A model generated the notes under the pieces. It searched no databases, was not told where the DNA came from, and saw only the letters and a list, made by a program, of their open reading frames with translations. DNA of 38,628 nucleotides. It comes from a virus. Its lineage: Duplodnaviria > Heunggongvirae > Uroviricota > Caudoviricetes. This document shows, piece by piece, positions 1 to 38,628 of this stretch. Numbering within the stretch: position 1 is the first letter of the stretch; the number at the start of each line of letters is the position of its first letter. The translations under genes and the position numbers were made by a program. Where the stretch lies: positions 1 to 38,628 of IMG/VR virus record IMGVR_UViG_2711768037_000009. One strand, written 5' to 3'.

Positions 1-259
1 TGAAGGTTCTGACAAACTGCTACGCCTGACGCTGGATCTCGGCGGCGAAAAGCGTAATGTCTTCTCCGGCATTCGTTCTGCCTACCCGGATCCGCAGGCA
101 CTGATTGGTCGTCACACCATTATGGTGGCTAACCTGGCACCACGTAAAATGCGCTTCGGTATCTCTGAAGGCATGGTGATGGCTGCTGGCCCTGGCGGGA
201 AAGATATCTTCCTGTTAAGCCCGGATGTCGGTGCTAAACCTGGCCACCAGGTTAAGTAA
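1..259 (+). CDS. metG: 3' end of methionyl-tRNA synthetase (C-terminal tRNA-binding domain); partial, start lies outside window
   Basis: Open frame from window edge to TAA at 257-259; translation ...[85 protein letters not shown] matches my recollection of the enterobacterial MetG C-terminus. Confidence 0.85.
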
Positions 260-279
260 TTAAGCAACCATTCTTCACA

Positions 280-306
280 ATGCCCGGCAATACGCTGGGC
301 ATTTTC
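280..306 (+). terminator. Intrinsic terminator of the metG-like gene
   Basis: Hairpin ATGCCCGG-caatacg-CTGGGCAT followed by TTTT, ~20 nt after the stop codon. Confidence 0.6.
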
Positions 307-341
307 ATATAGACACAACCCCTTCTGATTTACATATGCCT

Positions 342-356
342 AAAACAATTTGTTTT
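342..356. promoter_or_regulatory. Palindromic motif AAAACAATTTGTTTT (AAACA-N3-TGTTT family), copy 1
   Basis: Perfect 15-bp palindrome ~60 nt upstream of the 419 start; same motif recurs upstream of six other genes. Confidence 0.4.
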
Positions 357-418
357 CTGCATTTTGTTAATTGAGATAATAAGCCATATAAGAAAAAAAT
401 TGTTTCGGAGTGGTTGAA

Positions 419-718
419 ATGTTGAACATTACCCAAGCCTACCAGGTGGCATTGATCAGTTCATCTCATACATCAGAGGAAGATGCTCGCCGATTCATGA
501 TCGCAAGCAATGAGCTGGATTGGGTTTCGCAAATTGACGGCGGTTGTATTGTCCACGCAGGGTTACAGGATGATGTCTGGAAAGACAACTTGCGTCGATA
601 TGGTATATCCGAAGACGCAATTGCTAACATTCAGAAAGTACTTGATGCAGGTTTTGACTCCGTACATTTTGATTGTGGTGCGCTGGTCGTTGAAGGGCTT
701 GAGAGTTGGCAATGGTGA
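419..718 (+). CDS. Hypothetical small protein (99 aa)
   Basis: ORF track 410..718; first ATG at 419 preceded by GGAG at ~407-410; no recognisable domain. Confidence 0.55.
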   Translation: MLNITQAYQVALISSSHTSEEDARRFMIASNELDWVSQIDGGCIVHAGLQDDVWKDNLRRYGISEDAIANIQKVLDAGFDSVHFDCGALVVEGLESWQW

Positions 719-860
719 TCCGGCAATGGTGTCATACAAGATAACTGAGAATTTATTCTCAAAGAAGATAGGAAATGTGCTTGTAATGCAGTATCTGCTA
801 TGTGTTTAGGTTATGTTTGCTAAATGTTGATAATATATACACGCAATTTTATGTGATGGG

Positions 861-1430
861 ATGGATGTGATGGAAACCAATAACCGACATACAAAACCTT
901 TGAATAACATTTATGCGTGGATTTTAGCTTTTATTCCAATTTGCTTCGGCATTCCGAACGAAGAGTATGCAAATTATGCTGCATTAATTGGAAGTTTAGC
1001 TGCCATCGGATTATTAGTGGCTGACAGAATGGCGATTTCGGAATCCGGCTATGAGCCACCTGCTATTTTATGGGGAATAGTTCTCATGCCAGTCTACCTA
1101 TGGAAGCGCGCGACTATAACGAAGAGCAGCAGACTACCATTTATTATAGTCGTTGCCTTGATGGCTGGTCTTGTCTTCATTGTCATACCGAAACAGGAAG
1201 ATAGTGTCATTGAGGACGCAGCCTGCCCTGTTGTGACAACTATTCTGAAAGAACATAATGGTTCTACTGCGGCAAAATGCATCAAGGTTAAAATTGACGA
1301 CAAGGTAACTGATAAGTTCTACAGAGCAACTGCTACACTGGATAATGGTAATGATATAAACATAACACTGGAGCTTGCCGGTAGAGAGAAATTGTATGTC
1401 CGTGTGCCAGGTGTTTATTTGAACGATTAA
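861..1430 (+). CDS. Predicted multi-pass inner-membrane protein (189 aa), function unknown
   Basis: ATG start; three to four hydrophobic helices (AWILAFIPICFGI, AALIGSLAAIGLLVA, ILWGIVLMPVYLW, LPFIIVVALMAGLVFIVI) followed by ~90-aa soluble C-terminal domain. Confidence 0.6.
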   Translation: MDVMETNNRHTKPLNNIYAWILAFIPICFGIPNEEYANYAALIGSLAAIGLLVADRMAISESGYEPPAILWGIVLMPVYLWKRATITKSSRLPFIIVVALMAGLVFIVIPKQEDSVIEDAACPVVTTILKEHNGSTAAKCIKVKIDDKVTDKFYRATATLDNGNDINITLELAGREKLYVRVPGVYLND

Positions 1431-1564
1431 CGGATAAAAACATTGATAATGGCGGTCACAATTTGATTCTTTTCTATAAGAATCCGTTGATCGCCACTAC
1501 TCCCCTTCCATACCTGCAATCACATCCTTAAATATCAATAGGTTAACGTTGTTTATACAAATAA

Positions 1565-1582
1565 GAAAACAACTAAATAACA
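1565..1582. repeat. Direct repeat AAAACAACTAAATAACA, copy 1 (copy 2 at ~1795-1811)
   Basis: Identical 17-bp word found twice ~230 bp apart in the ORF-poor region. Confidence 0.5.
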
Positions 1583-1794
1583 GTTCAACGAAACGTCAAC
1601 GCTTTCTCCCGATTTGGTCTAAAAATTGACGTTTTCACACATCACTTCTTATACCCGTAATCTACGCAGCAGACAGCGCCACAGCGTCCAATTTTCACCA
1701 CAGACGCCCCAACACACTACCAACAAAAACACACGCTCAAAATCTCTCCCGTTGCGTTACACAACCATATAAACAACTTATTTTCAGGCATAAC

Positions 1795-1811
1795 AAAACA
1801 ACTAAATAACA
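1795..1811. repeat. Direct repeat AAAACAACTAAATAACA, copy 2
   Basis: Identical to the word at ~1565-1582. Confidence 0.5.
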
Positions 1812-1830
1812 CATATGCCATTCCCCAAAA

Positions 1831-1925
1831 CAACCAACCTCTTTATGGCAGGCTACCGAAAAGACCCACCTCTTCTCCCAGGCTACCGGACAACCAACCT
1901 AACTTTCACAGGCAATCCGAAAACA
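1831..1925. repeat. Iteron-like tandem repeats, cluster 1 (3 copies, ~30-bp period, core CCTCTT-N5-CAGGCTACCG)
   Basis: CAGGCTACCG at ~1849 and ~1879, degenerate CAGGCAATCCG at ~1909; CCTCTT/CCTAAC at ~1838, 1869, 1898. Confidence 0.5.
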
Positions 1926-2425
1926 TTCATACGCGCGATACCCACGACACGCCATTCCCCAAACAGCGAAGCAACACCTGAACCACTGAAACCCCAACGA
2001 AGTCTGTAACCGCAAGGATTCTCTCAATCCCAAAAGACACGAAACATAACAATCACGGGAAACGCCATTACCCAATACACGAACAACTACAAAAGCCTTT
2101 CACACGCACTCCAGACAAACAACTCAAACACAATAACGAAAGGAATCGCCCACCTGCCATTACTCCACACACGGAGAAGAACAATCACCAAAACGATGAG
2201 AACACCCCATAGAAGAACCACCGCAAAACGAACGAAACCACATACACCGACAGAGAGAACAACACACCCAATTCACCAACAGAATTAGTCGCCGTATAGA
2301 ACGTTCTGGAAGGAGTGAGCATTAACGCCTATAGAGAGGTTGAGACAGATAAAACATAACATGTATAGCGAAGAAGCCAGGTATGTATAACTAAGAAATA
2401 CACAACATGTATAAGCTGGGAGGGA

Positions 2426-2449
2426 AGGAGGGGTGTCGCCTCCTTTTTC
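2426..2449 (+). terminator. Intrinsic terminator ending a rightward transcript of the A+C-rich region
   Basis: AGGAGG-ggtgtcg-CCTCCT hairpin followed by TTTTT. Confidence 0.5.
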
Positions 2450-2496
2450 GTATTTATTCAACATCTTACCATCATCCCCCGTATCCCCTACGGTCA

Positions 2497-2700
2497 TCCT
2501 TCGGTCCATACAGGGAAAAGGCTGCATCCCGCTACAAAAACGGCTGGGTTGCCTTCGGGAAACGGTCGAGTTGCCTGTGTGGATTTCGGGAAAAGGCTCG
2601 ATGCCGGTTCAGGAACGGCGGCGTACCGGTATAGCGAGAGGGAGAGTTGCGGCTGGCCACCTGCAATGTTCGGGAAGAAGAGAGGCGCTCACGTGAAGGC
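2497..2700. other. GC-rich block with repeated TTCGGGAAA(A)GGCT-type motifs; candidate structured RNA or protein-binding array
   Basis: Motif variants at ~2510, 2553, 2583, 2669 and 2793; only overlapping six-frame ORFs without RBS. Confidence 0.3.
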
Positions 2701-2955
2701 GAACCTACTTACCGCTGGATTCCCTCTGAATGCCCAGTTACAGCGTAATTGTGCCAGACAGCCAACGGGTCACAATCGATTTCAGTAGGTTTTCGGGGAG
2801 ATGATTATTCTGCCCACCAGCCATCTTCGGCCACTAAATCAGAATAATGTAAAAGTGTACTCTGTACTGAACCTGAAAACTCACTGCCAAAACCACATTC
2901 ACCGGAATAAAATCCTTTTTCGCCTGTGCGTTATTGCGATAATAACACCATTAAG

Positions 2956-2968
2956 AAAACATCTTGTT
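2956..2968. promoter_or_regulatory. AAACA-TCT-TGTTT palindrome just upstream of the RBS of the 2982 gene
   Basis: Member of the AAACA-N3-TGTTT family; coordinates +/-2. Confidence 0.35.
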
Positions 2969-2981
2969 TAAGGATTGCTTT

Positions 2982-3311
2982 ATGTTTGCAAATATCGACA
3001 TCAACCAAATTAAGAAATTGACTCAAAAAGAGTTTGACCAGTTTTATGAGCTGGAAGGTTGGTCTTCCACTCTGATTAATTCAAGATGGGTGCTGGAGCT
3101 GATGACTCGTGATGATGCACCTGCTTTGATGATTAGCGACCTGGGTGATGATGCTGACTTTATGGATATGAGCGAATTTTGTGTGGACACATACAACCGC
3201 AGCCAGAAGTACTACTTCACATGCGATAGCGAAAATGACGTGATTTCTAAGGTCTATCTTCACCTCGTCCAGCATTGGGACGTTCAGGAGTTTCTTGAGG
3301 TATTCGCGTAA
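2982..3311 (+). CDS. Small acidic protein (110 aa), function unknown
   Basis: ORF track 2964..3311; ATG at residue 7 preceded by AAGGA; about 21 Asp+Glu against 8 Lys+Arg. Confidence 0.6.
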   Translation: MFANIDINQIKKLTQKEFDQFYELEGWSSTLINSRWVLELMTRDDAPALMISDLGDDADFMDMSEFCVDTYNRSQKYYFTCDSENDVISKVYLHLVQHWDVQEFLEVFA

Positions 3312-3441
3312 CCCCAACCAAAGCCAGCATTGCTGGCTTAATTTCATCTGTAGCCGCAGGGAAGAACCTGCATATCGCTCATGCGCCTGATCAATATGCT
3401 TTGTAGCCGTTTTCTTACTGGTATTATTTACGCAATTGAGA

Positions 3442-3454
3442 AAACAAGTTATTT
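3442..3454. promoter_or_regulatory. AAACA-AGT-TATTT motif (one mismatch) upstream of the 3466 gene
   Basis: AAACA-N3-TGTTT family member overlapping the 5' leader. Confidence 0.3.
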
Positions 3455-3465
3455 ACGAGGTTGTG

Positions 3466-3777
3466 ATGGATAAGTCACTGATACTGGGGCTGGACAAAGA
3501 CCAGAAGAGAAAAGAGAAGCCTGCACTGGTTGCTCAATTAACTTTGCTGGACATCGTTGCCAATGGAACCTCTATTCGTCTGTTCCGTGAAACAGCGGTG
3601 TCTTTCGATAAAAACACTTTTACTCGTTATGTAATGAATGTTCGTCGCCAGCGTGGAAAAGGCTGGATGGCATTTCAAAGAATGTGGCCGGAACATCAGC
3701 TGGAACTGGCTTTGATGGAAGTAAACCGCGTGGCCCAGCAAGAAATTCAGAGAGCATCAGTGATGGCAATAGCCTGA
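3466..3777 (+). CDS. Hypothetical protein (103 aa)
   Basis: ORF track 3436..3777; ATG at 3466 preceded by GAGG. Confidence 0.6.
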   Translation: MDKSLILGLDKDQKRKEKPALVAQLTLLDIVANGTSIRLFRETAVSFDKNTFTRYVMNVRRQRGKGWMAFQRMWPEHQLELALMEVNRVAQQEIQRASVMAIA

Positions 3778-3811
3778 TAATGTGCAAGTGGTAATTAGTC
3801 GACAGTACGAC

Positions 3812-3839
3812 AGCCCCGCCATCCTTACGGGGCTTTTTT
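3812..3839 (+). terminator. Intrinsic terminator
   Basis: AGCCCCG-ccatcctta-CGGGGCT hairpin followed by TTTTTT. Confidence 0.7.
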
Positions 3840-3903
3840 GTATTGTAGGTGCATACCTATGACTATAAAATAGAAAAATAACTAAGACACTACGGAGAGT
3901 GAA

Positions 3904-4299
3904 ATGACCGTTAAACGCGAAAAACTGACAGTTGATGTTTACTATGCCTCTGAAACCGCCGAAGGTAAGAATGTGGCAAAAATCACCGTTGTTACGTACA
4001 ACACCGAAACTGGTGCCGAAGTACAGGCCAGTACGATCGTGCGTAAAGGTGATGCCTCCGGCGGAGAGTACGCGACTCAATACCAGTCCATTCTCGATGC
4101 AACTGACCCGCTGCTGCTGAAAATCGAGAACTACTTCCGCCAGGTTGATGAAGAGGTGTTTGAAACCATGATGAGTATGGTTAATTCCGTATTCACCTCC
4201 AGTCTGAACACCAGCACCACCTGGATTGGTCAGTACGGCCTGCGCATTACCTCTGGCATTCCTGCCGACACCTTAATCCCTGAAAGCGTATTCGCTTAA
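3904..4299 (+). CDS. Hypothetical protein (131 aa)
   Basis: ATG start preceded by GGAGAG; bracketed by terminators. Confidence 0.65.
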   Translation: MTVKREKLTVDVYYASETAEGKNVAKITVVTYNTETGAEVQASTIVRKGDASGGEYATQYQSILDATDPLLLKIENYFRQVDEEVFETMMSMVNSVFTSSLNTSTTWIGQYGLRITSGIPADTLIPESVFA

Positions 4300-4308
4300 T
4301 CCTCTTTG

Positions 4309-4336
4309 AATGGCGCGTAAACCGCGCCATTTTATT
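4309..4336 (+). terminator. Intrinsic terminator
   Basis: ATGGCGCG-taaac-CGCGCCAT hairpin followed by TTTATT. Confidence 0.75.
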
Positions 4337-4344
4337 ATGCCCGA

Positions 4345-4357
4345 TAACAATTTGTTT
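4345..4357. promoter_or_regulatory. TAACAATTTGTTTT motif, near-identical to the copy at 342-356
   Basis: AACA-ATT-TGTTT followed by the same TCTGC as at 357-361. Confidence 0.4.
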
Positions 4358-4523
4358 TCTGCCTTATCTGATTTGTGAAAATGATTTCACTGAAGCAACT
4401 TAATAAGGAAACCATCATGGACTTGATATCTATATCGAGACGCAGCCTAAAAACGATCTGAATAACGAGGCATCCAGAAAGCAGGTTGCTTACTTCCGTA
4501 AGTTCAATGCGCTCGTTGGGTGG

Positions 4524-4790
4524 ATGGAGCGCAACGTAGGTGAAGTCGAAAATTGTGAGCTTTTAGAATTAACGATGAATGACATTTGTCTTCTGAAAGC
4601 TCATTTGATGCACATAAACGAAAGCAATTGCGAAGAGTACTTGCCTACTCGGGAAGGTTTTTTCTTCGGCAGTCAGGAGTACGACGAAGGTTACTGGCAT
4701 GACGTGGATAAGCTGAAAAAACTTGTGGAAGACCTGATCAGGAACCACGACTTTCACAATAACAGACTGACCTTCTGCGCCTGGTGGTAA
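4524..4790 (+). CDS. Hypothetical protein (88 aa); true start uncertain
   Basis: ATG at 4524 with poor SD spacing; same frame is open upstream to ~4407 without an ATG; a strong RBS (AAGGA) at ~4405 serves a 14-codon ORF in another frame. Confidence 0.5.
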   Translation: MERNVGEVENCELLELTMNDICLLKAHLMHINESNCEEYLPTREGFFFGSQEYDEGYWHDVDKLKKLVEDLIRNHDFHNNRLTFCAWW

Positions 4791-4793
4791 ATA

Positions 4794-4937
4794 TGGGCGA
4801 TTTCAAGAAACGCCTGAAGGAAAGAGCCGAGATGGTCAGAAAGCAAAACGCATCTTCTGTCATCAGATACGCAAGGCTGTTTAGTCGCAACAACAAATCA
4901 GTTGAGGAAAAGATCCTTAGCGTAATCGGACGATAAT
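4794..4937 (+). CDS. Possible small basic protein (47 aa)
   Basis: ATG 4 nt after the previous stop, GGTGG upstream; below the ORF-track size cut-off. Confidence 0.3.
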
Positions 4938-4942
4938 TATTA

Positions 4943-4972
4943 AGGCCATCAGCATTGGTGGTCTTAAATGAC
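4943..4972. repeat. Degenerate copy of hairpin element AGGCCAYCAG...TGGTGGYCTTAAATGAC
   Basis: ~30-bp similarity to the perfect hairpin at ~5483-5514. Confidence 0.35.
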
Positions 4973-5110
4973 TTTTAATAACCGAAGGTTAGTTTGAAAC
5001 CTGGCTATCAACTTCCAGAACCTTTCTTGTGTATTCAGCCTGTATTAACTTCTTTTATGCCTTATCTACACTGCGATAATTACACCAACAAGAAAACAAG
5101 AGGAAAGCAG

Positions 5111-5308
5111 ATGAAAACTATTACTCAAGTCCAGCAAATCTGGGCGCAGCTGGCAAATGAGCCTGTGGATAACAATCAGCAGCTTGAGCGCGCATTTCAC
5201 CATTTTGAAGCCGGTGACAGCATCATTGACGTGTGGGTGTGGATCGACGGGCTGTGTCCAGATATCACCGTTGCCCAGTTGCAGCAGGTGGGGAGGCACG
5301 ATGACTGA
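5111..5308 (+). CDS. Hypothetical protein (66 aa)
   Basis: ORF track 4994..5308; ATG at 5111 preceded by AGGAAAG. Confidence 0.5.
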   Translation: MKTITQVQQIWAQLANEPVDNNQQLERAFHHFEAGDSIIDVWVWIDGLCPDITVAQLQQVGRHDD

Positions 5309-5350
5309 TTTCACCATTACCCCAAAAGCACAAAATGTATTCCTTGAATC

Positions 5351-5515
5351 ATGGCTGAATTTGCCGCATTAAGTGAGAGTATTACGATGGCAAAATTGAC
5401 CAGAGCGCAGGAGCATGACCTGCGACGCGCAATTTATGATCTTGAAAGAGTTCGTTGCAGCACATCGAAAGCAATGAGATATAGGCCACCAGTTAACGCT
5501 GGTGGCCTTAAATGA
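5351..5515 (+). CDS. Possible small protein (42-54 aa; ATG at 5351 or 5387)
   Basis: Open frame ending in TGA inside the downstream hairpin element; weak RBS. Confidence 0.25.
   Translation: MAEFAALSESITMAKLTRAQEHDLRRAIYDLERVRCSTSKAMRYRPPVNAGGLK
5483..5508 (+). other. Perfect 10-bp-stem hairpin AGGCCACCAG-ttaacg-CTGGTGGCCT; terminator-like but no U-tract
   Basis: Seen directly; related words at ~4943 and ~6200. Confidence 0.45.
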
Positions 5516-5527
5516 CCATCCTGTTCC

Positions 5528-5604
5528 CCGCAGGCTAAAAACACCAACCTCTTACCTCCAGGCAACCGACAAACCTACCTGTTCCCGTCCGGCTACCGCA
5601 ACTT
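5528..5604. repeat. Iteron-like tandem repeats, cluster 2 (3 copies, same family and orientation as cluster 1)
   Basis: GCAGGCTAAAA, CCAACCTCTTACCTCCAGGCAACCG, CCTACCTGTTCCCGTCCGGCTACCG. Confidence 0.5.
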
Positions 5605-5651
5605 ACCACTTTGACGCCTTATTCGTACAACGATAATTAACACCAGCAAGA

Positions 5652-5664
5652 AAACAATTTGTTA
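5652..5664. promoter_or_regulatory. AAACA-ATT-TGTTA motif upstream of the 5685 gene
   Basis: AAACA-N3-TGTTT family, one mismatch. Confidence 0.35.
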
Positions 5665-5684
5665 TTTACGATAAGGAATTAATC

Positions 5685-6167
5685 ATGAATTTTATCGCTA
5701 CTGTAAACGCACCCGCACATGGCAATATCGCAGTAACGTTCTCTGACATTGAAAAACGAGTACTTGGTGCATGGCGCGACAATGAGACGGTAGAACTGTC
5801 AGCACAAGAAAAATGCATTATTGCACGTGACATCATTGGTAATCGTCGTTACTCGCGGGTATTTGAGAAAGCGTATGTGGTAAATTCTGGATTCGGAACG
5901 TTCGTCTTTCCGGTGCGCTCCGGGCGATTCTGCCAGTCCAAGCTGATTGAGTTCGCTACGCAGATTTCTGTCTGGATTAAAACTCAATCGTCGTTCAAAT
6001 TTTCCGACGATGAAGCAGTATCGCAGGGGATGCAGATCGCCAACAATGCGATTAAATGCAAAAACATTACGTATGCCGCTGGCGTTGACACATGGAAACT
6101 GTTTTGCGCTAACTTTATGCTGAATGTATACGCAAGCAACCGCATCCACATCCTTGATGGCGTGTAA
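5685..6167 (+). CDS. Hypothetical protein (160 aa)
   Basis: ATG preceded by AAGGA at 8-nt spacing; followed by a terminator. Confidence 0.65.
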   Translation: MNFIATVNAPAHGNIAVTFSDIEKRVLGAWRDNETVELSAQEKCIIARDIIGNRRYSRVFEKAYVVNSGFGTFVFPVRSGRFCQSKLIEFATQISVWIKTQSSFKFSDDEAVSQGMQIANNAIKCKNITYAAGVDTWKLFCANFMLNVYASNRIHILDGV

Positions 6168-6175
6168 CTGAGAAG

Positions 6176-6199
6176 AGGGCCAGAAACGGCCCTTTCTCT
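6176..6199 (+). terminator. Intrinsic terminator
   Basis: AGGGCC-agaaac-GGCCCT hairpin followed by TTCTCT. Confidence 0.55.
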
Positions 6200-6251
6200 A
6201 TAGCCACCAGTTGCCGCAGGGAAATTTTCAGAAACGGCAAGGAACGCATTC

Positions 6252-6560
6252 ATGAGCCGACGGGAAACGGCCAGGATTTTTTCGGGAAACGGCGGCATTC
6301 GCCTTGATGTAGAAAAACATCGGGAAGCTGGTGGAATCCAACCAGCGGCTGTCGGACAGGTGAGCGGGGAAAATTATGATGACTTTCGTCGCCCGAGACA
6401 TCCAGATTTCTTTCGTAGCGTAATCACATACGTGATTAATTGGTGTGATTATGTGAGAAATCACGCGCACATAATACGCGAGCGGATACAGAACAAAACA
6501 AAATGCCGATCCGCGCCGACAATTAAACGCGGATCACATAGCAAGACAAAAAGCCAATGA
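6252..6560 (+). CDS. Doubtful ORF (102 aa, Arg-rich) in a region dense with inverted repeats
   Basis: ATG with AAGGA upstream, but atypical composition and overlapping palindromes. Confidence 0.25.
   Translation: MSRRETARIFSGNGGIRLDVEKHREAGGIQPAAVGQVSGENYDDFRRPRHPDFFRSVITYVINWCDYVRNHAHIIRERIQNKTKCRSAPTIKRGSHSKTKSQ
6420..6540. promoter_or_regulatory. Cluster of inverted repeats (ATCAC/GTGAT words, ATTATGTG-N12-CACATAAT, GATCCGCG-N12-CGCGGATC); candidate operator or origin
   Basis: Several dyad symmetries within ~120 bp in the convergent intergenic region. Confidence 0.3.
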
Positions 6561-6758
6561 TTAACTATGCGCTATAGCGCAATATAACGCGTTTTAAGCG
6601 CATTAATGTGTTAAGTAATGGGTATGTACTGGCAAGGATATAAAAGCGCGTCTATGGCGTTATTTTGGTGCTTGTTTTTATGTTGTTGGAGTGAGTCAAA
6701 GACAATAAAAAACGCGCTAATGATGGCGCGTTATGGTGGGAGTATTGGAAACGAAAAA

Positions 6759-6777
6759 AGCGCCCACTATGGGCGCT
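6759..6777. terminator. Bidirectional intrinsic terminator
   Basis: AGCGCCC-actat-GGGCGCT hairpin flanked by A-run upstream and T-run downstream. Confidence 0.65.
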
Positions 6778-6782
6778 CGATT

Positions 6783-7013
6783 TTATTTGTGTAAACTGAT
6801 TTTAAATCCCATTTCTACAAACGCTTTTAACATTAAAAATATATCAGCGTCGTTCACGTCTGCTTTTTTTCGCTCCTGGTCGCTCAATAAGTCAATTTTG
6901 CGCGTCGTTTCATCTATAAGCTCGACTGCGCGCCCAGCGTAACCAGCGATCCCAGCGATGCGATTAACATAATATTCATTATGGACGTTAACGCCAGCGA
7001 TAAGAACAAACAT
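6783..7013 (-). CDS. Small protein (76 aa), unknown
   Basis: ATG preceded by perfect SD AAGGAG at 8-nt spacing. Confidence 0.6.
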   Translation of the reverse strand: MFVLIAGVNVHNEYYVNRIAGIAGYAGRAVELIDETTRKIDLLSDQERKKADVNDADIFLMLKAFVEMGFKISLHK

Positions 7014-7034
7014 GATTAAGCTCCTTAAAAAAAA

Positions 7035-7238
7035 TTAAATAGAATTTTGAAGTTTTCCGATTAATGCGCTTAAACGTAAGTATTCACGTTTGCGCTTGCA
7101 ATCTCGCTTGCTGTTAAGTAAATCAGAAAACGTAAAATTTAATTGGTCGCGTTGCGCGATCAAATCATCGATTAATTCCAGTTTATAAGCGCGATACTTT
7201 GCGCGATATTCCGCGCGGATCTTGTCATAGCTGACCAT
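7035..7238 (-). CDS. Small basic coiled-coil protein (67 aa), unknown
   Basis: ATG preceded by AAGGAG; 21-nt gap to the downstream gene. Confidence 0.6.
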   Translation of the reverse strand: MVSYDKIRAEYRAKYRAYKLELIDDLIAQRDQLNFTFSDLLNSKRDCKRKREYLRLSALIGKLQNSI

Positions 7239-7254
7239 TTTAAAGCTCCTTTAA

Positions 7255-7273
7255 AGCGCCCATAGTGGGCGCT
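7255..7273. other. Hairpin AGCGCCC-atagt-GGGCGCT, inverted copy of the 6759-6777 hairpin
   Basis: Same stem, loop is the reverse complement; no U-tract. Confidence 0.5.
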
Positions 7274-7285
7274 TGATTCCATTAA

Positions 7286-7936
7286 TTACGCTTTGAAAGC
7301 ATCAGCTAAATAATTGTAGAAATCATTTTTAATGAAGCGATATTGCTGAGTACCAGCTTTTGCACTCCCAGCTCCTTTGACTTTTTCAACAAGTCCAAGA
7401 CGTTCGCAAAGATTGATCAACTGGTTGGCTTGAGTATAGCCAGCGTCCAATTTAATTTCGCACGCTTTTTTAGCTTCATTCATTAAATCGAAAACAGCGC
7501 CATTGGTGAACGTGTCGATCTCGTCGTTAATCATATCGATTAAAGCGAATACACGAGATCCAGACATATCAGCGACGGAATAAACACATTTTCCAGCTTT
7601 AATGGATTTAACCAAATAAACCAGTTTTTCCAGTGAATAACTATTAGTCATAGCGTCACGAAAAAATACTTCTGGCGCTTGTTTGCTTGCTTTAATCGCA
7701 TAGTAGAAAACAGAGCATAATTTTTCGTCTTCTACAGCGTTTACAACGTTGTTGATGAAGTAAGCAAGTTTAGTGGTCGCAGCTTGCATATTTGCTTTGT
7801 CTGCTTTAGTGTGCGTACCATTTTTATAATGTTCGTTATATGTTTGAGTTGCCAGATCTGCTTTTTCGCGCAGCTCGTCGGATACAATGGAAGCAGCTTC
7901 AATGATGGATTTTTTAGAAATGATAATGTTAGCCAT
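7286..7936 (-). CDS. Hypothetical protein (216 aa)
   Basis: ORF track 7286..7945; second ATG has AAGGA at proper spacing. Confidence 0.6.
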   Translation of the reverse strand: MANIIISKKSIIEAASIVSDELREKADLATQTYNEHYKNGTHTKADKANMQAATTKLAYFINNVVNAVEDEKLCSVFYYAIKASKQAPEVFFRDAMTNSYSLEKLVYLVKSIKAGKCVYSVADMSGSRVFALIDMINDEIDTFTNGAVFDLMNEAKKACEIKLDAGYTQANQLINLCERLGLVEKVKGAGSAKAGTQQYRFIKNDFYNYLADAFKA

Positions 7937-8197
7937 GTTGAACATCCTTACGAAAAATTAAAATGAATTTATTTTTTGCTGTCGTTAGCCAGCTCGCTTT
8001 CGACGAGTTCAATTATCGATACGTGAAAAAAGATTGCAAGTGTTTTTTTTAAATTTTTTGCAGGGGTGAAAGTCCTAGAAATAAAAGCGAGATCCTCGAA
8101 GGTGTTCCCTAAATAAATAATAAATTCCGGCTTTTGACCTTATATATTTATACGGGGAGAATTGAATGAGTGTTAAACGAAGGGCATGTAAAATAAT

Positions 8198-8215
8198 AAC
8201 CGGACTTAGCCGGTT
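8198..8215. other. Hairpin AACCGG-acttag-CCGGTT with extended AT stem; possible terminator after the 174-aa gene
   Basis: Inverted repeat seen directly; weak U-tract. Confidence 0.3.
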
Positions 8216-8231
8216 ATTATCCTTATAGAAA

Positions 8232-8756
8232 TTAAAACGGAAGGATTCGTTCAACCCAATCGAAGAAAACAAGTATTTTTCTTCCGTCTTTCAACTTAAG
8301 AGTGACCTGACAAGCATCAACGCCTCTTGATACCCCTTCTATTTCACGACCGTCTGCCATGTAGACCCTTATAGATTGGTCGTTTTGATAAGCCTTGCGA
8401 CATATCGCAAAAAAGTCACGGCGTGATGGCTGATTGTCAACATAGTCTGGATGTATTGTTAGCCTACCTTTGAACTCGCGAGCAATGCCATCGATTACAC
8501 CTGATTCAATTGTGCTAATGCGCTCAAGTGGGAGTCTTATACGATTTTCTTTATCATATGGAAGCGGGCATAAATCTAGCTTATTGCGGGAAGGCATTGT
8601 CCCCTGAACGTACATGCAAAACACCTGACCGTCTTCAAGCGTGACTCTTACAGGAATGTTGTTCTTCCGCCAGAACATAAGTATGTTTTCAGCATGTTCG
8701 TAGTCTCGCGGCCAGACTTCAGCCGGTATGCCGTAGGTGATGTCCAATGTTCTCAT
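8232..8756 (-). CDS. Hypothetical protein (174 aa) with two similar beta-rich segments
   Basis: ATG start; start overlaps the stop of the upstream gene; no domain recognised. Confidence 0.6.
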   Translation of the reverse strand: MRTLDITYGIPAEVWPRDYEHAENILMFWRKNNIPVRVTLEDGQVFCMYVQGTMPSRNKLDLCPLPYDKENRIRLPLERISTIESGVIDGIAREFKGRLTIHPDYVDNQPSRRDFFAICRKAYQNDQSIRVYMADGREIEGVSRGVDACQVTLKLKDGRKILVFFDWVERILPF

Positions 8757-9352
8757 TCTGATACTCTTAGAGGTGTTTTCAGCAACCCAAATTTAAATTC
8801 TTTGTTACCAACGACAAAGAAGGGAACCTCAACATAGATTTTTTTATCGACGGATTTAGAGTTCGCTGTTTTCTGTATGTCACGAATGATACGTTTTGAG
8901 ATATTTTCATCGATAAACAATACCTTTCCACTTGTATTCCCTTCAGCCTTGGCGTAAGTAACGATAGGCTCTTCATTGCCAACCCTAATGTTTACTTGGC
9001 AACCTGTTGTAGCCATTTCATCACAGTAAAGTGTGCCGTCTTGAACTTCTAAAACAATTCCAGATGGCTTCATGGCTTCGTCAGAGCTTACATTAACGTT
9101 TTCTGGTACAGCGGTCCCGTTAATTTGCAACCGTAATCTTTCTTTTCCTCCATTAAGTATTGTTTCTTCTGCGTTGTCTGAGAATCTGAACCAAACTGGC
9201 TGATTCAGACCTCGTGATTTGTATTCTACTACGTCTTCGGAGGTAAACATGCTGTACGTTTTTTGCATGTCAGAGACGAAATCTGATAATGCGTTGGCGG
9301 AAAACGCCGGGAGGTATATACAAGCAAGGAGTAACGAAAGTTTCATTTTCAT
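8753..9352 (-). CDS. Predicted secreted protein or lipoprotein (signal peptide MKMKLSLLLAC...)
   Basis: ORF track 8753..9367; first ATG at 9352; hydrophobic N-terminus with a lipobox-like LLAC, then AFSANA. Confidence 0.6.
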   Translation of the reverse strand: MKMKLSLLLACIYLPAFSANALSDFVSDMQKTYSMFTSEDVVEYKSRGLNQPVWFRFSDNAEETILNGGKERLRLQINGTAVPENVNVSSDEAMKPSGIVLEVQDGTLYCDEMATTGCQVNIRVGNEEPIVTYAKAEGNTSGKVLFIDENISKRIIRDIQKTANSKSVDKKIYVEVPFFVVGNKEFKFGLLKTPLRVSE

Positions 9353-9367
9353 ATCATGATAATCCAA

Positions 9368-9856
9368 TTATTTAACATCACACTTTCTAAGTTTTTCTAT
9401 TTGTTCTAATTTTTCATGATCGTCATTTAGATTTCCTTCGACTATCTCCGTTTCAAGTTTGCTGATTAGCATGTTAAGTGCGTTGTAGTTATTGCATTTT
9501 ACTTTGTAGGCGTAGTATGACCTTGTCCCTGGTTTTTGTACACCCATATCATTAAAGTTAGAGCTTAAAGTATAACCTTCAAGTTCAACCCCTTTTATTG
9601 TTGGAAGAATTATATTTAATGGTTCTAATTTAAATGGGTAGATATAAATATGTGATATGAAGTACTCTTCTGAAGAGATTTTCTTCATGTCTTTTGTGAT
9701 TGAAACTGAATATTTATGGTTGCGAGTGATATAAAATTTTGTACATTTGTACGGCTCTAAGTTGAATAGATAATATTTGTCTTTAAAAAGAACATCTTTT
9801 CCATGTGATATTTTATGTCGTAAAGAGTTAATTATTTTGTTTATAGAAATACTCAT
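9368..9856 (-). CDS. Hypothetical protein (162 aa), very AT-rich gene
   Basis: ATG start; composition visibly more AT-rich than flanking genes; own upstream regulatory region. Confidence 0.6.
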   Translation of the reverse strand: MSISINKIINSLRHKISHGKDVLFKDKYYLFNLEPYKCTKFYITRNHKYSVSITKDMKKISSEEYFISHIYIYPFKLEPLNIILPTIKGVELEGYTLSSNFNDMGVQKPGTRSYYAYKVKCNNYNALNMLISKLETEIVEGNLNDDHEKLEQIEKLRKCDVK

Positions 9857-9949
9857 CTACAGTATCCGACCTTAGTTATCAATTGAAAAGCCTACAAATA
9901 TCGTTCAGCCAATCAAGAAATTTTTTCAGCCGGAGATGTGTACTTCAAA

Positions 9950-9971
9950 AAATGTGATGAATGTCACATGC
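9950..9971. promoter_or_regulatory. CRP-like binding site AAATGTGA-tgaatg-TCACATGC
   Basis: Matches TGTGA-N6-TCACA in both half-sites; ~100 bp upstream of the 9856 start on the minus strand. Confidence 0.45.
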
Positions 9972-10001
9972 GGGTGCTCTCATACACCTGCATGTAGACT
10001 A

Positions 10002-10568
10002 TTAATTATTCAATAATCTATATTTTCTTTTGATTAAATCTTCACCTTTTTTGGTGAACGCAAAACCAAATTGCGATTTTTTGTTTAGACGAAGGACTCT
10101 GTTATCCAACGCATCGATTGATGGAATCAATGTTTGATCATCTATCCAATTAAGCAGAGTAAGAAAGTTCAGCAGCCTCAACGTTGTTGTGCGAAGCTCT
10201 TTCGATATATTTTCAATGCTGGCAATTCGTCTTTGTTTTTTCTCAGGTGGTACAGATAATTGTTCTTGAGGTTTCGAGAATAGATAATCAATTTCGTTTG
10301 CTGCATCGAATGATATGTGTGGCGTAATTTTTCTAAAAAAGCCTTTCGCTGACTCACTTGATAATAAACCAGATCTATTCATATCGTTTGTTATTCTGTA
10401 CAGGAGTGGACTGTGTTTCATTTCAGGATAACGTTGATAAAAGTTAAGCAATTCAAAAGCAGCATTAGCACCAACAAGAAAATCAGAAGGATCGCTGACT
10501 TTCCAGAAAGAATGATTTTTCTTAGCGCCAGTGGTGTCAACAAATGATAATTCTTTTAACCAACTCAT
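10002..10568 (-). CDS. Hypothetical protein (188 aa)
   Basis: ORF track 10002..10601; ATG at residue 12 preceded by AAAGGAG. Confidence 0.6.
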   Translation of the reverse strand: MSWLKELSFVDTTGAKKNHSFWKVSDPSDFLVGANAAFELLNFYQRYPEMKHSPLLYRITNDMNRSGLLSSESAKGFFRKITPHISFDAANEIDYLFSKPQEQLSVPPEKKQRRIASIENISKELRTTTLRLLNFLTLLNWIDDQTLIPSIDALDNRVLRLNKKSQFGFAFTKKGEDLIKRKYRLLNN

Positions 10569-10633
10569 GATGTGCTCCTTTCTAACAAGTGAGCACATCA
10601 TAGAATTAGTAGATAGGGGGTAAATATGAAATG

Positions 10634-10912
10634 TTACGGCAACCTGCTCAGTATTTCCTCTAAATCTTTTTTTGTCATATTGGAGTTTTCATAGATGCGC
10701 ATGATTTTCTCACGCGTCTTAGCGGAAACCCCAACGGCAGATGTGACTTTGTCAAATTCAGCCATAGTCATCGTCTCCAGAATGGCATTGATAACTTCAG
10801 CCTTAGACATCTTGATTTTTTTCTCTTTGAGTTTTATTTGAAATTTTCCAAGTTTTTCATTGGCCTTATCAGACAATGCCACTTGGCAATAAGTTGTTTT
10901 CTTTTCGCTCAT
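10634..10912 (-). CDS. Small protein (92 aa), possible ribbon-helix-helix type DNA-binding protein
   Basis: ATG start 3 nt downstream of the helicase stop; Lys-rich N-terminus; fold call is weak. Confidence 0.5.
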   Translation of the reverse strand: MSEKKTTYCQVALSDKANEKLGKFQIKLKEKKIKMSKAEVINAILETMTMAEFDKVTSAVGVSAKTREKIMRIYENSNMTKKDLEEILSRLP

Positions 10913-10914
10913 AA

Positions 10915-12474
10915 CTAATCTCGTTTCAGAACTCTAAAATCGAATGCGCCATCAATAGGCAATACACCTTCCGCAAAGCCAGGTGTGGTGTCGATGATGT
11001 GTTTTCGCTCATAAGAGTGAGACAACAGATATTTGTTGCTAATGTCAATAAAATCAGTGATAAAACATACGTTTGCCTGATTCTTCTTGGCTCGTAAGCC
11101 ACGACCGACACGCTGTCTCATTTCAACTTCTGCTTTCCCACCACCAGCAAGAATGACCGCACCAACGCTTGGCACATCAACACCAACATCCAGAATAGTC
11201 GAGCCTATTAAAACATCTATTTCACCAGATGCTAAACTGTTCAGCTTTGCTTGCCTTGTCGTCTGGTTAGATTCACCATAGATGAAATCAACTCTAAGAC
11301 CTGACTCCTTCATCATCTCCATCAGGATTTGCCCGTGGCGTTTAAGACGAACCAGAGTCATGCAGTTGAGTGAATGTTGTTTATAAAGCAATGCCTCGCG
11401 CACTATGGCCTCATTACGTCCCAAATTATACACGATCCCCAACTGATAAGCCTTTTGGTAGGCGGTGCTCATACCAACTCTAAAATTGAGGTGTTTGTTG
11501 GCAAGTTCGGCCTTGATTCTGGCCTCGTCTGGCTTGTAGGCAACTTTATGATAAAGGAAGTACGGCTTTGCCAGAATGCCTCGATCAATCAGGTACTTTT
11601 CTGTGACTTTAATTTCAATTCGCCCGGCCACAGCCATCAGACGCATGTTGGCTTCTGTAGAATCCTTCATGAACGGCGTGGCTGTAAGCGCCAGACGATA
11701 GTCTGCGTTCACACATAATCTGGCAATGTCATAGAAATTAGAACCTGAAGACTCATGCGCCTCTTCCAGAATAAGCAGAGATACACTTGAAAGGAAGCGT
11801 TTCACCAAGTCCCGACGTTTGAGGTGGTAGCTCTTCTTATCTGGAGTTGCATCGCGTGGTGGCTCTTCAAGGAAACTTGCCAGAGTTTGAACTGTAGCGA
11901 CGTTGATATGTCGTGATACCTGGAACTCACCCGAGCCAATTACTCCAACCTCTTGGTCCTTTAACCACGGTTCGCCATTTTCGGCGCGGTAGTCGATGGA
12001 TCTCTGGAAGTTTTCGGCCATTTGAAACATCAGAACAGAGCGGGTTGTTAAAAATAATGTCATTCGACCGATACGTGCAGCTGCTTTGCAGGCAACGTTA
12101 GATTTCCCGCCACCAGTAGCGATCTGCGCAATCATCATTCCCTCTCGAACCAGTGTTTCTACTGTCTGATCTTGGTACGCATAATCAGGGTTGTATGGAA
12201 ATGGGTTAACCGCCGGATTTGGTTTACCCAGCGCCGGGGCTTTGTCTTTGCGGATATGAACACATTTGATGCCCGCCTTGTTCAAATTAGCCGCCACGGG
12301 CTTGGCAAAGCCAGCAGGGAACGAGTTTTTGCTCCAGTTGAACATTGTGCTTGTGCCCTTCCAGTCGCCAGCCTCGACTTCGTAGCTCAACATTTGCTGC
12401 ACCAGTTGCTTTACCTTGTCATCTGCGCCAGAAATAAGCGCATTTACTGCGTTAGATACAATCCGAACAGTCAT
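10915..12474 (-). CDS. Superfamily-2 (DEAD/DEAH-box type) helicase, 519 aa
   Basis: Walker A ATGGGKS, motif II LILEEAHE, motif III LTATP, motif VI QRVGRGLR; GAGG SD before the ATG. Confidence 0.85.
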   Translation of the reverse strand: MTVRIVSNAVNALISGADDKVKQLVQQMLSYEVEAGDWKGTSTMFNWSKNSFPAGFAKPVAANLNKAGIKCVHIRKDKAPALGKPNPAVNPFPYNPDYAYQDQTVETLVREGMMIAQIATGGGKSNVACKAAARIGRMTLFLTTRSVLMFQMAENFQRSIDYRAENGEPWLKDQEVGVIGSGEFQVSRHINVATVQTLASFLEEPPRDATPDKKSYHLKRRDLVKRFLSSVSLLILEEAHESSGSNFYDIARLCVNADYRLALTATPFMKDSTEANMRLMAVAGRIEIKVTEKYLIDRGILAKPYFLYHKVAYKPDEARIKAELANKHLNFRVGMSTAYQKAYQLGIVYNLGRNEAIVREALLYKQHSLNCMTLVRLKRHGQILMEMMKESGLRVDFIYGESNQTTRQAKLNSLASGEIDVLIGSTILDVGVDVPSVGAVILAGGGKAEVEMRQRVGRGLRAKKNQANVCFITDFIDISNKYLLSHSYERKHIIDTTPGFAEGVLPIDGAFDFRVLKRD

Positions 12475-12513
12475 AAACCTCTTTCCTTAGTGCCTTTTGT
12501 ATGTTATTTGGCT

Positions 12514-12527
12514 ATTATAATAAGTAA
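12514..12527. promoter_or_regulatory. TATAAT -10-like element within the ATAATAAGTA motif, in the divergent region between the helicase and ParB-like genes
   Basis: GCTATTATAATAAGTAAGTAACTACTTAG; TATAAT readable on both strands. Confidence 0.4.
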
Positions 12528-12556
12528 GTAACTACTTAGTGGAATGTAGCAATAAA

Positions 12557-13237
12557 ATGGACGTAAAAATCACGATTTTGCAGGTTGATGTTGCCAACCT
12601 TCGCCCGAATACCTGGAACACCAATTCGGTTGGTGCGCAGAATTTCGAAAAACTGAAAGGTTCTATCGAAAAATTGGGCTTTTTTAAGCCAATTTTGGCT
12701 CGTGAGCTTGAAGATGGATTTTTTGAAATCCTCGGCGGCGAACATCGCTGGCGTGCTGCTATTGAGCAAGGAATTTCAACGGTTCCTGTGCTTTCTGTGG
12801 GCAAAATTAGCGATGTCGTGGCAAAACAGATGTCACTGGTGGACAACGAGCGATACGGTGAAGACGACCAAATCGCATTGCAACGCTTCATTGAAGAAAT
12901 TCAGTCAGAACTTGACTATCAACTGTCTGAAATCGCCCCGTATGACGACGAAATCTCGATGGTTTTAGCAAAAGAGGCGGCAATCGACCTTGAAGCACTG
13001 GAGGCGTTGTCTCGTGGTAGTGATGAGCCTGTCGATACCGACAAACGAGAGAAAACCGAACGTGTGGGTGCGGAACATCAGACCATGCGCTTCAAAGTAA
13101 CTTTCGATGCGTCAGATCGTGTTGCAGAAACCATAAAAAACATCATCAAAGAGCAGGCTATTAACACCGGTAATGAAATGGAGAACGCTGGTGAGGCTCT
13201 GGTGTGGCTGGTCGACTACTACAAGGAGCGTATGTAA
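12557..13237 (+). CDS. ParB/Srx-superfamily (ParB-like nuclease domain) protein 1
   Basis: ORF track 12539..13237; ATG at 12557; ParB-box-like GGEHRWRAA. Confidence 0.7.
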   Translation: MDVKITILQVDVANLRPNTWNTNSVGAQNFEKLKGSIEKLGFFKPILARELEDGFFEILGGEHRWRAAIEQGISTVPVLSVGKISDVVAKQMSLVDNERYGEDDQIALQRFIEEIQSELDYQLSEIAPYDDEISMVLAKEAAIDLEALEALSRGSDEPVDTDKREKTERVGAEHQTMRFKVTFDASDRVAETIKNIIKEQAINTGNEMENAGEALVWLVDYYKERM

Positions 13238-13905
13238 TGACCAAAAAGTTTGAAATCGTATATCGCGACCCGGCAGATCTTATTCCCTATGAGATGAATG
13301 CCAAAAAGCATGATGAACAGCAGATCCGAGATCTAGCCGCAGCCATTAAAAAGCGCGGATTTGACCAGCCAATTACGGTCGATAAGAACGACGTAATTAT
13401 TACTGGCCACGGCCGCCGTGAGGCTGCAATTTTTGCTGGACTTGAGCGCGTACCGGTTATTGTTCGCGATGATCTCAGTGATGACGAGGTTCGTGCGAAG
13501 CGCCTTGAAGATAACCGACTTGCCAGCATTGATTACGATGCAATTAAGCTACAGAAAGAGCTTGAGTCGCTTGTTCTGGACGATATCGAGGTTTTCGGCT
13601 TTGAAGAGCGTGAGTTGAATGTTCTCGTTGGCAGCATGACAGAAGAAATGGACACCGACTCGCTAGTTATCGATCTTGGCGAAGAAACTAAACGACAGAA
13701 GGATGAACACACCGAGATCAGTCGCGAAGTTGCAGCGGAAGAAGTACGTGTTGTCGACGTATTGGGCTTTAAAACGCTTCCTGCTGGCTCTGCCATTGTT
13801 GTTGGTGATTTGCTTGCCCACATGGAAGAAATGACGGGAGAAAGCGGGGTAGACGCATTTGTGGCATATGCGGAGAAGATCTCTTCCGGGGAGATGGCTG
13901 CATGA
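13237..13905 (+). CDS. ParB/Srx-superfamily (ParB-like nuclease domain) protein 2
   Basis: ATG overlaps the upstream TAA; AAGGAG at 9-nt spacing; ParB-box-like GHGRREAA. Confidence 0.7.
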   Translation: MTKKFEIVYRDPADLIPYEMNAKKHDEQQIRDLAAAIKKRGFDQPITVDKNDVIITGHGRREAAIFAGLERVPVIVRDDLSDDEVRAKRLEDNRLASIDYDAIKLQKELESLVLDDIEVFGFEERELNVLVGSMTEEMDTDSLVIDLGEETKRQKDEHTEISREVAAEEVRVVDVLGFKTLPAGSAIVVGDLLAHMEEMTGESGVDAFVAYAEKISSGEMAA

Positions 13906-14540
13906 GCAAATACATCATCAACGTATCGTTTCAGACTCGCGTAAATAAAACCACGCGCACGCTGGAAATCGCCGAGTCGTTCGGGCTTGGCTTGGACGAA
14001 AAAGAGTGGACGCTTTACGACAATCTGGAGCTGGAAGTGAAGCAGGGCGATGTGGTGTACATCACCGGCCAATCCGGTTCCGGCAAATCCGTTGTGCTGC
14101 GCGAGTTGCAACGACAGATGAAGGATGAAGGGCTGTCTGTAGCCTCCATCGATGATTTTACCTTCGATAATGAGGTTAACGTCATCGATCAGTTGGGCAA
14201 AACGACCAGTGGTGCGCTTGGGTTGTTATCTATGGCTGGTCTGAACGATGCATATCTGTTTGTTCGCAAGCCTTCTGAAATGTCAGACGGTCAGAAATAT
14301 CGTCTCAAGATTGCCAAACTGATTGAGTCAGGCGCTAAAGTGTGGGCTGCTGACGAGTTCGGGGCTGTTCTAGACCGTGTAACCGCTCAGGTTGTGGCAT
14401 CTAACCTCCAGCGTGCCGCTCGAAAGGTTGGTGCGACGGTAATGGTGGCGACGACTCACGAAGACCTGAAGAACGCGCTGCGCCCGGATATGCAGATCAC
14501 CAAGCACTACAAAGAACGCGTGAAGGTGGAATATGCCTGA
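13902..14540 (+). CDS. Minimal ABC-type ATPase (212 aa)
   Basis: Walker A GQSGSGKS, signature-like SDGQK, Walker B VWAADEF, H-loop TTHE; start overlaps upstream stop. Confidence 0.7.
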   Translation: MSKYIINVSFQTRVNKTTRTLEIAESFGLGLDEKEWTLYDNLELEVKQGDVVYITGQSGSGKSVVLRELQRQMKDEGLSVASIDDFTFDNEVNVIDQLGKTTSGALGLLSMAGLNDAYLFVRKPSEMSDGQKYRLKIAKLIESGAKVWAADEFGAVLDRVTAQVVASNLQRAARKVGATVMVATTHEDLKNALRPDMQITKHYKERVKVEYA

Positions 14541-14787
14541 TTTGAAGATCGTAGAGCTGAAGCCATCGAAAGAGACTGATAACAACAACGTGGAAGTCAT
14601 CCGCCTGCTGGAAGAAGCACTTCAGCACGCCAGAGAAGGAAAAAGCCAGAGCCTAGCGCTGTTGATGATCAACAACGACGGCAGTGTTCTTGATTGCTGG
14701 CATAACGGCGGGCGCCCGTATGTCATGGTAGGGGCGATGGAGTCTCTTCGCCTTGATTTCATCAATGCCAATATCGAGCGCAGGTGA
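14533..14787 (+). CDS. Hypothetical protein (84 aa)
   Basis: ATG overlapping the upstream stop (translational coupling). Confidence 0.55.
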   Translation: MPDLKIVELKPSKETDNNNVEVIRLLEEALQHAREGKSQSLALLMINNDGSVLDCWHNGGRPYVMVGAMESLRLDFINANIERR

Positions 14788-14792
14788 TCGAC

Positions 14793-15683
14793 ATGGCAGA
14801 TATCATCATCAAACGCTACCGCCCTGAAGAGTTTCCGCGTCATCTGGACTTTCTGGAGCGAATGACTGTCACAAAGGGAACTGTAGAGGACTGGCACGCT
14901 CTTAAGTCGCTTCACTACAAAACAGACGGCAAACCTTTCGCGCCAACATACTATCGCTGCGAACTGGATGACCGTCTGGTGGGCGTCGTGGTTATGGCTT
15001 ACCCGAAACTTCTGCTGGCACCTCGCCATCGCATGTTTCCTAAGTTGAAACCAACCACCAATACCACCGTGGCTAACCAGTACTGGGGCCGGTACGTGAA
15101 TAACAACTTTGCGGTGATCAGCCGCTCAGTTGTGGATACTCAGTACCGTGGCGTAGGCGTCTCTTATCGAATGATTAACCTAGTTAGCAGGATGCATGAC
15201 CGGCCAATCATTGAGATCCAGTCCTCGATGAGCAAATACAATCCCTTCGCCATGAAAGCAGGGTTCAAGTTCATCCGCCCTGAGCGACCGAAGAGCTATG
15301 AAAGTGCACTGCGTGTGTTCCAGCGCCATTTCCGTTCCGACCCGGGTGATAACGAGGCGATCGTCAAAGAGTTGTTCGCAATGAGCGAGTCCCGTCGTCG
15401 CCGTGCACTGCGAGATCTGGTGGCGGACTACCACAAGAACAGTTCCCTGGCAAAAGCTGGGAGGAATCGTGGAACGACAATTCAAGACATTGCCGACAGT
15501 CTGGTGGACGAGGCCAGCATTGTGAAGCTGCTCAAGGACATTCACAACCTGAGCTTTACGTCCCCGCTGTATGGTGTGTACCGAAACCCTGACTTTGGTC
15601 GTCGACTGCCTGACACGCTGCCACTGCTGGCATTCGACAAACAACCTTTGGATAAACCGTTAGAAATTGCTTTACCGGCATAA
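14793..15683 (+). CDS. Hypothetical protein (296 aa), possible GNAT-like acetyltransferase fold in the N-terminal half
   Basis: ORF track 14784..15683; ATG at 14793 after AGGTGA; segment RSVVDTQYRGVGVSYRMINLV resembles GNAT motif A (weak). Confidence 0.55.
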   Translation: MADIIIKRYRPEEFPRHLDFLERMTVTKGTVEDWHALKSLHYKTDGKPFAPTYYRCELDDRLVGVVVMAYPKLLLAPRHRMFPKLKPTTNTTVANQYWGRYVNNNFAVISRSVVDTQYRGVGVSYRMINLVSRMHDRPIIEIQSSMSKYNPFAMKAGFKFIRPERPKSYESALRVFQRHFRSDPGDNEAIVKELFAMSESRRRRALRDLVADYHKNSSLAKAGRNRGTTIQDIADSLVDEASIVKLLKDIHNLSFTSPLYGVYRNPDFGRRLPDTLPLLAFDKQPLDKPLEIALPA

Positions 15684-15692
15684 GGATTTGCC

Positions 15693-15959
15693 ATGATGTT
15701 AACCAATAAACAAAAGGACATCATCAAAACGCTCAATCTCGGTTATGAGCGAGGTCATCTACTTGATCTGGACGAATTGCTTGAAGTTTTGCCGTACAAG
15801 ACAACAAAGCAAAGTATCCAGTTCTCAATTCGCGCTCTGATAAAAAAGGGGCTGGTGGAGAAAGGGCATACGCGCCAACGCAGTGACAATCGCTATCACC
15901 GCCGGACTCTTGGGTTAACCACTTTAGGTCGAGCCAAAGCGAAGTTACTGGTGATGTAA
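15693..15959 (+). CDS. Small basic protein (88 aa), likely winged-helix DNA-binding
   Basis: ATG after AAGGA at 6-nt spacing; basic helix-turn-wing-like sequence. Confidence 0.55.
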   Translation: MMLTNKQKDIIKTLNLGYERGHLLDLDELLEVLPYKTTKQSIQFSIRALIKKGLVEKGHTRQRSDNRYHRRTLGLTTLGRAKAKLLVM

Positions 15960-15961
15960 TC

Positions 15962-16060
15962 GGTCTGGGACCTTATTTAAAGACCTGCTTCTGTATATAT
16001 AAATAATAAGTAACTTATTAAATATATACAGAAGCAGGCTTAAAAAGACATGCCCAGACC
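15962..16060. repeat. Large quasi-palindrome (inner arms ~15984-16000 / 16022-16038, outer arms GGTCTGGG / CCCAGACC)
   Basis: 17-bp perfect inverted arms CCTGCTTCTGTATATAT / ATATATACAGAAGCAGG around an AATAATAAGTA core; lies between the wHTH gene and terS. Confidence 0.55.
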
Positions 16061-16077
16061 TAATTAAACACCCCAGA

Positions 16078-16090
16078 AAACAAGTTGGTT
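16078..16090. promoter_or_regulatory. AAACA-AGT-TGGTT motif upstream of terS
   Basis: AAACA-N3-TGTTT family, one mismatch. Confidence 0.3.
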
Positions 16091-16102
16091 AGCAGATGCA
16101 GT

Positions 16103-16115
16103 AAACAAGTTGTTT
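16103..16115. promoter_or_regulatory. AAACA-AGT-TGTTT perfect palindrome, followed by hairpin AGAGCGC-atggac-GCGCTCT just before the terS RBS
   Basis: Seen directly. Confidence 0.4.
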
Positions 16116-16155
16116 TAGAGCGCATGGACGCGCTCTGTGTGTTTTAGAGGGATCT

Positions 16156-16788
16156 ATGACTGTCGAAAAAGACGAGGTAAAAACTCGCCTGACACCAGCG
16201 GAGTGGGCCGAAGCTGAAGCCAAATGGACGTCAGGCGAATATACACTCTCAAAGCTGGAGGAAGAGTACGGCATTCGTCGTGAAACACTCTCCAGACATT
16301 TCAAAAAGCGAGGATTAGAGAAAGGCGCGGACTCTGTTGGGAAGATGGTTCGTGAGTCTCTTAAATCTGACGCAGAGCTTCGCGCTAAAGCCCGTGCGGA
16401 AAAGATAGAAGAACGTCGTACACGTTATGACGGCTGGGCGTATGCGTTGGGGCAGATGGTGATGGTCGAAGTCACTACGGCCAAACGTGAGAGAAAGCCT
16501 TTAGGGGCGATTGAGGATTCTCTCAAGAGCTTACAGAGAGCCAGTAATACCCTTGCAAAATGCTTTGAAGTTTCGTCCAAAGCATTGGGCATGGATCATG
16601 CGGAAAATGACGAGGAAGAAATTCCGAACCTGGTATTTGGTGAGCTTACGCCTTCCCAGGTGGCGAAATTACGTCAGGAAGACGACGAGCCTGAAATCAT
16701 CGATGACGAATTGCTTGAGACGTTGGAAGAAGAAGCTCTAAGCGAATTTGATGCGACAGATGATGGAAGTGAAGGGGAGGACGAATAA
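16156..16788 (+). CDS. Terminase small subunit (210 aa)
   Basis: N-terminal HTH-like segment, acidic C-terminal tail, immediately upstream of and overlapping the large terminase; AGAGGG SD. Confidence 0.65.
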   Translation: MTVEKDEVKTRLTPAEWAEAEAKWTSGEYTLSKLEEEYGIRRETLSRHFKKRGLEKGADSVGKMVRESLKSDAELRAKARAEKIEERRTRYDGWAYALGQMVMVEVTTAKRERKPLGAIEDSLKSLQRASNTLAKCFEVSSKALGMDHAENDEEEIPNLVFGELTPSQVAKLRQEDDEPEIIDDELLETLEEEALSEFDATDDGSEGEDE

Positions 16789-18044
16789 TGGCAATCCCGT
16801 CCTCGCTCAGTCTTGTGCAACTGCATTCTGGACAGATGAAAGTCTTCCAGTCTCCGCATCGATTTAAAGTTGTTTGTGCTGGTCGACGCTGGGGAAAATC
16901 CCGGTTGTCGATCTCCACTATTATTCGTGCGGCGGCAAAGGAAAAAAAGCAAAGGGTCTGGTATGTCGCTCCTACTTACCAGATGGCTCGCCAGATTTTG
17001 TGGGACGACCTACAGGAAGTTCTGCCTCGTAAGTGGGTTAGGAAAAAGAACGACACCACGATGACAATCGTGTTGAAGAACGGTTCGGAGATCGCCCTCA
17101 AAGGTGCTGATAAGCCTGACACGCTGCGCGGCGTAGCGTTGCATTTTGTAGTGCTTGATGAATTTCAGGATATGAAGGCTGACACCTGGTACAAGGTGTT
17201 ACGACCTACTCTTTCATCGACACGCGGCGGCGCACTGATCATTGGTACGCCAAAAGGCTTCTCGGAATTTCACAAACTGTGGACTATAGGCCAGAACGTA
17301 GAGCTGCAAAGAAAGGGACAGTGGAAGAGCTGGCAGTTTGTAACTGCCGATTCTCCGTTTGTACCTACGGCGGAAATTGAAGCTGCTAAGAACGATATGG
17401 ACCCCAAATCGTTCGCTCAGGAGTACCTAGCCAGCTTTGAGAACATGTCCGGGCGCGTTTACTACCCGTTCGATCGTAACGTGCATGTAAAACCGCTTCA
17501 GTTCAACCCTCGGTTGCCTATATGGGTAGGGCAGGACTTCAACATTGACCCGATGTCTTCCGTAATTTTGCAACCTCAGCCAAACGGTGAGCTATGGGCA
17601 ATTGATGAATTGGTGCTCTTTTCCTCTAACACGGCAGAAGTGTGTGATGAGCTGGAGAGACGTTTCTGGCGATGGAAATCACAGATAACGGTATTTCCTG
17701 ATCCGGCTGGTGCTTATCGTCAACATGCTCGCGGTGAGTCTGACGTCGACATATTCAAAGAGAAGGGATTCTTGCGTGTCGATTATTCAAAAAAACACCC
17801 GCCAATTGCGGATCGTGTTAATGCAGTTAACCGAATGCTGATGACCGCATCTGGGGATATCAGGCTGTATATCGATCCGAAATGCAAGCATTTGATTGAT
17901 TCGCTGGAAAAGGTCATCTACAAGCCTGGAACACGAGATATGGATAAGACAGGTGGCATTGAGCATAGTGCAGACGCATTGGGCTATCCAGTACATCGTA
18001 GGTATCCAGTAAAAAACCGTGTTATTCTTGGTGGTTCAAGATAG
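16788..18044 (+). CDS. Terminase large subunit (418 aa)
   Basis: Walker A KVVCAGRRWGKS near N-terminus; ATG overlaps terS stop; followed by portal. Confidence 0.85.
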   Translation: MAIPSSLSLVQLHSGQMKVFQSPHRFKVVCAGRRWGKSRLSISTIIRAAAKEKKQRVWYVAPTYQMARQILWDDLQEVLPRKWVRKKNDTTMTIVLKNGSEIALKGADKPDTLRGVALHFVVLDEFQDMKADTWYKVLRPTLSSTRGGALIIGTPKGFSEFHKLWTIGQNVELQRKGQWKSWQFVTADSPFVPTAEIEAAKNDMDPKSFAQEYLASFENMSGRVYYPFDRNVHVKPLQFNPRLPIWVGQDFNIDPMSSVILQPQPNGELWAIDELVLFSSNTAEVCDELERRFWRWKSQITVFPDPAGAYRQHARGESDVDIFKEKGFLRVDYSKKHPPIADRVNAVNRMLMTASGDIRLYIDPKCKHLIDSLEKVIYKPGTRDMDKTGGIEHSADALGYPVHRRYPVKNRVILGGSR

Positions 18045-18070
18045 GTGTGTGGTTATTTAAGGGTATTCAA

Positions 18071-19603
18071 ATGGAATTGAACGACAAACAAATTAAGGAT
18101 CTGGTGGCGCGACGCCACCCGGAATACGAAAAGAAAAAAGAACATTGGGACTTTCTCGCTAGCACCTATGCTGGCGGGCGTGGTTGGTTTAGCGAAAATA
18201 TATTTAGGTACTTTAAAGAGGGCGACCAGGAATTTAAGGAGCGAGTTGAGCGTGCTTATCGATTCAACCACACCCGTGAAGTGGTAAATCTCATTAACAA
18301 GTATCTTTTTAAAGAAGATATTCATCGAAATATTGAAGAATCGCCAGAGCAGATCCGCAATTTCTGGAAACGAGCGACTCGCCAGAATGCCTCTATTGAT
18401 TCATTTATGGCCGCGATTGATTTGCAATCGTCTATATACGGTCGTATCTGGGTTGTTGTCGATAGCACGATGAGTGGTGATGTTGAATCAGTCGCTGACG
18501 AGAAAAAGAAAGATGCTCGTGCCTACGCCTACTGGATTTCACCGCAGCAAATGCTGGATGTGGCATGGGACGACGACGGGAATATGTTATGGGCGTTAAT
18601 TGTGGAAGTCGCTCGTGATGACGCAGATCCTTTTACTTCTACAGGTCAGGAATACCAACGTTATCGTCTTTGGACACAAAACGAGTGGTATTTGTTCCGT
18701 GAGGAAGTGAAGAAGGGCGCTAGTGGAGCAGCTCGTCGTCAGGCAAAAGTTATTTTAGAGGATAGCGACGAGCATAATCTGGGCGTAGTTCCTGTGTTTC
18801 CTGTTGATTGTATTGGAGAAAGTGAATCACCGTATTTCAGCCCATCGTTGATCGATGATATCGCTTATCTTGATCGTGCGGTTGCAAACTATCTGTCAAA
18901 CCTTGATGCCATTATTCAGGATCAGACATTTAGCCAGTTGGCCATACCGGTGCAGTCACTTTTACCTGGTGATGATAATCACACTAAAGTTCTTGAAATG
19001 GGGACAAAACGTGTCTTTACCTACGATTCTGAAGGTGGAAACCAGCCGTTTTATTTATCACCAGACCCTAAACAAGCTCAGATGATCATCACTACGATTA
19101 AGACGGTGATTAACGAAATCTACCATTCAGTTGGTGTAGCTGGCGAGCGAACGAAGCAGGACAACGCACAGGGAATAGATAATTCATCTGGTGCTGCAAA
19201 AATGTATGACTTCCAGCGTGTAAATAGCTTGCTTGTCACAAAAGCAGATCGTCTTGAAAGGGCTGAACGCCAAATCATGCAACTGGTTGCTAAATGGATG
19301 GGGGTAGATCTGGACGAAGATCACTCTCTAATAGCATATCCAGAAAGTTTTGATATTCGCGGGCTTACTGATGAATTTTCTGTTGCGGAGAAACTATCGT
19401 TACTTCAGGCACCGGACTCTGTACGTCGTCAGCAGATGGAAATGCTGATTGAGAAGATTTTCCCTAATATCACTGAAGCGATGAAAAAGGAATTTGATAA
19501 AGATCTCTTGAAATTTCCGCCAAAAAATGATCTTAATGCTCTTGAAAATAAGTCTGTACTTACCTATGATCGCAGTGCTGTCCAAGAAAGCGGACAAAAT
19601 TAA
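18071..19603 (+). CDS. Portal protein (~510 aa)
   Basis: ORF track 18047..19603 (GTG); first ATG at 18071 after AAGGG; size and position between terminase and scaffold. Confidence 0.75.
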   Translation: MELNDKQIKDLVARRHPEYEKKKEHWDFLASTYAGGRGWFSENIFRYFKEGDQEFKERVERAYRFNHTREVVNLINKYLFKEDIHRNIEESPEQIRNFWKRATRQNASIDSFMAAIDLQSSIYGRIWVVVDSTMSGDVESVADEKKKDARAYAYWISPQQMLDVAWDDDGNMLWALIVEVARDDADPFTSTGQEYQRYRLWTQNEWYLFREEVKKGASGAARRQAKVILEDSDEHNLGVVPVFPVDCIGESESPYFSPSLIDDIAYLDRAVANYLSNLDAIIQDQTFSQLAIPVQSLLPGDDNHTKVLEMGTKRVFTYDSEGGNQPFYLSPDPKQAQMIITTIKTVINEIYHSVGVAGERTKQDNAQGIDNSSGAAKMYDFQRVNSLLVTKADRLERAERQIMQLVAKWMGVDLDEDHSLIAYPESFDIRGLTDEFSVAEKLSLLQAPDSVRRQQMEMLIEKIFPNITEAMKKEFDKDLLKFPPKNDLNALENKSVLTYDRSAVQESGQN

Positions 19604-19666
19604 CCCCGAGGGAATGGGGACTCATCTACTCAAGAGAACGAGTGATAAGTAATAAAGGGAACTTTT

Positions 19667-20554
19667 ATGAATTTGTGGCAAATGCTTATGGCCCGTCGTG
19701 GTCTGATGAATGTTGCTGAAGCGCATGAGCGTGGGGGCGCTGGCGGTGTAGCTGCTGATAATGAGCAGAGTACACAAGATCCTGACAAGCAGGGTGAACA
19801 AAAAGAGCAGCCGAAGGGTGATGGCGAATACGCTGGCATGACTCATGAAGAGTTACTGGCCGAACTTCGCAAAACCAAGAAAGCTGGTGCTGAACTGCTG
19901 AAAGAGAACATGAAGCGCAAAGAGAAAGAGCGCACATTGGCCGATCAGCTTGCTCAGTACGGTGATATCGACCCGGCGCGTGCTCGCCAGCTTTTAGAGG
20001 CTGAACAGGCCGCAGAAAACACACGTCGTGAGGCGGAGCAAGCTGAACTGGAGCGTCGTGGTGAGTTCGATGCTGTTAAAAAACAGATGATCGAAGCACA
20101 CCAGGCAGAGCTGGCACAGCGTGACGAACGTTATGCAGCACTGGAAAGTGAAAACGCATCACTGAAATCTCAATTAGTTGAGATGACCGTTGGCGCGTCA
20201 TTTAGTAATTCTGCCTTCCTTCGTGACAAAGTTCTAATGACTCCCGCGAAAGCTCGCGTGATCTACGGTTCTCATTTTGAAGTCGGTGATGACGGTAACG
20301 TAGTGGGTTATGACAAACCGGCAGGCCACAAAGATCGAGCTGTTCTGGTTGACGGTGAAGGAAACACGTTGTCATTTGAATCTGCGATTGAACGCATTGT
20401 GCGGGCAGATCCAGAGGCTGACGCAGTCATGCGCAGCGAAGCCAAACAGGGTGCTGGTTCTAATAGCAAACCAACCCATAAGGTAGTCCAACAGAAGTCT
20501 AAGTCGACGATGGATAAGTTGACCTCTGGTCTTGGGAAAATTGGACTTAAGTAA
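19667..20554 (+). CDS. Scaffolding protein (295 aa)
   Basis: Charged coiled-coil-rich sequence between portal and major capsid gene. Confidence 0.6.
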   Translation: MNLWQMLMARRGLMNVAEAHERGGAGGVAADNEQSTQDPDKQGEQKEQPKGDGEYAGMTHEELLAELRKTKKAGAELLKENMKRKEKERTLADQLAQYGDIDPARARQLLEAEQAAENTRREAEQAELERRGEFDAVKKQMIEAHQAELAQRDERYAALESENASLKSQLVEMTVGASFSNSAFLRDKVLMTPAKARVIYGSHFEVGDDGNVVGYDKPAGHKDRAVLVDGEGNTLSFESAIERIVRADPEADAVMRSEAKQGAGSNSKPTHKVVQQKSKSTMDKLTSGLGKIGLK

Positions 20555-20579
20555 CATCTAAATCAAAGGGAATTGATAG

Positions 20580-21500
20580 ATGCCATTACTGCGTGAAGAA
20601 GCTGAAAAGCTATCCAATAATGAACTTGAACAGGGTGTGATCGAAACTATCATCGATCGCGATGACCTGTTTGCGATTCTGCCTTTTATGAAGATTAACT
20701 CGAAGGCATATCTTTATAATCGCGAAGCAACGCTTAGTGAAGCGACCTTTATTGATGTAAACGATACTATTGCGGAAGGCGCAGCAACATTCAGCGAACA
20801 TGTTGCAAAACTGCGTATTCTGGCTGGTGACGTTGACGTTGATAAATTCTTAGCAACAACTATGTCCGATACTAACAATCAGTTGGCTGTTCAGGTTCGC
20901 CAGAAAGTTAAAGGTCTGGCTCGTGCATTCCGTCGAAATCTGATCTTGGGTAATTCTGAAACTAATACCAAAGCGTTTGATGGTATTCCGCGTCTGATGC
21001 ACAAAGATCAGAAGATCGACATTGCTGGTGCATCTATGACTTTCTCTATGTTCGACGAGCTGGTCGATGCGGTGAAAGATTTGGGTGCTGACTGCATCAT
21101 GATGCGTTCAGAGCACCTGCGTGCTTACCGTGCGCTGCTGCGTACAGTAAACGTAGGCCCGTCTGAAATCATGATGGAGAACTTCGGTCGTCCTATGCTG
21201 TGCCATAATGGCATTCCATTTATTGTTAACGACTTCATTCCTAAAAATGGGGTTAAAGTTACTGAAGATTCAGAGCAGAAAACGGAAGGCCAGGAAGGCA
21301 CTGCTAACATTTATTGTCTGCATTTGTCAGAAGAAAATGGTCTTACCGGTCTGTATGGCGGTGACAATGCTGGTATCGTTGTGGAGAACATTGGCACGGT
21401 ACAGAATAAAGATGCAGTACGTACTCGTGTGAAATGGTACTGCTCTCTGGCGAATAAGCACGATAAGGCTATCGCTGCACTGAACAATGTAAAAATTTAA
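20580..21500 (+). CDS. Major capsid protein (306 aa)
   Basis: Position after scaffold; AAGGGAA SD; followed by a very strong terminator. Confidence 0.8.
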   Translation: MPLLREEAEKLSNNELEQGVIETIIDRDDLFAILPFMKINSKAYLYNREATLSEATFIDVNDTIAEGAATFSEHVAKLRILAGDVDVDKFLATTMSDTNNQLAVQVRQKVKGLARAFRRNLILGNSETNTKAFDGIPRLMHKDQKIDIAGASMTFSMFDELVDAVKDLGADCIMMRSEHLRAYRALLRTVNVGPSEIMMENFGRPMLCHNGIPFIVNDFIPKNGVKVTEDSEQKTEGQEGTANIYCLHLSEENGLTGLYGGDNAGIVVENIGTVQNKDAVRTRVKWYCSLANKHDKAIAALNNVKI

Positions 21501-21533
21501 CTAAAATAATAGGTATGTAATTACCTATGCTTA

Positions 21534-21562
21534 AGGGTGGGCTATACGCCCACCCTTTTTGT
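21534..21562 (+). terminator. Strong intrinsic terminator after the major capsid gene
   Basis: AAGGGTGGGC-tatac-GCCCACCCTT followed by TTTTT. Confidence 0.8.
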
Positions 21563-21597
21563 AGGTTTTAAATATGCCTGTATAGCGAGAAAGCGTA

Positions 21598-22032
21598 ATG
21601 AAACCAGCAAAAATTCGTTTATTGGAACCGCAATTTTCTGATTATTCGGGAATGTTGTGTGGAGTTAAGTTTGAGAATGGGGTATCCGTTTCCGAGTTAC
21701 CTTTTATCGACCAGCAGAGGATTTGTGCATCAATGCGCGCATCAACTGTTGAGGGTAAAAACGTTTCTCCATCTGCTGCATATGGCGAACGTAATGATCT
21801 GAACGTAGATCAGATTGTTGAGCCATCAGCACCTGACATTGTTCCAATGAAGCGCGGAACGGCAGATGAACCAGCTAAACCAATTCAAACTTTCACACGG
21901 GAAGAACTGGAGTCAATTGCTGATAGTGAGGGTATTGCCGGTTTACGTTTAATTGGGAATAAGATTGGTGTTAAGGCGAAAGGAATTGTCGAAATGATTG
22001 ACGGCATCCTGAAAGCACAAGGCGGTGAGTAA
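21598..22032 (+). CDS. Hypothetical head-associated protein (144 aa)
   Basis: Position in head module; C-terminal segment resembles a Rho-N/HeH-like motif (weak). Confidence 0.55.
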   Translation: MKPAKIRLLEPQFSDYSGMLCGVKFENGVSVSELPFIDQQRICASMRASTVEGKNVSPSAAYGERNDLNVDQIVEPSAPDIVPMKRGTADEPAKPIQTFTREELESIADSEGIAGLRLIGNKIGVKAKGIVEMIDGILKAQGGE

Positions 22033-22865
22033 TGGCGCAGATCGACTCGTATCGTAGCGGTGAAGCTGTTTCTCTTTCATTTGCCTTCAACGTGCTGGAT
22101 ATCGAATCTGCCACCTACACAGTAAAGGACAGCACCGGGGCTATTGTCGTTGATGGCGAGCCGCTAGAAATTACCAGCGGTCAAATGTCGATTCCGGTTG
22201 TCGTGTCGGCTGAATATAACCAGCTCTCTGAGAAAGAGCGAGATCTGCGGTACGTCATTGTGAAGGCTGTTGCATCGGGCCTGACGCATGAAGAGCGTCA
22301 AATGTATGTTCTGCTGAATACTTTTGAACTGTCGATACCAGAACAGTCGTTTGCAACTGTCGCTGATGCTCAAATGCAGGCGATCGATATGCTGAATGGG
22401 GACACTTTGCTGTCGGATGGTGAAGGCTTAATGCGCAAGCGTCTCATTGAGGCTACAAGACGTATTAAAACTTTACCGTTCTCAATCCGCAAAATTCTAC
22501 GTATCGACTTTGACCGATACGATCGCCCTCAAAATATGCTGAATGTGTATGACATTCCGTGGGGAGCAGATGGAGCGTACCGGCATGATTTAGTCGATTG
22601 GGAAAAGATGACGCAGGAGAAGTTTGAAGAGTTCCCTGACTACTTCAAAGAAGCGTTAATGCTAGCCGTTGTCAATGAAGCGTGTGAGATAGCAAATGGC
22701 AATGACATCGTCGCAGCACGAGAGGATGGCATTTTGTCAGAATCTATCGGTGAAACGACCAACATGTATCGTACCGGTAAATCAGCAAACGTGCATGTTG
22801 CTCGCAGCACCTGGCGTTTACTGATCCGTTATATAGACAATCGTATGATTGTCCGACGTTCGTAA
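22032..22865 (+). CDS. Hypothetical structural protein (277 aa)
   Basis: ATG overlaps the upstream stop; function unknown. Confidence 0.55.
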   Translation: MAQIDSYRSGEAVSLSFAFNVLDIESATYTVKDSTGAIVVDGEPLEITSGQMSIPVVVSAEYNQLSEKERDLRYVIVKAVASGLTHEERQMYVLLNTFELSIPEQSFATVADAQMQAIDMLNGDTLLSDGEGLMRKRLIEATRRIKTLPFSIRKILRIDFDRYDRPQNMLNVYDIPWGADGAYRHDLVDWEKMTQEKFEEFPDYFKEALMLAVVNEACEIANGNDIVAAREDGILSESIGETTNMYRTGKSANVHVARSTWRLLIRYIDNRMIVRRS

Positions 22866-22936
22866 TGTCTTTCTCATTATTTGGTTTTGGAAGCAATAGT
22901 TTTGGCTGGCAATGAGATCGACAACAGGGAGAGAGC

Positions 22937-23281
22937 GTGAATATTTCATGGCAAACAGAAATTGCGATCTACCGCTTTGGCACAAAGAACGTCTACGGTG
23001 AAGCGCAATTGCAGTTCGTCAGGAAGACGAATGTCGGTGTAGTTAAATTCGAACAGAGTAATGAGAAATCGTCAGTTCGTGCTGATAGCTCTGGTAGTCG
23101 TGGCAAGGCGAGCCTGGAATTGTTTGATGCTGTATTAGTTGTCCCTTTAGAAGCGGCTGTACAACTTGATGATGTGCTGATCCTTGAAGGTCAAAAATTA
23201 AAGGTGTCCAGTGTTCATCGCCGCTGGGGGCTACGAGGAAGACCAGGGCATCTTGAAGTGGGGGCGAATATATGGGTCTGA
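22937..23281 (+). CDS. Putative head-tail connector / head closure protein (114 aa)
   Basis: GTG start preceded by GGGAGAG; position between head and tail genes. Confidence 0.5.
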   Translation: MNISWQTEIAIYRFGTKNVYGEAQLQFVRKTNVGVVKFEQSNEKSSVRADSSGSRGKASLELFDAVLVVPLEAAVQLDDVLILEGQKLKVSSVHRRWGLRGRPGHLEVGANIWV

Positions 23282-23745
23282 AATACGATGCGCATCAGTT
23301 CAAACGTGCGGGTAATAGACTCAACAACAGCCAGAAAGCATTCAAGCGGTATCTTATTCGGGACATGGAAAAGCTGGCGCGCTTGGTTGAGCGTCTCAGT
23401 CGAGCAATGGCCCCGCTGGAAACCGGATCTCTGGAGACTGCCATCTTTGCCAGGGTCATTAAAGAAGGGTATTCAGGGCTACGCATTGAGCTTTCTGTGT
23501 CTGGGGCAAAACCACGTCAGGGCCATCCGGGCGTAGAAGTGGGTGACTATGCTAAGTACATGGAGCTGGGTAAATACCGTCTCGGTTATCTTTCTCGAAT
23601 GAAGAACGTGACAAATCCACCAATTGAAGGTGTAAAACCTCGTGTTGGTCCACACTTTCTGGAAAGAGCGGTGGAAATTAGCGAGAAGCAGTTCTCCGAA
23701 GCGATTATTGAGGCTGCCAGAAAAGCCGGATTTACGAGAGGTTAA
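23272..23745 (+). CDS. Putative neck / tail completion protein (157 aa)
   Basis: ATG overlapping the upstream gene end; position. Confidence 0.55.
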   Translation: MGLKYDAHQFKRAGNRLNNSQKAFKRYLIRDMEKLARLVERLSRAMAPLETGSLETAIFARVIKEGYSGLRIELSVSGAKPRQGHPGVEVGDYAKYMELGKYRLGYLSRMKNVTNPPIEGVKPRVGPHFLERAVEISEKQFSEAIIEAARKAGFTRG

Positions 23746-23746
23746 T

Positions 23747-24130
23747 GTGTTTATTGAAGCATTTGCAAATTTGATGCAGAAGGCAAAAATTGGCACGGTA
23801 GGGACAGACATTTTCTGTCATTACTTACCTGCCAATGTCAAATCCGGTGTCCTGCTTATTAACCCAAATACCGGTATCAGAATCGATCATGAGTTACAAG
23901 GCTTTTATCATGAGTCGTTCACAATCATTGTGCGTGGCTCGTCAATTACAACGACTATTGAGAAAGCGCGTAAGATCATTGATATGTTTCCCGTAGAGGA
24001 AACGGAATCTGGCGGGGTCTATTTTCGACTTGTACGGCCTATGGCTATGCCGGTCGTTTATCCGAACGATGATGGATCGTTAATAGAAGCCGGTATTCCA
24101 GTTGAATTTGCTGGCTATTTATTGAATTAA
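23747..24130 (+). CDS. Putative tail terminator / tail completion protein (127 aa)
   Basis: ORF track 23642..24130; GTG at 23747 after GAGAGG, 2 nt past the upstream stop. Confidence 0.5.
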   Translation: MFIEAFANLMQKAKIGTVGTDIFCHYLPANVKSGVLLINPNTGIRIDHELQGFYHESFTIIVRGSSITTTIEKARKIIDMFPVEETESGGVYFRLVRPMAMPVVYPNDDGSLIEAGIPVEFAGYLLN

Positions 24131-24203
24131 ATAAATAGGTGAGTATATACTTAAATATAGCGCAATGAATGCGTGAAATTAACGGAAAAAGGAGTTTCCA
24201 TCA

Positions 24204-24944
24204 ATGTCTAATACCCATGTAAAAAACATCAAGCTTGGTGCCTGCAAGGTATCATTTGGTGGTGTGGATCTGGGTTACACCAAAGGTGGTGTTCAGGTTG
24301 AAGTAGCCACTGAAACGCTTAAAGTTACAGTCGATCAACAAGGTCAGACTGTAATCTCTGAATTGGTTCAGGGGCGTAACATTACCATTACCGCACCTCT
24401 GGCCGAGTCTGTGCTCAAAAATATGGTCGATCTTATGCCTGGTTCTACTTTGAGCGAAGATGACAACTCCGTCACCATCACATCTGCACAGGGCGTAAAT
24501 CTGATCAACGTGGCGAAGGAACTCGTACTGACACCGCAGGACACCACCGACTATGTGTTGACGCTCCCGAAAGCGGCAACCGCTGGCAACTTCACTATGT
24601 CCTACCAGTCTGATGATGTTCGTGTGTTCTCTGTTCAGTTCAACGCGTACCCTGATGATGAGGGAGTTCTTGGCAAAATGAGTGGCCCAAAACCGGTGAA
24701 AAACGTGACGATTACACCTGAATCTCCGACTGTTAAGGTCGGTTCGACAGTTCAACTGACTGCTAATTTCACCCCAGATGATGCCGGTGATAAAACTGGT
24801 GTATGGGCGTCAGAGGATGATAAAAAAGCCACTGTTGATCAGACTGGTCTTGTGCGTGGTGTGGCACAAGGTTCTGCAAACATATCATTCACCAGCAATA
24901 GCGGTAGCAAGAAAGTAACCAAATCAGTGACGGTTAATCAATAA
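24204..24944 (+). CDS. Major tail protein with C-terminal Ig-like (Big_2-type) domain
   Basis: AAAAAGGAG SD; C-terminal ~80 aa (VTITPESPTVKVGSTVQLTANFTP...) looks like a Big_2 Ig fold, as in lambda gpV. Confidence 0.8.
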   Translation: MSNTHVKNIKLGACKVSFGGVDLGYTKGGVQVEVATETLKVTVDQQGQTVISELVQGRNITITAPLAESVLKNMVDLMPGSTLSEDDNSVTITSAQGVNLINVAKELVLTPQDTTDYVLTLPKAATAGNFTMSYQSDDVRVFSVQFNAYPDDEGVLGKMSGPKPVKNVTITPESPTVKVGSTVQLTANFTPDDAGDKTGVWASEDDKKATVDQTGLVRGVAQGSANISFTSNSGSKKVTKSVTVNQ

Positions 24945-24970
24945 TCAAGCAACTTATTAATCTATAAATT

Positions 24971-24996
24971 GAGGCTCATGATGGGCCTCTCTTTTA
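24971..24996 (+). terminator. Intrinsic terminator after the major tail gene
   Basis: GAGGCTCAT-g-ATGGGCCTC hairpin followed by TCTTTT. Confidence 0.6.
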
Positions 24997-25011
24997 AAAG
25001 GATTTTAACAA

Positions 25012-25329
25012 ATGACAAAATTACTCGATCTCGACTCAATCCTACCTCCTAAAAAAAGTGTCAAATTTTGCGGCCAGGAATATCCTATCGTTGAAATGAC
25101 GGTAGGTCTGTTCGTTTCCATTAAGCAGATGGAAGGTAAAGATCTGACCAATATGTCTCCTGTTGAGCAAGTGACAGCTTATGCAGATCTGGTTCGCAAG
25201 ATTATCCCTTCAGTGCCCGACGAAGTTCTTGAAAAACTGACTGTTCCGCAACTTCAGCAGATCTTCACCTTCGCTATGGAAGTGATTGATGAAGAAAACG
25301 AAAAAGCGGCTGGCGAAGGGGCAAAGTAA
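25012..25329 (+). CDS. Tail assembly chaperone (lambda G-like), 105 aa
   Basis: Small acidic protein immediately upstream of the tape measure gene. Confidence 0.7.
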   Translation: MTKLLDLDSILPPKKSVKFCGQEYPIVEMTVGLFVSIKQMEGKDLTNMSPVEQVTAYADLVRKIIPSVPDEVLEKLTVPQLQQIFTFAMEVIDEENEKAAGEGAK

Positions 25330-25679
25330 TTTCCCGCGATGAATCCGGGACAAGGACCGTCTCAATAGATCTCGGATTCTATTTCAGTCGTGTAGTTGCT
25401 CACTACGCCGTGTCGCCGTTAGAACTACTGAACATCCCTCTCACGATGTTCTGGATGCTCAGTCGCAACATCGACCGTCTACGTGCGGAAGAGGATGTCC
25501 GCAACCTGCAAGTTGCTCGCGCTGCTCAGGCAGATGGCGAGGGCGTGAAGGCGTTCATGGAGGGTTTGCAACTCAGGATTGGAAGACCAGTCGTAACAGA
25601 TAAAGTCTACGATCCAAGCCAGGACAGGGCAGACCCTGACGCCAAAGAGCAACTGATGCAAATATTTGGCAGAGGATGA
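25293..25679 (+). CDS. -1 frame extension ORF (lambda T-like part of a G-T fusion chaperone); no own start
   Basis: Frame opens at ~25293, overlaps last 36 nt of the G-like gene, ends 8 nt before the tape measure ATG; A-rich GAAAAAG at ~25300-25306. Confidence 0.5.
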   Translation, partial: RKRKSGWRRGKVISRDESGTRTVSIDLGFYFSRVVAHYAVSPLELLNIPLTMFWMLSRNIDRLRAEEDVRNLQVARAAQADGEGVKAFMEGLQLRIGRPVVTDKVYDPSQDRADPDAKEQLMQIFGRG

Positions 25680-25686
25680 CAAGGGA

Positions 25687-28600
25687 ATGTCACAAAACGT
25701 AGAGTTTATCCTGTCGCTGGAAGACAAACAGTTTACAGCGTCAATCGATCGTGCGGGAAAACTGCTTACTCGATTTGGTGAGCAGGTAACAAAGCCTGCT
25801 CAAAAAATCCAAACCTTTGAACGCTCTTTGGGTTCGGTCGCCCGTATCATTGGCGTTCTGGAAAGCAAGCTCGATTCTACGGCAGATAAACTACAGGATG
25901 TAGCTGTCGGTTTTGAGCTTGCTTCAGATGCTACGCGTAAAATGCGTGGCAACATCACCAGCCTCAATTCTGGTCTTAAAGCTCTGATTGAGCGCGTCGA
26001 TACGACAACTTCTTCAGTAGGTAAACTCACCGCGTCATTACGTAAAGTGCAATCAGAGCTAAATGATTTCTCTGATTGGGCGACGTATGCAAGCAAAAGC
26101 GCAAACCGCTTTGGTACGGAGGTCAAAGAAGCCTCTGCGTCCGTGAGTGGCATGAATACGCGCCTTAATACCACGACGAAGCGACTCAGTAATTGGGGTG
26201 TCACAACGAGTCAGGCTGCCGAGGGACTGAAAAAGGTTCGTGAGCAGATGGACGAAGTTATCGGACGTCAGCAACTGATTAGCAAGCCGGTACGCGTTCG
26301 TACATCTGGAAGTGGCGATGGTGGTAGCGGTAGCGGGCAGCGTAGCGGCGCTTCTGGCCATAACGGTAAAAATAACGAAGGAGGTATGTTCTCTGGCCTT
26401 CGTGGCAACATTTTCCTGCTTGGCGAGATCGGAGATGCAGCCAGAACGGTTACTGACATCATGTTTGGGTGGCAGAAGCCTATTGTTGAAGCTGCGGCCG
26501 AAATGGAACGTATGCGGGTGATGCTTCGAGGGTTGAATAAGGAGAAGTCCAACCCTGGCCAGGCTGCCGCTGATGATATGAAGTACATCGTAGACATGGC
26601 TCAAAATGCGCCGTTCGCGATGCAGGCGTTAACAGACTCCTTCGTGAAGTTTCGTTCTGCTGGCTTAGATCCAACCGATGGTTCTCTGAAGGCGCTGGTG
26701 GACTCCGTTGCTCGTTTTGGTGGTGATAGTGAGCTGTTGAAGCGTGCATCCATTGCGATCCAGCAGATGTCCGGTAAGGGCGTCGTATCTATGGAAGAGC
26801 TTCGCCAGCAATTAGGTGAAGCTGTTCCTAACGCGATGCAGGCAATGGCAGACGCCGCAGGCATCACTATGGGGGAACTTACTAAAGCCGTTGCCAGCGG
26901 TACGGTTGAGGCAAAACATGCCTTGTCTCTGATGTTTGTTGGTCTGCGTGCGGAGAATGAGAACGCAGCGAAAGACATGATGCAAACCTACACAGGTTCG
27001 CTGGCGCAACTTCAGACGTCATTCACGTTATTTGCTGATCGGGTTGGTCAGGCCGGATATCTGGATTCTCTATCGAAGGGGATGAAAGAACTGGCTTCAA
27101 TCATGAATAGCGCCGAAGGGATTTCGTTTGCCAATTCTTTAGGTTCGGGGTTAACGACGGCAATCGATGGGTTGCGTCAGCTTGCTCAATGGTTAGCAAA
27201 GAACCAAGAGCTGGTAATTAATCTCGGTAAGGTCGTGGCTGCGATGGTTGCGTTCAAACTGATGCGAGCAGGGATCATGGGGGTAGTTGGCGCAGGCAGC
27301 CAGATGGTTAGCACCTTTGCCACGATGGCGACCGCCATACAGACTCCATTTAACCTCGGCGCTACAGCAGTAACTCGATTCAATCGTGCGGCACGTATGG
27401 GGCTGGCTCCGATCCCCTCTCTTATTTTCGCCATCCGTGGGGCGATTACGGGGCTTAAAGGCGCTTTTGCTGGATTAACGGCGTTCATTGCAGCAAACCC
27501 TATAGGGGCAGCATTTACAGTTGCCACTGTAGCTGTTGCTGGCCTAATCACGTACATGACCATGCTCCGCAGCGAAACTTCAAAGGTCGTTGACGAGATT
27601 AGGAAAATACCAGAAGCGATGACAGCGGCCAAACGTGCACAGATGGCGGAGTATAAAGCGCGTCTTGAGCAACAAATCACGCAAAAGGAACAAGAGTTAA
27701 AATCTGGCGAAAAGGTGGTTTATGGGCCGGGTATGGCCGGAACTACAGTAAAGATTAATCAGGATGAACATAAGCGTATAGAAAATGAGCTAAATGACCT
27801 TCGTAAGAAACGCGATAAAACTACTGGGGCAATTGAACGCGGAGACATTGCCGTAGCCAAACGTCTTGCAAAAGATGCGGCAGAATCACAGATAGAGAAA
27901 ATACGGGAAGAGAATAGAGACTTTGCGGCAACATTCGCTAAAGCTCGTCAAGAGGCTCTGGAGAAGATCCAAAAAATCAATGATGACGATTCACTTTCTG
28001 ATGACGAAAAGAACAAACTATTGGCACCGTTACGTGAAACGGTAAACAAAAGCTATCTGAAACCAGCGCAAGAATGGGTTGATTCACTTTCTTCTCGTAA
28101 GAATGCTGTCGAGGGGCAAATAGCCACTCTTAATGATCAGCTTGAAAAAGCGAAAAAGGAAGGAAACACCGAGCAGATCAAGAAACTGCAAGGAAGTATT
28201 CGTGGTTATCAGGAGAATTTGGAAGTCGTCGCTCAGGAACTGACTCAGGCAGAGTTCGAGAGAGATAACGCTGCCAAAACTGGTAAGGGCGTAATGTCAA
28301 ACCAGGGGACTGTTCTTGGGTTAGGTACAACTGATAAAGCTGCTCAGAAGGCGTTGGCGCAATATATGCGAAACCAGATGGATTCTGCGACTTATCAGCG
28401 TACTTTGCCTGACGGCACTCCGATGATGGACTTCGAAGGTAAGCCGATTATTGGGCCTAAACAACTCAAGACGCAGCTTAATTTGCAGAAAGCATCCAGT
28501 GCCAGCTCTCTGGAGAAAATGAGCGATGAAGAGCGTGCCGCAGCCATTGCCGCACTGACTAAAGCTCGTGAACAGGATGCCGCAGCCGCCGAGAAAGCAG

Positions 28601-30258
28601 CCCAACGATCAGCTAATGCCTCGCAGCGTGCGGCCAAGAAAGAACAGGCAGCGCAACAGAAACTGGCAGCCGGATACCAGAAGGCTCTGGACAAAGCCGA
28701 TCAGCTTATGGGGCAAATGGGTGAAAGCTCTAAGGCTACGGTATCGTTTGATCAGTCTCTTCGCGATACAACGAAATCGCTGACAGATTTGGCTAATGCG
28801 GTTCCTAACGAGTTCATCACTCAAGAGATGATCGACAAGGCGAAAAAACGTCTTGAAGACCTCAAAAATGCGACACCTGAATATCGCGAGATGTTTAATC
28901 GCCGCAATGTTGAGCAGATGATCTCCTCTTGGGCACCGGAGGCGGATTCCATTATTAGTGCTGGCTATACGCCGTCTCGTGAAGAGAAAGTTGCTGATTT
29001 CGAAGACACTTACAACCGCAATCTCAAAGCGTTGATAGAACTTCGTGATGAGGCGTCTGATCCTAAAGTCGTGGCGCTTTATACAAAGAAAATCAATCAA
29101 CTTATTGCTGCTGGCAATACCGCACTTATTAAAGAGACTGGTACTGCGACGCAGAAGTTGGCACTGGAATACGAAAACCTGGCAGAGCAGATCGAAAGCA
29201 CCTGGACTGATTTGTTTAGTGGCTTAACTGATGTCCTGACTGATTTCGTTATTAACGGGAAGATGAGCTTCTCCAGCCTGTCTCAGTCCATTTTGAAAGA
29301 TATCACCAATATGGTCGTGAAGTCGCAGATCACGCTGCCTCTAATGAACATGTTGGGGATGGGAACTACCGCAGCTGGTAGTTCACAGAGTGGTAATTTC
29401 CTAACCGGGGTTGCCAATCAAGGTGTGCGCATAAGCAACACTGTTAATGGCGACAAGTCGGTAGGAGAAGCCACGAAGGAGACGTCCAGTTCGGTAACTG
29501 GATTGGGGCAAACGACACAGCAGACCACCAGCGCAATTGGCACAGCAACAAATGCGATTGGTAGCTGGGTATCAGGGCTATTTGATAGCACCGAAGCCAA
29601 AGATGCCGAGACAAAAGCAGTGAAGGATTCCATCTTCTCGATGCAGAACCTCAGCTCTGTTACCGGCGCGCTGTCTGCCGCTTTTGCAATGCTTGGGGCT
29701 AATGCTTCAGGCTCAGGTAATAAGTGGTTAAATTTTGGCGCGACAGTTGCGTCTGGTTTGGTGTCTGTGTGGGCTGGTGGCGGATTCGATGGATTGATGT
29801 CTGGTGCTTCTGGTTCATCTTCTGGATTCAATAATCTTACTGGCCTTGCTGCTGATGGCACGAAAGGCATTCCAGCAATTCCGAAGTTTGCAAATGGTGG
29901 CATATTCGGAAAAGACGGCGTGATCCCGCTCCGGGCATACCAGAAAGGCGGTATTGCTAACTCGCCTCAATTAGCGTTGTTTGGGGAAGGTTCTATGAAT
30001 GAGGCGTATGTTCCATTGCCTGATGGCCGAACAATCCCTGTAACGCTCAGTACCGATGGTATGAGTGGAGGCGGAAATGTTCTTTCTCCTGTATCAATTG
30101 AGATCAACGTCCATAGTGACGGTAGCACAACTGAATCCGGCGATACAGAAAGCATATGGAACAATGCCGCTCAACGGATGAAAGCAATCGCGCTTGAGAC
30201 TATCGCTCAAGAGAAACGTCCTGGCGGATCACTCAACCCAAACACTCAACGTAACTAA
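25687..30258 (+). CDS. Tail tape measure protein (~1524 aa)
   Basis: ORF track 25666..30258; first ATG at 25687; very long, coiled-coil and Gly/Ala/Ser-rich. Confidence 0.85.
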   Translation: MSQNVEFILSLEDKQFTASIDRAGKLLTRFGEQVTKPAQKIQTFERSLGSVARIIGVLESKLDSTADKLQDVAVGFELASDATRKMRGNITSLNSGLKALIERVDTTTSSVGKLTASLRKVQSELNDFSDWATYASKSANRFGTEVKEASASVSGMNTRLNTTTKRLSNWGVTTSQAAEGLKKVREQMDEVIGRQQLISKPVRVRTSGSGDGGSGSGQRSGASGHNGKNNEGGMFSGLRGNIFLLGEIGDAARTVTDIMFGWQKPIVEAAAEMERMRVMLRGLNKEKSNPGQAAADDMKYIVDMAQNAPFAMQALTDSFVKFRSAGLDPTDGSLKALVDSVARFGGDSELLKRASIAIQQMSGKGVVSMEELRQQLGEAVPNAMQAMADAAGITMGELTKAVASGTVEAKHALSLMFVGLRAENENAAKDMMQTYTGSLAQLQTSFTLFADRVGQAGYLDSLSKGMKELASIMNSAEGISFANSLGSGLTTAIDGLRQLAQWLAKNQELVINLGKVVAAMVAFKLMRAGIMGVVGAGSQMVSTFATMATAIQTPFNLGATAVTRFNRAARMGLAPIPSLIFAIRGAITGLKGAFAGLTAFIAANPIGAAFTVATVAVAGLITYMTMLRSETSKVVDEIRKIPEAMTAAKRAQMAEYKARLEQQITQKEQELKSGEKVVYGPGMAGTTVKINQDEHKRIENELNDLRKKRDKTTGAIERGDIAVAKRLAKDAAESQIEKIREENRDFAATFAKARQEALEKIQKINDDDSLSDDEKNKLLAPLRETVNKSYLKPAQEWVDSLSSRKNAVEGQIATLNDQLEKAKKEGNTEQIKKLQGSIRGYQENLEVVAQELTQAEFERDNAAKTGKGVMSNQGTVLGLGTTDKAAQKALAQYMRNQMDSATYQRTLPDGTPMMDFEGKPIIGPKQLKTQLNLQKASSASSLEKMSDEERAAAIAALTKAREQDAAAAEKAAQRSANASQRAAKKEQAAQQKLAAGYQKALDKADQLMGQMGESSKATVSFDQSLRDTTKSLTDLANAVPNEFITQEMIDKAKKRLEDLKNATPEYREMFNRRNVEQMISSWAPEADSIISAGYTPSREEKVADFEDTYNRNLKALIELRDEASDPKVVALYTKKINQLIAAGNTALIKETGTATQKLALEYENLAEQIESTWTDLFSGLTDVLTDFVINGKMSFSSLSQSILKDITNMVVKSQITLPLMNMLGMGTTAAGSSQSGNFLTGVANQGVRISNTVNGDKSVGEATKETSSSVTGLGQTTQQTTSAIGTATNAIGSWVSGLFDSTEAKDAETKAVKDSIFSMQNLSSVTGALSAAFAMLGANASGSGNKWLNFGATVASGLVSVWAGGGFDGLMSGASGSSSGFNNLTGLAADGTKGIPAIPKFANGGIFGKDGVIPLRAYQKGGIANSPQLALFGEGSMNEAYVPLPDGRTIPVTLSTDGMSGGGNVLSPVSIEINVHSDGSTTESGDTESIWNNAAQRMKAIALETIAQEKRPGGSLNPNTQRN

Positions 30259-30299
30259 CTATAGACGGCCCCAACGGGGCAGTCTCACAAGGATGTGAG

Positions 30300-30635
30300 A
30301 TGGAAAGACTGACTTTTAATTGGTATCCAGATTACGAATCTGAAAAAAGCGTAAAACCGAATGTAACGGTACTTAATTTTGGTGATGACTACGAGCAGCG
30401 ACAGGCTCAAGGTCTTAATCGCATTAAGGAAGAGTGGTCGTTAACTTTTAGCAGACAATACAACGAAATTAATGCCATTGATGATTTTTTGACTGATCGA
30501 GCTGGTGTTGAGTCATTCTATTGGGTAAACCCACGAGGTAAACGGATAGTGGTTGTGTGTGACAGCCATATGGTCAAACGCTATCAAGGTTACTGCGTGT
30601 TAACTGCTACATTCAGACAAGTGTTTGAGGTTTAA
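30300..30635 (+). CDS. Minor tail protein, lambda gpM-like (111 aa)
   Basis: Shares remembered gpM landmarks (FGDDY..Q...GLN, FYW, VVC, F.QV) at similar size. Confidence 0.8.
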   Translation: MERLTFNWYPDYESEKSVKPNVTVLNFGDDYEQRQAQGLNRIKEEWSLTFSRQYNEINAIDDFLTDRAGVESFYWVNPRGKRIVVVCDSHMVKRYQGYCVLTATFRQVFEV

Positions 30636-30669
30636 GTGTCTGGATAAGTAAATGCTAATTTACTATCAT

Positions 30670-30705
30670 GATGGTGATGGTGATGGTGATGGTGATGGTG
30701 ATGGT
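30670..30705. repeat. Hexanucleotide microsatellite (GATGGT)x6 in the M-L intergenic region
   Basis: Six perfect tandem units ~35 nt upstream of the L-like ATG. Confidence 0.8.
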
Positions 30706-30740
30706 GTCCTGCCAGCACCACTTATTTCAAGGATGAAACA

Positions 30741-31439
30741 ATGGGAATTAAAGCTGATATTCAGAGCTTATCTCCCTCTGCACTCATTGAGTTGTTCGAA
30801 CTGGATATGTCGAATACAACTTCAGGAGGGAAACTATTCTTCCACGCCGGAACAAACGAACTTATTCAGCCGGTCGTCTGGCAAGGAGTTACATATGAGC
30901 CGTGGCCAATCAAAGCATCAGGCTTTGACAAAACGGGCCAGGGGACGTTGCCACGTCCAAAAATTCAGGTATCGAACTTTGCCGGAACCGTCTCTGCGGA
31001 AGTTCAGGCAAACGACGATCTTGTTGGCTGTCGCATTATTCGCAAGATGACTCTGGCTCGCTTCCTCGATTCCGTTAATTTTAAAGATGGCAACCCAACA
31101 GCAGATCCAAACCAGCACTTCCCGGATGAAATGTGGTTTATCGAACAGAAAACACTCGAAACGCATCAGGTTGTCGAGTTTGAGTTGTCCAGTGTGTTCG
31201 ATTTGATGGGGGTGCAACTGCCGTATCGTCAGATCATTAAAAACACCTGCCCGTGGAAATACCGAGGGCCAGAATGCGGCTATACCGGTCCATATTTCGA
31301 CAAAAATAACCAGCAGACGTCTATGTCTGGTGCGGATTACTGCACAAAACGTTATGACGCCTGTAATGCACGTCGGAATTATTTTGCCGACGGTGTGATC
31401 CATTTTGGCGGATTTATTGGAGCTACGCGGTATGGGTAA
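30741..31439 (+). CDS. Minor tail protein, lambda gpL-like (232 aa)
   Basis: VSN...RFLD.VNF, NTC.W.YRG.ECGY.GP and C-terminal Cys cluster resemble the gpL Fe-S region. Confidence 0.85.
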   Translation: MGIKADIQSLSPSALIELFELDMSNTTSGGKLFFHAGTNELIQPVVWQGVTYEPWPIKASGFDKTGQGTLPRPKIQVSNFAGTVSAEVQANDDLVGCRIIRKMTLARFLDSVNFKDGNPTADPNQHFPDEMWFIEQKTLETHQVVEFELSSVFDLMGVQLPYRQIIKNTCPWKYRGPECGYTGPYFDKNNQQTSMSGADYCTKRYDACNARRNYFADGVIHFGGFIGATRYG

Positions 31440-32229
31440 TAAAGCAATCCCTGAGCTTGGCTCTGACGTTATGCAGCAAATCTATCTCTGCGCCATAAAT
31501 CGCTACCCTAATGAAGCGTGTGGCTTTCTGGTTAGAACTAATGGCGACAAATATCGCTTTATGGAAGCGCGGAATGTTTCGGAGAACCCGCAGAACACTT
31601 TTGTAATGCACGTTGACGACATTATGGCGGCAGAGGATGCGGGTGATGTTATCGCAATCTGGCATTCACATACAGATGAATCAGCAGAAGCATCTGATGC
31701 CGATCGTGCAGGCTGCGAAGCGACGGAAGTTCCGTGGATGATTCTGGCTATTCGCAAGAATGTTGAGGGAGATGCCCCTTTCCATTTTAGCGAGATGAAT
31801 GTGATCACACCTGATGGTTTCGAAATGCCATACCTGGGTAGACCGTATGTATTTGGCGTATTCGATTGCTGGATGTTGTGTCGGGACTATTTGAAGCGTG
31901 AGTTTAACGTCGAGCTTAACCCGAACGCACACCTGCATATTCCATCGTGGTACACCGGCGATAACGACATTCTCGACCAGAACTACCGAAACGAAGGATT
32001 GGTACGGCTTGCGCCTGGAACAGAGCCTCAACGTGGGGACGTCTTCTTTATTCAATACGGGAAAATGCCAGATCACTGCGCGGTTTATATCGGCGATGGA
32101 ATGATTCTTCATCACCAGATCGACCGTCTTAGTTGTCGTGCTTATTACGGCGGAATGTATCAGAAACATACGACGCATCACTTGCGTCACAGAGACTTGC
32201 TCAAGGGAGATGAGACGTGTCTGAGTTAG
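31432..32229 (+). CDS. Tail assembly protein, lambda gpK-like (MPN/JAMM + NlpC/P60 domains)
   Basis: ORF track 31405..32229; ATG at 31432 overlaps the L stop; JAMM motif HSHTDESAEASDAD; Cys/His NlpC/P60-like C-terminal half. Confidence 0.8.
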   Translation: MGNKAIPELGSDVMQQIYLCAINRYPNEACGFLVRTNGDKYRFMEARNVSENPQNTFVMHVDDIMAAEDAGDVIAIWHSHTDESAEASDADRAGCEATEVPWMILAIRKNVEGDAPFHFSEMNVITPDGFEMPYLGRPYVFGVFDCWMLCRDYLKREFNVELNPNAHLHIPSWYTGDNDILDQNYRNEGLVRLAPGTEPQRGDVFFIQYGKMPDHCAVYIGDGMILHHQIDRLSCRAYYGGMYQKHTTHHLRHRDLLKGDETCLS

Positions 32230-32807
32230 TTCATGTGCAGCTTGGCGGACCTATGGCCAAACATTTTGGCCGCCACTGGCATCTAAAGGTGCGCAATACA
32301 AAACAGGCTCTGGATTTAATTGAGGCCAACAAGCCTGGTTTTAAAGCATGGATGAAGCGCAATATCAAAACCTATGACAGATACCACATCCAGATCACCA
32401 ATAAACAGGGCCACAAGTGGTCTGTGGACGAGAGTGAATATCAGATGATGGGGCAGTCTGACAACATTGCCAAAATCCGCATTACACCTGTTCCGCGAGG
32501 AAGCGGTGGATCTGCTTTTGGGTGGTTTCAGACGGTTGTTGGAGCAGTATTAATGGTTGCCTCGATATGGGTGCCCGCTCTTGCGCCTCTCGGTTTGTCA
32601 CTGATGATGGGCGGTATAGCGCAAATCATATCTCCACAAGCCACTAACGAAAGTGTGAGACAGGCTGATAATTCGAACTCTTTTTACTTTGATGGGCCTC
32701 AAAATACAACAAACCAGGGCAACCCTGTACAGCTTATCTATGGCGAGGAAATTTTAGTTGGCTCGCAAGTTGTAAGTTCTTCTATCACCATCGATCAGCT
32801 TATGTAA
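32217..32807 (+). CDS. Tail assembly protein, lambda gpI-like (196 aa)
   Basis: GTG start after AGGGAG; hydrophobic Gly-rich central segment and C-terminal YGEEILVGSQVVS resemble gpI. Confidence 0.7.
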   Translation: MSELVHVQLGGPMAKHFGRHWHLKVRNTKQALDLIEANKPGFKAWMKRNIKTYDRYHIQITNKQGHKWSVDESEYQMMGQSDNIAKIRITPVPRGSGGSAFGWFQTVVGAVLMVASIWVPALAPLGLSLMMGGIAQIISPQATNESVRQADNSNSFYFDGPQNTTNQGNPVQLIYGEEILVGSQVVSSSITIDQLM

Positions 32808-32823
32808 TCAAGGATTTTTGGAC

Positions 32824-35800
32824 ATGGAACAGTTCAAGAAGAAAAAGTTACCTCTATTAATTGCAGGTTCAGGTGGCAAAAAAAGTAGCAAAAGCTCTAG
32901 TCGCACACCAGTTGAAGCAGACGATACCGTAAATTCTCGTGCTATGGCCTCTATTCTCGATCTTCTTGGTGAAGGCGTAATTGGCGGCCTGGTAAATGGC
33001 GCAAGATCTATTTTTGTCGACGATTTGCCCATAGTAAATGAAGACGGCTCTTCAAACTTTAGCGGAATTTCATGGGATTTTCGAGACGGCTCACAAGACC
33101 AGACACCAATGTCTGGCTTTGATTTCGTCGAAACACCTAAATCGATCAATATCCAACTAAAGAAATCTCATTATGTGACGGTTTCAATAGATAACGATGA
33201 GGCCGATCGCGTTCGAGTCATCATGAAGTTCCCTTCTCTGCGAAGAATAGACCAAAAAACGGGTGATACGAACGGCACTACCGTTGAGTATAAGTTCCAG
33301 ATCTCAAATGGAGATTCGACATTTGTAGATGTGGTTGCAGAAGGTGAAAAAAACGTTGGTATTAAGTTAACAGCGAAGAAAACAGGTGTTTATTATCGTA
33401 GTTATGAGCTGAAGTTACCCAAGCCAGGTCGGGCATACAGTATTCGAGTAGTTCGTATTACTGATGATAACAACGGTCAGTATCTTTATAACGATACATG
33501 GGTGGACTCAATTGGTGAGATCGTTGATACACCGATGAACTACCCAAACTCTGCGTTGGTGGGACTGAAGGTTAATTCTGAGCAGTTTGGCGGCTCTATG
33601 CCTTCTCGTTCCTATCTGGTGCGGGGATTAAAAATTCGCGTACCATCAAACTACAACGAGGCTAGCAACACTTATGATGGCGTATGGGATGGCTCTTTTA
33701 AGCCGTTGTCTTCTTCAAACCCTGCGTGGATTCTCTTCGACTTGCTTACCAATTCTCGATATGGGCTTGGTCAGTATGTGTCGGAATCTATGATTGATCT
33801 CGGCCAACTGTACCAGATCGGTCGATATTGTGACGAAGAGGTTGATGATGGCTTTGGTGGTAAAGAGAAACGCTTTGCAATCAATACGCAGATCACCAGT
33901 CGACAAGACGCATACCGATTAATTCAGGATATTGCCGGTGCATTCCGCGGCATGGTGTTTTGGGCTGGTGGCATGGTTAATATCATGCAGGATAGCCCGT
34001 CAGATCCGGTAATGATGTTTACTAACTCCAACGTCAAAGATGGATTGTTTACATATAAGGGGTCTGCGCGTAAAGATCGCCCATCCGTTGCGCTCGTAAC
34101 CTACAACAACAAGGAGGACGGTTATAAGCAAAACATCGAGTATGTTGAAGATCAGGACGCAATGCGCCGTTATGGTGAGCGTAAAACAGAAGTCGTAGCA
34201 TTTGGATGTACGAGCCGAGGCCAGGCTCACCGAGTTGGTTTGTGGCTGTTGTATACCGCCAGAATGGAGTCGGATGTAATTACATTTACTGCTGGCTTAG
34301 ACGCGTCATTTCTGATGCCTGGTGAAACCGTTCTGATTCAGAACAAATATCGTGCAGGCAAACGTAACTCCGGTCGAATTGTGGAGTTTACCAAAAATAG
34401 CATCACTCTCGATGCGCCTGTGTCGTTAGCTAAAAGCGGCAGCTTTATTCGGATATTGAATCAGAAAGGCAAAATCGTTGAACGCGATGTTCTTGAAACT
34501 GGCGAAAACATAACAAAGGTTACGTTTTCAAAAGCCCTGTCGTCGGCGGAAACGCCAGTTTTGAACGGTGTCTGGACAATTACAGAACCAGATCTCGAAC
34601 CTATGCGCGTTCGCATCGTTAACATCGCGCAGGGGGAAACGCCGGGTAGCTTTGACATCACCGCTGTTGAGAACAATCCGTCTAAATATGAGGCGATCGA
34701 CAATGGTGCAACGCTTATCCCGCAAAATACGACGGTATTGGACCCGACTTACTCCAAGCCGTCTAATTTGCAAATCACCGAAGGGACTTATCTCTCAAGC
34801 CCTGGCAATCTGTCAGTAAAACTGACTGCAACATGGGAAGGGAAATCTCCAGTGTATTGGATCAGTTGGCGACGTTCTGATGAAAACAATGTATCGAACT
34901 GGCAATCGGCGCGTGTAACCGAAGAGCAATACGAAATCGTTAATGTTGCAGAGAATGGACGTTACGACTTCCAGTTGTATGCGGTTTCATTCAACGGTAA
35001 AAAAACAGAGATTATCAGTACCGTTTATCAGGTGCTGGGTACAATGACGCCGCCTGATGCGCCCATGTCATTAACGGCAGTTGGGGACTATCGTAATGTG
35101 ATACTGAATTGGGTCAATCCAGATTCGGTAGACCTTGATCACATTAATGTTTACGCATCCCAGACCAACAATCTGGATACAGCGAAACTGATCGCAGAGT
35201 CAGCGAGTACAACCTTTACACATGCTGGTCTTGGTGATAACGAAACTTGGTATTACTGGGTTAGATCAGCAAATAAGCGTGGCATGTTGAGTCGTCCAAA
35301 CTCAAATCTTGGTACAGAGGCCACAACGCGAGATGTTCTTTCATTTTTAGCCAATAAAATTACCTCGTCAGAACTTGGCCAGGCTTTAAATGAGGAAATT
35401 GACAGTAAGGCTTCTCAACAAGCTGTTGATGAAATCAATAATCATATCGTTCAGAGCGTTGAATCTCTGGAAGGTGAAATTTCCGCATTAAATAAGGAGC
35501 TAATGAGTAGTATCGATGAGTTTAAAACATCGTTTACTGAACGCAGCGATACACTGGAGAATGCGCAAAGCGAGCTTAGGACGGAAGTTTCTAGCACTCG
35601 GGAAAAAGTAGATGATGCATTACAACAGGTTGAAAATTCAAATGCAGCACTTATTGAACTACGCAATACAGTATCAGAACAAGGTGATTCTGTTGCAGGT
35701 GTCGTAGAAGCAGCAAATGCGGCACTTGAAAATGCATCATCTTTAATTGCCGAAGAGCGTGAAGCTCGTGCACAAGCAGAACTGGCGAATGCTAAAAAGA

Positions 35801-37431
35801 TAGAAACGATAAAATCATCGGTTGATGAAAGTGTTGCGGCTGTAGAAGAAATGCAGAGAACAGTTGCTGAGGTAGGAAGAGTAAGTTCAGAAATCACAAC
35901 TAATCTTGAAGCAATTTCTAAGACAAATATCGATCTTGCGTTGCGGCAGGACGAAGATCAGCACAGACAGCTGGTAAATAACGCGAAAATTGCAACGACT
36001 CAAAAGATTCTTGTCGATGATGTGTCCGCAATGGCATCTAAGGTTGAAGAGATACGAGCCGAGATTGGTGACAACATTCGAGCATCTATTCTCGAAGAAA
36101 CGACAGCAAGAACCGACGCTGACAATGCGTTAGCCAGTAGCATGACACAATTACAGAGTAAATTTGAAAATGATATTAGTGCTGCTATAAGGTCAGAACA
36201 ATCCACTAGGGCATCAGCGAATGAAGCGCTTTCAACTCAAATTACTCAACTGGAATCTAAAGTCAATACAGATCTTTCCACTGCAATTAGAGAAGAGCGA
36301 CAAACAAGAGTCACTCAAAATGAAGCGTTATCAAGACAAATCAATCAATTGCAGGTAAAAATGGATGATGACATATCCGCTGCTATTAATGAGGAAAGAG
36401 AAGCCAGAGCATCAGGCGATAGTGCGCTATCAAGAGAAGTTAGTAGTTTAAAAACAAAAACAGGTAAAGACATTGCAGCGGCAGTAGCAGTTGAAACCAA
36501 AGCAAGAATTGACGCTAATGATGCATTATCCAGACAAATATCCTCGCTTACTACAAGGGCCAATGAGCTTGAGTCCTCGATAGAGCGAGAATCGACATCT
36601 CGTACAAGTCAGGATTCTGCCATTGCAAAAGACTTGACGAGTTTTAAAACAAAAACTGCTAAGGATATAAGTGCAGCTGTTGCGGTAGAAACCCAGGCAA
36701 GAACTGACGCTGATACCGCATTGACGTCGCAGATTAACTCACTAAAGACGCAAACTGGTAAAGATATAAAGGCTGCTGTGGCAGAAGAGACAAAAGCAAG
36801 AACTGATGCTGATGCGGCGCTTGCGACAAGAGTAACTAATCTCCAGTCGCAAACAACAAATGATATCAATGCAGCGATTACGTCAGAGTCAAAGGCCAGA
36901 ACAAGTGCAGACAACGCTCTAGGAAAACGAATTGATACACTGAAAGCGTCTGTAGATGGAAATGTTGCCGTTATTCAACAGCAGGCTTCTGCTATAGCTG
37001 ACGCAAATAGAAAAGTATCCACCTCGTACACATTGAAGATGGAAACTTCAACGAGTGGAGGGCAGAAGTATGTAGCGGGCATTGCGCTTGGTATTGATAC
37101 AGCGGGGCTTTCTCAGTTTTTGGTGCGGGCAGATCGATTTGGTTTGGTCAACAATGTTAATGGGAAGATCACAACGCCATTTGTTATCGAAAACAGCATT
37201 GCATATATGAACGGTGCTTATATCAAAGATGGCACTATCACAAACGCAAAGGTAGGTGACTTGCAATCAACAAACTTCGTAAGCGGACGAGCCGGATGGA
37301 GATTTGGCAAAAACGGAACGCTTGAGATTAACGGTAACAGTGGCGGAAATGGGAGATTAGTTATCAATGGGCAGAGGATCGACGTTTACGATGACAATAA
37401 TGTACTCCGGGTAAGAATTGGTCGGCTTTGA
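32824..37431 (+). CDS. Tail tip / host-specificity protein, lambda gpJ-like (~1535 aa) with C-terminal tandem-repeat coiled-coil region
   Basis: ORF track 32818..37431; ATG at 32824 after AAGGA; N-terminal half shares gpJ landmarks (RGLKIRVPSNY...WDGSFKP...PAWILFDLLTNSRYGLG...YCDE). Confidence 0.85.
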   Translation: MEQFKKKKLPLLIAGSGGKKSSKSSSRTPVEADDTVNSRAMASILDLLGEGVIGGLVNGARSIFVDDLPIVNEDGSSNFSGISWDFRDGSQDQTPMSGFDFVETPKSINIQLKKSHYVTVSIDNDEADRVRVIMKFPSLRRIDQKTGDTNGTTVEYKFQISNGDSTFVDVVAEGEKNVGIKLTAKKTGVYYRSYELKLPKPGRAYSIRVVRITDDNNGQYLYNDTWVDSIGEIVDTPMNYPNSALVGLKVNSEQFGGSMPSRSYLVRGLKIRVPSNYNEASNTYDGVWDGSFKPLSSSNPAWILFDLLTNSRYGLGQYVSESMIDLGQLYQIGRYCDEEVDDGFGGKEKRFAINTQITSRQDAYRLIQDIAGAFRGMVFWAGGMVNIMQDSPSDPVMMFTNSNVKDGLFTYKGSARKDRPSVALVTYNNKEDGYKQNIEYVEDQDAMRRYGERKTEVVAFGCTSRGQAHRVGLWLLYTARMESDVITFTAGLDASFLMPGETVLIQNKYRAGKRNSGRIVEFTKNSITLDAPVSLAKSGSFIRILNQKGKIVERDVLETGENITKVTFSKALSSAETPVLNGVWTITEPDLEPMRVRIVNIAQGETPGSFDITAVENNPSKYEAIDNGATLIPQNTTVLDPTYSKPSNLQITEGTYLSSPGNLSVKLTATWEGKSPVYWISWRRSDENNVSNWQSARVTEEQYEIVNVAENGRYDFQLYAVSFNGKKTEIISTVYQVLGTMTPPDAPMSLTAVGDYRNVILNWVNPDSVDLDHINVYASQTNNLDTAKLIAESASTTFTHAGLGDNETWYYWVRSANKRGMLSRPNSNLGTEATTRDVLSFLANKITSSELGQALNEEIDSKASQQAVDEINNHIVQSVESLEGEISALNKELMSSIDEFKTSFTERSDTLENAQSELRTEVSSTREKVDDALQQVENSNAALIELRNTVSEQGDSVAGVVEAANAALENASSLIAEEREARAQAELANAKKIETIKSSVDESVAAVEEMQRTVAEVGRVSSEITTNLEAISKTNIDLALRQDEDQHRQLVNNAKIATTQKILVDDVSAMASKVEEIRAEIGDNIRASILEETTARTDADNALASSMTQLQSKFENDISAAIRSEQSTRASANEALSTQITQLESKVNTDLSTAIREERQTRVTQNEALSRQINQLQVKMDDDISAAINEEREARASGDSALSREVSSLKTKTGKDIAAAVAVETKARIDANDALSRQISSLTTRANELESSIERESTSRTSQDSAIAKDLTSFKTKTAKDISAAVAVETQARTDADTALTSQINSLKTQTGKDIKAAVAEETKARTDADAALATRVTNLQSQTTNDINAAITSESKARTSADNALGKRIDTLKASVDGNVAVIQQQASAIADANRKVSTSYTLKMETSTSGGQKYVAGIALGIDTAGLSQFLVRADRFGLVNNVNGKITTPFVIENSIAYMNGAYIKDGTITNAKVGDLQSTNFVSGRAGWRFGKNGTLEINGNSGGNGRLVINGQRIDVYDDNNVLRVRIGRL
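36050..36960 (+). repeat. Tandem ~99-bp coding repeats (33-residue units, ~8-9 copies) inside the J-like gene
   Basis: Units such as DISAAIRSEQSTRASANEALSTQITQLESKVNT and DISAAVAVETQARTDADTALTSQINSLKTQTGK; coordinates approximate. Confidence 0.7.
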
Positions 37432-37525
37432 TTATGGAAAAAAATATTTTCATCGATAATAATAAGTAGCTACATACTTAACTGTGGGCGAGGATAGCCC
37501 ACCTTATTAAAGGAGCAGATTCAAC

Positions 37526-38628
37526 ATGTGGTACAGGGAAGGTACTATCACATTTACACAAGGCAGCAATACTCTGGTTGGTGCTGGGACAGCATGGAAC
37601 GTTACGGCCAATGGTGTGTTGCCTGGCATGATTGTCGTCGCACCTGATAATAAATTGTATGAAATTAAAAGCGTAACAAATGACACAACCTTAACGTTGG
37701 TTGAAAACTATACTGGTGAAACGCAAAGTAATATCCCATGTAGGATCATAACTACATACGAAGGAGATTTGACTCAGTTTAGTGCTCGATTTACTGCGCT
37801 TTTATCGAGAATGGCCGGTGATGCTAAAACTGTGCGTAATTGGCTAACGGCTGTAGATGAAATAACACTTGAGCGTGAAGATGGTACAAGTATTAATGTT
37901 AAACCTCTTGCGAAGATTATTGATGAGCATAATAAGCACGTAGAATGGTACGAAAATAATACGAATGTAATCGATGAAGCCAACACCAGAGTAAAGCAAG
38001 CTGCGGCAAGTGCTGCGGCAAGTGAAGAACTTGCCGCAGAGATTCTATTGCGAGCAGAGAATGCGACAACACGAGCAGAAGAGGCTGTATCAAGAGCTGC
38101 GACAGCATACGGGCCACAGGGACCAAAGGGCGATCGAGGAGAGAAAGGCGATAAAGGCGAGCAGGGGATTCAGGGCAAGACTGGTCCACAAGGGCCACGT
38201 GGTCTTCAGGGGGATACTGGTCCTGTTGGACCTCGTGGAGTTCCAGGACCTCAAGGGGAAATAGGCCCTCGTGGAGAAACTGGACCAAGAGGAGAAAAAG
38301 GTGATCCTGGTGGTCCACAGGGACCAAAGGGTGACACAGGACCAAGAGGGGAACAAGGACCTCAAGGCCCAAGAGGAGCTACTGGAGAGAGGGGACCACA
38401 GGGTTCCCGAGGACCGGCAGGTAGCGCCGGTCCAAAAGGGGAAAAAGGCGATCCAGGATCACAGGGTCCGAAAGGTGAAACGGGAGCAACAGGCCCAGCT
38501 GGTCCGCGGGGAGCGCAGGGACCGAAAGGGGAGAAAGGAGACCCCGGTCCCAGAGGTGAGCGTGGAGAAACCGGGCCGATGGGGCCAAAGGGCGAGAGAG
38601 GCGAGAGAGGCGAGAGAGGGGCGCAGGG
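37526..38628 (+). CDS. Tail fibre protein with collagen-like Gly-X-Y repeats; 3' end beyond window
   Basis: AAGGAG SD 10 nt upstream of ATG; open to the window edge; uninterrupted Gly-X-Y triplets from ~38100 (GPQGPKGDRGEKGDKGEQG...). Confidence 0.75.
   Translation, partial: MWYREGTITFTQGSNTLVGAGTAWNVTANGVLPGMIVVAPDNKLYEIKSVTNDTTLTLVENYTGETQSNIPCRIITTYEGDLTQFSARFTALLSRMAGDAKTVRNWLTAVDEITLEREDGTSINVKPLAKIIDEHNKHVEWYENNTNVIDEANTRVKQAAASAAASEELAAEILLRAENATTRAEEAVSRAATAYGPQGPKGDRGEKGDKGEQGIQGKTGPQGPRGLQGDTGPVGPRGVPGPQGEIGPRGETGPRGEKGDPGGPQGPKGDTGPRGEQGPQGPRGATGERGPQGSRGPAGSAGPKGEKGDPGSQGPKGETGATGPAGPRGAQGPKGEKGDPGPRGERGETGPMGPKGERGERGERGAQ

Follow-up and report, generated by a model that had tools for sequence, protein, structure and literature searches.

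An extra copy of metG has been described on the SSU5-like phage-plasmid pWPMR2 of Shigella sonnei, and also in E. coli lineages, according to two papers (PMC12452169; bioRxiv 10.1101/2025.09.12.675607) that cite Tam et al. 2024 (medRxiv 10.1101/2024.10.27.24316207) on this point. In this literature, the pWPMR2 copy is reportedly associated with antimicrobial survival in epidemic S. sonnei (PMC12452169). An integrase is dispensable for phage-plasmids (PMC7969092). Among the described relatives, Cyrano (pLF82) is an inducible siphovirus that produces virions and is maintained at ~5.5 copies per cell (PMC9928086).

The stretch of DNA analysed here, referred to as the window, comprises 38,628 nt in total, opens inside a metG gene and passes into phage-type DNA. 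The original prediction, made from its letters only, had recognized this passage and offered several explanations for it: a host-to-prophage junction with its integration module further on, a degraded prophage, an assembly join or a phage carrying a host fragment. The comparison with complete genomes, plasmids and phage records makes it very probable that the window derives from an SSU5-supergroup phage-plasmid carrying a captured apbC–metG cargo island. The coordinates of its features are collected in Table 1.

Table 1. Positions of the features discussed in the text, numbered from the first nucleotide of the window.
Feature	Position	Strand	Content and basis
metG 3' end (methionine-tRNA ligase, phage-plasmid-borne)	2..259	+	Last 85 codons; C-terminal tRNA_bind domain (PF01588, E 6e-22); TAA 257-259
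Chromosome-like metG tract with the look of recombination/gene conversion	2..166	+	6 mismatches to K-12 vs 15 to pOkiPb01698_2, all at third codon positions
Phage-plasmid-specific metG allele, junction-proximal	167..259	+	0 mismatches to pOkiPb01698_2; 10 to K-12 (89% identity)
Orphan spacer with the cargo/backbone junction	260..335	+	Alignable neither to the sampled chromosomes nor to the metG-less phage-plasmid; 75 nt
Intrinsic-terminator-like hairpin of metG	279..308	+	10-bp stem 279-288/294-303, loop 289-293, then TTCAT
Backbone promoter/operator cassette (predicted)	336..410	+	O1 343-355; extended -10 TGaGATAAT 372-380; O2 393-405; GGAG 407-410
First backbone gene past the junction, DUF5983-family protein	419..718	+	PF19419, E 3e-11; annotated in relatives
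Cassette copy	2899..2984	+	Repeats, palindrome, alignment
Cassette copy	3384..3466	+	Repeats, palindrome, alignment
Cassette copy, upstream half alone well conserved	4338..4425	+	Repeats, palindrome, alignment
Cassette copy	5036..5114	+	Repeats, alignment
Cassette copy	5594..5687	+	Repeats, palindrome, alignment
Two ParB-like genes	12539..13905	+	PF02195, E 3e-13 and 1.5e-8; ParB/RepB/Spo0J annotation in relative; plasmid-type partition signature in the window
Cassette-like site	16020..16118	+	Palindromes 16078-16090 and 16103-16115; directly ahead of the packaging/structural operon
SSU5-type packaging, head and tail module	16156..38628	+	Terminase, portal, major capsid protein, 1,530-aa tape measure, TipJ, tail fibre (collagen-like repeats); annotated in pOkiPb01698_2; SSU5 ~80% nt

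Identity of the replicon

The whole window is collinear with a circular E. coli plasmid of 108,543 bp, pOkiPb01698_2 (NZ_AP042587.1, 74829 down to 36182), at 99.05% identity, and the phage records CMS-2020a, PhiR41_1 and Cyrano match it at 94–96%. Relatives of the window are closed circular records of 100–115 kb, which serve as a proxy for the circular state of the window's own molecule; PhiR41_1 and CMS-2020a were deposited as phage genomes. Salmonella phage SSU5 shares ~80% nucleotide identity across the head genes (window ~16021–24938, or 15722–24639 in a query that began at window position 300). The sister plasmid pOkiPb01698_2 encodes a RepB-family initiator, located outside the window, and two ParB-like proteins, together with RecA, DnaE, a DnaB-like helicase, a ligase, NrdAB, ThyA and a full siphovirus virion module. 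An SSU5-homologous virion module and plasmid replication and partition functions are found on the same collinear replicon.

A search of 5,426 complete E. coli genomes found the segment 262–1450 in 220 of them, at 222 places, and all 222 are on plasmids; chromosomal copies in these genomes amounted to zero. The window is part of an SSU5-supergroup phage-plasmid, which is extrachromosomal and not a prophage. In the proposed mechanism, a temperate siphovirus would persist as a low-copy circular plasmid of ~108 kb, without integration. A degraded prophage is unlikely, given the full packaging, head and tail module in the window and the production of virions by the relative Cyrano (PMC9928086).

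The absence of an integrase, excisionase, repressor or tRNA from the window, as stated by the original prediction, was confirmed. No tRNA was detected in the window by ARAGORN, no Rfam family reached the gathering threshold, and the annotation of the 99%-identical plasmid shows neither integrase nor excisionase over the corresponding span. The sole regulator in the window (8235–8756, minus strand) is FljA-like (PF03614, E 5.7e-81) and not a CI-type repressor.

Cyrano (pLF82), PhiR41_1, CMS-2020a and pOkiPb01698_2 resemble the window in having a collinear backbone at 94–99% identity, and the tape measure of Cyrano, with 1,525 amino acids (PMC9928086), is close in length to that of the window. 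Unlike these relatives, the window bears local allele swaps in the metG 3' end, the FljA-like regulator block (7751–8750) and the tail-fibre repeats. With 157 mismatches in 1 kb, the regulator block, which contains the FljA-like 'repressor of phase-1 flagellin', alone stands out as strongly divergent between the window and the sister plasmid. This suggests an allele swap of the regulator, and the annotation raises the prospect that it might act on host flagellin. In the tail-fibre gene (38110–38628), collagen-like Gly-X-Y repeats with an 18-nt register form a divergence hotspot between the two plasmids.

Outside the window, the sister plasmid carries, at 18628–22602 and 96036–102706, a tyrosine recombinase gene beside an HTH gene, tRNA genes for Ser, Thr, Tyr and Asn, dfrA51, thyA and nrdAB. 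The dfrA51 product is a trimethoprim-resistant DHFR; with thyA, nrdAB and the tRNAs, it makes up a large host-like metabolic and translation set besides metG.

The apbC–metG island and the history of its metG

The coding end of metG is intact in the window. Since the window opens within this gene, the side upstream of it (apbC, humD) was read from relatives, in which the full-length metG is a 2,034-nt ORF of 677 amino acids with 6–10 substitutions relative to K-12. The fragment in the window is 92–94% identical to the E. coli chromosomal gene, and a chromosomal metG copy is kept in all 5,426 E. coli genomes. The gene order in four relatives is toprim, humD, apbC (on the opposite strand), metG and then DUF5983, sometimes with DUF1380 before it. 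The apbC (mrp) gene is divergent from metG, as on the E. coli chromosome, and phage-plasmid genes lie on both flanks.

The homology to K-12 within the pOkiPb01698_2 excerpt is confined to the segment bounded by the stop codons of apbC and metG (positions 4975–8260 of excerpt L001). The idea of a phage carrying a host fragment is thus the one among the original explanations that was borne out: the chromosome-type homology covers apbC–metG only, with phage genes on both sides in relatives. The GC content of the island (50.5–52.6%) exceeds that of its flanks (44–46.6%), and the host-type intergenic region between apbC and metG is kept in relatives, in a diverged form. At the left end of the island, also read from relatives, the P1-like humD homology ends at the humD stop codon and is followed by an orphan hairpin spacer of 37 nt and then by apbC.

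At the right end, the original prediction of a metG-like gene end with a terminator near 306 agrees with the stop codon and with a hairpin at 279–303. This hairpin has a folding energy of -16.9 kcal/mol (z -4.3 vs shuffles), and in PhiR41_1 a T-to-C change turns its G-U pair into a G-C pair, strengthening the stem. It was not listed by a terminator scan of positions 1–7300, and its U-tract is short.

These data would make window positions 1–335 the rightmost part of a ~3.4-kb cargo island made up of the divergent apbC and metG genes, the promoter region that they share and terminators of their own. The island would have been taken from an enterobacterial chromosome into a variable region between the P1-like toprim/humD module and small backbone genes. 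Transcription of metG would start at a host-type promoter and stop at the hairpin, and ~35 nt further on the backbone would restart with a promoter flanked by two 13-bp palindromes. Morons, as defined for lambdoid phages, are autonomous promoter–gene–terminator units between phage genes. The apbC–metG island looks like such a moron, cargo that is complete in itself, with a predicted terminator and, presumably, promoters as well.

The toprim/humD module to the left of the island (3699–4930 of excerpt L001) shares ~86–92% identity with the region around humD in P1-like phage-plasmids, which have phd/doc and Lpa downstream. From this similarity it follows that the island adjoins a segment exchanged between two major groups of enterobacterial phage-plasmids. 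Plasmids with toprim and humD and without metG were considered as an SSU5-type empty site and rejected, as they proved to be P1-like phage-plasmids (phd/doc, Lpa).

The different parts of the island differ strongly in their closeness to E. coli. The apbC gene is ~82% identical to Escherichia and Citrobacter alike, with the other sampled genera no closer, and no locus among the 80 enterobacterial metG loci listed matched apbC above ~82%; these 80 loci define the donor comparison, and some Escherichia species may lie outside this sample. The apbC–metG intergenic region is barely alignable to K-12 (58% identity in one 150-nt bin that spans the start of apbC and takes in the greater part of the region). 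The metG gene is 93–96% identical to K-12 overall, with long tracts at 98–99% and a 3' end at about 90–93%. In pOkiPb01698_2, the central 900 nt of metG (6626–7525 of excerpt L001) match many chromosomal alleles of E. coli at 99.9%, with flanks at ~88–95%; besides pOkiPb01698_2 itself, all 29 other records among the matches listed for this tract are chromosomes.

A switch of allele partner is also present in the window (Table 1) and places a recombination breakpoint at 166–187, about 70–90 nt before the stop codon. The chromosome-like tract of the window still has at least 5–6 mismatches to the sampled E. coli, so the strongest evidence for gene conversion is that of the sister plasmid and not that of the window. 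Among four phage-plasmids, metG differs by 4.5–6.5% and the linked apbC by 0.5–3.5%. Despite 77–141 nucleotide differences from K-12, metG in these four phage-plasmids has 6–10 amino-acid changes (S112T, S319T and R538K being common to all four), which indicates purifying selection on what would be a working enzyme.

It is proposed that the cargo may have been acquired long ago from an enterobacterial donor outside the sampled genomes, and that the chromosomal metG copies of the hosts may since have converted the plasmid gene repeatedly. The direction of conversion would be from the host chromosome to the plasmid metG, and apbC would escape it because it is too divergent for efficient recombination. 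The alternative of a recent, direct pick-up of metG from a present E. coli host, by aberrant excision or specialised transduction, would account for the central parts of metG that match E. coli chromosomes at up to 99.9%. It is nevertheless very improbable, as it leaves unexplained the low identity of apbC, the intergenic region and the metG 3' end given above, the two terminator spacers, which are unlike E. coli, and a junction DNA that is common to plasmids of E. coli, S. sonnei, E. albertii and E. fergusonii.

The cargo/backbone junction

The chromosome homology of the window stops at position 260 in every match listed from a search of 5,423 E. coli chromosomes. The SSU5-like plasmid cM2a p1, which lacks metG, has unrelated genes upstream and aligns with the window from ~336; the part common to both comprises the motif described below and then DUF1380 and DUF5983. 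From these two limits the junction lies within 260–335. This is in keeping with the original estimate (~307–340, at most ~80 bp from the metG stop), and the comparison with the metG-less cM2a p1 gave a start of the shared backbone near the estimated boundary. The GC content falls at the junction from 54% (1–259) to 42–44%.

The spacer between these limits is an orphan in wider comparisons too. The segment 260–420 had no BLAST match in the 80 enterobacterial metG loci listed, which were fetched by protein, and the 22-mer GGGCATTTTCATATAGACACAA from the spacer had no exact match in 185,579 species-representative genomes. The simplest reading is that both orphan spacers of the island would be the donor's own terminators, in which case the true junction would fall between about 304 and 336.

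The K-12 DNA located 23–73 nt downstream of metG (L003 5357–5407) aligns with window positions 314–367 with a local score of 30. Shuffled sequences gave 15.9 ± 2.4 (0 of 500 reached 30) and 76 real metG-downstream regions gave 18.0 ± 2.5, with a maximum of 26; the aligned sequence is T-rich and of low complexity. The end of the spacer and the first half of the promoter cassette thus resemble the DNA past the K-12 metG terminator. This likeness could be a microhomology involved in the capture or a chance match in T-rich DNA, and it is not counted as evidence.

The first alternative concerning the junction itself, an integrated prophage with its left att site just downstream of the chromosomal metG and its integrase at the far end, was the leading one in the original prediction. 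It draws on the status of metG as an E. coli housekeeping gene, on the identity of the fragment to the chromosomal copy and on a tyrosine recombinase found ~17 kb past the window end in a relative. These points are outweighed by the rest of the data, and an integrated prophage is very improbable. None of the matches listed for the 5,423 chromosomal metG loci continues past 260, the DNA that follows (262–1450) is never chromosomal, and the junction-proximal 93 nt of metG carry the plasmid allele. Furthermore, the relatives are closed circles, with phage genes beyond apbC–metG, and the replicon has RepB and ParB.

A tyrosine recombinase and four tRNA genes do lie ~14–17 kb past the right end in the sister plasmid. 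This sole tyrosine recombinase lies ~55 kb from the junction, inside the closed circle and not at an att site, and the expectation of an integration module beyond 38.6 kb was not borne out. The proposed search for attL/attR found no long repeat of 307–340 besides the dispersed promoter motif. Replication as a plasmid accounts for the lack of an integrase or att site nearby, as none would be needed. An assembly chimera of a chromosomal metG contig and a phage or plasmid contig, to which the sharp drop in GC and homology at 260 could point, has next to no probability, because the join recurs in about 200 independent closed plasmids and in independent phage records, and the metG allele is plasmid-specific. 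At least 80% of the junction query is covered in 200 records of E. coli and in 174 PLSDB plasmids.

The phage-plasmid junction is like the att junction of a temperate prophage at a housekeeping or tRNA gene in that host-like DNA gives way sharply to phage-like DNA no more than 80 nt from the end of a gene. Unlike such a junction, the window and its relatives have no chromosomal context, adjacent integrase or att duplication, and they belong to a plasmid replicon. For genome scanning, the lesson is that a housekeeping gene running into phage DNA without an integrase is a reason to look for a phage-plasmid first, and to call a prophage junction or misassembly only afterwards.

The palindrome-bearing cassette and comparison with known systems

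The original observation of a motif at ~342 that recurs through the phage-type region proved accurate, with a cassette that begins at 336. Two families of direct repeats cover it: D5, found at 339, 2902, 4341 and 5039, and D4, which occurs seven times. The core of the motif is a 13-bp palindrome, AAACAAnTTGTTT, with nine matches in the window vs 0.3 expected (343–355, 393–405, 1771, 2957, 3442, 4345, 5652, 16078 and 16103). In the whole of NZ_AP042587.1 there are 18 sites vs 0.44 expected, one of them upstream of humD. The apbC–metG island, itself without the palindrome, lies between two palindrome-bearing promoter-like sites.

Eight candidate copies of the cassette were aligned, and six of them (those that start at 336 to 5594 in Table 1) are well conserved. 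These six copies share a layout consisting of a T-rich -35-like element, an extended -10 element (TGnGATAAT), AGAAAACAAnTTGTTT about 10 nt further on, and then a ribosome-binding site and a start codon. The junction copy has a second palindrome (343–355) over its -35 region. A promoter scan of positions 1–7300 found 10 sigma-70-like sites vs 12.6 in shuffled sequence, without enrichment, so the promoter reading rests on the repeated architecture of the cassette. The palindrome is probably the operator of a phage-plasmid-wide regulator that has not been described. One candidate for this regulator is the HTH protein WP_137522680.1, encoded beside the tyrosine recombinase of the sister plasmid (18247–18633 of NZ_AP042587.1).

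Between positions 1431 and 2960 (~1.5 kb), relatives have no annotated CDS and no Rfam match was obtained. This segment contains short dispersed repeats (D6, D7, D10 and D16), an example being GGGAAAAGGCTGCATCCCGCTACAAAAACGGCTGGGT, present twice at a distance of 75 nt.

A joint reading of the cargo and the cassette, to which we give an even chance, would make the phage-plasmid metG a hotspot of gene conversion with the host metG, and the last ~90 nt of the gene, apbC and both spacers relics of the unsampled donor. In the same reading, AAACAAnTTGTTT would define an undescribed repressor regulon of ~18 promoters across the plasmid, with the island escaping it as an unrepressed moron. If so, these phage-plasmids could shuttle metG segments between Escherichia and Shigella lineages.

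Phage-plasmid-borne metG has already been published, and what may be new is limited to the pattern of gene conversion and the probable operator found across the plasmid. The limits of the island with orphan spacers on both sides, the signs of conversion between plasmid and chromosome and the palindrome bracketing the island could be useful for studies on the expression and evolution of this clinically relevant metG cargo.

Like phage morons, the island has a host-like GC content, its own predicted terminator and a retained host-type promoter region, is located between two phage transcription units and is missing from a related genome (cM2a p1). Unlike morons, which carry one small accessory gene, it comprises two divergent housekeeping genes.

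The closest likeness is to the pWPMR2 type: both belong to the SSU5 supergroup in Escherichia/Shigella, and the metG of the window would likewise be an additional copy. In PLSDB, plasmids of S. sonnei (e.g., NZ_CP034066.1) have the same order of toprim, humD, apbC, metG and DUF5983 and match the window at 94% over the junction. The best match for window positions 1–262 among complete E. coli genomes reaches 96.2%. The window is another member of the pWPMR2 group with its own metG allele, which differs from that of the S. sonnei plasmid by 14 mismatches in the last 259 nt.

Follow-up and report, generated by a model that had tools for sequence, protein, structure and literature searches.

The question raised by this locus is why a short near-palindrome recurs ahead of gene after gene, and whether it works in DNA or in RNA. 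The window (the whole stretch of DNA analysed, 38,628 nucleotides) had earlier received a sequence-only reading, which proposed a shared cis-element near gene starts for one dimeric regulator, either a DNA operator for early promoters or an RNA hairpin in 5' leaders. The core motif is a 13-bp dyad, AAACAA-N-TTGTTT, and the fuller form, AGA-AAACAA-N-TTGTTT-A, is a near-palindrome of 13-16 bp that appears to be undescribed in the literature. All seven copies listed by that reading are present (Table 1), and the near-18-nt identity it noticed between two of them holds over 17 nt, 344-360 being the same as 4346-4362 (AACAATTTGTTTTCTGC). Its placement of the copies 15-60 nt upstream of a start codon was roughly right, the measured gap from site end to ATG being 11-66 nt. 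It overlooked a degenerate copy at 393-405, two half-sites (5091-5099 and 1564-1572) and a weak copy at 1771-1783, and the range it gave, metG to terS, was too narrow because the motif is also present outside that stretch. The degenerate site lacks a C that is present in a 98.6% identical relative (AGAAAACAAATTGTTT). At the half-site at 5091-5099 the SD GAGGAAA takes the place of the right half, and the preceding 5047-5080 is a decayed copy of the cassette at 4349-4382.

Table 1. Motif copies, associated promoter elements and candidate binders in the window
Feature	Coordinates	Strand	Sequence	Listed 13-bp copy	Context
Inverted (A-type) site	343-358	-	AAACAATTTGTTT+TCT	343-355, AAACAATTTGTTT	reads AGAAAACAAATTGTTT on the minus strand
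Extended -10	372-380	+	TGAGATAAT		DUF5983 gene promoter (ATG 419); sites 343 and 393 on either side
Forward (B-type) degenerate site	390-405	+	AAAAAAATTGTTT		
Half-site	1564-1572	+	AGAAAACAA		C/A-rich non-coding stretch begins here; regulon membership uncertain
Extended -10	2935-2943	+	TGCGATAAT		
B-type site	2954-2969	+	AGAAAACATCTTGTTT	2957-2969, AAACATCTTGTTT	10 nt past -10; then SD, ATG 2982
Extended -10	3419-3427	+	TGGTATTAT		
B-type site	3439-3454	+	AGAAAACAAGTTATTT	3442-3454, AAACAAGTTATTT	11 nt past -10; ATG 3466
A-type site	4345-4360	-	TAACAATTTGTTT+TCT	4345-4357, TAACAATTTGTTT	3' of terminator 4312-4340; 16 nt upstream of -10
Extended -10	4374-4382	+	TGTGAAAAT		
Extended -10	5072-5080	+	TGCGATAAT		
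Half-site	5091-5099	+	AGAAAACAA		10 nt past -10; ATG 5111
Sigma70-type promoter	5611-5637	+			-35 TTGACG 5611-5616, -10 GATAAT 5632-5637
B-type site	5649-5664	+	AGAAAACAATTTGTTA	5652-5664, AAACAATTTGTTA	11 nt past -10; ATG 5685
FljA-family protein	8232-8756	-			candidate RNA-level binder; two tandem Sm/Hfq-like domains
Two ParB-N-domain proteins	12539-13905	+			candidate binders
Winged-helix protein	15693-15959	+			candidate binder; 88 aa, Cyrano CYRAN_123 homologue
terS-leader site 1	16075-16090	+	AGAAAACAAGTTGGTT	16078-16090, AAACAAGTTGGTT	
terS-leader site 2	16100-16115	+	AGTAAACAAGTTGTTT	16103-16115, AAACAAGTTGTTT	25 bp from site 1

The window belongs to a phage-plasmid of the SSU5/pSLy3 type, ~108 kb in size, with a metG of its own. 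A near-identical plasmid (98.6% identity to the window; NZ_AP042587.1) is circular and 108.5 kb long, and on it apbC, humD and about 30 phage-type genes lie upstream of metG. The copy at 343 had been taken to place the left boundary of phage-type DNA within 80 bp of metG. However, no prophage/chromosome junction with host DNA on one side of this site was found: metG and the DNA upstream of it lie within both NZ_AP042587.1 and phage Cyrano, where the same MetRS is annotated. Since metG is carried by the phage-plasmid itself, the 343 copy marks no boundary. The cluster of small genes in this element is mosaic among relatives.

The weight-matrix scan and shuffle enrichment test that the sequence-only reading had suggested placed the motif far above chance. 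There were 3 exact matches in the window vs 0.11 expected (0 of 100 shuffles reached 3) and 9 matches with at most one mismatch vs 2.9 expected (0 of 100 shuffles), and the adjoining 46 kb of the 98.6%-identical plasmid held 17 matches vs 3.4 expected. A 16-nt weight matrix gave 22 matches above 15 bits vs 0-1 in shuffles. Over the whole 108.5 kb plasmid every match with at most one mismatch was intergenic, as were 22 of the 27 with at most two mismatches, although intergenic DNA makes up only 13%. The 17 strong sites on the near-identical plasmid all lie between genes, belong to transcription units of the main direction and in no case precede a minus-strand gene. Four of these 17 are inverted, as are, by our reading, roughly one in five of all contexts. 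Klebsiella, Salmonella and Nissabacter relatives carry the same sites, and so does Yersinia pestis pMT1. A restriction to early promoters did not hold up, as terS, nrdB, dnaB, a parA-like gene and cobT-like genes have sites ahead of them as well.

Most forward sites fill almost all of the short 5' leader and adjoin the SD. They follow an extended -10 (TGnGATAAT) at a distance of 10-11 nt and have their centre near +14, whereas inverted copies precede such an element, ending 16 nt upstream of it, with their centre near -38 and TTGTTT always 19 nt from the -10 hexamer; the A-type site at 343-358 likewise ends 16 nt upstream of the -10 hexamer and is centred at about -38. The promoters with inverted sites are partly paralogous and thus not fully independent evidence. 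Among 63 distinct site contexts from relatives, 30 have a -10 (at least 4 of 6 bases, with A2 and T6) 8-12 nt before AGA, vs 6.7% of control positions; in 28 of these 30 the distance is 10-11 nt, and 22 of the 30 have the TG extension. About half of the 63 contexts have no recognisable -10 at the canonical distance. Several unrelated promoters carry paired sites around a single -10, 51 bp apart (50 bp in the window, where the 393 site is one base short). TG at -15/-14 with hexamer A at -11 and T at -7, the sigma70 extended -10 signature, is present at each of the extended -10 elements in Table 1, and a generic -35/-10 scan detected none of these predicted promoters because their -35 is weak. 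A fixed distance to an overlapping promoter core or start site was seen for forward (28 of 30) and inverted copies, but not for those before terS, nrdB, dnaB and the parA-like gene, which lie in leaders without an evident sigma70 promoter; for terS-leader site 1, a convincing -10 at the usual distance was not found.

In the position table of the 63 contexts, dyad positions 1-6 and 9-13 are near-invariant and position 7 is free, all central bases occurring among the sites, so that conserved half-sites surround a free centre as in a palindromic operator. Among the flanking positions, position 8 varies most (T in 53 of 63). The motif is also asymmetric: the left half with AGA is better kept than the right half, the flanks are unequal (AGA before, A after TTGTTT) and half-sites exist. 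An alignment of 48 distinct sequences upstream of ORF5685 shows variation in the spacer and the central base but conservation of the -35, the -10 and the site; in relatives that site (5649-5664) forms a perfect dyad around a central base that varies. The two sites upstream of terS are kept although the DNA ahead of them and between them has diverged, and in one lineage a 25-bp deletion fuses the two.

These patterns bear on whether any dedicated trans-acting factor is needed. The motif could belong to a reused promoter/leader module, with a C/A-rich unstructured initially transcribed region and an A/U-rich translational enhancer, that spread by duplication and recombination. In line with this, the promoter cassettes are homologous over 35-60 bp, the leaders are unstructured, the repeats recombine (the deletion between the terS sites and the mosaic small-gene cluster), and the motif presumably resembles the A/U-rich T7 gene 10 leader AGAAATAATTTTGTTTAAC. 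However, a 9+5 core stays invariant across relatives whose proteins share 57-70% identity while adjacent promoter and leader bases drift, a free central base in a fixed dyad is typical of a protein site, and there are inverted sites upstream of promoters as well as sites where no -10 exists. This makes a module acting only in cis improbable.

The RNA-hairpin option has in its favour that the motif is self-complementary and located in leaders, but the minimum free energy of the 16-mer RNA is 0 kcal/mol and the predicted folds of four leaders, which are no better than those of shuffles (z-scores -0.3 to +0.9), do not contain the hairpin. Direct inspection of one- and two-mismatch variants revealed no compensatory double changes, every departure from the dyad breaking pairs singly, and no Rfam match was found in 1-17000. 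Positions 6 and 8, the would-be loop bases, are conserved. A hairpin is thus barely credible.

Control at the RNA level could also proceed without a hairpin. Forward copies may be single-stranded leader elements, A-rich AGAAAACAA plus U-rich UUGUUU by the SD, bound by the FljA-like tandem-Sm protein so that translation initiation is blocked or the mRNA destabilised, as with FljA on fliC. The protein matches the FljA family (PF03614, E 5.7e-81) over its full length and is conserved in 12 of 12 SSU5-type phage records, Klebsiella ones included, and in pMT1. Since Klebsiella pneumoniae has no flagella, the protein probably has its target within the phage. FljA acts post-transcriptionally on fliC mRNA (PMC2652032). 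Without exception the forward sites run in the direction of transcription, and in the unstructured leaders they adjoin the sequence immediately 5' of the SD or take its place, a position that fits RNA-level control equally well. However, inverted copies lie upstream of the -10, 3' of terminators and outside the mRNA, and yet show the same conservation pattern as forward copies. In addition, single-stranded RNA binding needs no exact dyad symmetry, and the spacing is tied to the -10 rather than to the ATG, from which the site centre lies a variable 18-72 nt. The fliC leaders have only the 8-mer CAAGTTGT in common with the motif and score -2.9 (Salmonella) and -5.5 (E. coli) bits, which 5-10% of random chromosomal windows equal. 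An RNA target for this protein therefore seems unlikely, though it is the chief rival of a DNA operator.

The reading favoured here, with confidence somewhat short of even, is that the motif is a DNA operator for one dimeric sequence-specific regulator encoded by the phage-plasmid. It is favoured because of the dyad with its free centre, the fixed promoter geometry, the inverted copies outside the mRNA and the paired sites, and because of the phylogenetic footprints at ORF5685 and terS and the intergenic, main-direction placement of all 17 strong sites. The shared element and the dimeric regulator on DNA thus survive from the sequence-only reading, supported by the variable centre, the fixed -10 spacing and the 51-bp pairs, while its hairpin, its limitation to early promoters and its boundary do not. 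From these sites we infer protein binding and repression as follows. One dimeric phage-plasmid protein would recognise AAACAA-N-TTGTTT, with the asymmetric AGA flank on the promoter-proximal side. The commonest setting is a sigma70 promoter with an extended -10 (TGnGATAAT or TGnTATTAT) and a weak or absent -35, with the site at about +8 to +20, inverted at about -44 to -32, or at both places with a separation of 51 bp (about five helical turns). Once bound, a dimer, or a pair of dimers bridging both sites, would exclude RNA polymerase from the promoter or lock it there, so that one protein may switch off 15 or more dispersed transcription units. The promoter-less copies (terS twice, nrdB, dnaB, parA-like) may be roadblocks or reflect another mode of the same regulator. 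The directional features (AGA flank, trailing A, stronger left half and free half-sites AGAAAACAA with SD) are not predicted by a simple symmetric dimer.

The best candidate for the binder, a tentative and rather doubtful one, is the winged-helix protein, whose family-restricted gene is the last before the terS sites. The Cyrano genes reported to be expressed in lysogens (PMC9928086) do not include this one, so that the protein, if it is the binder, would have a role in lytic growth and not in lysogeny maintenance. A CI-like HTH protein is another candidate, but its presumed operators, two copies of TCAnnTATGATATA, differ from the motif and are unique to its gene's own intergenic region, which means that another factor would be needed for the dispersed promoters. 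In a further variant of the DNA-operator reading the binders would be the two ParB-family proteins, with the copies acting as dispersed parS-like or KorB-OB-like sites through which plasmid partition, or CTP-dependent sliding, would be coupled to promoter silencing. The first protein is alignable to Spo0J over residues 13-160, which we read as probably reaching past the N-terminal domain into the DNA-binding region, and the second matches KorB weakly (E 0.035), with a weak match to KorB structure 8qa8. One site lies upstream of the parA-like ATPase, and we take the 13-bp 6-1-6 architecture and the -38 position to resemble KorB OB class I operators. However, the motif is unlike TTTAGCSGCTAAA or TGTTNCACGTGAAACA (KorB OB / ParB parS consensus), the ParB genes lie in a packaging-proximal operon away from the parA-like gene, and ParB binding to the dyads is purely putative, making this variant highly improbable.

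Several known systems share parts of this arrangement. In phage P1, the C1 repressor acts at dispersed operators, which are asymmetric 17-mers (ATTGCTCTAATAAATTT). In both phage-plasmids one regulator (here proposed) has many operators spread across about 100 kb, each of which overlaps a promoter of its own, but here the sites are dyads arranged in a defined geometry relative to an extended -10, and no C1 homologue or ATTGCTCTAATAAATTT-type sequence was seen. The 'stoperators' of mycobacteriophage L5 gp71, reportedly described by Brown et al. 1997, are asymmetric 13-mers always in one orientation, some of which lie away from promoters and block elongation. As in L5, each genome has about 20-30 short sites, which lie in short intergenic regions, run in the direction of transcription and are in part promoter-distant; however, the core here is a dyad and a distinct class (4 of 17) is inverted upstream of promoters. 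On RK2/IncP plasmids, KorB-OB sites are dispersed 13-bp 6-1-6 palindromes, some centred at about -39, bound by a ParB-family protein. The present dyads are similarly built and dispersed and two ParB-family genes are present (as putative binders), but the sequence differs and many sites lie downstream of the -10 at about +14.

T4 RegA is a small regulator that acts on short A/U-rich leaders by the SD of many genes. The A/U-rich leaders beside the SD and the true FljA-family gene recall both RegA and Salmonella FljA (PMC2652032). However, fliC leaders lack the motif, and DNA is indicated by the inverted copies, which are not transcribed, and by a spacing locked to the promoter. The T4-type 'promoter early stem-loop' mobile regulatory cassettes, reportedly described by Arbiol et al. 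2010, are promoter-plus-terminator modules without an operator-like dyad. They share with the present cassettes highly similar promoter modules that precede many small accessory genes and act as recombination points, but here the conserved core persists where the rest of the cassette does not. Finally, lac O1-type operators are centred at +11, and gal and deo have paired operators around a promoter. The present sites likewise place a putative operator just downstream of the start and a second one upstream on the same helical face, which by analogy suggests cooperative binding, although here the two lie just 51 bp apart and many promoters of one replicon share the arrangement.

All seven copies of the AAACA-N3-TGTTT dyad listed in the sequence-only reading were found where it had placed them. 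In the window, AAACANNNTGTTT occurs three times exactly (0.11 expected) and nine times with at most one mismatch (2.9 expected), and no shuffle reached three or nine, respectively. The whole of a near-identical reference plasmid, pOkiPb01698_2 (NZ_AP042587.1), was assembled for the motif scan. There, AAACAANTTGTTT with at most two mismatches gave 27 matches, 22 of which fell in the 13% of the plasmid that is intergenic, and with at most one mismatch every match was intergenic. The weight-matrix scan and shuffle test named in the earlier reading placed the motif far above shuffled expectation: a 16-position matrix returned 17 sites above 20 bits on this plasmid, all intergenic, and 22 matches above 15 bits compared with 0-1 in shuffled genomes. 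The motif is not limited to the metG-terS stretch, since further sites lie elsewhere on the reference plasmid, including upstream of nrdB, a TerB-family gene, an HD-domain operon, humD, a parA-like ATPase gene, dnaB, a cobT-like gene and a DUF1281 gene. No site precedes any minus-strand gene of the reference plasmid, a set that includes the FljA-like/helicase block, the CI-like repressor, apbC and repB. An exact 17-mer scan of IMG/VR gave, among the matches listed, SSU5-like contigs mixed with unrelated ones.

The copy at 343 had also been taken as the left end of the phage DNA beside metG. This is wrong, because metG and the DNA upstream of it are part of a plasmid, and a prophage boundary at metG is thereby ruled out. 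The first 6 kb of the window match the circular, 108,543-bp E. coli reference plasmid at 98.6%, and the window matches Escherichia phage Cyrano, the SSU5-like phage-plasmid of LF82, at 95%. On the reference plasmid, apbC, a humD/umuD-like gene and about 30 phage-type genes precede metG and the window's genes follow it, and the same MetRS is annotated in Cyrano. Chromosomal metG, in all 5,426 E. coli genomes, aligns to only the first ~260 nt of the window at 90-95% identity. The 38.6-kb window is not chromosome with an adjoining prophage at metG. The phage-plasmid metG is full length and lies beside apbC. Host-like genes of metabolism and replication are unusually numerous on this element, which in addition to metG has nrdAB, thyX, a dfrA51 dihydrofolate reductase, dnaE and four tRNAs. 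Downstream of the 4345 promoter, the first gene is broken in the window into a short ORF and a second ORF where the 98.6% relative has a single 468-nt CDS; it has likely suffered a frameshift or become a pseudogene here.

The conserved unit is longer than earlier noted and is directional: A-G-A-AAACAA-N-TTGTTT-A. In a position table of 63 distinct contexts from relatives, which is biased by site selection (positions 1-13 were pre-selected at no more than one mismatch, the flanks were not) and whose counts overstate independence because paralogy or orthology links many of the contexts, the three-base 5' flank reads A in 55, G in 52 and A in 57 contexts, and the base 3' of the dyad is A in 50. 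Within the dyad, position 6 is A in 62 of the 63 and position 8 is T in 53, and position 7 is free (26 A, 13 C, 17 G, 7 T). The most constant part of the unit is AGA with the left half, and two places carry this part alone with a Shine-Dalgarno (SD) sequence directly after it.

Relative to candidate promoters, the sites stand in forward, inverted or paired arrangements, and some copies have no convincing -10. In forward, B-type copies, AGA starts 10-11 nt past a -10 hexamer that is usually TG-extended. A -10 lying 8-12 nt before AGA was present in 30 of the 63 contexts compared with 6.7% of control positions; 28 of these 30 were at 10-11 nt and 22 had the TG. If transcription starts about 7 nt past the -10, the B-type dyad would lie at roughly +8 to +20. 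In inverted, A-type copies, 16 nt separate the end of AAACAAnTTGTTT-TCT from the extended -10 that follows, which puts the centre near -38; these copies are downstream of terminator hairpins and outside the mRNA of the following gene. Both types occur at one promoter, 51 bp apart centre to centre, at 343/393 (50 bp in the window, where one base of the 393 site is lost), at G23703/23751 and at several unrelated promoters of relatives. That the whole is a promoter/leader cassette acting in cis only is rather improbable. A generic sigma70 scan detected none of these promoters, which it misses because their -35 elements are weak. By eye, a sigma28 promoter (CGATAA resembles the fliC -10) was rejected, there being no TAAAGTTT at the right distance, and so were antisense promoters for the A-type sites, whose minus-strand -10 candidates are poor or misspaced (16-17 compared with 10-11 nt).

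Coordinates of motif copies, candidate binders and neighbouring features. Positions are those of the window unless prefixed L or G; L001 and L004 are pieces of the reference plasmid and L283 is Y. pestis CO92 pMT1.
Feature	Position	-10 element or remark
B-type site	390-405	TGAGATAAT 372-380
B-type site	2954-2969	TGCGATAAT 2935-2943
B-type site	3439-3454	TGGTATTAT 3419-3427
B-type site	5649-5664	GATAAT 5632-5637
A-type site	343-358	372-380
A-type site	4345-4360	4374-4382
A-type site	L001 9989	
A-type site	L001 16261	
terS pair	16075-16090, 16100-16115	no convincing -10; 25 bp apart
nrdA-nrdB spacer site	L001 8180-8260	no convincing -10; outside window
Sites before dnaB and parA-like gene		no convincing -10
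AGA and left half alone	5091-5099; L001 10040	
pMT1 dyads	L283 28498-28535, 37412, 37904	
88-aa winged-helix gene	15693-15959	
Two ParB_N genes	12539-13905	
FljA-like gene	8232-8756	minus strand
TCAnnTATGATATA pair	L004 18040-18090	outside window
metG	1-259	with upstream part in L001
Broken gene	4417-4790	ATG 4417, then ORF 4524-4790; intact at L001 24431-24898
CDS-free stretch	1431-2981	
C/A-rich stretch	1500-2300	
Half-site AGAAAACAA	1564-1572	
22-nt repeat	1561, 1790	
Terminator-like hairpin	2422-2448	
~30-bp tandem repeats	1833-1923, 5537-5602	
Inverted repeat before terS sites	15984-16038	
terS leader hairpin	16118-16145	

Upstream of ORF5685 (the gene with an ATG at 5685), 48 distinct sequences were compared, with protein identity down to 66%. 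These keep a -35 (TTGACG or TTGGAC), an invariant CGATAATTA and AGAAAACAA-n-TTGTT, and vary in the promoter spacer and the central dyad base. Upstream of terS both sites are retained, the intervening DNA and would-be -10 region have diverged, and in one lineage a 25-bp deletion merges the two into a single perfect site. A Nissabacter-type element has the same sites in the same places and an FljA-like protein that is 57% identical. In 50 kb of Y. pestis CO92 pMT1 there are four motif matches compared with 0.14 expected; they lie ahead of its homologues of terS and ORF5685. Also retained on this plasmid are the FljA-like gene and, at the position of the winged-helix gene, a gene for 88 aa.

The reading preferred here, to which slightly less than even confidence is attached, is that one dimeric DNA-binding regulator, encoded by the plasmid, uses the dyad as its operator. 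Bound at extended -10 promoters, such a regulator would exclude or trap RNA polymerase from operator positions that would lie near +14 and near -38, over the weak -35; lac O1 has a comparable position just downstream of the start. Paired sites five helical turns apart would permit cooperative binding, and one protein would co-regulate at least 15 dispersed units. None of the transcription-factor consensus sequences of KdgR (5-1-5), PurR, IHF, GntR-type proteins and 434 (ACAA-N6-TTGT) is known to fit the 5-3-5/6-1-6 spacing. Two ParB_N proteins, also candidates for the binder, are encoded in the window, the first of which aligns to Spo0J over residues 13-160, and dispersed sites of a ParB/KorB-like kind are a distinctly improbable explanation of the motif.

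The best candidate binder for the proposed operator is the 88-aa winged-helix protein, an assignment that is itself doubtful. Its gene is not listed among the lysogen-expressed genes of Cyrano (PMC9928086), and the protein may therefore serve as a switch in the lytic phase, shutting early promoters and acting at terS, and not as a maintenance repressor. The 128-aa CI-like HTH protein is Cyrano CYRAN_45, which is expressed in lysogens (PMC9928086). It was rejected as the binder because its own 247-bp divergent region has no motif copy and instead holds two copies of a different 14-mer, TCAnnTATGATATA, which lie 21 bp apart between its gene and a 70-aa gene and occur nowhere else in the genome. 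These are probably immunity operators. The recognition helix of the CI-like protein was uninformative on motif binding.

The sequence-only reading had offered an RNA hairpin as the alternative to a DNA operator. As RNA, the 16-mer is unfolded (minimum free energy of 0 kcal/mol), and the hairpin does not appear in the predicted folds of four natural leaders, which fold no better than shuffles. Variants break single pairs (TAACAA.., ..TTGTTA, ..TTATTT, ..TTGGTT), no doubly compensated variant was found among one- or two-mismatch matches, and Rfam gave no match in positions 1-17000 of the window. The hairpin is therefore unsupported by folding, covariation or Rfam, and is highly improbable. An unstructured RNA-level element is possible for the forward copies, which form nearly the entire short leader beside the SD, and a leader target of the FljA-like protein is unlikely, though the main rival. 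However, an RNA-level element leaves the inverted, untranscribed copies unexplained, the spacing is fixed to the -10 and not to the ATG (site centres lie 18-72 nt from it), and the fliC leaders of E. coli and Salmonella, when scored, had no significant motif match.

The FljA-like protein, a homologue of the FljA-family "flagellin repressor", is predicted to have two tandem Sm/Hfq-like domains and no HTH. Its gene belongs to the core set of SSU5-type phage-plasmids, those of Klebsiella and Y. pestis pMT1 among them, a distribution suggestive of a phage-internal RNA target. It is unlikely that this tandem-Sm (Hfq-fold) protein runs a post-transcriptional regulon across the whole phage-plasmid with the motif as its recognition element; forward copies would then be bound as RNA in 5' leaders and inverted copies perhaps as single-stranded DNA or antisense RNA. 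If so, FljA, the Salmonella repressor in flagellar phase variation, would have been domesticated from an ancestral family of phage translational-control proteins.

Several other features lie near the sites. A 1.55-kb stretch has no annotated CDS in the near-identical plasmid and no Rfam match, and part of its plus strand is strongly C/A-rich and G-poor, with a GC skew of -0.4 to -0.57 and an AT skew of up to +0.63. A half-site stands at the start of the C/A-rich part, a 22-nt repeat lies within it and a terminator-like hairpin follows it; the whole could be a long unstructured ncRNA, a rut-like region or a protein-binding array. Tandem repeats with the consensus ACCAACCTCTT..CAGGCTACCGAAAA stand ahead of promoters; upstream of ORF5685 the number of copies differs among relatives, an iteron-like trait. 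Between the second terS site and the terS SD is a conserved hairpin, GAGCGC-N6-GCGCTC followed by TGTGTGTTTT. Compensatory changes in relatives (CGC/GCG to CAC/GTG) give it the look of an attenuator or terminator of the terS leader. An inverted repeat, with an A/T-rich loop between arms of 17 nt (CCTGCTTCTGTATATAT ... ATATATACAGAAGCAGG), directly precedes the terS sites. It is kept in relatives and could either terminate the operon before it or be a packaging signal. The nrdB site sits inside a longer self-complementary stretch, cTTGTTTAAACAAacaAGATAACAACTTGTTTAAACA, in which an everted copy (TTGTTT-AAACAA) adjoins the normal one.

Clinical E. coli, Salmonella and Klebsiella commonly harbour phage-plasmids of the SSU5/pHCM2/pSLy3/pKpn type, which carry resistance genes (dfrA51 and CTX-M-15 are examples) and are related to Y. 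pestis pMT1. A 16-nt signal that is very well conserved and recurs at about 17 promoters or leaders is a direct experimental handle: it defines a regulon, allows promoter prediction in the SSU5-type family and, as the duplex AGAAAACAAGTTGTTTA, can serve as bait for regulator pull-down, so that regulation of a clinically widespread element becomes directly testable. The motif also points to two putative family-wide regulators, the 88-aa winged-helix protein and the FljA-like tandem-Sm protein. None of four 13-mer variants was found in the searchable literature, nor was any description of how the ~100 kb of lytic genes in SSU5-type phage-plasmids are silenced or timed, and a recent review gives no regulatory mechanism for the SSU5 group. 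The dispersed operators of P1 C1, the stoperators of L5 and the KorB regulon of RK2 are multi-site regulatory systems that the present one resembles in function, but by sequence, symmetry or orientation rules the motif falls outside all three classes. The system is a putative multi-site operator regulon of a phage-plasmid.

Follow-up and report, generated by a model that had tools for sequence, protein, structure and literature searches.

A conserved, composite non-coding region ahead of the early lytic genes of SSU5-type phage-plasmids as a putative transcription barrier and protein-docking site

What occupies some 1.5 kb of gene-free DNA directly ahead of the early lytic genes of a phage-plasmid? 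The question is raised by positions 1440–2960 of a 38,628-nt viral contig (IMG/VR record IMGVR_UViG_2711768037_000009, hereafter referred to as the window), which is an SSU5/pHCM2-type phage-plasmid. The region is non-coding and carries no annotation. Of 240 matching E. coli plasmid records, the 30 that were listed bear no PGAP feature there, and the small ORFs called at this position in Cyrano and SSU5 are not conserved among relatives. Existing annotations are either blank or consist of spurious ORFs. The original prediction that this stretch is devoid of genes was borne out, since substitutions relative to six relatives showed no codon periodicity (with mismatches equal across the three phases) and each comparison held 5–9 indels that were not multiples of 3. 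A conserved coding frame, which would have spoken against that prediction, was looked for in the relatives and is absent, most indels being non-multiples of 3. Taken together, this coding test and the non-conserved ORF calls rule out a protein-coding gene. A tRNA/tmRNA search returned none, and no paper on the region was found in a literature search that did not extend to a 2026 preprint on heteroresistance in phage-plasmids, in which an intergenic region is mentioned.

Among 37 non-redundant representatives, the region belongs to the most conserved non-coding DNA of the SSU5 family. It is matched in 838 plasmids from Klebsiella, Escherichia, Enterobacter, Salmonella, Citrobacter and Cronobacter, and in 240 of 5,426 complete E. 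coli genomes, while a search for relatives via the 160-aa protein returned the same family only. Some SSU5-type phage-plasmids carry resistance genes, and a 450-nt match in large Klebsiella plasmids represents what recombination has left of a pKPHS1-type element. Nearly the entire genome is transcribed toward the region on the same strand, and the whole-genome GC skew is monotonic, without an origin-like switch at the region. The strand-skewed and repeat-rich character ascribed to it is present, yet the region is a composite of several parts rather than a single element.

Signs of a structured RNA were scarce. An Rfam scan of the window (Rfam 15, gathering thresholds) gave no hits, and an E-value scan of positions 1300–3100 gave two sub-threshold hits only, at chance level. 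Covariation analysis of aligned relatives (RNAalifold) supported few pairs for the + strand and more for the G/U-rich minus strand, where most of the covariation reflects one clade split in a poorly aligned stretch.

At its left edge, where it borders cargo genes that vary between relatives, the region starts with a conserved nested palindrome (block A, 1443–1500) with outer arms at 1450–1458 and 1488–1496, inner arms at 1465–1471 and 1478–1484, and the sole GATC of the region. This palindrome folds at –19.3 kcal/mol (z = –3.3) and holds 1.2–1.9 bits of information per column across the 37 representatives. It is followed on the + strand by a degenerate early promoter/operator module (1540–1582) with AAGAAAACAA at 1563–1572 (family consensus ..AtAAGAAAACAAaTAAATAACA). 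The first copy of a direct repeat (1561–1582) lies within this module, the second being located at 1790–1811; the repeat had been described before as 17 bp long, but measures 16 nt if only exact matches count, or 22 nt at 95% identity, and is a member of an operator family common to early and late promoters. A position-weight-matrix scan further identified a putative leftward promoter (TTGACG-16-TTTAGT; 1572–1600, – strand) in nine of ten relatives, overlapping a TCAACG-N2-TCAACG direct repeat at 1586–1600. Finally, a rightward promoter-like site, P1 (TTGACG-18-TATACC; 1626–1655, + strand), is present in 37/37 representatives, and alignments show both of its hexamers to be fixed and its spacer to be variable. 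P1 is predicted to have promoter activity, although it would be weak since its –10 box lacks the usual final T.

Next to this block lies a tract of ~630 nt (1660–2290, + strand) composed of 40% A, 34% C, 12% G and 14% T, with a G+C content of 43–49%. The estimate that three quarters of this strand is A+C proved accurate, with fractions of 0.70–0.78 in all 100-nt windows between 1651 and 2250, and the best 600-nt window (0.737) stands ~6 sd above the window-wide mean of 0.498 (sd 0.038). In the 37 non-redundant relatives, the maximum A+C fraction per 500 nt amounts to 0.67–0.75. Moreover, the C/G ratio is 2.0–4.2 in eight consecutive 78-nt windows (1635 to 2258), the tract RNA has a minimum free energy of only –73 kcal/mol for 629 nt, start-like triplets number 4 vs. 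35.7 ± 5.7 elsewhere, and the tract holds no Shine-Dalgarno-like pentamer. Judged from these values, RNA copied from the tract would be rich in C, poor in G and nearly devoid of structure, and could not be translated, in agreement with the earlier proposal of an unstructured RNA of the type bound by Rho. In sequence-level tests, the tract has the properties of a rut region, i.e., C exceeding G over at least about 80 nt of unstructured and untranslated RNA.

The tract consists of conserved islands set in filler, and between the islands composition, rather than sequence, is apparently held by selection. Specifically, the filler is 0.56–0.63 identical among relatives vs. a composition-only baseline of 0.49–0.50, its retained signal being similar to that of saturated four-fold sites (0.38 identical), and A-to-C or C-to-A changes make up 26% of variant types in the tract vs. 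12% in the GC block described below. The tract also holds an operator-like palindrome, TAAACAACTTATTTT (1770–1784), found at this position in 35 of the 37 representatives and followed by a half-site and the second copy of the 22-nt repeat. The most conserved island (0.78–0.87 identity to distant relatives over 1840–1884) comprises three tandem units of ~30 bp, ACCnACCTCTT..CAGGCTACCGAAAAG (1833–1923, + strand; period 30, 3.0 copies and 73% matches via Tandem Repeats Finder). These units had been proposed to be iterons; as repeats they are real, but better iteron candidates are the cGGGAAAmGGc sites in the GC-rich block. The recurring words noted before, GCCATT(A/C)C(C/T)C, were retrieved at 1817, 1951, 2064 and 2156 (5 matches in the window vs. 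0.24 expected). Such GCCATTMCYC words (1817–2165, + strand) occur in 2–6 irregularly spaced copies in relatives, nearly all on the + strand, and three copies extend to GCCATTACyCaATAcACGGAGAAGAAC. A second conserved island (2155–2290, + strand) closes the tract at its 3′ end, with an identity to distant relatives of mostly 0.73–0.93, the exception being the Klebsiella relative L006 (0.42–0.62 over 2200–2289). Loss of the repeats from related genomes would have weakened the original prediction, but the 30-mers, the words and the arrays described below all recur there.

Beyond the tract lies a variable segment (2330–2412), in which the lineage of the window carries an insertion with a 17-nt direct repeat (2351–2367 and 2397–2413) that is missing from distant relatives. 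It is followed by a purine-rich run and a hairpin (2412–2449, with the hairpin at 2422–2449, + strand) that is terminator-like, with a T-run, in the lineage of the window. A hairpin follows the tract in all lineages, with differing registers in the other ones, and it ends in a T-rich tail in the E. coli and Klebsiella types, whereas the SSU5 type lacks such a tail. The intrinsic terminator predicted at ~2426–2449 therefore holds as a hairpin with a T-run, but as a good terminator in some lineages only.

The GC-rich motif block reported downstream was recovered (2500–2700, GC 0.56–0.59), and contains an array of cGGGAAAmGGc sites (Array 1, 2513–2680, + strand) with exact copies at 2513, 2557 and 2588 and degenerate ones at ~2535, ~2610 and ~2668. 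All share a single orientation and are spaced by 22, 31 or 44 bp, and relatives hold up to 6 copies at intervals of 44-22-31-22-52 bp. A structured RNA in this GC block was rejected, as its RNA folds no better than shuffles on either strand. A second array (Array 2, 6217–6320, + strand; exact copies at 6262 and 6284, 22 bp apart) lies behind the terminator of the early operon (6178–6199), and SSU5 and pKPHS1 have it as well. In a survey of 41 loci of 14 kb, the motif forms only these two + strand clusters, in the same orientation and 3.6 kb apart in all lineages, and a search of other viral contigs for this pair of sites returned essentially the SSU5 family only, plus likely chance matches. 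As a side observation, the actual fliC 5′ leader and an Array 2 site have TGAGCCGACGGG in common, and ACCCAATAC of that leader recurs at position 2070; a link to the FljA-like protein encoded at 8232–8756 was not retained beyond a lead, since overall k-mer sharing with the fliC leader is at chance level.

The region ends in the proximal early promoter (2935–2970, + strand), with an extended –10 element TGCGATAAT at 2935–2943 and an operator AAAACATCTTGTTTA at 2956–2970, upstream of the ATG of the first early gene at 2982. Further copies of this promoter/operator module lie upstream of the genes at 5114 and 5685 and of the late-operon head at ~16.1 kb. When up to 2 mismatches are allowed, the operator AAAACAANTTGTTTT has 9 matches vs. 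0.54 expected, including those at 1770, at 2956 and at the late-operon head. The early promoter is predicted to be repressor-controlled. A Chi site (GCTGGTGG; 2814–2821, – strand), one of 9 in the window vs. 0.73 expected, lies between Array 1 and this promoter, and this copy is kept in several relatives.

Given these parts, the region most likely serves to stop stray transcription and to dock regulatory or replication proteins, both being putative functions. In the reading that we tentatively place first, while rating it below an even chance, the A+C tract would shield the early lytic operon, acting as a barrier or leader on which Rho loads and which cannot be translated, and the arrays would be DNA sites for a protein, possibly as a lytic origin or a looping element. 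Transcripts would enter the tract either by read-through from co-directional cargo genes expressed in lysogeny or from P1, the weak but universally conserved site that, with operator copies also found on early and late promoters, would make up an entry block (1443–1660). Across the tract, the RNA would be naked and hardly folded, C-rich and G-poor, with few starts and no ribosome-binding sites, so that host Rho should load on it and halt the polymerase before or at the hairpin at 2422–2449. Expression of the early operon would then be set solely by its own repressor-controlled promoter at 2935–2970. Array 1 and its post-operon twin would bind a phage DNA-binding protein, and may bracket or loop the early operon or act as cis sites for lytic replication.

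The placement of the tract, between variable and mostly co-directional cargo genes and the early operon in a genome mostly transcribed toward it, fits such a barrier, as does the direction of the skew, which suits rightward transcripts only. Published RNA-seq data of Cyrano in LF82, a 92.7%-identical relative (per-gene log2 FPKM in ten samples; supplement of PMC9928086), point the same way. An ORF over window positions ~1549–1905 was at the floor (log2 FPKM 2.32) in two baseline samples, at most 3.6 in nine of the ten samples and 4.27 in one, staying low while the first early gene rose up to 7.5–7.8, and the gene directly upstream of the tract stood at 6–9 in lysogens (PMC9928086). A highly expressed gene thus abuts a tract at or near the floor, and an abundant sponge RNA in lysogens finds no support in the same data (PMC9928086). 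The C/G ratio, folding energy, scarcity of start-like triplets and lack of Shine-Dalgarno-like pentamers are likewise as expected for Rho loading, and a composition seemingly kept under selection across the 37 representatives, a hairpin 3′ of the tract in all lineages (terminator-like in E. coli and Klebsiella types) and an excess of operator motifs that reaches from position 1770 to the late-operon head add to it. The part of this reading that concerns the arrays is in line with their confinement to two + strand clusters at 22/31/44/52 bp spacing and with their lack of excess RNA structure.

Several observations do not sit well with a Rho barrier. The low signal in LF82 concerns the first ~350 nt and could mean termination before the tract, e.g., at block A, and the Klebsiella lineage keeps a full tract (A+C 0.71–0.72) even though its adjoining upstream genes point away. 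Moreover, Rho needs only about 80–100 nt of C-rich, G-poor RNA, rather than A-richness or 630 nt, and has no need for conserved islands such as the 30-mers, the GCCATTACCC words or 2155–2290. A P1 firing into a terminator zone would be sensible only with regulated read-through, of which no sign was found. The comparison with known Rho-dependent terminators and rut regions (e.g., lambda tR1, or Rho attenuators in long 5′ leaders) is accordingly mixed: the predicted RNA is alike in being C-rich, G-poor, unstructured and untranslated, and the placement is alike in that transcription must stop before a regulated operon, but the tract is about 630 nt instead of about 80–100 nt long, is also A-rich, and has strongly conserved islands, oriented repeats and a composition kept across a family of mobile elements, with the action of Rho being predicted here.

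Alternatively, the tract could matter as an RNA in its own right. On derepression, P1 would give an early-lytic, ~0.8-kb, structure-free and A/C-rich non-coding RNA ending at the 2422–2449 hairpin, which would act in trans, either sequestering a host factor that binds single-stranded RNA, such as Rho, or base-pairing with G/U-rich RNAs. This explanation, which we consider unlikely, would account for the promoter-like conservation pattern of P1 in 37/37 (fixed hexamers, free spacer), for the hairpin or terminator at the 3′ end, for the shared orientation of the repeated words and for the conserved islands, which argue for sequence-specific recognition. Operator copies are also found on both sides of P1, and would explain its silence in lysogens. 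Nevertheless, the tract stayed at or below 3.6 log2 FPKM in all samples but one, despite the first early gene reaching 7.5–7.8; the P1 –10 box lacks its key final T, a U-tract is missing from the hairpin of the SSU5 lineage, and there is no Rfam match. Moreover, Rho would translocate along such an RNA and release it rather than be trapped. The proposed role as an Hfq decoy also finds no support, as A-R-N runs of at least 3 cover 18 nt vs. 38 ± 17 nt in shuffles, and a CsrA sponge was rejected, as GGA is not enriched (5 vs. 3.8 expected). Within the window, only one of three copies keeps the CsrA-like ACACGGAG word. Similarly discarded were a GcvB sponge, the duplex energy with its presumed G/U-rich seed equalling that of shuffles, and anti-terminator pairing of the CCUCUU repeats with the purine arm of the hairpin, which was no better than in shuffled tracts. 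A long non-coding stretch with little structure and short repeated words on one strand does recall sponge RNAs such as CsrB/RsmZ and CrcZ, but GGA and A-R-N are unenriched in the tract, and the GCCATTACCC and ACCTCTT..CAGGCTACCG words, unlike those of sponge RNAs, match no known protein-binding motif.

Even less probable is the more specific proposal of a family-wide, repressor-controlled, ~0.8-kb A/C RNA that would soak up Rho or another single-strand RNA-binding host factor in early lytic growth. If true, it would be an RNA-based host-takeover or anti-termination device. To our knowledge, devices of that kind are so far known only as proteins such as Psu.

As with the early-lytic RNA, we consider it unlikely that the two arrays are bipartite iteron clusters for a phage initiator, i.e., the cis element of lytic replication, with repressor-controlled transcription from P1 activating the site and the A/C strand offering an unfolded single strand for helicase or primase loading. 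The arrays are indeed one-orientation direct repeats at helical-turn spacing (22/31/44/52 bp, close to multiples of about 10.5–11 bp), with the 22-bp distance being typical of iteron origins, and their occurrence as two same-orientation clusters 3.6 kb apart in all lineages is compatible with this proposal. Moreover, the element encodes DnaE, a DnaB-like helicase, a primase and RNase HI, no lytic origin is known for it while its plasmid origin is located elsewhere, and the high non-coding conservation is as expected for an essential cis site. Known origins with iteron clusters, such as the bipartite P4 ori/crr and SPP1 oriL/oriR, likewise have short, same-orientation repeats with two to five helical turns from one to the next, grouped into two clusters that are separated by a few kb. 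In contrast to these, neither array adjoins an AT-rich unwinding element (flanking DNA 36–58% G+C, tract 43–49%) or a recognisable initiator gene, and a scan gave no DnaA boxes and a single IHF-like match; those families to which the early proteins could be assigned are all functionally uncharacterised, and the 160-aa protein has no fold match. A filler constrained in composition but free in sequence is, furthermore, a requirement of no known origin.

A purely regulatory role of the arrays is improbable as well. Here, both arrays would be covered by a small DNA-binding protein of the phage, either of the Cox/Apl type or similar to ParB, which would silence the early operon or draw it into a loop, with the tract serving as a spacer only. 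The arrays do bracket the early operon exactly, upstream of its promoter and just after its terminator, each comes after a terminator-like hairpin, and two proteins with a ParB-N domain are encoded about 10 kb off. However, Array 1 lies 270–450 bp from the early promoter without overlapping it, ParB typically binds palindromic sites, no gene for a ParA partner adjoins the arrays, and the compositional constraint on 630 bp would be left unexplained. The remaining roles first entertained for the repeats can be set aside: a plasmid replication origin, because a RepB-type initiator with its own, different iterons (GTATGCTGTCAGCGGT) lies about 35 kb away; a partition site, because there is no ParA-type gene by either array and the ParB-N-domain genes lie beside terminase genes; and, as unlikely, a packaging site, with the terminase genes 13 kb away (starting at ~16.2 kb) and the linear SSU5 record ending just upstream of them, although these ends may only reflect a record-start convention.

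The spread of one operator motif over many promoters, with copies in this region and at the late-operon head, resembles the multi-operator immunity of plasmid prophages such as phage P1, with its C1 operators and P53-controlled lytic replicon. The same repressor, for which the S24-peptidase protein, CYRAN_45 of Cyrano and the FljA-like protein are candidates, may control a cis element in the present region, but neither the operator (AAAACAA-N-TTGTTTT) nor the genes are related to their phage P1 counterparts.

SSU5-type phage-plasmids are common, and few parts of their DNA are as conserved as this region. It offers handles in the form of an operator motif common to early and late promoters, two arrays bracketing the early operon, and an unusually long tract that appears to be selected for composition rather than for sequence. 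Should the tract be a Rho barrier, then a mobile element would insulate its lytic switch from whatever cargo lands alongside; should it be an RNA or an origin instead, it would represent a new design for either.

No gene is called in the 1440–2960 region by the NCBI annotation pipeline, and the small ORFs annotated there in the related Escherichia phage Cyrano and Salmonella phage SSU5 are not conserved. When the region was compared with six relatives, substitutions were spread evenly across the three phases (no phase bias) and the majority of indels were not multiples of three, confirming the original prediction that it is non-coding. The predicted repeats, recurring words, tandem 30-mers, hairpin, and GC-rich block were likewise all present at the positions described, as was the strand-skewed composition, with A+C at 0.70–0.78 in each 100-nt window from 1651 to 2250 (ca. 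6 sd over the overall mean, in 600-nt windows). No Rfam family matched the region, and no paper on it was found in the literature.

The stretch opens within a plasmid-borne metG, of which it has the 3′ end; small early genes follow, and then terminase, portal, capsid, and tail genes. Region 1440–2960 was 92.7% identical to its counterpart in Cyrano and 97.6% to that of E. coli plasmid NZ_CP027369. Among 5,426 complete E. coli genomes, 240 had it, always on plasmids and with zero chromosomal matches. At the ~70% identity level it was found in 838 plasmids (Klebsiella 430, Escherichia 224, Enterobacter 90, Salmonella 49, Citrobacter 25, Cronobacter 9) and additionally in SSU5. On the strength of these matches, the window is an SSU5/pHCM2-type phage-plasmid.

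Full-length host-type housekeeping genes, i.e., metG (methionyl-tRNA synthetase) and apbC/mrp, are carried just upstream (window 1–260; relatives' loci L001, L002, and L013), while nrdAB, thyA, the trimethoprim-resistance gene dfrA51, dnaE, rnhA, and genes for a DnaB-like helicase and a primase occur elsewhere on the phage-plasmid. Two large Klebsiella IncHI1B/IncFIB plasmids (loci L003 and L004; 190–229 kb, not phage-plasmids) contain, at locus position 4600–5750, the initial ~750 nt of this region in its pKPHS1-type version together with the neighbouring DUF262 and type I restriction genes, apparently as a recombination remnant. Two neighbouring ParB-N-domain proteins, followed by ABC-type ATPase genes, are encoded at 12539–14540, just upstream of the terminase genes, and neither a ParA-type partner nor a palindromic parS site was seen.

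The modules of the region were defined by aligning 10, and later 37, non-redundant relatives. Its left end, block A (1443–1500), is a nested palindrome that forms the exact junction of conserved DNA with variable cargo, the upstream genes differing among relatives (an HD-domain protein, a membrane protein, a GIY-YIG nuclease, a type I restriction system, or lysozyme inhibitors). The conserved palindrome of block A contains the only GATC (at 1489) between 1400 and 3000, vs. ~6 expected per 1.6 kb, a scarcity that is largely due to base composition. The adjoining block at 1540–1660 holds one AAGAAAACAA copy and a rightward promoter-like site, TTGACG-18-TATACC (P1, 1626–1655), of which the hexamers and spacing were invariant in 37/37 representatives while the spacer sequence was free. 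Besides the head of the late operon, members of the AAGAAAACAA family occur just 3′ of extended –10 promoters (TGCGATAAT) at 2935, 5068, and 5626. Nine matches to the full palindrome AAAACAA-N-TTGTTTT were obtained against 0.54 expected, among them those at 342, 1770 (1770–1784, within the A+C tract), 2956, 3441, 4344, 5651, 16077, and 16102; it occurs on both strands just 3′ of extended –10 promoters (TGCGATAAT plus AACACC), and the late (terminase) operon also has it at its head. Most simply, these palindromes are probably the operator set of the element's master repressor.

The A+C tract itself (1660–2290) has a minimum fold of only –73 kcal/mol over 629 nt as plus-strand RNA, a C/G ratio of 2.0–4.2 across eight consecutive 78-nt windows, four start-like triplets (vs. 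the usual 36 ± 6), and no Shine-Dalgarno-like pentamer. These features would make its RNA a naked, unstructured Rho substrate, rich in C and poor in G. Selection on the tract acts mainly on composition. An A+C content of 0.67–0.75 was maintained in 37/37 representatives, and A↔C exchanges made up 26% of variant types, vs. 12% in the GC-rich block. The drifting filler was 0.56–0.63 identical to distant relatives (composition-only baseline of 0.49–0.50), a retained signal similar to that of four-fold degenerate sites in the neighbouring genes (0.38 identical). Embedded in it are strongly conserved islands: an operator pair (1770–1811), three 30-mers (0.78–0.87 identity), two to six GCCATTACCC words per relative, nearly all on the plus strand, and the 3′ part of the tract (2155–2290; mostly 0.73–0.93 identity, with one Klebsiella relative lower over 2200–2289).

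Per-gene expression values from ten samples of LF82 lysogens carrying Cyrano (PMC9928086 supplement) bear on the lysogenic state. The cargo gene immediately upstream reached log2 FPKM values of 6–9, whereas a spurious ORF covering window ~1549–1905 was at the floor (2.32) in the two baseline samples, at or below 3.6 in nine of the ten, and at 4.27 in one, staying low even with the first early gene at 7.5–7.8 (PMC9928086). In lysogens, rightward transcription therefore probably stops no later than where the tract begins, and tract RNA seems not to be abundant under the LF82 lysogen conditions sampled.

The reading given most weight, albeit tentatively, is that the tract is a cis-acting transcription barrier or leader. 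On the same strand, transcription of almost the entire genome, cargo hot spot included, runs toward the region, and the early lytic operon has to be kept off while the element is a plasmid. Rho needs just such a long RNA, free of structure, untranslatable, rich in C and poor in G; the direction of the skew is compatible with rightward transcripts alone; and the filler would drift yet keep its make-up because the requirement would be compositional. Nevertheless, the Klebsiella lineage retains the tract though its upstream genes point away, the tract is much longer than Rho requires, its A-richness and conserved islands are left unexplained, and for a promoter conserved throughout the family to fire into a barrier, there should be some regulated read-through, of which none was found. 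Alternatively, though rather unlikely, the tract could specify a discrete long RNA, made early in lytic growth and active in trans, given P1, the operators, the one-way orientation of the words, and a hairpin at the 3′ end; however, the P1 –10 hexamer is weak, the RNA-seq signal is low, and Hfq-, CsrA-, or GcvB-type motifs are not enriched.

A purine run and a hairpin occupy 2412–2449; the hairpin is kept in all lineages with shifted registers, and only the E. coli and Klebsiella types give it a T-rich tail. Downstream, the GC-rich block (Array 1, 2513–2680) carries cGGGAAAmGGc sites in a single orientation, three exact and three degenerate in the window and six in some relatives, at spacings of 22, 31, 44, or 52 bp, i.e., whole helical turns. 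Since its RNA was no better folded than shuffled sequence on either strand (z of +0.9 and +1.8), a DNA-level reading is preferred. A second cluster, Array 2 (6217–6320), with two exact copies 22 bp apart, lies directly 3′ of the terminator of the early operon. Over 41 related 14-kb loci, exact sites were confined to these two plus-strand clusters, apart from two minus-strand matches overall, so that the arrays bracket the early operon (2982–6167), as they do in all lineages that were compared, SSU5 and pKPHS1 among them. With fair confidence, both arrays can be regarded as putative protein-binding DNA sites, serving either lytic replication, for which P4 ori/crr and SPP1 oriL/oriR offer a comparison, or control of the early operon through looping and silencing. 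That the tract belongs to such a lytic origin is likewise doubtful, no initiator gene being recognised among the early proteins, which matched only families of unknown function; that the arrays are purely regulatory and the tract a mere spacer seems less probable still.

The non-coding region after the early operon (6170–6790) comprises, in order, the terminator, Array 2, Chi-like words flanking the array, AATCAC/GTGATT inverted repeats, GCGC-rich palindromes, and bidirectional terminators; a 102-aa ORF (6252–6560) overlapping Array 2 looks spurious. The conserved 160-aa protein beside this array gave a confident model without a fold match. In region 1440–2960, a conserved bottom-strand Chi site (2814–2821) is followed by the early promoter and operator (2935–2970) ahead of the first early gene (2982). 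Chi (GCTGGTGG) is ~12-fold over-represented in the window (nine sites, at 2814, 5498, 6327, 11141, 15851, 26694, 29525, 29773, and 33964, vs. 0.73 expected), which suggests adaptation to the host RecBCD enzyme.

Several other candidates were rejected. The RepB-type initiator is ~35 kb distant with its own, different iterons (GTATGCTGTCAGCGGT), excluding a plasmid origin, and DnaA boxes and an AT-rich element are absent beside both arrays, excluding a classical origin. A packaging site is improbable, with the terminase genes 13 kb distant and the SSU5 linear record ending just upstream of them. The CCUCUU repeats paired with the hairpin's purine arm no better than expected by chance, and support for minus-strand RNA structure came down to one clade split. 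Resemblance of the arrays to the fliC 5′ leader, an idea that came from an FljA-family protein, was at chance level. This 174-aa protein (8232–8756, minus strand) belongs over its full length to Pfam Flag1_repress (E = 5.7e-81), the family of FljA, which represses phase-1 flagellin post-transcriptionally; at its C-terminus there is a weak, sub-threshold Hfq/LSM-like match. Conserved counterparts occur in SSU5 (SSU5_121) and its relatives, and the phage-plasmid may use the protein to shut off host flagellin.

Region 1440–2960 is thus a real, family-wide, uncharacterised non-coding control region, in which known part types, i.e., operators, an untranslated tract of the Rho type, and arrays of phased sites, are newly combined. 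What sets it apart most is a stretch of 630 bp kept by selection on base composition.

Follow-up and report, generated by a model that had tools for sequence, protein, structure and literature searches.

Two short clusters of direct repeats, 3.7 kb apart, occur in a viral stretch of 38,628 nt (IMG/VR record IMGVR_UViG_2711768037_000009; hereafter the window) and raise the question of what kind of site they form and what reads them. Sequence comparison identified the window as an E. coli SSU5-like phage-plasmid. The region around the repeats shares 93-97% identity with the E. coli phages Cyrano and PhiR41_1 and with plasmid NZ_CP027369.1, and about 70% identity with Salmonella phage SSU5, with 106.7-kb Salmonella plasmids and with IncFIB-typed plasmids of Klebsiella, Enterobacter and Citrobacter. 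In PLSDB, 838 plasmids have a match to the non-coding region of the first cluster (cluster 1). SSU5-like phage-plasmids are very frequent in clinical Klebsiella, E. coli, Salmonella and Enterobacter, and their cargo includes restriction systems and resistance genes. To our knowledge, their lysis-lysogeny control and their lytic replication have hardly been studied, and we found no description of these repeats in the searchable literature.

The first bases of the window lie in the interior of a cargo methionyl-tRNA synthetase gene. After the cargo, the window passes through small early genes and a leftward block to genes for a helicase, two ParB_N proteins and an ABC ATPase, followed by those for terminase and head proteins. 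Typed IncFIB, the element has a Rep_3 initiator. A DnaB-like helicase, a primase and Pol III alpha are encoded by the element itself, with the genes for the first two about 40 kb from the clusters. In PhiR41_1, a complete genome of 108 kb, the clusters are found at 31.0 and 34.5 kb and repA at 104.4-105.5 kb.

Tandem Repeats Finder detected a period-30 array of 3.0 copies at 1833-1923. Direct reading gave six units, three per cluster, in cluster 1 (1833-1919) and cluster 2 (5515-5598), all of them variants of the 26-base two-block motif ACCnACCTCTT-N5-CAGGCTACCG (Table 1). The centres of the two blocks are about 15.5 bp (about 1.5 helical turns) apart, which places the blocks on opposite faces of the helix. 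The first-pass annotation had counted three tandem copies in each cluster; we found that in each cluster two copies are good and the third is degenerate, with the copies 28-31 bp apart in the window. It had located cluster 1 correctly and cluster 2 at ~5528-5604, rather than at the positions given here. Its observation that the clusters share one orientation and are 3.7 kb apart holds, as every unit is on the + strand and 3710 bp separate units 1.1 and 2.2.

Table 1. Repeat units and neighbouring features of the two clusters, in window coordinates.
Feature	Position	Strand	Sequence and remarks
Promoter-like element	1626-1658	+	TTGACG-N18-TATACC; kept in every lineage, L111 among them
A+C-rich, G- and T-poor untranslated tract	1664-2290	+	Defined by composition; holds cluster 1
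Unit 1.1	1833-1858	+	ACCAACCTCTT-TATGG-CAGGCTACCG; both blocks kept in all relatives
Unit 1.2	1864-1888	+	ACCCACCTCTT-CTCC-CAGGCTACCG
Unit 1.3, degenerate	1893-1919	+	ACCAACCTAAC-TTTCA-CAGGCAATCCG
GC-rich hairpin	5484-5509	+	GGCCACCAG...CTGGTGGCC; directly 5' of cluster 2; weak U tail
Unit 2.1, degenerate	5515-5540	+	ACCATCCTGTT-CCCCG-CAGGCTAAAA
Unit 2.2	5543-5568	+	ACCAACCTCTT-ACCTC-CAGGCAACCG; best-conserved unit of cluster 2
Unit 2.3	5573-5598	+	ACCTACCTGTT-CCCGT-CCGGCTACCG
Gene I promoter, then leader palindrome	5609-5663	+	TTGACG ... CGATAAT, then AAGAAAACAATTTGTT
Gene I	5685-6167	+	160 aa, phrog_1641; always directly 3' of cluster 2

The arrays are real and far above chance. The combined pattern has three matches in the window (0.12 expected), and the 10-mer core, with at most one mismatch, has six (1.1 expected), four of which fall within the clusters. 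A two-block scan returned four matches, compared with zero to one in shuffles of 500-nt blocks that retain the local composition. Across the whole PhiR41_1 genome, the two-block scan found exactly the two clusters, both on the + strand. Isolated half-sites outside the clusters occur at chance frequency and inside genes. No inverted copy of the asymmetric unit was found anywhere in the genome.

Both clusters are present at homologous positions in elements of E. coli, Salmonella (SSU5), Klebsiella, Enterobacter and Citrobacter, and cluster 2 was additionally found in Kluyvera, Buttiauxella and the Yersinia pestis plasmid pMT1. Approximately 90 IMG/VR contigs, retrieved by exact pattern, share both cluster positions, and all but one are SSU5-like. 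A logo built from 93 unique units showed 1.1-2.0 bits at most positions of the blocks and 0.2-0.9 bits in the 5-nt spacer, which is pyrimidine-rich and of low information; the units are joined by A-rich linkers. Unit spacing in the relatives has a mode of 31 bp and a range of 28-32. The first two units of cluster 1 have 71-74% identity between lineages, a level similar to that of the conserved promoter-like element upstream, compared with 53-56% for the whole non-coding region. The spacer of unit 1.2 has 4 nt in the window and 5 nt in every relative. Unit 1.3 is retained in the SSU5, Enterobacter and Citrobacter lineages and absent from the Klebsiella lineage. At cluster 2, the second block of unit 2.1, together with an A run, forms the conserved left edge of the module, and the DNA upstream is lineage-specific up to this point. 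Comparing repeat copies across relatives had been suggested as a check in the first-pass annotation; it confirmed that the motif and its two locations are conserved and that, at both clusters, copy number (two to four) varies by gain or loss of whole units. The two arrays and the A+C-rich tract are among the best-conserved non-coding sequences of the family.

L111, which is the most diverged of the relatives found, retains the overall architecture with a gene I that is 50% identical, and it carries the same altered blocks, AACACCACTC and GTCGGCTACC, in both clusters. The exact 10-mer AACACCACTC was found three times in 16.5 kb of L111, twice in cluster 1 and once in cluster 2, and GTCGGCTACC is present in both cluster regions. 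Such a joint change is the strongest argument for one co-evolving reader rather than a conserved host protein, and it points to a single trans factor that probably reads both clusters; gene conversion between the clusters could contribute to it. Neither mosaic plasmids with truncated copies nor searches for remoter relatives of gene I yielded a lineage beyond L111. The idea of arrays bound by one factor at about three-turn intervals, as first proposed, is thus supported by the conservation, the whole-unit changes in copy number and L111. The proteins then named for it (a Rep-type initiator, ParB-family proteins and the small terminase) are not supported.

For a Rep-type initiator, the IncFIB typing and the Rep_3 initiator would make the clusters candidate RepA iterons or a copy-control array. 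The Rep_3 iterons of the element differ from them in sequence (ACCGCTGACAGCATAC), flank repA on either side in about 13 copies spaced by 21 bp, and in the complete relative lie about 40 kb from the clusters by the nearer way round the circle. The natural variant pMT1 bears indirectly on the same point. It has no cluster 1, which is gone along with the early block, beside IS1541, and it retains the replicon with repA, cluster 2, gene I, the FljA-like gene and the ParB_N pair. As pMT1 is maintained with a Rep_3 replicon though cluster 1 is lost, cluster 1, to which alone this inference applies, is dispensable for plasmid maintenance.

A coding repeat was considered as well, given that the period of 30 is divisible by 3 and that an ORF (1815-2009) spans cluster 1. 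It was rejected: the family has a 31-nt period, frameshifting indels of 1 and 2 nt separate relatives with 93% identity, and PGAP predicts no CDS over the 1.56-kb interval, where the ORFs in two phage records differ from each other. A chance product of low complexity is at odds with the composition-preserving shuffles, which do not yield the motif. These three origins (RepA iterons, coding repeat and chance) are already contradicted, and we consider the probability that any of them is correct to be negligible.

Centromere-like or packaging-recognition sites for the two ParB_N proteins (12539-13905) or for the small terminase would be a second way to read the arrays, in keeping with the ParB-family proteins reported at 12.5-13.9 kb in the first-pass annotation. 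The ParB_N domains themselves were confirmed, and their genes accompany cluster 2 in all relatives examined, pMT1 included. The phage-plasmid N15, moreover, has dispersed centromere sites. A link between these proteins and the repeats did not emerge. Both proteins score 43 bits against TIGR00180, below its curated cut-off of 58 for ParB partition proteins, and they are part of a helicase-ParB-ParB-ABC-terminase block (with a DEAD-box helicase) that is conserved as far as Acinetobacter phage-plasmids, which do not have the motif. A separate locus of a small ParA and a 119-aa partner is located about 40 kb from the clusters. The ParB sites known to us are palindromic or box-type, not asymmetric direct repeats of 26 bp, and pMT1 is stably inherited without cluster 1. 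For packaging, terS and terL lie more than 10 kb downstream of cluster 2, and no sequence link connects terS with the repeats. The partition and packaging roles initially proposed are therefore not borne out, and we regard this reading as quite improbable.

The gene I promoter is directly downstream of cluster 2 whatever DNA is found farther upstream, which is a GC-rich hairpin in most lineages and unrelated DNA in others; in SSU5 and Buttiauxella, a divergently oriented gene abuts the cluster. From the end of unit 2.3, TTGACG is 12 nt and GATAAT 33 nt away. The distance from unit to -10 is fixed within a lineage and differs between lineages (63 and 33 nt versus 70 nt). For the best unit of cluster 2, the E. 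coli lineage has 63 nt, compared with 70 nt in the lineages of SSU5 and Klebsiella, so that helical phasing relative to the gene I promoter is not conserved. Homologs of gene I are confined to SSU5-like elements, and its protein has no Pfam or NCBIfam match. Its AlphaFold model (pLDDT 82) gave no significant fold match in PDB and contains no helix-turn-helix; gene I as an autoregulator was rejected on the basis of this confident model.

Cluster 1 lies in a gene-free region of 1.5 kb that contains four or more repeat families and whose strand asymmetry exceeds that of any other part of the genome. The promoter-like element about 170 nt upstream of the cluster was not called by a consensus promoter scan, and its sequence suggests that it is an active promoter. 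The A+C-rich tract that follows (about 0.65 kb) is 40% A, 34% C, 12% G and 14% T. In the homologous 600 nt of PhiR41_1, A+C reaches 0.738, the maximum of that genome (mean 0.50, sd 0.032), and the skew is kept in every lineage, with the sequence only partly kept. The tract also has a second repeat family (GCCATTACCCAATACAC...) in four copies. Downstream of cluster 1, neither the consensus scan nor direct reading found a convincing promoter. We used published transcriptomes of E. coli LF82, a lysogen of Cyrano, which cover the lysogenic phase. One annotated stretch, comprising the promoter-like element and cluster 1 through unit 1.2, is at the read floor in all five conditions, and those samples do show expression of the flanking genes, gene I included. 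It is hence unlikely that cluster 1 acts as an abundant RNA in lysogens.

The explanation we favour, tentatively, is that the clusters are arrays of DNA sites for one putative phage-encoded regulator of early transcription. The arrays would be double-stranded recognition sites for a single sequence-specific protein of the phage-plasmid, several copies of which could be held side by side by sites placed about every three turns, and their role would be cis-regulation in the early (lytic-side) region. Cluster 2 may be an upstream control array that activates or represses the gene I promoter, or alternatively one that insulates this promoter from read-through out of the variable upstream cargo. 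Cluster 1 would put the same factor in the leader of an A+C-rich non-coding unit that is silent in lysogeny, where an occupied array could gate what is transcribed from the conserved promoter upstream. Four results favour a role at the DNA level, namely the fixed place of cluster 2 at a promoter regardless of the upstream context, the modal spacing of three turns, the silence of the cluster 1 region in lysogens, and the lack of RNA structure. What the sequences establish directly is the motif with its two positions, its conservation, its uniqueness and its joint change in both clusters; a protein reader, DNA and not RNA as its target, and a transcriptional outcome are what we infer.

Several observations count against a reading of duplex DNA. 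Pfam domains are absent from the small proteins encoded nearby, a DNA-binding fold is absent from the gene I product, promoter phasing is not conserved and unit spacing is loose (28-32 bp), and there is no convincing promoter after cluster 1. A C-rich, G-poor sense strand is not required by a duplex site and would suit a single-stranded reader. Blocks on opposite faces of the helix are also unusual for a single compact DNA-binding domain.

Some of the same features would be explained if the units were read in RNA, as linear unstructured motifs in C-rich, G-poor leaders that recruit an RNA-binding factor of phage or host. The units might be nut-like sites that render polymerase resistant to Rho in the 0.65-kb tract and carry it past the weak hairpin before gene I, or they might bind an RNA-binding repressor. 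This reading accounts for the sense-strand bias, the composition and the loose spacing, and under it the A+C-rich tract would be a Rho-gated leader. Relative to the genes around them, both clusters are on the sense strand, cluster 1 is placed past a promoter-like element in the C-rich tract, and cluster 2 is itself 40% C and 14% G; high C with low G is the classical signature of Rho loading. The loose spacing (28-32 nt) and the variable phasing to the gene I promoter pose no difficulty for an RNA motif, and the hairpin before cluster 2 is without a U tract, so read-through is plausible.

Rfam 15 gave no match at gathering score over the whole window, and around the clusters only chance-level matches at E values up to 10. 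Folding of both strands of both clusters was no better than that of shuffles (z = -1.2, 0.07 and -1.3). RNAalifold on 15 diverse non-coding regions of 1.3-1.6 kb found no helix with compensatory support that involves the units, and no stable or conserved boxB-type hairpin was detected in or next to them; the likeness of the first block to boxA is limited to 6/7 bases. A 12-bp pairing between unit 1.1 and a purine-rich box (2333-2344) was rejected, as in L111 the box is unchanged although the complementary first block has changed. In SSU5 and Buttiauxella, where the divergent gene abuts cluster 2, sense transcription of the cluster would need a putative extra promoter, and the read floor in LF82 over the promoter-like element and most of cluster 1 holds in every condition. 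We consider an RNA-level role the main alternative, though rather doubtful.

One protein encoded nearby could serve such a role. Among about 25 neighbouring proteins compared with Pfam, PHROGs and NCBIfam, no DNA-binding candidate was found except an FljA-family protein (8232-8756; PF03614, E = 5.7e-81), the sole recognisable nucleic-acid-binding regulator in the vicinity, whose relatives repress post-transcriptionally by blocking translation of fliC mRNA (PMC2652032). At least 19 genes have the palindrome AGAAAACAAnTTGTTT in their leaders, and the leader of gene I can be aligned with fliC leaders over the 3' part of the latter. Judging from these sequences, the FljA-like protein appears better matched to this dispersed leader element than to the repeats, which weighs against its part in the RNA-level reading.

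Other resemblances to flagellin leaders were noted. One is an exact 12-nt match between the minus strand of cluster 2 in L111 and the fliC leader of E. coli; the other is ACCCAATAC, from the second repeat family. We give them no weight, as their orientations conflict and their significance is lost given the number of comparisons.

On the minus strand, the second block reads CGGTAGCCTG, which fits positions 3-12 of the ops consensus (GGCGGTAGnnTG) by direct reading and would imply that host RfaH is recruited to leftward transcription. Closer inspection led us to reject this reading. The two free positions of ops are invariant in the units, essential positions vary, and the first two G residues are missing. 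The cluster 1 of L111 is without GGTAG although the host factor is conserved. In the window, there is no leftward gene or promoter at either site, and the element encodes no paralogue of NusG or RfaH. A leftward RNA would also be C-poor, with no need of protection from Rho. We therefore see very little chance that the units are ops-like sites.

A further possibility is that a phage initiator binds both clusters, cluster 1 as part of a lytic origin and cluster 2 as an enhancer that acts in cis from a distance. An element with its own DnaB-like helicase, primase and Pol III alpha requires a lytic origin, and the gene-free region, with its repeat families, its strand asymmetry and its silence in lysogens, would be a candidate. 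A distantly related Acinetobacter phage-plasmid has a comparable gene-free, repeat-rich tract of 1.35 kb in the corresponding early region. The pair of clusters of one sequence a few kb apart may also parallel ori and crr of satellite phage P4. A split lytic origin thus accounts for the repeat-rich gene-free region, yet the hallmarks of an origin are missing. Near cluster 1, we found no DnaA boxes and no GATC cluster, a single IHF-like match, and no obvious AT-rich unwinding element adjoining the repeats. The helicase and primase genes are distant, and cluster 2 is tied to one promoter and not to a replication gene. Overall, we judge a lytic origin to be improbable.

ParB or terminase sites, ops-like sites, RepA iterons, and a coding or chance origin are unlikely. 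It is conceivable, albeit less than probable, that the arrays are cis sites of an undescribed control system of SSU5-type elements with the A+C-rich tract as its functional core. In one version, the tract would be a giant Rho-loading leader in which a factor brought in at the repeats would license read-through, and the same kind of recruitment would occur again at a site before gene I. In the other, it would be a lytic origin with a distant enhancer. If either is true, the switch would be common to more than 800 sequenced enterobacterial plasmids, including pHCM2 of Salmonella Typhi and, in part, pMT1. The arrays and the tract offer a concrete starting point in the search for the regulator and in efforts to engineer or cure these elements. 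Sites read as RNA in a Rho-loading leader, or a split lytic origin, would add a new example to the few phage control designs.

Several known systems share features with the two clusters. The Rep_3/RepFIB iterons (P1 incC/incA and those of the element's own repA) are likewise tandem direct repeats at integral helical turns, arranged in two groups with variable copy number. The clusters differ from the element's own iterons in sequence, in period (~31 versus 21 bp) and in location, and cluster 1 is dispensable in pMT1. The centromere sites of N15 and sopC of F are scattered, repeated protein-binding sites in genomes with ParB-family genes; those sites contain inverted repeats and are recognised by bona fide SopB/ParB proteins encoded beside ParA, whereas here the units are asymmetric and the sub-threshold ParB_N proteins are found with packaging genes.

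The lambda nutL and nutR sites, each made of boxA and boxB and preceding Rho-dependent terminators, also occur as two sense-strand copies per genome in C-rich, G-poor leaders, and the first block (CCTCTT) resembles lambda boxA (GCTCTT). Unlike nut, the units have no boxB-like hairpin and are tandem, one array is upstream of a promoter, and no N-like protein was identified here. P4 ori and crr have a similar layout, with two clusters of one short direct repeat in the same orientation, a few kb apart, both read as type I iterons by the phage alpha protein. The P4 repeat is 8 bp (TGTTCACC) and its reader is a known primase-helicase. In the present case, the unit is a two-block motif of 26 bp, neither cluster adjoins a replication gene, and a promoter accompanies one of them.

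The direct-repeat operators of temperate phages (sites of the P2 C repressor, the P2 Cox and 186 Apl boxes) and the OmpR/PhoB-type tandem sites of response regulators are asymmetric and arranged head to tail by a promoter, where multiple protein copies side by side control transcription. Their sites are 7-10 bp long and spaced by 10-22 bp (by 34 bp in a relative of P2), compared with 26 bp for the two-block units described here, the second array of which lies in a long untranslated tract and whose distance to the promoter varies by lineage.

In many early genes of the SSU5-like phage-plasmid, the palindrome AGAAAACAAnTTGTTT follows the -10 hexamer and precedes the ribosome-binding site. Its sites are dispersed genome-wide and number at least 19 in PhiR41_1, the complete 108-kb E. 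coli relative. The palindrome is probably the target of a FljA-family repressor, which possibly acts on it at the mRNA level. The window encodes a 174-aa protein of this family (PF03614, E = 5.7e-81) with a weak Hfq/LSM-like match in its C-terminal part, and its gene is kept in all relatives, including Yersinia pestis pMT1. Repression of host flagellin could be an additional role of this protein.

Coordinates of features (in the window unless another sequence is named)
Feature	Sequence	Coordinates	Strand
Methionyl-tRNA synthetase gene, 3' end (opens the window)		1-258	
Leader palindrome	AGAAAACAAnTTGTTT	344-358, 2953-2968, 3438-3453, 4346-4361, 5648-5663, 16074-16114	
Hairpin at left boundary of conserved non-coding block	TTCTATAAG	1470-1492	+
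A+C-rich untranslated tract (0.63 kb)		1664-2290	+
Second repeat family, four copies	GCCATTaCCCAAtACACGGAGAAGAAC	1817-1828, 1951-1962, 2064-2084, 2156-2182	+
GC-rich stretch without PGAP annotation		2460-2800	+
Hairpin module, two copies	TTAAGGCCAcC...GgTGGCCTTAAATGAC	4940-4967, 5484-5509	
FljA-family protein gene		8232-8756	-
Match of L111 (most diverged relative) to the E. coli fliC leader (L147)	GAGCCGACGGGT	L111 7828-7877, L147 191-202	- (L111)
Classical RepA (Rep_3) iterons of PhiR41_1 (103.9-105.6 kb)	ACCGCTGACAGCATAC	L009 3924-4373, 5484-5589	

Gene I lies directly downstream of the repeat array cluster 2, and its leader, in which the AGAAAACAAnTTGTTT palindrome is found, aligns to the 3' part of fliC leaders. 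The second repeat family, conserved across lineages with copies spaced 92-134 nt apart, has the core ACCCAATAC, which recurs identically as a 9-mer in the leader of E. coli fliC. In L111 the diverged units of cluster 2, read as their reverse complement, share an exact 12-nt stretch, GAGCCGACGGGT, with that E. coli leader; its shuffle p of about 0.005 is uncorrected for about 28 comparisons and the match may be due to chance.

The A+C-rich tract (A 40%, C 34%, G 12%, T 14%) keeps its compositional skew in all lineages, and its homologue is the top 600-nt window for A+C in the whole 108-kb genome of PhiR41_1, with a fraction of 0.738 against 0.50 (sd 0.032). The tract contains no called gene and is silent in the lysogenic state; it could, for example, be an origin, a protein sponge RNA or a Rho-loading leader. 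Conservation of the GC-rich stretch reaches the most distant relative. Four GGGAAA(A/C)GG repeats lie in it together with direct repeats of 75 bp and several loops resembling CUUCGG, and the stretch may be a further site array or encode a structured RNA.

The stem sequence of the hairpin around TTCTATAAG is changed in SSU5 and L111 with complementarity retained, and the cargo genes to its left vary among relatives. The methionyl-tRNA synthetase gene is cargo of the E. coli members of the SSU5-like family. Both copies of the TTAAGGCCAcC...GgTGGCCTTAAATGAC module are found where small early operons end; as their U tail is only weak, they may serve as processing sites or as terminators that leak.

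The classical iterons of PhiR41_1 flank repA on both sides, in about 13 copies with a spacing of 21 bp. Yersinia pestis pMT1 (CO92, L146 36915-38542) retains cluster 2, gene I, the FljA-like gene and the ParB_N pair, and IS1541 occupies the expected place of the early block and cluster 1. Acinetobacter baumannii NZ_CP038645.1, a distantly related phage-plasmid, carries a gene-free A-rich tract of 1.35 kb full of ATGTAGAAA-type repeats (L148 12507-13858). It shares the gene order helicase-ParB-ParB-ABC-terminase.

Follow-up and report, generated by a model that had tools for sequence, protein, structure and literature searches.

Genomic setting of the repeat block

The window analysed here, that is, the whole stretch of 38,628 nucleotides given in IMG/VR record IMGVR_UViG_2711768037_000009, starts with a plasmid-borne metG and continues with small early genes, which are followed by terminase, head and tail genes. 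A non-coding stretch of ~1.5 kb lies at 1440–2980. Gene calls for it disagree between records: RefSeq leaves it uncalled in many records, and phage records place differing hypothetical ORFs there. Over its length it can be aligned in 14 elements from Escherichia, Salmonella, Enterobacter, Citrobacter, Klebsiella and Cronobacter. The 1.55-kb stretch from 1450 to 3000 has matches in 244 of 5426 complete E. coli genomes, all on plasmids and none on chromosomes, the best being the 109.6-kb plasmid NZ_CP027369.1 (97.7% identity). Further matches were obtained to Escherichia phage Cyrano (92.6%), to Salmonella phage SSU5 (~70%) and to Klebsiella phage-plasmids. From these plasmid and phage-plasmid matches it follows that the window, judged by its sequence, is an E. 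coli SSU5/pHCM2-like phage-plasmid, an element of ~110 kb. Elements of this type matched 669 plasmids in PLSDB.

A phased array of direct repeats downstream of a terminator

Within the non-coding stretch, an earlier note made from the letters alone had drawn attention to a GC-rich block at 2497–2800, placed right after a terminator and just upstream of the first early gene. Both placements proved correct: a plus-strand hairpin with a T-run lies directly 5' of the block, and the repeats that we call array 1 (2511–2684) are situated between this terminator and the promoter of the first early gene (Table 1). The compositional contrast is equally real, with a GC content of 0.59 in 2500–2700 compared to ~0.45 in the whole window. 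The repeat words that had been picked out lie at 2511 (CAGGGAAAAGGCTGCATCCCG), 2554 (TTCGGGAAACGGTCGAG), 2585 (TTCGGGAAAAGGCTCGATGCCGG), 2669 (TTCGGGAAGAAG) and 2792 (TTCGGGGAG). The observation is thereby confirmed. Three copies are strong, and the rest are either degenerate (2535, ~2611 and 2672) or weak (2792).

We compared the block with 2000 dinucleotide-preserving shuffles of 2497–2800. The core GGGAAA[AC]GG was observed three times (within 2513–2596; 0.02 expected), TTCGGG four times (0.19 expected) and [CT]TTCGG four times (0.28 expected), and none of the shuffles matched the observed counts of the three words. The CUUCGG-type words reported earlier are thus likewise in excess of shuffle expectation. 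Across the 38.6-kb window, the exact core occurs five times (0.48 expected) and on the plus strand only, namely three times in array 1 and at 6262 and 6284; in the near-identical plasmid NZ_CP027369.1, the ~70 kb that lie outside the window contain none. Aligning all exact cores with their flanks gave the consensus (C/A)GGGAAA(A/C)GG(C/T), in which the information content is concentrated in ~11 bp with little beyond. A PWM assigned scores of 17.5–20.6 to the three strong copies of array 1, and its strong sites in a scan of the window were confined to two arrays and to one strand.

Table 1. Coordinates of the repeat copies and flanking features in the window
Feature	Position	Strand	Remarks
Terminator-like hairpin and T-run	2422–2449	+	10-pair stem; ends the A/C-rich upstream unit and abuts array 1
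Conserved word CCTTCGGTCC	2498–2510	+	CCT.CGG invariant; just 5' of the first repeat
Copy 1, CAGGGAAAAGGCTGC	2511–2525 (core 2513–2521)	+	Strong; exact core; PWM 20.6
Copy 2, TACAAAAACGGCTGG	2533–2547	+	Degenerate; 22 bp past copy 1; PWM 4.9
Copy 3, TCGGGAAACGGTCGA	2555–2569 (core 2557–2565)	+	Strong
Copy 4, TCGGGAAAAGGCTCG	2586–2600 (core 2588–2596)	+	Strong; 31 bp (3 turns) past copy 3
Copy 5, TCAGGAACGGCGGC	2609–2622	+	Degenerate; its CGG lies 22 bp past that of copy 4
Outlying partial copy, TCGGGAAGAAGAGAG	2670–2684	+	
Variable spacer between array 1 and early promoter	2690–2920		Contains the weak TTCGGGGAG word at 2792
Early promoter/operator cassette, TTATTGCGATAATAACACCA..AAGAAAACAnnnTGTTTA	2925–2975	+	Conserved; precedes the first early gene (2982–3311)
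Second terminator-like hairpin, GAAGAGGGCC-AGAAAC-GGCCCTTTCTCT	6172–6199	+	End of the early module, just 5' of array 2
Array 2	6219–6330	+	Strong copies 6262–6270 and 6284–6292 (22 bp apart); degenerate copies 6219, 6229, 6241 and 6322
Four to five terminator-like hairpins	6464–6790	-	Shield array 2 from converging leftward genes

The copies of array 1 share one orientation and are spaced by 22, 22, 31 and 22 bp, corresponding to 2, 2, 3 and 2 helical turns. For the strong copies, such spacing was seen in 14 relatives. Measured from core start to core start, the distances are 22, 22 and 31 bp in the window, 22, 22, 22 and 31 bp in Cyrano, and 44, 22, 31 and 22 bp in SSU5 and pHCM2, and Cronobacter FS2-type elements have four perfect copies at exactly 22 bp, as in a Cronobacter plasmid with 22, 22 and 22 bp. 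Spacings are therefore mostly 22 bp and at times 11, 31 or 44 bp. Because the strong copies are separated by two, three or four helical turns, they fall on one face of the helix. The degenerate copies at 2535, ~2611 and 2672 are in phase with them. Weak copies are spaced less regularly (38–41 bp), as are the copies in a distant Klebsiella quasipneumoniae relative (~12, 24, 35 and 47 bp), and the phasing argument consequently rests on the strong copies.

Copy number in the relatives changes by exactly one 22-bp unit. Directly 5' of copy 3, an extra 22-bp unit is present in Cyrano, SSU5 and most relatives. The unit GGGGAACGGCTGGAGGTTTTCA carried by Cyrano and SSU5 is absent from the window and its closest relative; one Citrobacter plasmid is missing a different 22-bp unit. 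The position of copy 2 scores 10.6 in Cyrano compared to 4.9 in the window, copy 5 has a strong equivalent (GGGAAACGGGTAC) in pHCM2, Enterobacter and Citrobacter, and the outlying copy corresponds to GCGGGAA(A/T)TGGTGAA, which SSU5 and pHCM2 carry 77–78 bp past their final strong copy. The earlier note had named absence of its motifs from related genomes as a refutation. What we found is the array kept across six genera, with a column identity of 0.91 in the cores versus 0.73 between them (12 relatives). Even the K. quasipneumoniae relative, whose neighbour proteins are only ~53% identical, retains both arrays with the core GRAAACGG. A minor second motif family (CGGTC/CCGTCGG) is expanded in a distant relative.

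Conservation extends to the flanks on the terminator side, where the terminator core GGAGGGG..TCGC..TT is kept in 14 relatives. SSU5, pHCM2 and a part of the Enterobacter and Citrobacter relatives have, in place of the spacer downstream of array 1, a stretch with a 243-nt ORF on the minus strand. Cassettes resembling the early promoter/operator cassette recur near 5073 and 5632.

A second array closes the early module

Array 2 is built from the same 22-bp unit, GGGAAACGGCYRGRnnTTTTCR (GGGAAACGGCCAGGAAATTTTC), on the same strand as array 1, and it is conserved in SSU5 and Klebsiella phages. The two clusters lie 3.7 kb apart in one orientation. Each is located directly past a terminator-like hairpin. 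Array 2 is followed by further, opposing hairpins of this kind that shield it where the rightward early genes meet leftward genes. With array 1 in front of the first early gene and array 2 behind the terminator of the module, the arrays bracket the early module (2982–6167). This partner array near 6.2 kb did not appear in the earlier note.

The layout recurs in other viral contigs. In Cronobacter-type contigs, the module consists of no more than two conserved genes, encoding homologues of the 103-aa and 160-aa proteins, which are still located between the arrays, and many IMG/VR contigs likewise show two clusters 3–4 kb apart. A scan of viral contigs for the motif pair or triple returned mostly SSU5-type two-array contigs, along with unrelated 7-bp microsatellites. 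In the SSU5/pHCM2 subgroup, a minus-strand ORF is directed into array 1, so that this array is not always shielded from transcription.

Putative protein-binding sites acting on DNA

Taken together, the block is probably the first of two iteron-like arrays of putative protein-binding sites that act on DNA. By analogy, the format fits an iteron or operator array, and it is equally the format of replication iterons. The earlier suggestion of a second iteron array of a different family therefore stands as regards form (one orientation, helical phasing, whole-unit variation and a core unlike the RepB iterons) and falls short as regards an iteron in the strict sense. Tandem direct repeats of 17–22 bp in one orientation and in helical phase are present, whereas no cognate initiator gene adjoins them and the same repeat is not found at the origin of one. 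We also considered whether the block could be the RepB iterons themselves. The element's RepB (Rep_3) gene lies 35 kb away, at 81.5–82.7 kb of NZ_CP027369.1, and is followed by 11 iterons of a different family (TATGCTGTCAGCGGT); the word GGGAAAMGG is absent from the 49-kb RepB-containing stretch of this plasmid. This identity was rejected.

A specific regulatory or looping role for the arrays is a more tentative proposal, which we consider possible and prefer to the alternatives below. The phage-plasmid would encode a sequence-specific DNA-binding protein that occupies each array cooperatively, and the same protein would probably bridge both arrays, thereby looping the 3.2-kb early module. Such a complex could keep the early module under control, acting as a roadblock to leak-through from the terminators and leaving the module silent or insulated as long as the element is a plasmid. 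Alternatively, its formation might switch the module on after induction.

One candidate binder is a 219-aa protein encoded on the minus strand at 7286–7945, ~1 kb from array 2, for which the structure model predicts a helical bundle with a generic winged helix. Foldseek searches against viral models returned nothing significant for it, and its proposal as the protein that may recognise the array sites is a guess. The conserved 160-aa neighbour gave no recognisable fold match. Scans of ten neighbouring proteins brought up no relatives in Pfam, NCBIfam or PDB sequences and only PHROG families of unknown function, with the exception of an FljA-family protein (8232–8756).

A lytic replication origin as the closest alternative

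The arrays could instead be cis elements for lytic replication, forming either a bipartite origin similar to ori/crr of P4 or an origin with an enhancer. A phage-encoded initiator would then load the DnaB-like helicase, primase and DnaE that the element itself encodes, at a site distinct from the RepB origin on which the plasmid state relies. We regard this as unlikely, yet it fares best among the alternatives. The format is exactly that of classical iterons, and unrelated replicons use 22-bp tandem repeats with the same GGGAAAAGG core. In one of them (L132) a Rep_3 initiator gene follows immediately downstream of the array, and in another (L173) the repeats are found near a DnaA-box-like word and AT-rich DNA. 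Our scan of genome contigs for the motif pair or triple brought up such unrelated iteron arrays as well as other repeats; these GGGAAAAGG-core arrays are analogues and not homologues of the arrays described here. The presence of two clusters of the same word in one orientation is in line with a bipartite origin, as is their location in terminator-shielded zones. Moreover, the element encodes a full replisome (DnaE, a DnaB-like helicase, primase, RNase HI and ligase), yet only the RepB origin is recognisable.

Against this, neither array is adjoined by a rep-like gene, no initiator was recognised, and the replication genes are at least 40 kb away. DnaA boxes (TTWTNCACA) are absent from 1400–3000 and from 6100–6850. 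There is no GATC cluster either, with a single GATC in 1400–3000 compared to 171 in the window. No marked AT-rich unwinding element was found beside the arrays, the AT fraction reaching at most 0.68–0.78 in 40-bp windows some distance off. Looking for host origin signals (DnaA, IHF, GATC and Chi) brought up none of relevance. Chi words occur at 2821 (minus strand) and 6327 (plus strand), at the background frequency of the window and without conservation. Lacking an adjacent initiator, an unwinding element and a DnaA box, the array does not qualify as a member of the Rep-origin class.

Action as RNA, partition or packaging sites, and chance

The remaining explanations are less likely than the two above. 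In the first, the block would work as RNA: in read-through or lytic transcripts, the repeated GGGAAACGG/GGA words would bind an RNA-binding protein or UUCG-capped hairpins would form. Candidate binders would be host CsrA, with the block as a CsrB-type sponge, or the element's FljA-like protein, whose gene (PF03614, E = 6e-81; weak Sm-like match) lies at 8232–8756. Several observations fit. GGA is present in the copies, often as CAGGGA or CAGGAA, the ~22-nt spacing would suit a dimeric binder, and the second terminator hairpin shows AGAAACGG in its loop.

The structured RNA with UUCG-type loops envisaged by the earlier note found no backing, and two of the checks it had proposed, an Rfam search and folding with covariation across homologues, were negative. 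Rfam gave no match at gathering score in the window and nothing usable overall, CsrB and CsrC included; a permissive search of 1400–3000 produced one chance-level match (E = 0.2, 23.7 bits versus a cut-off of 40.2). Minimum free energies were no better than those of shuffled sequences (z = +0.47 on the plus strand and +0.99 on the minus strand). For 12 relatives, the alifold consensus structure had an energy of -7.4 kcal/mol, its covariation term was 0.01, and structure conservation indices of 0.11 on the plus and 0.10 on the minus strand were obtained, so conserved structure with compensatory changes was not found. The words are not presented in conserved hairpin loops, and the block begins past a terminator with no promoter-like site between 2450 and 2510.

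In re-analysed LF82 RNA-seq covering lysogens only, CYRAN_104, the ORF annotated in Cyrano over the terminator and array 1, reached ~14 fpkm, which is prophage background and similar to silent neighbours, and CYRAN_103, the ORF over the A/C-rich leader, was at ~0 fpkm (PMC9928086 supplementary file 2); a transcript may still arise in lytic growth. Spacing in multiples of the helical turn would be meaningless for RNA, and conservation covers 9–11 nt, far beyond a GGA triplet. A function at the RNA level is hence highly improbable. As its specific form, a CsrA/RsmA sponge RNA was rejected for want of conserved hairpins, of a promoter-like site past 2449 and of a CsrB/CsrC match.

That the arrays are partition centromeres or terminase sites of the pac or cosB type also has little probability. 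Such elements (parC, tubC, sopC and the sites of terminase small subunits) are likewise arrays of short phased repeats, and the window encodes two ParB_N proteins and an ATPase at 12.5–14.5 kb as well as terminase genes at 16.2–18.0 kb. Neither array adjoins these genes, however, which are 6–14 kb away: the ParB_N genes (12539–13905) are 6–10 kb and the small and large terminase genes (16156–18044) 10–14 kb from the arrays, and a small ParA-like ATPase at 4.1–4.8 kb of the plasmid record is ~40 kb away. ParB-type HTH proteins normally bind palindromes, in contrast to the direct repeats of the arrays. A lead for a cosB-type site came from the lambda R sites, which we presume to share CGTTTCC with the complement of the array core. 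A lambda cosB-like site was discarded on account of the distance of the genes and of the terminase type: the large subunit is T4-like, and the small one, which is not Nu1-like, falls into no Pfam family.

As to protein coding, the overlapping six-frame ORFs described earlier are there, with stop-free stretches in most frames on both strands. No frame is kept open and in register across relatives, which led us to reject a protein-coding gene. Since ORF boundaries differ from relative to relative and the 22-bp indels shift all frames, the block, on this comparison of sequences, does not encode a protein, and a non-coding repeat array explains why gene callers disagree over 1440–2980. Chance, a decaying remnant of slipped-strand duplication or a short coding gene (annotated as CYRAN_104) can be all but dismissed: GC-rich DNA is naturally poor in stop codons and some phage records annotate ORFs here, but RefSeq calls no gene in many records, six genera and the ~53%-identity relative preserve the core as the spacers drift, and a paralogous array is retained at a second locus.

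Significance for the SSU5/pHCM2 family

Phage-plasmids of the SSU5/pHCM2 type occur commonly in E. coli, Klebsiella, Salmonella (among them pHCM2 of S. Typhi), Enterobacter and Cronobacter, and can carry resistance genes. Our search of the literature on their origin, iterons and FljA returned no description of the array region, nor of lysis-lysogeny control or the lytic origin of the SSU5/pHCM2 elements, and a search for the motif strings retrieved primers only. The conserved pair of arrays around the early genes provides a concrete, mutable cis element with whose help the protein governing the early region or phage-mode replication can be sought.

A bolder idea is that the arrays, the conserved 630-bp leader composed of A and C only and the repeat families of that leader together make up a previously undescribed control or replication locus of SSU5/pHCM2 phage-plasmids with GGGAAACGG arrays. 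We consider this quite unlikely. Should it apply, a dedicated protein bridging the GGGAAACGG arrays would decide whether the element persists as a low-copy plasmid or turns to phage-mode replication and early expression, and this clinically widespread family would have its cis switch, or its lytic origin, in the arrays.

Comparison with known systems

CsrB/RsmZ sponge RNAs resemble array 1 in carrying many GGA words at intervals of ~20 nt and a G-rich stretch. Array 1 differs by its conserved 9–11-nt core, by a lysogen signal at background level and by having no Rfam match, no GGA in hairpin loops and no evident promoter. Much closer in appearance are iterons of the Rep_3 type, for example P1 incC/incA and those of L132, L171 and L173. 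They share with the present arrays tandem direct repeats of ~22 bp in one orientation, a conserved core with a drifting spacer, variation in copy number by whole units and possibly a distant second cluster; neither array here is adjoined by a rep gene, a DnaA box or an AT-rich unwinding element.

Two clusters of a short direct repeat, a few kb apart and thought to be bridged by one protein, form ori and crr of satellite P4. There, the alpha primase-helicase binds to octamer repeats (TGTTCACC). Array 1 and array 2 match this layout of two short-direct-repeat clusters separated by kilobases (2511–2684 and 6219–6330). No alpha-like protein or P4 repeat was recognised in the element described here, which encodes primase and DnaB-like helicase separately and >40 kb from the arrays.

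In lambda OL/OR and the flanking sites of 186, palindromic operators for dimeric repressors overlap promoters. The present arrays depart from this scheme, as they are asymmetric direct repeats lying ~300 bp from the nearest promoter. What they have in common with these operators and with transcriptional roadblocks is the arrangement: adjacent sites about two turns apart, positions beside promoters and terminators, and regulated genes enclosed by two loci with a few kb between them.

An A/C-rich stretch upstream of array 1

Arguably a stranger feature than the array finding itself is the sequence upstream of array 1 (the first set of phased direct repeats, window 2511–2684). Over 630 bp (window 1660–2290), 74% of the + strand is A+C (A 0.40, C 0.34, G 0.12, T 0.14), and this composition is accompanied by two internal repeats, GCCATTACCC in 4–5 copies ~100 bp apart and CAGGCTACCG in three copies ~31 bp apart. 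The stretch shows family-wide conservation, and in lysogens of the Escherichia phage relative Cyrano its signal is ~0 fpkm. If transcribed rightward, it would yield an unstructured, C-rich and G-poor RNA, which would suit Rho loading. The surrounding 1.6 kb (window 1400–3000) contains a single GATC site, against ~7 predicted from the window average.

A cassette repeated ahead of several small early genes, together with a word found twice where the non-coding stretch begins, resembles a common operator or initial transcribed sequence (see table). Comparison with two relatives' loci (L002 3895–4137 and L011 1889–2131) marks window 2690–2920, from array 1 to the early promoter, as a mosaic point: SSU5, pHCM2 and some Enterobacter and Citrobacter plasmids carry another segment in place of this spacer, and its 243-nt minus-strand ORF points into array 1.

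Coordinates of repeats and genes in the window and in the near-identical E. coli plasmid NZ_CP027369.1
Feature	Position	Strand	Remarks
Early promoter/operator cassette GCGATAAT(A/T)ACACCAnCAAGAAAACA, repeated	window 2937–2962, 5073–5100, 5632–5660		before several small early genes
Word AAGAAAACAACTAAATAAC, 2 copies	window 1563–1582, 1793–1811		start of non-coding stretch
Conserved 219-aa protein	window 7286–7945	-	function unknown
FljA-family gene, 174 aa	window 8232–8756	-	PF03614 'repressor of phase-1 flagellin', E 6e-81
11 iterons (G/T)ATATGCTGTCAGCGGT(A/G)A	NZ_CP027369.1 ~82.7–83.2 kb (L016 30674–31222)		downstream of RepB-family initiator gene

Terminator-like hairpins and proteins near array 2

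Window 6400–6790, the meeting point of rightward and leftward genes, is densely packed with hairpins that have GC stems and A/T runs (nine terminator-like sites versus 2.4 expected), examples being AACGCGCCA-ATGA-TGGCGCGTT and the bidirectional AGCGCCCA-nnn-TGGGCGCT. Near array 2, the 219-aa protein is modelled with an N-terminal helical bundle and a C-terminal winged helix, which makes it a candidate DNA-binding protein; its homology-search matches are almost only enterobacterial, many of them on contigs of ~100–110 kb. The C-terminal part of the FljA-family protein weakly matches Sm/Hfq-like proteins; in Cyrano, lysogens express the homologue, and its level increases in macrophage conditions.

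Plasmid functions, cargo and a distant relative

The iteron block by RepB presumably serves as origin in the plasmid mode, or as the array that controls copy number there. The phage-plasmid also carries full-length metG (methionine-tRNA ligase) and apbC (window 1–259 and upstream in NZ_CP027369.1), which neighbour both an S24 peptidase gene and the early region; four clustered tRNA genes are located at another place on the plasmid. In a distant relative from Klebsiella quasipneumoniae (L174, a 145-kb contig), the entire layout is retained (12700–14400 and 8900–9600, both on the minus strand), with some additions: at least seven CCGTCGG words surround array 1, GCCGTA(T)AGA occurs three times, and a ~150-nt homopurine tract precedes the relative's terminator.

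Follow-up and report, generated by a model that had tools for sequence, protein, structure and literature searches.

The gene described here lies on the + strand at positions 2982 to 3311 of the window, by which we mean the whole 38,628-nucleotide stretch of DNA that was analyzed. It opens with an ATG at 2982 and closes with a TAA at 3309-3311, and its 110 codons, stop codon included, specify a protein of 109 aa with a mass of 12.96 kDa and a pI of 4.17. The first-pass annotation had described a strongly acidic 110-aa product with about 21 aspartate and glutamate residues against 8 lysine and arginine residues. Our counts agree with that description (13 Asp plus 8 Glu, together 19% of the protein, against 5 Lys plus 3 Arg), and only the length needs to be adjusted, to 109 aa. 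The gene and its flanks appear to form a self-contained unit that would consist of an extended -10, a palindromic operator, a Shine-Dalgarno sequence, the ORF and a hairpin. The features are listed below; the extended -10, the first palindrome and the Shine-Dalgarno sequence were read directly from the sequence.

2930 to 2946, no strand: palindrome GTTATTGCGATAATAAC, with 6-nt arms and a 5-nt spacer, which the first-pass annotation had named a regulatory palindrome.
2935 to 2943, + strand: candidate extended -10, TGCGATAAT, with TG at 2935-2936 and GATAAT at 2938-2943.
2955 to 2970, no strand: palindromic operator-like site GAAAACATCTTGTTTA, a copy of the AAACAAnTTGTTT motif that spans roughly +5 to +20 relative to the predicted transcription start.
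2970 to 2974, + strand: Shine-Dalgarno sequence AAGGA, 7 nt upstream of the ATG.
2982 to 3311, + strand: gene for the acidic protein of 109 aa (PHROG 7645), which is identical to RefSeq WP_000457884.1.
3321 to 3339, + strand: terminator-like hairpin AAGCCAGCATTGCTGGCTT, with an 8-bp stem, approximately -13 kcal/mol and a weak U tract.

The start codon at 2982 is also the one annotated by RefSeq in a 99.4%-identical plasmid, where the product is named "hypothetical protein". In the phage Cyrano the orthologue is annotated as CYRAN_105 and is 99.1% identical to the window protein. Comparison with Cyrano by the Nei-Gojobori method gave a dN/dS of 0.04, and comparison with a relative of 78% protein identity gave 0.15. 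Given these ratios and the existence of homologues down to 24% identity, the ORF is a genuine gene rather than a chance reading frame, and it is under purifying selection.

The window belongs to an SSU5-like E. coli phage-plasmid of approximately 108 kb. It contains terminase, portal, capsid, tape-measure and tail genes, along with ParB-like genes and a gene for a UvsW-like helicase, and the assignment follows from this mixture of virion and ParB-like genes and from the matches to plasmids. A 2-kb stretch around the ORF is 99.4% identical to the E. coli plasmid pOkiPb01698_2 (108.5 kb) and 91-95% identical to the Escherichia phages Cyrano (pLF82), CMS-2020a and PhiR41_1. Cyrano itself bears a close likeness to SSU5 (PMC9928086). 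The region around 2982-3311 is present in 242 of 5426 complete E. coli genomes and is plasmid-borne every time, so that SSU5-like phage-plasmids occur in approximately 4% of these genomes; some of them carry resistance genes. Counts in E. coli genomes are 216 for the terminase gene and 242 for the target region, indicating that nearly every element of the Escherichia lineage has the 2982-3311 gene; neither SSU5 itself nor the Klebsiella relatives have it.

Among 5.8 billion proteins, homologues of the 109-aa protein formed 9 clusters in a word-indexed search and 17 clusters in a profile search, and 1.84 billion representatives that were scanned exhaustively with HMMER yielded 9 matches. A full-length match (1-109 of 109, E=3.3e-75) places the protein in PHROG 7645, a family of unknown function. 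When the protein was compared with PLSDB by tblastn, 229 plasmids were found, comprising 221 from Escherichia, 6 from Shigella, 1 uncultured and 1 from Enterobacter, the last of which encodes a homologue with 34% identity. Likewise, tblastn identified four phage records, all of them Escherichia phages. Full-length distant members of the family, with 24-35% identity, all reside on contigs of approximately 40-110 kb that are syntenic with SSU5-like elements, and scans of IMG/VR and of GTDB species genomes for distant homologues added no context beyond SSU5-like elements. The PHROG 7645 family is tiny and confined to these elements. We found no literature on the accession or on PHROG 7645, and none relevant to early regulation in SSU5.

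Upstream of the gene, the extended -10 element TGCGATAAT presumably acts as the promoter, with transcription predicted to start near 2950. The sequence TGCGATAATAA is matched exactly at 2935-2945. TGCGATAAT is identical upstream of 6 of the 7 aligned homologues, the 78%-identity relative (L010) having TGGTATTAT in its place, and it is identical also in SSU5. A regulatory palindrome had been proposed at this position by the first-pass annotation. The palindrome, GTTATTGCGATAATAAC, does exist, but it consists mostly of the extended -10 and is unconserved in distant relatives. Its left arm is missing in lineages L003, L006, L009 and L008, and the -10 inside it is kept, so that GTTATTGCGATAATAAC is probably not an operator but a side effect of the -10 region.

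The palindrome that is conserved is GAAAACATCTTGTTTA, which starts eleven bases past TGCGATAAT and is followed by the Shine-Dalgarno sequence and the ATG. A AAACAAnTTGTTT palindrome is located downstream of the -10 in the upstream regions of 6 of 7 lineages, and in L008 it lies over the -35 region instead. The predicted fold of the leader RNA is no better than that of shuffled sequences (z=+0.66). Since the leader lacks a stable fold, we set aside an RNA-level role for the palindrome and consider a DNA-level role of GAAAACATCTTGTTTA more likely. LexA control of the gene was also considered and was rejected, as there is no LexA box nearby.

In three lineages a hairpin lies behind the gene, and those that come after the homologues in L003 and L008 have U tracts and are stronger than the one in the window, suggesting that the gene is monocistronic. 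A search with Rfam at gathering scores returned nothing in the window, with one sub-threshold match in 1400-3500. A 28-nt inverted repeat with 86% complementarity brackets the ORF at 2933-2960 and 3409-3436. We considered a mobile or invertible cassette as the explanation of this repeat and rejected it, as both genes share a partly palindromic promoter-operator module (GTTTTCT, the -10 and AGAAAAC).

Sites of the same type are dispersed throughout the element. The GAAAACATCTTGTTTA 16-mer has 18 matches in the window, corresponding to approximately 11 sites, as compared with 2.2 expected, and none of 100 shuffles reaches 18. For the 13-mer core AAACAAnTTGTTT, there are 18 sites in the 108.5-kb relative as compared with 0.5 in shuffles. 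AAACAAnTTGTTT sites in the window lie at 341-357, 1770-1785, 2955-2970, 3440-3456, 4343-4359, 5650-5666, 16076-16091 and 16101-16117, and sites are also found genome-wide in NZ_AP042587.1. Two stereotyped arrangements relative to the -10 elements can be distinguished. In type A, the -10 is followed after approximately 13 nt by ATAAGA-AAACAAnTTGTTT-A and then by the Shine-Dalgarno sequence and the ATG; in type B, the palindrome is positioned across the -35 region. Type A precedes the target gene and the neighboring genes for 103-aa and 160-aa proteins, and it also precedes genes for DUF5983, DUF1281, ParA-like ATPase, DnaB-like helicase, CobT-like, nrdB and TerB-like products. The small terminase gene has two tandem AAACAAnTTGTTT sites in front of it. 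All relatives examined, SSU5 included, contain the motif equally often. From the positions of these sites, we read them as the putative operator set of a dispersed regulon in the style of P1 C1, at which repression would take place.

The first-pass annotation had called this the first early gene. It is indeed the first ORF after a non-coding stretch of approximately 1.5 kb; however, its first position is lineage-specific and holds for the Escherichia lineage only. Early timing of its expression is suggested. In the lineage with 78% protein identity (L010), two small genes of 68 and 82 aa precede the homologue. In lineages at 28-33% identity, a homologue of the gene for the 103-aa basic protein, which is downstream in the window, is found upstream of the target homologue. 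The corresponding slot in SSU5 and in Klebsiella pJN2-26 is occupied by two other small acidic genes (71-72 aa, pI 4.3-4.4). The promoter module of SSU5 and pJN2-26 is identical to that of the window at 30 of 31 bases (TTATTGCGATAATAACACCATyAAGAAAACA), and the similarity ends right after the operator. The comparison was made between window positions 2930-2981 and L051 (SSU5) positions 11102-11160, together with L003, L006, L009 and L010 around 5000-6900. A conserved slot and promoter with exchangeable cargo indicate that the gene is accessory, and a core regulatory role is less likely for that reason. The promoter modules, being repeated, may serve as recombination joints.

The downstream 103-aa basic protein matches only phrog_5125, a family of unknown function, and its gene has its own -10, operator and terminator. 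We found no helix-turn-helix (HTH) or Pfam match in this protein. The locus thus does not have an acr-aca layout, given that the downstream gene lacks an HTH, has its own promoter and lies upstream of the homologue in other lineages. Another neighbor, the 131-aa protein encoded at 3904-4299 (PHROG 2473), has weak CARF/Csm6-like matches over residues 8-66 in three libraries (E=0.02-0.05). The matches are reproduced by the near-identical Cyrano copy alone; homologues of approximately 41% identity lack them, and a CARF-like assignment was rejected as probably due to chance.

The sequence that precedes the gene has features of its own. Within the gene-poor interval 1430-2980, approximately 900 bp at 1500-2400 are extremely asymmetric between the strands, with a GC skew of about -0.5 and an AT skew of up to +0.59, the + strand there being rich in A and C and nearly without G and T runs. 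We found no credible ORF and no Rfam match in 1500-2400, and its counterpart in Cyrano (CYRAN_103) is transcribed near the floor. A 30-nt unit is present in three repeats at 1833-1923. It is a matter of speculation that a C-rich, G-poor transcript from 1500-2400 would be an ideal Rho loading site. Related elements have a gene-free gap of similar size at the place of 1430-2980. In the GC-richer part of the non-coding stretch, two copies of a unit that begins with GGGAAAAGGCT are located at 2513-2624, 75 nt apart and with 76% identity; a shorter repeat related to this unit is found at 2544 and 2575, and a hairpin with a T run is found at 2422-2448. A DUF5983 gene lies at window positions 410-718, and DUF4942 genes are present in relatives (L003 at 614-2299, and CYRAN_90 of Cyrano). 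Both families are commonly found in plasmid leading regions and at accessory ends of enterobacterial islands. This context is a weak hint that the region serves establishment in new hosts.

Expression of the Cyrano orthologue can be followed in RNA-seq data for strain LF82, which carries Cyrano. These data were re-analyzed in PMC9928086, and the values below are log2(FPKM+5) in two replicates from S1 Table of that paper.

LB, stationary phase: CYRAN_105 at 4.4 / 2.3, which is background.
DMEM: CYRAN_105 at 5.6-5.8.
Macrophages, 1 h: CYRAN_105 at 7.5 / 7.8; large terminase at 3.0-3.2; capsid gene at 4.0.
Macrophages, 6 h: CYRAN_105 at 6.9 / 7.2; capsid gene at 7.4-7.8.

The putative ORF upstream, CYRAN_104, stays at approximately 3 at 1 h in macrophages, which indicates that transcription starts just before CYRAN_105, as the promoter assignment predicts, and the next gene downstream of CYRAN_105 is approximately 4-fold lower (PMC9928086). 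The pattern of CYRAN_105, in data that are a population average of lysogens in a complex setting, fits early derepression. It also fits a moron-like function that is expressed in lysogeny.

An AlphaFold2 model of the protein was built from a 10-sequence alignment; a 4-sequence alignment had given an unusable model (pLDDT 42) and was replaced. The resulting model has a pLDDT of 83.3 and a pTM of 0.78, and all five models fall at pLDDT 81.8-83.3. Its topology is beta (10-13), alpha (15-18), beta (24-32), beta (36-43), beta (46-53), alpha (56-60), alpha (68-73), beta (75-81), alpha (87-98) and alpha (101-108). The product is predicted to be a compact cytoplasmic alpha/beta protein, and it has no recognizable relatives outside SSU5-like elements. 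A Foldseek comparison of this model with the PDB gave no match with E<0.3, the best having an E of 0.31, with TM-scores of at most 0.36 among the matches listed. The comparison with BFVD gave no match with E<0.05 and TM-scores of at most 0.42. The solved DNA mimics are part of the PDB, and none of them is among the matches listed. Comparison of a predicted structure with known DNA mimics had been suggested as a check on the idea, advanced by the first-pass annotation, that the protein is a DNA mimic, and the outcome goes against that idea on the structural half of the refuting condition named there, in that the model is unlike any solved mimic (Foldseek against the PDB and BFVD; TM <0.45). However, DNA mimics are structurally diverse, and the lack of a fold match therefore does not exclude mimicry.

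Searches at the sequence level gave a similar result. At E up to 10, scanning the protein and each of the 10 family members with hmmscan against Pfam produced only five unrelated weak matches, each to a single member, and no match to the Ocr or ArdA families. NCBIfam yielded nothing credible for the 109-aa protein, no family among the PADLOC-DB defense models matched it at E up to 1, and searches of PDB chains with the sequence and with the family profile identified no credible relative. Several individual matches were considered and rejected. PDB multicystatin was matched by the single sequence at E=5e-5 without a passing domain, and the match disappeared with the family profile; Pfam Actin_micro was matched at E=0.029 by one family member only. 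Both were attributed to chance. A barstar-like protein, suggested by a Y-F-x-G...D-A-I-W...L motif and a C-terminal E-F-L helix, received an hhalign probability of 0.16% when the family was compared with barstar, and a SUKH/immunity-like protein was without Pfam or Foldseek PDB support. The ORF family is already catalogued as hypothetical and has a fold without a match.

We examined charge across the window and across the family. The net charge of the protein is -0.119 per residue, which ranks first among 45 ORFs in the window, and the next most acidic ORFs are at -0.114, -0.101 and -0.099 per residue. Its acidity is genuine without being extreme. Most of the small proteins encoded in this block are acidic, examples being SSU5_115 with a net charge of -16 and the product of window positions 4524-4790 at -0.114 per residue. 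Acidity is consequently a weak functional signature for the protein, and composition alone does not separate it from its neighbors. In the model, most of the 21 Asp and Glu residues fall within loops or at helix and strand termini.

We aligned 10 members, 5 of the 9 relatives being only 24-33% identical to the window protein, and the net charge is -13 to -15 in all 10 of them. Only nine acidic columns are conserved (positions 4, 17, 26, 44, 45, 53, 69, 86 and 103), and variable columns hold more than half of the acidic residues of each member. For a test of charge, residues were shuffled within alignment columns among seven non-redundant members. The observed standard deviation of net charge is 0.8, as compared with 3.9 in the column shuffles (P=0.0006), and smaller sets gave P=0.005 (five members) and P=0.02 (four members). 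The observed spread is far tighter than that of the shuffles, which shows that net negative charge has been selected and kept by compensating substitutions. Such a constant bulk charge is expected for electrostatic decoys but is not specific to them, and a constant net charge could also serve solubility or another role.

The next most acidic small gene of the window, at 4417-4790, belongs to PHROG 7971, a 124-aa family. Relative to pOkiPb01698_2, it has a 1-nt difference in a run of G (ATGGGAC as compared with ATGGAC) that puts the ATG of the window out of frame, and an 88-aa ORF remains in the window version, starting from an internal Met. The pOkiPb01698_2 copy has a 1-nt difference of its own that changes the C-terminus. 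These frame differences could reflect either a pseudogene, a phase-variable gene or a sequencing error.

We tentatively propose, with somewhat less than even confidence, that the protein is a charge-dependent, stoichiometric binding inhibitor or decoy of a basic, probably nucleic-acid-binding, protein. The protein would be made when the operator is freed, upon entry into a new cell, induction or stress, and would then bind its target in a charge-dependent manner, the target being a protein of the host or of a rival element. The inhibitory action, the class of target and any anti-defense role are what we infer here; searches of Pfam, NCBIfam, PADLOC, PDB and BFVD returned no tie of homology or fold to known inhibitors, DNA mimics or anti-defense proteins. 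With selected charge, no fold match, a swappable slot and an operator-controlled promoter, it is reasonable to regard the protein as a candidate inhibitor of a host protein. The narrower proposal of the first-pass annotation, that of a DNA mimic like Ocr or ArdA whose carboxylates would imitate the DNA backbone and block type I restriction, BREX or other DNA-binding defenses at the start of infection, seems to us rather improbable. The small size, Asp plus Glu content and pI of the protein are compatible with it, as are the selection on net charge, the variable accessory slot and the operator-controlled promoter, with the Cyrano orthologue expressed ahead of the late genes. Wang et al. (2013) screened for DNA mimics among proteins of <200 aa with at least 10 surface Asp/Glu and at least 10% of surface residues negative (PMC3902945), and the 109-aa protein falls below that size limit and also passes a looser form of the screen (<200 aa and at least 10 acidic residues). 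The absence of any Pfam match, and hence of one to the Ocr and ArdA families, weighs against mimicry, as does the absence of solved mimics from the Foldseek matches listed, and several neighboring small proteins are equally acidic. Moreover, SSU5 and the Klebsiella relatives contend with similar defenses and have no member of the family. The charge density, at only -0.12 per residue, is about half that of Ocr and close to that of ordinary acidic cytoplasmic proteins. It is also conceivable, but a long shot, that the protein represents a new structural family of charge-mimic (DNA-mimic-like) inhibitors and that the small-gene block with this gene at its head is an exchangeable counter-defense arsenal of SSU5-like phage-plasmids, every gene having a separate copy of the conserved promoter-operator module, which would double as a recombination joint, and all being released as one regulon on cell entry. 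If the protein is truly an anti-defense factor, it would have a new inhibitor fold and the whole block would be a place in which to seek more.

Two other roles compete with that of a binding inhibitor. The gene could be a conditionally expressed lysogenic-conversion ("moron"-like) gene whose product works from the resident plasmid rather than in the course of infection, for instance in stress adaptation, in superinfection exclusion or by modulating a host regulator, to the benefit of the host or of the element. We consider this unlikely, although the layout of a single ORF within its own putative -10, operator and hairpin is, at the sequence level, the autonomous one expected of such genes. 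Transcripts of the orthologue are present in the DMEM lysogen, and after 1 h in macrophages their level has gone up 10- to 20-fold, with the terminase, portal and capsid genes not yet above the floor; the Cyrano lytic cycle appears to be blocked in macrophages, as the authors of that study conclude (PMC9928086). However, CYRAN_105 does not rise above background in LB, the same authors do not include it in their list of 13 Cyrano morons (PMC9928086), late genes do rise at 6 h in a pattern that fits a sub-population entering the lytic programme, and the operator is common to the DnaB-like helicase gene, nrdB and the terminase region, which points to lytic or early co-regulation. The remaining role is that of a self-regulatory factor, either an antirepressor that titrates the AAACAAnTTGTTT-binding protein as an acidic mimic of operator DNA, or a modulator of replication or partition. 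An acidic protein could bind a DNA-binding domain, CYRAN_105 is induced together with a HumD-like gene under the SOS-inducing macrophage condition, and the gene sits under the same operator that it would relieve, which is a common feed-forward design exemplified by P1 coi under the C1 operator. What makes this very unlikely in our judgment is that the operator system is kept in SSU5, in Klebsiella and in all other relatives, and the gene is missing from SSU5 and Klebsiella; operators that are conserved where the gene is absent mean that the gene cannot be a core part of the switch, and we lowered our estimate on this basis. The lack of a LexA box near the gene and the variation of its position and neighbors between lineages argue in the same direction.

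The gene and its product can be compared with several known systems. Like acr-aca and other anti-defense loci, this region encodes small, often acidic orphan proteins with their own promoters, in a slot whose cargo is swapped between related elements; unlike acr-aca loci, it has no recognizable HTH (Aca-like) partner in an operon, and we found no homology to known Acr or anti-defense proteins. As with ArdA, sArdA and the Ugi/SAUGI/p56 inhibitors, we are dealing with a small acidic protein of a mobile element that satisfies loose limits of <200 aa and at least 10 Asp/Glu (PMC3902945), but HMM and structure searches showed no similarity of the window protein to any of these inhibitors.

In the C1 regulon of the phage-plasmid P1, early and accessory genes at scattered places are controlled through many dispersed operators. 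The operator of P1 has an asymmetric 17-mer sequence, whereas the motif described here is the symmetric 13-mer AAACAAnTTGTTT, a putative operator whose role we read from its position. Similar to the P1 arrangement, some 18 operator copies adjoin the -10 elements of many separate units across a phage-plasmid of approximately 108 kb, among them those of the target gene and of the DnaB-like helicase gene.

T7 Ocr (gp0.3) is a DNA-mimic inhibitor of type I restriction-modification, BREX and RNA polymerase. It is an all-helical, elongated dimer with approximately twice the charge density of the window protein, which is predicted to be of mixed alpha/beta structure and is without a Pfam or fold match. 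The likeness to Ocr lies in a small (approximately 110 aa), acidic protein encoded by the first gene behind an early-type promoter in the window. PMC3439906 takes as its subject how robust Ocr mimicry is when many acidic residues are lost, and in the PHROG 7645 family it is overall charge, more than single residues, that has apparently been preserved by selection.

What the first reader, a model, noticed from the sequence alone, without database searches (positions are those of the whole stretch)
6200..6780. Convergent intergenic region packed with dyad symmetries and GCGC-centred palindromes
Between the plus- and minus-strand blocks lie ATCAC-atac-GTGAT, direct GTGATTA repeats, ATTATGTG-N12-CACATAAT, GATCCGCG-N12-CGCGGATC, GCGCTATAGCGC, AACGCGTT and AACGCGC-taatgatg-GCGCGTT within ~500 bp. 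The only ORF there (6252..6560) is Arg-rich and atypical. Such a density of protein-binding-type symmetries at a transcriptional convergence point suggests an origin of replication or an immunity/operator region rather than coding sequence.
Basis: seen in the sequence. Interest (0 to 1): 0.4.

Follow-up and report, generated by a model that had tools for sequence, protein, structure and literature searches.

The report
Conserved non-coding iteron locus in phage-plasmid
The 615-bp gap between two converging gene blocks of this SSU5/pHCM2-type phage-plasmid is truly non-coding and strongly conserved: it is bounded by transcription terminators and built around phased direct repeats that recur only once more in the genome, so it is most likely a protein-binding DNA control site, possibly a second, phage-mode replication origin.

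Summary
Positions 6200-6780 hold 8 perfect inverted repeats against 0.7 expected, the densest stretch in the window. The repeats are not one kind of thing. Three are intrinsic terminators: one ends the + operon and two in tandem end the - operon. The ATCAC, ATTATGTG and GATCCGCG dyads occur only in the E. coli lineage. The GCGC-centred palindromes belong to ~10-bp tandem repeats.

ORF 6252..6560 is not a gene. It carries stops and frameshifts in every relative and shows no codon periodicity.

It holds phased direct repeats GAAACGGC (6231, 6264, 6286, plus one in the terminator loop) spaced 33 and 22 bp. The same motif forms a 5-unit array at 2515-2612. These are the only two such arrays in a related 108-kb genome, and they differ from the RepA plasmid-origin iterons. 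Inward-facing Chi sites usually flank the block.

There is no conserved promoter, RNA structure, DnaA box, IHF site or unwinding element.

Best reading: a transcription-insulated, protein-bound cis element, probably replication-related. A neighbouring winged-helix protein is the candidate binder. The function is unproven. Interest is moderate.

The parts
6174..6199 (+). Terminator-type hairpin that ends the long + operon. Stem GGGCC 6177-6181 / GGCCC 6188-6192, loop AGAAAC, then TTTCTCT. The loop and 3' stem carry repeat copy R0 (GAAACGGC, 6183-6190).
   Evidence: Sequence. The helix is kept in all 19 aligned relatives, with G-C to C-G double changes in 4 sequences. The simple scan did not list it because its T-run can pair with the upstream purines.
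6204..6211 (-). Chi-like octamer on the minus strand. It reads CCACCAGT on +, one mismatch from the Chi complement CCACCAGC. It is exact Chi in most relatives.
   Evidence: exact CCACCAGC at this position in 10 of 16 representatives. By the counts, 65 of 76 unique intergenic regions hold at least one minus-strand Chi. It is absent from the Serratia-type relatives.
6204..6315 (+). Block 1, the most conserved part of the gap. It holds direct repeats R1 6228-6238 (TCAGAAACGGC), R2 6261-6271 (CGGGAAACGGC) and R3 6283-6293 (CGGGAAACGGC), with start-to-start spacing of 33 and 22 bp. Two longer units, CAGGGAAATTTTC-RGRAAACGGC, lie at 6215-6238 and 6270-6293.
   Evidence: GAAACGGC occurs 4 times in the 38.6-kb window, all here and all on +. 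Mean pairwise identity is 0.78-0.85, equal to the flanking genes. Spacing (33/34, 22) is found in 61 of 76 unique relatives, and motif columns score 0.94 against 0.78 for other block-1 columns. The motifs are kept in Serratia-type relatives whose flanking 160-aa protein is only 30% identical.
6327..6334 (+). Exact Chi (GCTGGTGG) on the + strand. It faces block 1, as does the left Chi.
   Evidence: a + Chi lies right of block 1 in 14 of 16 representatives, but at non-homologous positions in the different lineages (174, 195 and 219-221 nt from the segment start).
6252..6560 (+). Spurious ORF (102 aa).
   Evidence: No Pfam or PHROG match. The ATG is lost outside the E. coli lineage, and every relative has in-frame stops or frameshifts, including an 83%-identical E. 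coli plasmid. Substitutions per codon position are 30/29/28, against 87/68/204 in the neighbouring gene.
6421..6475 (.). Lineage-specific palindromes (TAATCAC-N4-GTGATTA, TAATCACA-N15-TGTGATTA, ATTATGTG-N12-CACATAAT), just left of the conserved ATACGCGAGCG.
   Evidence: They are present only in the E. coli lineage. Other lineages carry a different palindrome near the same place: CACGTTGCGCCAACGTG in most of the Klebsiella/Salmonella-type representatives, AGCCATT..AATGGCT in the Serratia type.
6492..6536 (-). GATCCGCG-N12-CGCGGATC hairpin followed on the minus strand by GGCATTTTGTTTTGTT. It is terminator-like and confined to the E. coli lineage and its recombinants.
   Evidence: 11 pairs.
6564..6610 (.). 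Run of roughly 10-bp tandem units of the form TAWAACGCGY (TATGCGC TATAGCGCAA TATAACGCGT TTTAAGCGCA). It includes the GCGCTATAGCGC and AACGCGTT palindromes.
   Evidence: Sequence. The equivalent run in other lineages is CTAAAACGCTG TAAAACGCGC TATAACGTGT, and in the Serratia type TTTAAACGCGC TGTAAAGCGTTC TAAGCGC. The periodicity was read by eye and not tested statistically.
6612..6626 (.). Conserved 15-mer GTAATGGGTATGTAC of unknown role.
   Evidence: Nearly invariant in the SSU5-like relatives. It is not a recurrent promoter-like motif in the genome.
6645..6668 (+). Weak + strand terminator-like hairpin with a T-run.
   Evidence: The equivalent GGCGCGTTTATGGCGCT TATTTTTGG is present in pHCM2.
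6705..6732 (-). Second (inner) intrinsic terminator of the minus-strand operon: AACGCGCC-loop-GCGCGTT followed by TTTTTT.
   Evidence: An inner second minus-strand terminator at this place is present in nearly all relatives examined, with varying loop sequence; in the Serratia type it is a second copy of the AGCGCCCA..TGGGCGCT hairpin, and one Serratia-type relative (L185) has only one.
6752..6786 (.). First intrinsic terminator of the minus-strand operon (AGCGCCCA-CTA-TGGGCGCT followed by TTTTTT). It is bidirectional here, since the + strand tail is CGATTTTATTT.
   Evidence: Invariant stem in all relatives. The same hairpin recurs at 7255.
2512..2625 (+). Cluster A, the paralogous array of five repeat units (motif starts 2515, 2537, 2559, 2590, 2612; spacing 22, 22, 31, 22). 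It lies in a 1.55-kb stretch (1431-2980) without a credible or conserved gene, 3.7 kb upstream of block 1.
   Evidence: Together with block 1 it is one of only two clusters in the 108-kb PhiR41_1 genome. It is conserved with spacing 0, 22, 44, 66, 97, 119 in about 50 related loci, 1.47-4.2 kb from block 1.
7289..7936 (-). Conserved 216-aa protein (phrog_1513) with a predicted C-terminal winged-helix domain. It is the candidate binder of the repeats; this is an inference.
   Evidence: AlphaFold pLDDT 84. Foldseek gives probability 0.9-1.0 but weak E-values (0.05-0.7) to the winged helices of Orc1/Cdc6, RTP, TubR and PadR. It is syntenic with the gap in all lineages.
5685..6167 (+). 160-aa protein (phrog_1641), always immediately upstream of block 1 and always between the two repeat arrays.
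   Evidence: Synteny. AlphaFold pLDDT 89 with no PDB fold match at E<0.1.

Best explanation
Shown: the 615-bp gap 6168-6782 is a conserved, non-coding, cis-acting DNA locus of SSU5/pHCM2/pMT1-type phage-plasmids.

Transcription from both converging operons is stopped at its edges, by one hairpin terminator on the left and two tandem terminators on the right, so the interior is shielded from read-through. Its core (6204-6315) is an array of same-strand direct repeats, C(A/G)G(A/G)AAACGGC, spaced by whole numbers of helical turns (22 and 33 bp). The array is paralogous to a larger one (five units here, up to six in relatives) 3.7 kb upstream.

Inferred: both arrays are bound, on one face of the DNA, by one element-encoded protein. 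The best candidate is the neighbouring winged-helix protein 7289..7936. The pair then acts as an iteron-type replication element distinct from the RepA plasmid origin: either the phage-mode (lytic) origin or its cis-acting partner, comparable to ori plus crr in P4, or to origin plus copy-control iterons flanking a rep gene.

In Enterobacteriaceae lineages the array is usually bracketed by Chi sites. Each is oriented to stop RecBCD arriving from outside and to load RecA towards the array. This would protect the site and make it a recombination hot spot, which fits the mosaic middle part of the gap.

They are not the conserved core.
For: Non-coding:
- Stops and frameshifts in every relative.
- No codon periodicity, 30/29/28 against 87/68/204 in the flanking gene.
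- No protein-family hit.

Conserved:
- 772 PLSDB plasmids, in Escherichia, Klebsiella, Enterobacter, Citrobacter, Cronobacter, Salmonella pHCM2 and Yersinia pestis pMT1, with the gap length kept.
- 239 of 5,426 complete E. coli genomes, always on plasmids.
- Block 1 is as conserved as the flanking genes and is kept where the flanking protein has fallen to 30% identity.

Repeats:
- All four GAAACGGC copies of the window lie in 110 bp on one strand.
- There are only two clusters in a related 108-kb genome.
- Spacing of 22/31/33-34 bp is conserved.
- Motif columns are more conserved than the spacers, 0.94 against 0.78.
- The variant L088 changed R2 and R3 in the same way.
- They differ from the 12 RepA iterons ACCGCTGACAGCATA.

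Not an RNA:
- No Rfam hit.
- The structure conservation index is below 0.25 across the middle.
- Only the terminator helix covaries.
- No conserved sigma-70 promoter.

Other support:
- Terminators insulate both sides.
- The Chi pair has origin-like polarity.
- A winged-helix neighbour resembles replication and segregation DNA binders.
- The layout array - gene(s) including the 160-aa protein - array mirrors the iteron-repA-iteron layout of the same plasmid's RepFIB replicon.
Against: - No AT-rich unwinding element: the least stable 40-mer of the gap is only in the top 3.7% of the window.
- No DnaA box or IHF consensus in any of 20 representatives, and only a few GATC sites: 2 in the window, 0-6 among the 20 representatives.
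- GC skew rises monotonically round the genome with no switch here.
- The site lies at a point of convergent transcription, which is the usual geometry of a terminus rather than an origin.
- No initiator has been identified. The 160-aa neighbour has a fold with no PDB match, and the winged-helix assignment of the 216-aa neighbour rests on weak E-values.
- The R0-R1 spacing (48-49 bp) and the 24-bp R2-R3 spacing in Serratia-type relatives are off helical phase.
- Chi is missing or degenerate in some relatives, including the left site of this window.
- No experiment or publication bears on the site.
Confidence: 0.4

Rival explanations
1. Transcriptional control sites. The two arrays would be operator or activator-binding sites for an element-encoded regulator, for example a tandemly binding winged-helix protein. 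They would bracket, and perhaps loop out, the variable block of small genes 2982-6167 and so control its expression or read-through.
For: The arrays lie at the start and the end of that gene block in every relative, while the block's content varies from 1.47 to 4.2 kb. A 22-bp phasing is typical of tandem winged-helix binding (established knowledge, for example PhoB boxes). A winged-helix protein and an FljA-like regulator are encoded nearby.
Against: No conserved promoter lies downstream of block 1 and there is no + strand gene for it to control. Block 1 lies after the operon's terminator. The rest of the gap, about 450 bp of conserved islands, is left unexplained.
Confidence: 0.2
2. Packaging recognition site. 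The repeats would be binding sites for the small terminase subunit, that is, a pac site. They would be comparable to lambda cosB R sites, whose core as I recall it is also GGAAACG, or to the repeat boxes of SPP1 and P1 pac.
For: Phased repeats on both sides of a central segment, and Chi sites nearby that would matter for DNA ends. The putative small terminase subunit 16156..16788 belongs to a PHROG described as a DNA-binding domain. The resemblance to the lambda R-site core rests on memory only.
Against: The site is 9.4 kb from the terminase genes. The large subunit is of the T4/headful type, not the lambda GpA type. A second array lies 3.7 kb away. The records of SSU5 and Cyrano, virion-forming relatives, do not start at this gap. 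The Chi sites face inward, so they would be inactive for RecBCD entering at a cut inside block 1.
Confidence: 0.1
3. RNA-level target. The repeats would act in RNA as binding sites for the syntenic FljA-like protein (8232..8756). FljA belongs to a family that represses flagellin fliC mRNA through its 5' leader.
For: All nine repeat copies lie on the sense strand of the long + operon. The FljA-like gene (Pfam Flag1_repress, E = 6e-81, with weak Hfq/LSM similarity) is syntenic with the gap in every lineage examined, including elements from Klebsiella, which is non-flagellated (my own knowledge), so fliC cannot be its only target. R2 of this window shares 11 consecutive bases (GAGCCGACGGG, then AAAC) with the E. 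coli K-12 fliC leader. The loop UGGAAAC of the K-type form of the left terminator (the window's own loop is AGAAAC) matches the fliC leader hairpin GGGU-GGAA-ACCC.
Against: Block 1 lies downstream of the operon's terminator-type hairpin (for the upstream array an equivalent terminator hairpin is seen only in the E. coli lineage), and no promoter is seen. No RNA structure covaries. The 11-base match is confined to the E. coli lineage and has a chance expectation of about 0.03 by my rough estimate. Y. pestis small-RNA sequencing reported no transcript here.
Confidence: 0.08
4. Nothing more than a terminator-rich spacer. On this view the conservation reflects only the three terminators and recent common ancestry, and the repeats are chance.
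For: Three of the dyads are ordinary terminators. The middle part is mosaic and poorly conserved.
Against: Block 1 is not a terminator, yet it is as conserved as the coding genes and survives at 66% identity where the middle has fallen to 29% and the adjacent protein to 30%. The motif forms exactly two clusters in 108 kb.
Confidence: 0.07

Closest known systems
Iteron-type replicons with two repeat arrays (P1 oriR/incA, F incB/incC, and the RepFIB replicon of this same plasmid family)
   Same: Same-strand direct repeats with about 2-turn (22-bp) phasing. Two arrays flank one or more genes. The motif is conserved more than the spacers.
   Different: No Rep_3/RepA-type initiator lies between the arrays. 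The gene always present there (160 aa) has a fold with no PDB match. There is no DnaA box and no AT-rich unwinding element. The arrays are 1.5-4.2 kb apart.
Satellite phage P4 ori plus crr (cis replication region)
   Same: Two clusters of the same short repeat, several kb apart, both acting in cis on replication and both bound by one phage protein. This comparison rests on established knowledge of P4 and not on a test here.
   Different: The P4 repeats are the octamer TGTTCACC, bound by the alpha primase-helicase. No such protein or motif is linked to this locus. The similarity is one of architecture only.
Lambda cosB R sites (gpNu1-binding)
   Same: The core GGAAACG resembles the R-site core as I recall it, and there are several spaced copies.
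   Different: The terminase here is of the T4/headful type and lies 9.4 kb away. All copies have one orientation, and a second array exists.
Tandem intrinsic terminators at convergent operon ends
   Same: The hairpins at 6711-6732 and 6759-6777, each with a T-run, and the hairpin at 6177-6192 fit exactly.
   Different: They account for about 100 of the 615 bp.
Chi-guarded DNA (Chi polarity around oriC; Chi protection of rolling-circle plasmids)
   Same: An exact GCTGGTGG lies to the right and its complement to the left. Each is active against RecBCD moving towards the core.
   Different: There is only one site on each side. The pair is not universal: the left site is degenerate in this window and absent from Serratia-type relatives. 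Genome-wide Chi shows no orientation bias, 11 on + and 9 on -.

Membership tests
Iteron-type replication origin | Array of three or more same-strand direct repeats, phased with the DNA helix | tested here: met
   R1-R3 are spaced 33 and 22 bp; the paralogous array is spaced 22, 22, 31, 22 bp. Spacing is conserved in 61 of 76 relatives. R0-R1 (48-49 bp) is off phase.
Iteron-type replication origin | Adjacent AT-rich DNA unwinding element | tested here: not met
   The least stable 40-mer in the gap is -47.4 kcal/mol, only in the top 3.7% of the window. AT content reaches at most 0.68.
Iteron-type replication origin | Host-factor sites (DnaA boxes, IHF, GATC cluster). These are common but not universal. 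| tested here: not met
   No conserved TTWTNCACA (only 3 of 20 representatives, all of the E. coli lineage, have one exact match at about 300 nt) and no WATCAANNNNTTR in any of the 20 representatives. GATC sites number 0-6.
Iteron-type replication origin | Cognate initiator encoded next to the iterons | tested here: inconclusive
   The 160-aa neighbour has no PDB fold match. The 216-aa neighbour has a winged helix resembling Orc1/Cdc6, RTP and TubR, but only at E = 0.05-0.7. No binding data exist.
Iteron-type replication origin | Supports autonomous or helper-dependent replication; copy-number peak on induction | not testable with these tools
   This needs cloning or marker-frequency sequencing.
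Iteron-type replication origin | Strand-composition (GC-skew) switch at the site. Expected only for bidirectional replication. | tested here: not met
   Cumulative GC skew rises monotonically over the 108-kb PhiR41_1 genome.
Prophage immunity / operator region | Repressor gene and promoters at the site | tested here: not met
   No conserved promoter. The flanking genes have no repressor-family hit. The putative repressor of Cyrano lies elsewhere, CYRAN_45 against CYRAN_111/112 flanking this gap.
Prophage immunity / operator region | Conserved dyad-symmetric operators | tested here: not met
   The non-terminator palindromes differ between lineages.
Protein-coding gene (ORF 6252..6560) | Reading frame kept in relatives, codon-position bias, family match | tested here: not met
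Structured non-coding RNA / sRNA gene | Known family, covarying helices, own promoter and terminator | tested here: not met
   Rfam finds nothing, with the best E-value 0.24 driven by the terminators. The structure conservation index is below 0.25 in 6300-6650. Only the terminator covaries. No conserved promoter. No small RNA was reported here in Y. pestis pMT1.
Intrinsic (Rho-independent) terminators | GC-rich hairpin followed by a T-run at the 3' end of an operon | tested here: met
   6778-6758 (-), 6732-6711 (-) and 6759-6777 (+). The hairpin 6177-6192 (+) is supported by covariation.
Lambda-type cos / terminase recognition site | Adjacent lambda-type terminase (Nu1/GpA) | tested here: not met
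   The large subunit is Terminase_6N/6C, the T4 type. The small-subunit candidate has no Pfam hit. Both lie 9.4 kb away.
Lambda-type cos / terminase recognition site | Virion DNA ends map to the site | not testable with these tools
   The only indirect point is that the SSU5 and Cyrano records do not start here.
Chi (RecBCD regulatory) site | Exact 5'-GCTGGTGG-3' | tested here: met
   6327-6334 on +. The left site 6204-6211 has one mismatch in this window and is exact in most relatives. Activity was not tested.

The most novel reading that the evidence does not exclude
The two repeat arrays are the element's own targets, in RNA or DNA, of its FljA-like, Sm-like regulator. On this reading a flagellin-mRNA repressor and a mimic of the fliC leader (GAGCCGACGGG..AAAC; UGGAAAC hairpin loop) have been recruited into a phage-plasmid control circuit. 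That circuit persists even in non-flagellated hosts such as Klebsiella.
Probability: 0.08. Interest if true: 0.75.

Novelty: new member of a known kind. Interest (0 to 1): 0.45.

Why it matters
SSU5/pHCM2/pMT1-type phage-plasmids are common. This locus is in 239 of 5,426 complete E. coli genomes and 772 PLSDB plasmids, including Salmonella Typhi pHCM2 and Yersinia pestis pMT1. These elements also carry resistance genes (PMC9600943).

In the literature I could search, nothing describes how they switch from low-copy plasmid replication, driven by RepA, to phage-mode replication. A conserved, unannotated repeat locus separate from the RepA origin is a concrete and cheap candidate for that second origin or its control site. 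It can be tested by marker-frequency sequencing and by deletion.

If confirmed, it would also give a handle for curing or engineering these elements. It would name a function for one or two conserved hypothetical proteins.

Tried and rejected
- **Coding.** ORF 6252..6560 and the long stop-free minus-strand frames were rejected. The frames differ between relatives, there is no codon periodicity and the amino-acid composition is odd.
- **Known RNA.** Rfam at gathering and at E<=10 returns only terminator-driven noise. There is no tRNA or tmRNA.
- **Conserved RNA structure.** Sliding RNAalifold on both strands and on block 1 with distant relatives supports only the terminators.
- **Reported small RNAs.** The Y. 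pestis pMT1 small RNAs sR082 and sR083 map near ymt, not here.
- **RepA copy-control iterons.** Rejected, because the RepA iterons are ACCGCTGACAGCATA.
- **Origin or terminus by GC skew.** The skew is monotonic.
- **Xer/dif-like and Tus-Ter-like sites.** Looked for by eye only. The ATTATGTG..CACATAAT arms point the wrong way for dif. The TATGTTGT match to Ter is partial and lineage-specific. Both rest on consensus sequences recalled from memory.
- **CRP and DnaA boxes in the TGTGATTATGTGA motif.** Spacing or mismatches do not fit (for DnaA).
- **GGTATGTA as a phage promoter motif.** It is not recurrent.
- **The 160-aa neighbour as a DNA-binding initiator.** No fold match.
- **Lambda cosB-like site.** Wrong terminase type and too far away.
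- **Literature.** Searches for an SSU5 or pHCM2 origin, iterons or small RNAs found nothing relevant. The 2026 preprint on PhiR41_1 could not be opened.
- **Wasted scan.** One genome-contig scan failed because my pattern had the wrong spacer length. The second found only a few Kluyvera, Buttiauxella and Yersinia copies, and what appears to be an assembly overlap.
Full report
**What the window is.** The window is 96-97% identical to Escherichia phages CMS-2020a, PhiR41_1 and Cyrano. These are SSU5/pHCM2-type phage-plasmids of about 108 kb.

The finding covers the gap between the + gene 5685..6167 (160 aa, phrog_1641) and the - gene 6783..7013 (76 aa, phrog_1585). The annotated phage relatives examined place no credible gene in the gap: none in PhiR41_1 or Cyrano, and in SSU5 only a 40-aa ORF over the terminators. 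Nor do most of the plasmid records examined, although a few list a 'hypothetical protein' under the match.

In the complete PhiR41_1 genome almost all genes are on one strand. The gap lies where that long + block, which encodes DNA-metabolism genes and small genes, meets a short inverted - block of about 6.5 kb. The - block runs from a UvsW-like helicase to the 76-aa gene.

**Checking the observation.** All the listed motifs are at the stated coordinates. Perfect inverted repeats (arm >=7, loop <=20) number 8 in 6200..6780. The expectation from 300 dinucleotide-preserving shuffles is 0.73 +/- 0.84, and no shuffle reached 8. No other 581-bp stretch of the window has more than 5.

The repeats are heterogeneous.
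- AACGCGC-N8-GCGCGTT (6711-6732) and AGCGCCCA-N3-TGGGCGCT (6759-6777) are two tandem intrinsic terminators of the minus-strand operon. The outer one is bidirectional. Tandem minus-strand terminators are present in nearly every relative, including distant ones.
- The hairpin at 6177-6192 ends the + operon and is the only helix in the region with compensatory changes.
- The ATCAC, ATTATGTG and GATCCGCG dyads exist only in the E. coli lineage. Other lineages carry different palindromes near the same place.
- GCGCTATAGCGC and AACGCGTT belong to a run of roughly 10-bp tandem units, TAWAACGCGY. The run has counterparts in all lineages. I read this periodicity by eye and did not test it.

**Coding or not.** ORF 6252..6560 has no family match. 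It loses its start codon outside the E. coli lineage. It is broken by stops or frameshifts in every relative, including an E. coli plasmid 83% identical in DNA.

The region is G+C-rich enough to give long stop-free frames on both strands. These frames shift between relatives. Substitutions show no three-base periodicity: 30/29/28 in 6200-6320, against 87/68/204 and 302/83/111 in the flanking genes. The gap is non-coding.

**Conservation.** The gap is found, with its length kept at about 580-630 bp, in 772 PLSDB plasmids. These come from Escherichia, Klebsiella, Enterobacter, Citrobacter, Cronobacter, Salmonella (pHCM2) and Yersinia pestis (pMT1). It is also in 239 of 5,426 complete E. coli genomes, always on plasmids.

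I collected 76 further loci through the upstream protein and reduced them to 16 representatives below 95% identity. Conservation is uneven.
- Positions 6257-6314 have a mean pairwise identity of 0.78-0.85, as high as the neighbouring well-conserved genes. This is far above the adjacent 76-aa gene (0.35-0.43).
- The middle (6320-6560) is mosaic, with two sequence types and natural recombinants between them (L006, L007).
- A more distant group of about 110-kb elements has proteins that match Serratia. It keeps the same synteny: 159-aa gene, terminator, gap of about 640 bp (11229-11865 in L114), two terminators in most members, 67-aa gene, 226-aa gene. There the 160-aa protein is only 30% identical, the 216-aa protein 61% and the FljA-like protein 55%. 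Block 1 is still 66% identical overall and its motifs are almost unchanged.

**The conserved core: phased direct repeats.** GAAACGGC occurs four times in the 38.6-kb window, at 6183, 6231, 6264 and 6286, all on the + strand. The first copy lies in the loop and 3' stem of the terminator. The other three are spaced 33 and 22 bp.

The (33/34, 22) spacing is found in 61 of 76 unique relatives. Motif columns are more conserved than the rest of block 1, 0.94 against 0.78. One variant (L088) changed R2 and R3 in the same way, to GGGGAAAGGC.

A scan of viral contigs for the double motif found extra copies in some relatives. This led to a second array in the window itself: five units at 2515, 2537, 2559, 2590 and 2612, spaced 22, 22, 31 and 22 bp on the same strand. 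It lies in a 1.55-kb gene-free stretch.

In the whole 108-kb PhiR41_1 genome these are the only two clusters of the motif. The upstream array is conserved in about 50 related loci, with spacing 0, 22, 44, 66, 97, 119. It lies 1.47-4.2 kb from block 1. In the shortest version, only one small ORF and the 160-aa gene lie between the arrays.

The plasmid's RepA (IncFIB) origin is about 38 kb away on the circle and uses different iterons, ACCGCTGACAGCATA, in 12 copies flanking repA. The repeats here are therefore not RepA sites.

**Chi sites.** Block 1 is bracketed by CCACCAG(C/T) on the left and GCTGGTGG on the right. These are Chi on the minus and plus strands.

The right Chi is present in 14 of 16 representatives, although it lies at non-homologous positions in the different lineages. 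The left Chi is exact in 10 of 16; in this window it has one mismatch. Sixty-three of the 76 unique gaps have at least one Chi on each strand, and the Cronobacter type has four Chi in about 660 bp.

From the known polarity of RecBCD, each site is active against an enzyme moving towards block 1. This is the polarity seen around a bidirectional origin, and the opposite of a terminus. The Serratia-type relatives lack Chi here. Genome-wide, Chi shows no orientation bias.

**DNA or RNA?** The evidence against an RNA is as follows.
- Rfam finds nothing.
- The structure conservation index is below 0.25 across 6300-6650 on both strands.
- RNAalifold on block 1 from 19 sequences, including the distant group, finds covariation only in the terminator.
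- No sigma-70-like promoter is conserved in the E. coli type, in pHCM2 or in the Serratia type.
- A Y. pestis small-RNA survey reported nothing here. Its two pMT1 intergenic small RNAs map near ymt.

Conservation of primary sequence, whole-turn spacing and insulation by terminators fit a protein-bound DNA site better.

One lead points the other way. All repeats lie on the sense strand. An FljA-like gene (Pfam Flag1_repress, E = 6e-81; weak Hfq/LSM similarity) is syntenic with the gap in the lineages examined, including elements from Klebsiella, which is non-flagellated (my own knowledge). R2 of this window shares GAGCCGACGGG..AAAC with the E. coli fliC leader. I keep this as a low-probability rival.

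**Tests of the origin reading.**

| Feature | Result |
|---|---|
| Phased iterons | met |
| Second paralogous array | met |
| Independent of the RepA origin | met |
| Insulated from transcription | met |
| Origin-like Chi polarity | met in most relatives |
| Winged-helix protein 500 bp away | weak match |
| Unwinding element | not found |
| DnaA or IHF sites | not found |
| GC-skew switch | not found |
| Recognisable initiator | not found |

The winged-helix protein's best structural neighbours are Orc1/Cdc6, RTP, TubR and PadR, with probability 0.9-1.0 but E-values of only 0.05-0.7. The 160-aa protein that always lies between the arrays is confidently folded (pLDDT 89) but matches nothing in the PDB. 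The site is also at a transcriptional convergence point, which is not the usual geometry of an origin.

**Packaging reading.** The motif core resembles the lambda cosB R sites as I recall them. However, the large terminase subunit is of the T4/headful type and lies 9.4 kb away. The SSU5 and Cyrano records do not begin at this gap.

**Verdict.** The dyad-rich gap is a real, conserved, non-coding cis element. Several of the dyads that were seen are terminators or lineage-specific features.

The best-supported mechanism is a transcription-insulated, Chi-guarded site bound by an element-encoded protein and paired with a second array upstream. Its role is most likely in phage-mode replication, either as an origin or as a cis-acting partner. 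I put this at about 0.4. Transcriptional control of the intervening genes, packaging, and an RNA-level FljA-type circuit remain as rivals.

I found nothing published on this site. It would be a new member of a known kind of element, and it is of moderate interest because these phage-plasmids are widespread and the site is easy to test.

Noticed in passing
window 1431-2980: A 1.55-kb stretch without a credible gene. Positions 1640-2290 are extremely C+A-rich on the + strand (GC skew down to -0.47, AT skew +0.47) and carry internal repeats such as AAACAACTAAATAACA twice, 229 bp apart. A promoter-like TTGACG-18-TATACC lies at 1627-1656 (read by eye). A strong + terminator lies at 2422-2448, just before the upstream repeat array. 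The stretch could be an ~800-nt unstructured non-coding RNA or a strand-asymmetric DNA element. Rfam has no match, and the C+A-rich stretch is also present in a Cronobacter-type relative (L125).
   Followed up: partly
window 8232-8756 (-): A 174-aa protein matches Pfam Flag1_repress (FljA, repressor of phase-1 flagellin) over its full length, E = 6e-81. Its C-terminal part has weak similarity to Hfq/LSM. The gene is kept in relatives from Klebsiella (a genus I know to be non-flagellated) and in the distant Serratia-type group, so flagellin mRNA may not be its only target.
   Followed up: partly
window 6253-6270 versus E. coli K-12 fliC leader (L191 342-368, minus strand): Eleven consecutive identical bases, GAGCCGACGGG followed by AAAC, are shared between repeat R2 and the fliC 5' untranslated region. 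The fliC hairpin GGGU-GGAA-ACCC resembles the UGGAAAC loop of the K-type form of the terminator at 6177-6192 (the window's own loop is AGAAAC). The 11-base match is seen only in the E. coli lineage.
   Followed up: partly
window 6759-6777 and 7255-7273: The same terminator hairpin, AGCGCCCA-NNN-TGGGCGCT, is used twice in the window and up to three times in the Serratia-type relative L114. Among relatives the central part alternates between CCCACTATGGG and CCCATAGTGGG, that is, the middle is inverted.
   Followed up: no
window 5685-6167 (+): The 160-aa protein (phrog_1641) is predicted with high confidence (pLDDT 89, pTM 0.78) as a mixed beta/alpha fold. It has no match in the PDB at E<0.1, so the fold may be undescribed. 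Homologues were found only in SSU5-like elements.
   Followed up: yes
window 13204-15683 (+), upstream of the terminase genes: A cluster containing a ParB_N-domain protein (233 aa), a small ABC-type ATPase (212 aa), and proteins of 84, 299 and 88 aa. It lies between the divergent promoter region and the putative small terminase subunit (16156..16788, a PHROG described as a DNA-binding domain). Its function is unknown; it could act in DNA modification, defence or packaging.
   Followed up: no
L094 36224-37889 (PhiR41_1 103.9-105.6 kb; outside the window): The RepA (IncFIB) replicon of the family has at least 12 iterons, ACCGCTGACAGCATA. Nine lie on one side of repA and three or more on the other, the classic origin plus copy-control layout.
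   Followed up: yes
L003 (Yersinia pestis pMT1) 2800-5500: Compared with pHCM2, pMT1 appears to lack about 25 kb of the DNA-metabolism block, from nrdAB up to the upstream repeat array, and has an IS1541 at the junction. Only block 1 remains, and both flanking Chi sites are degenerate there. The inference comes from gene order alone and was not checked by alignment.
   Followed up: partly
window 6320-6560 across relatives (L006, L007): The middle of the gap is mosaic. L006 and L007 join the Klebsiella-type left half to the E. coli-type right half, with junctions near 6315 and 6475-6545. This indicates recombination within the gap, next to the Chi sites.
   Followed up: partly
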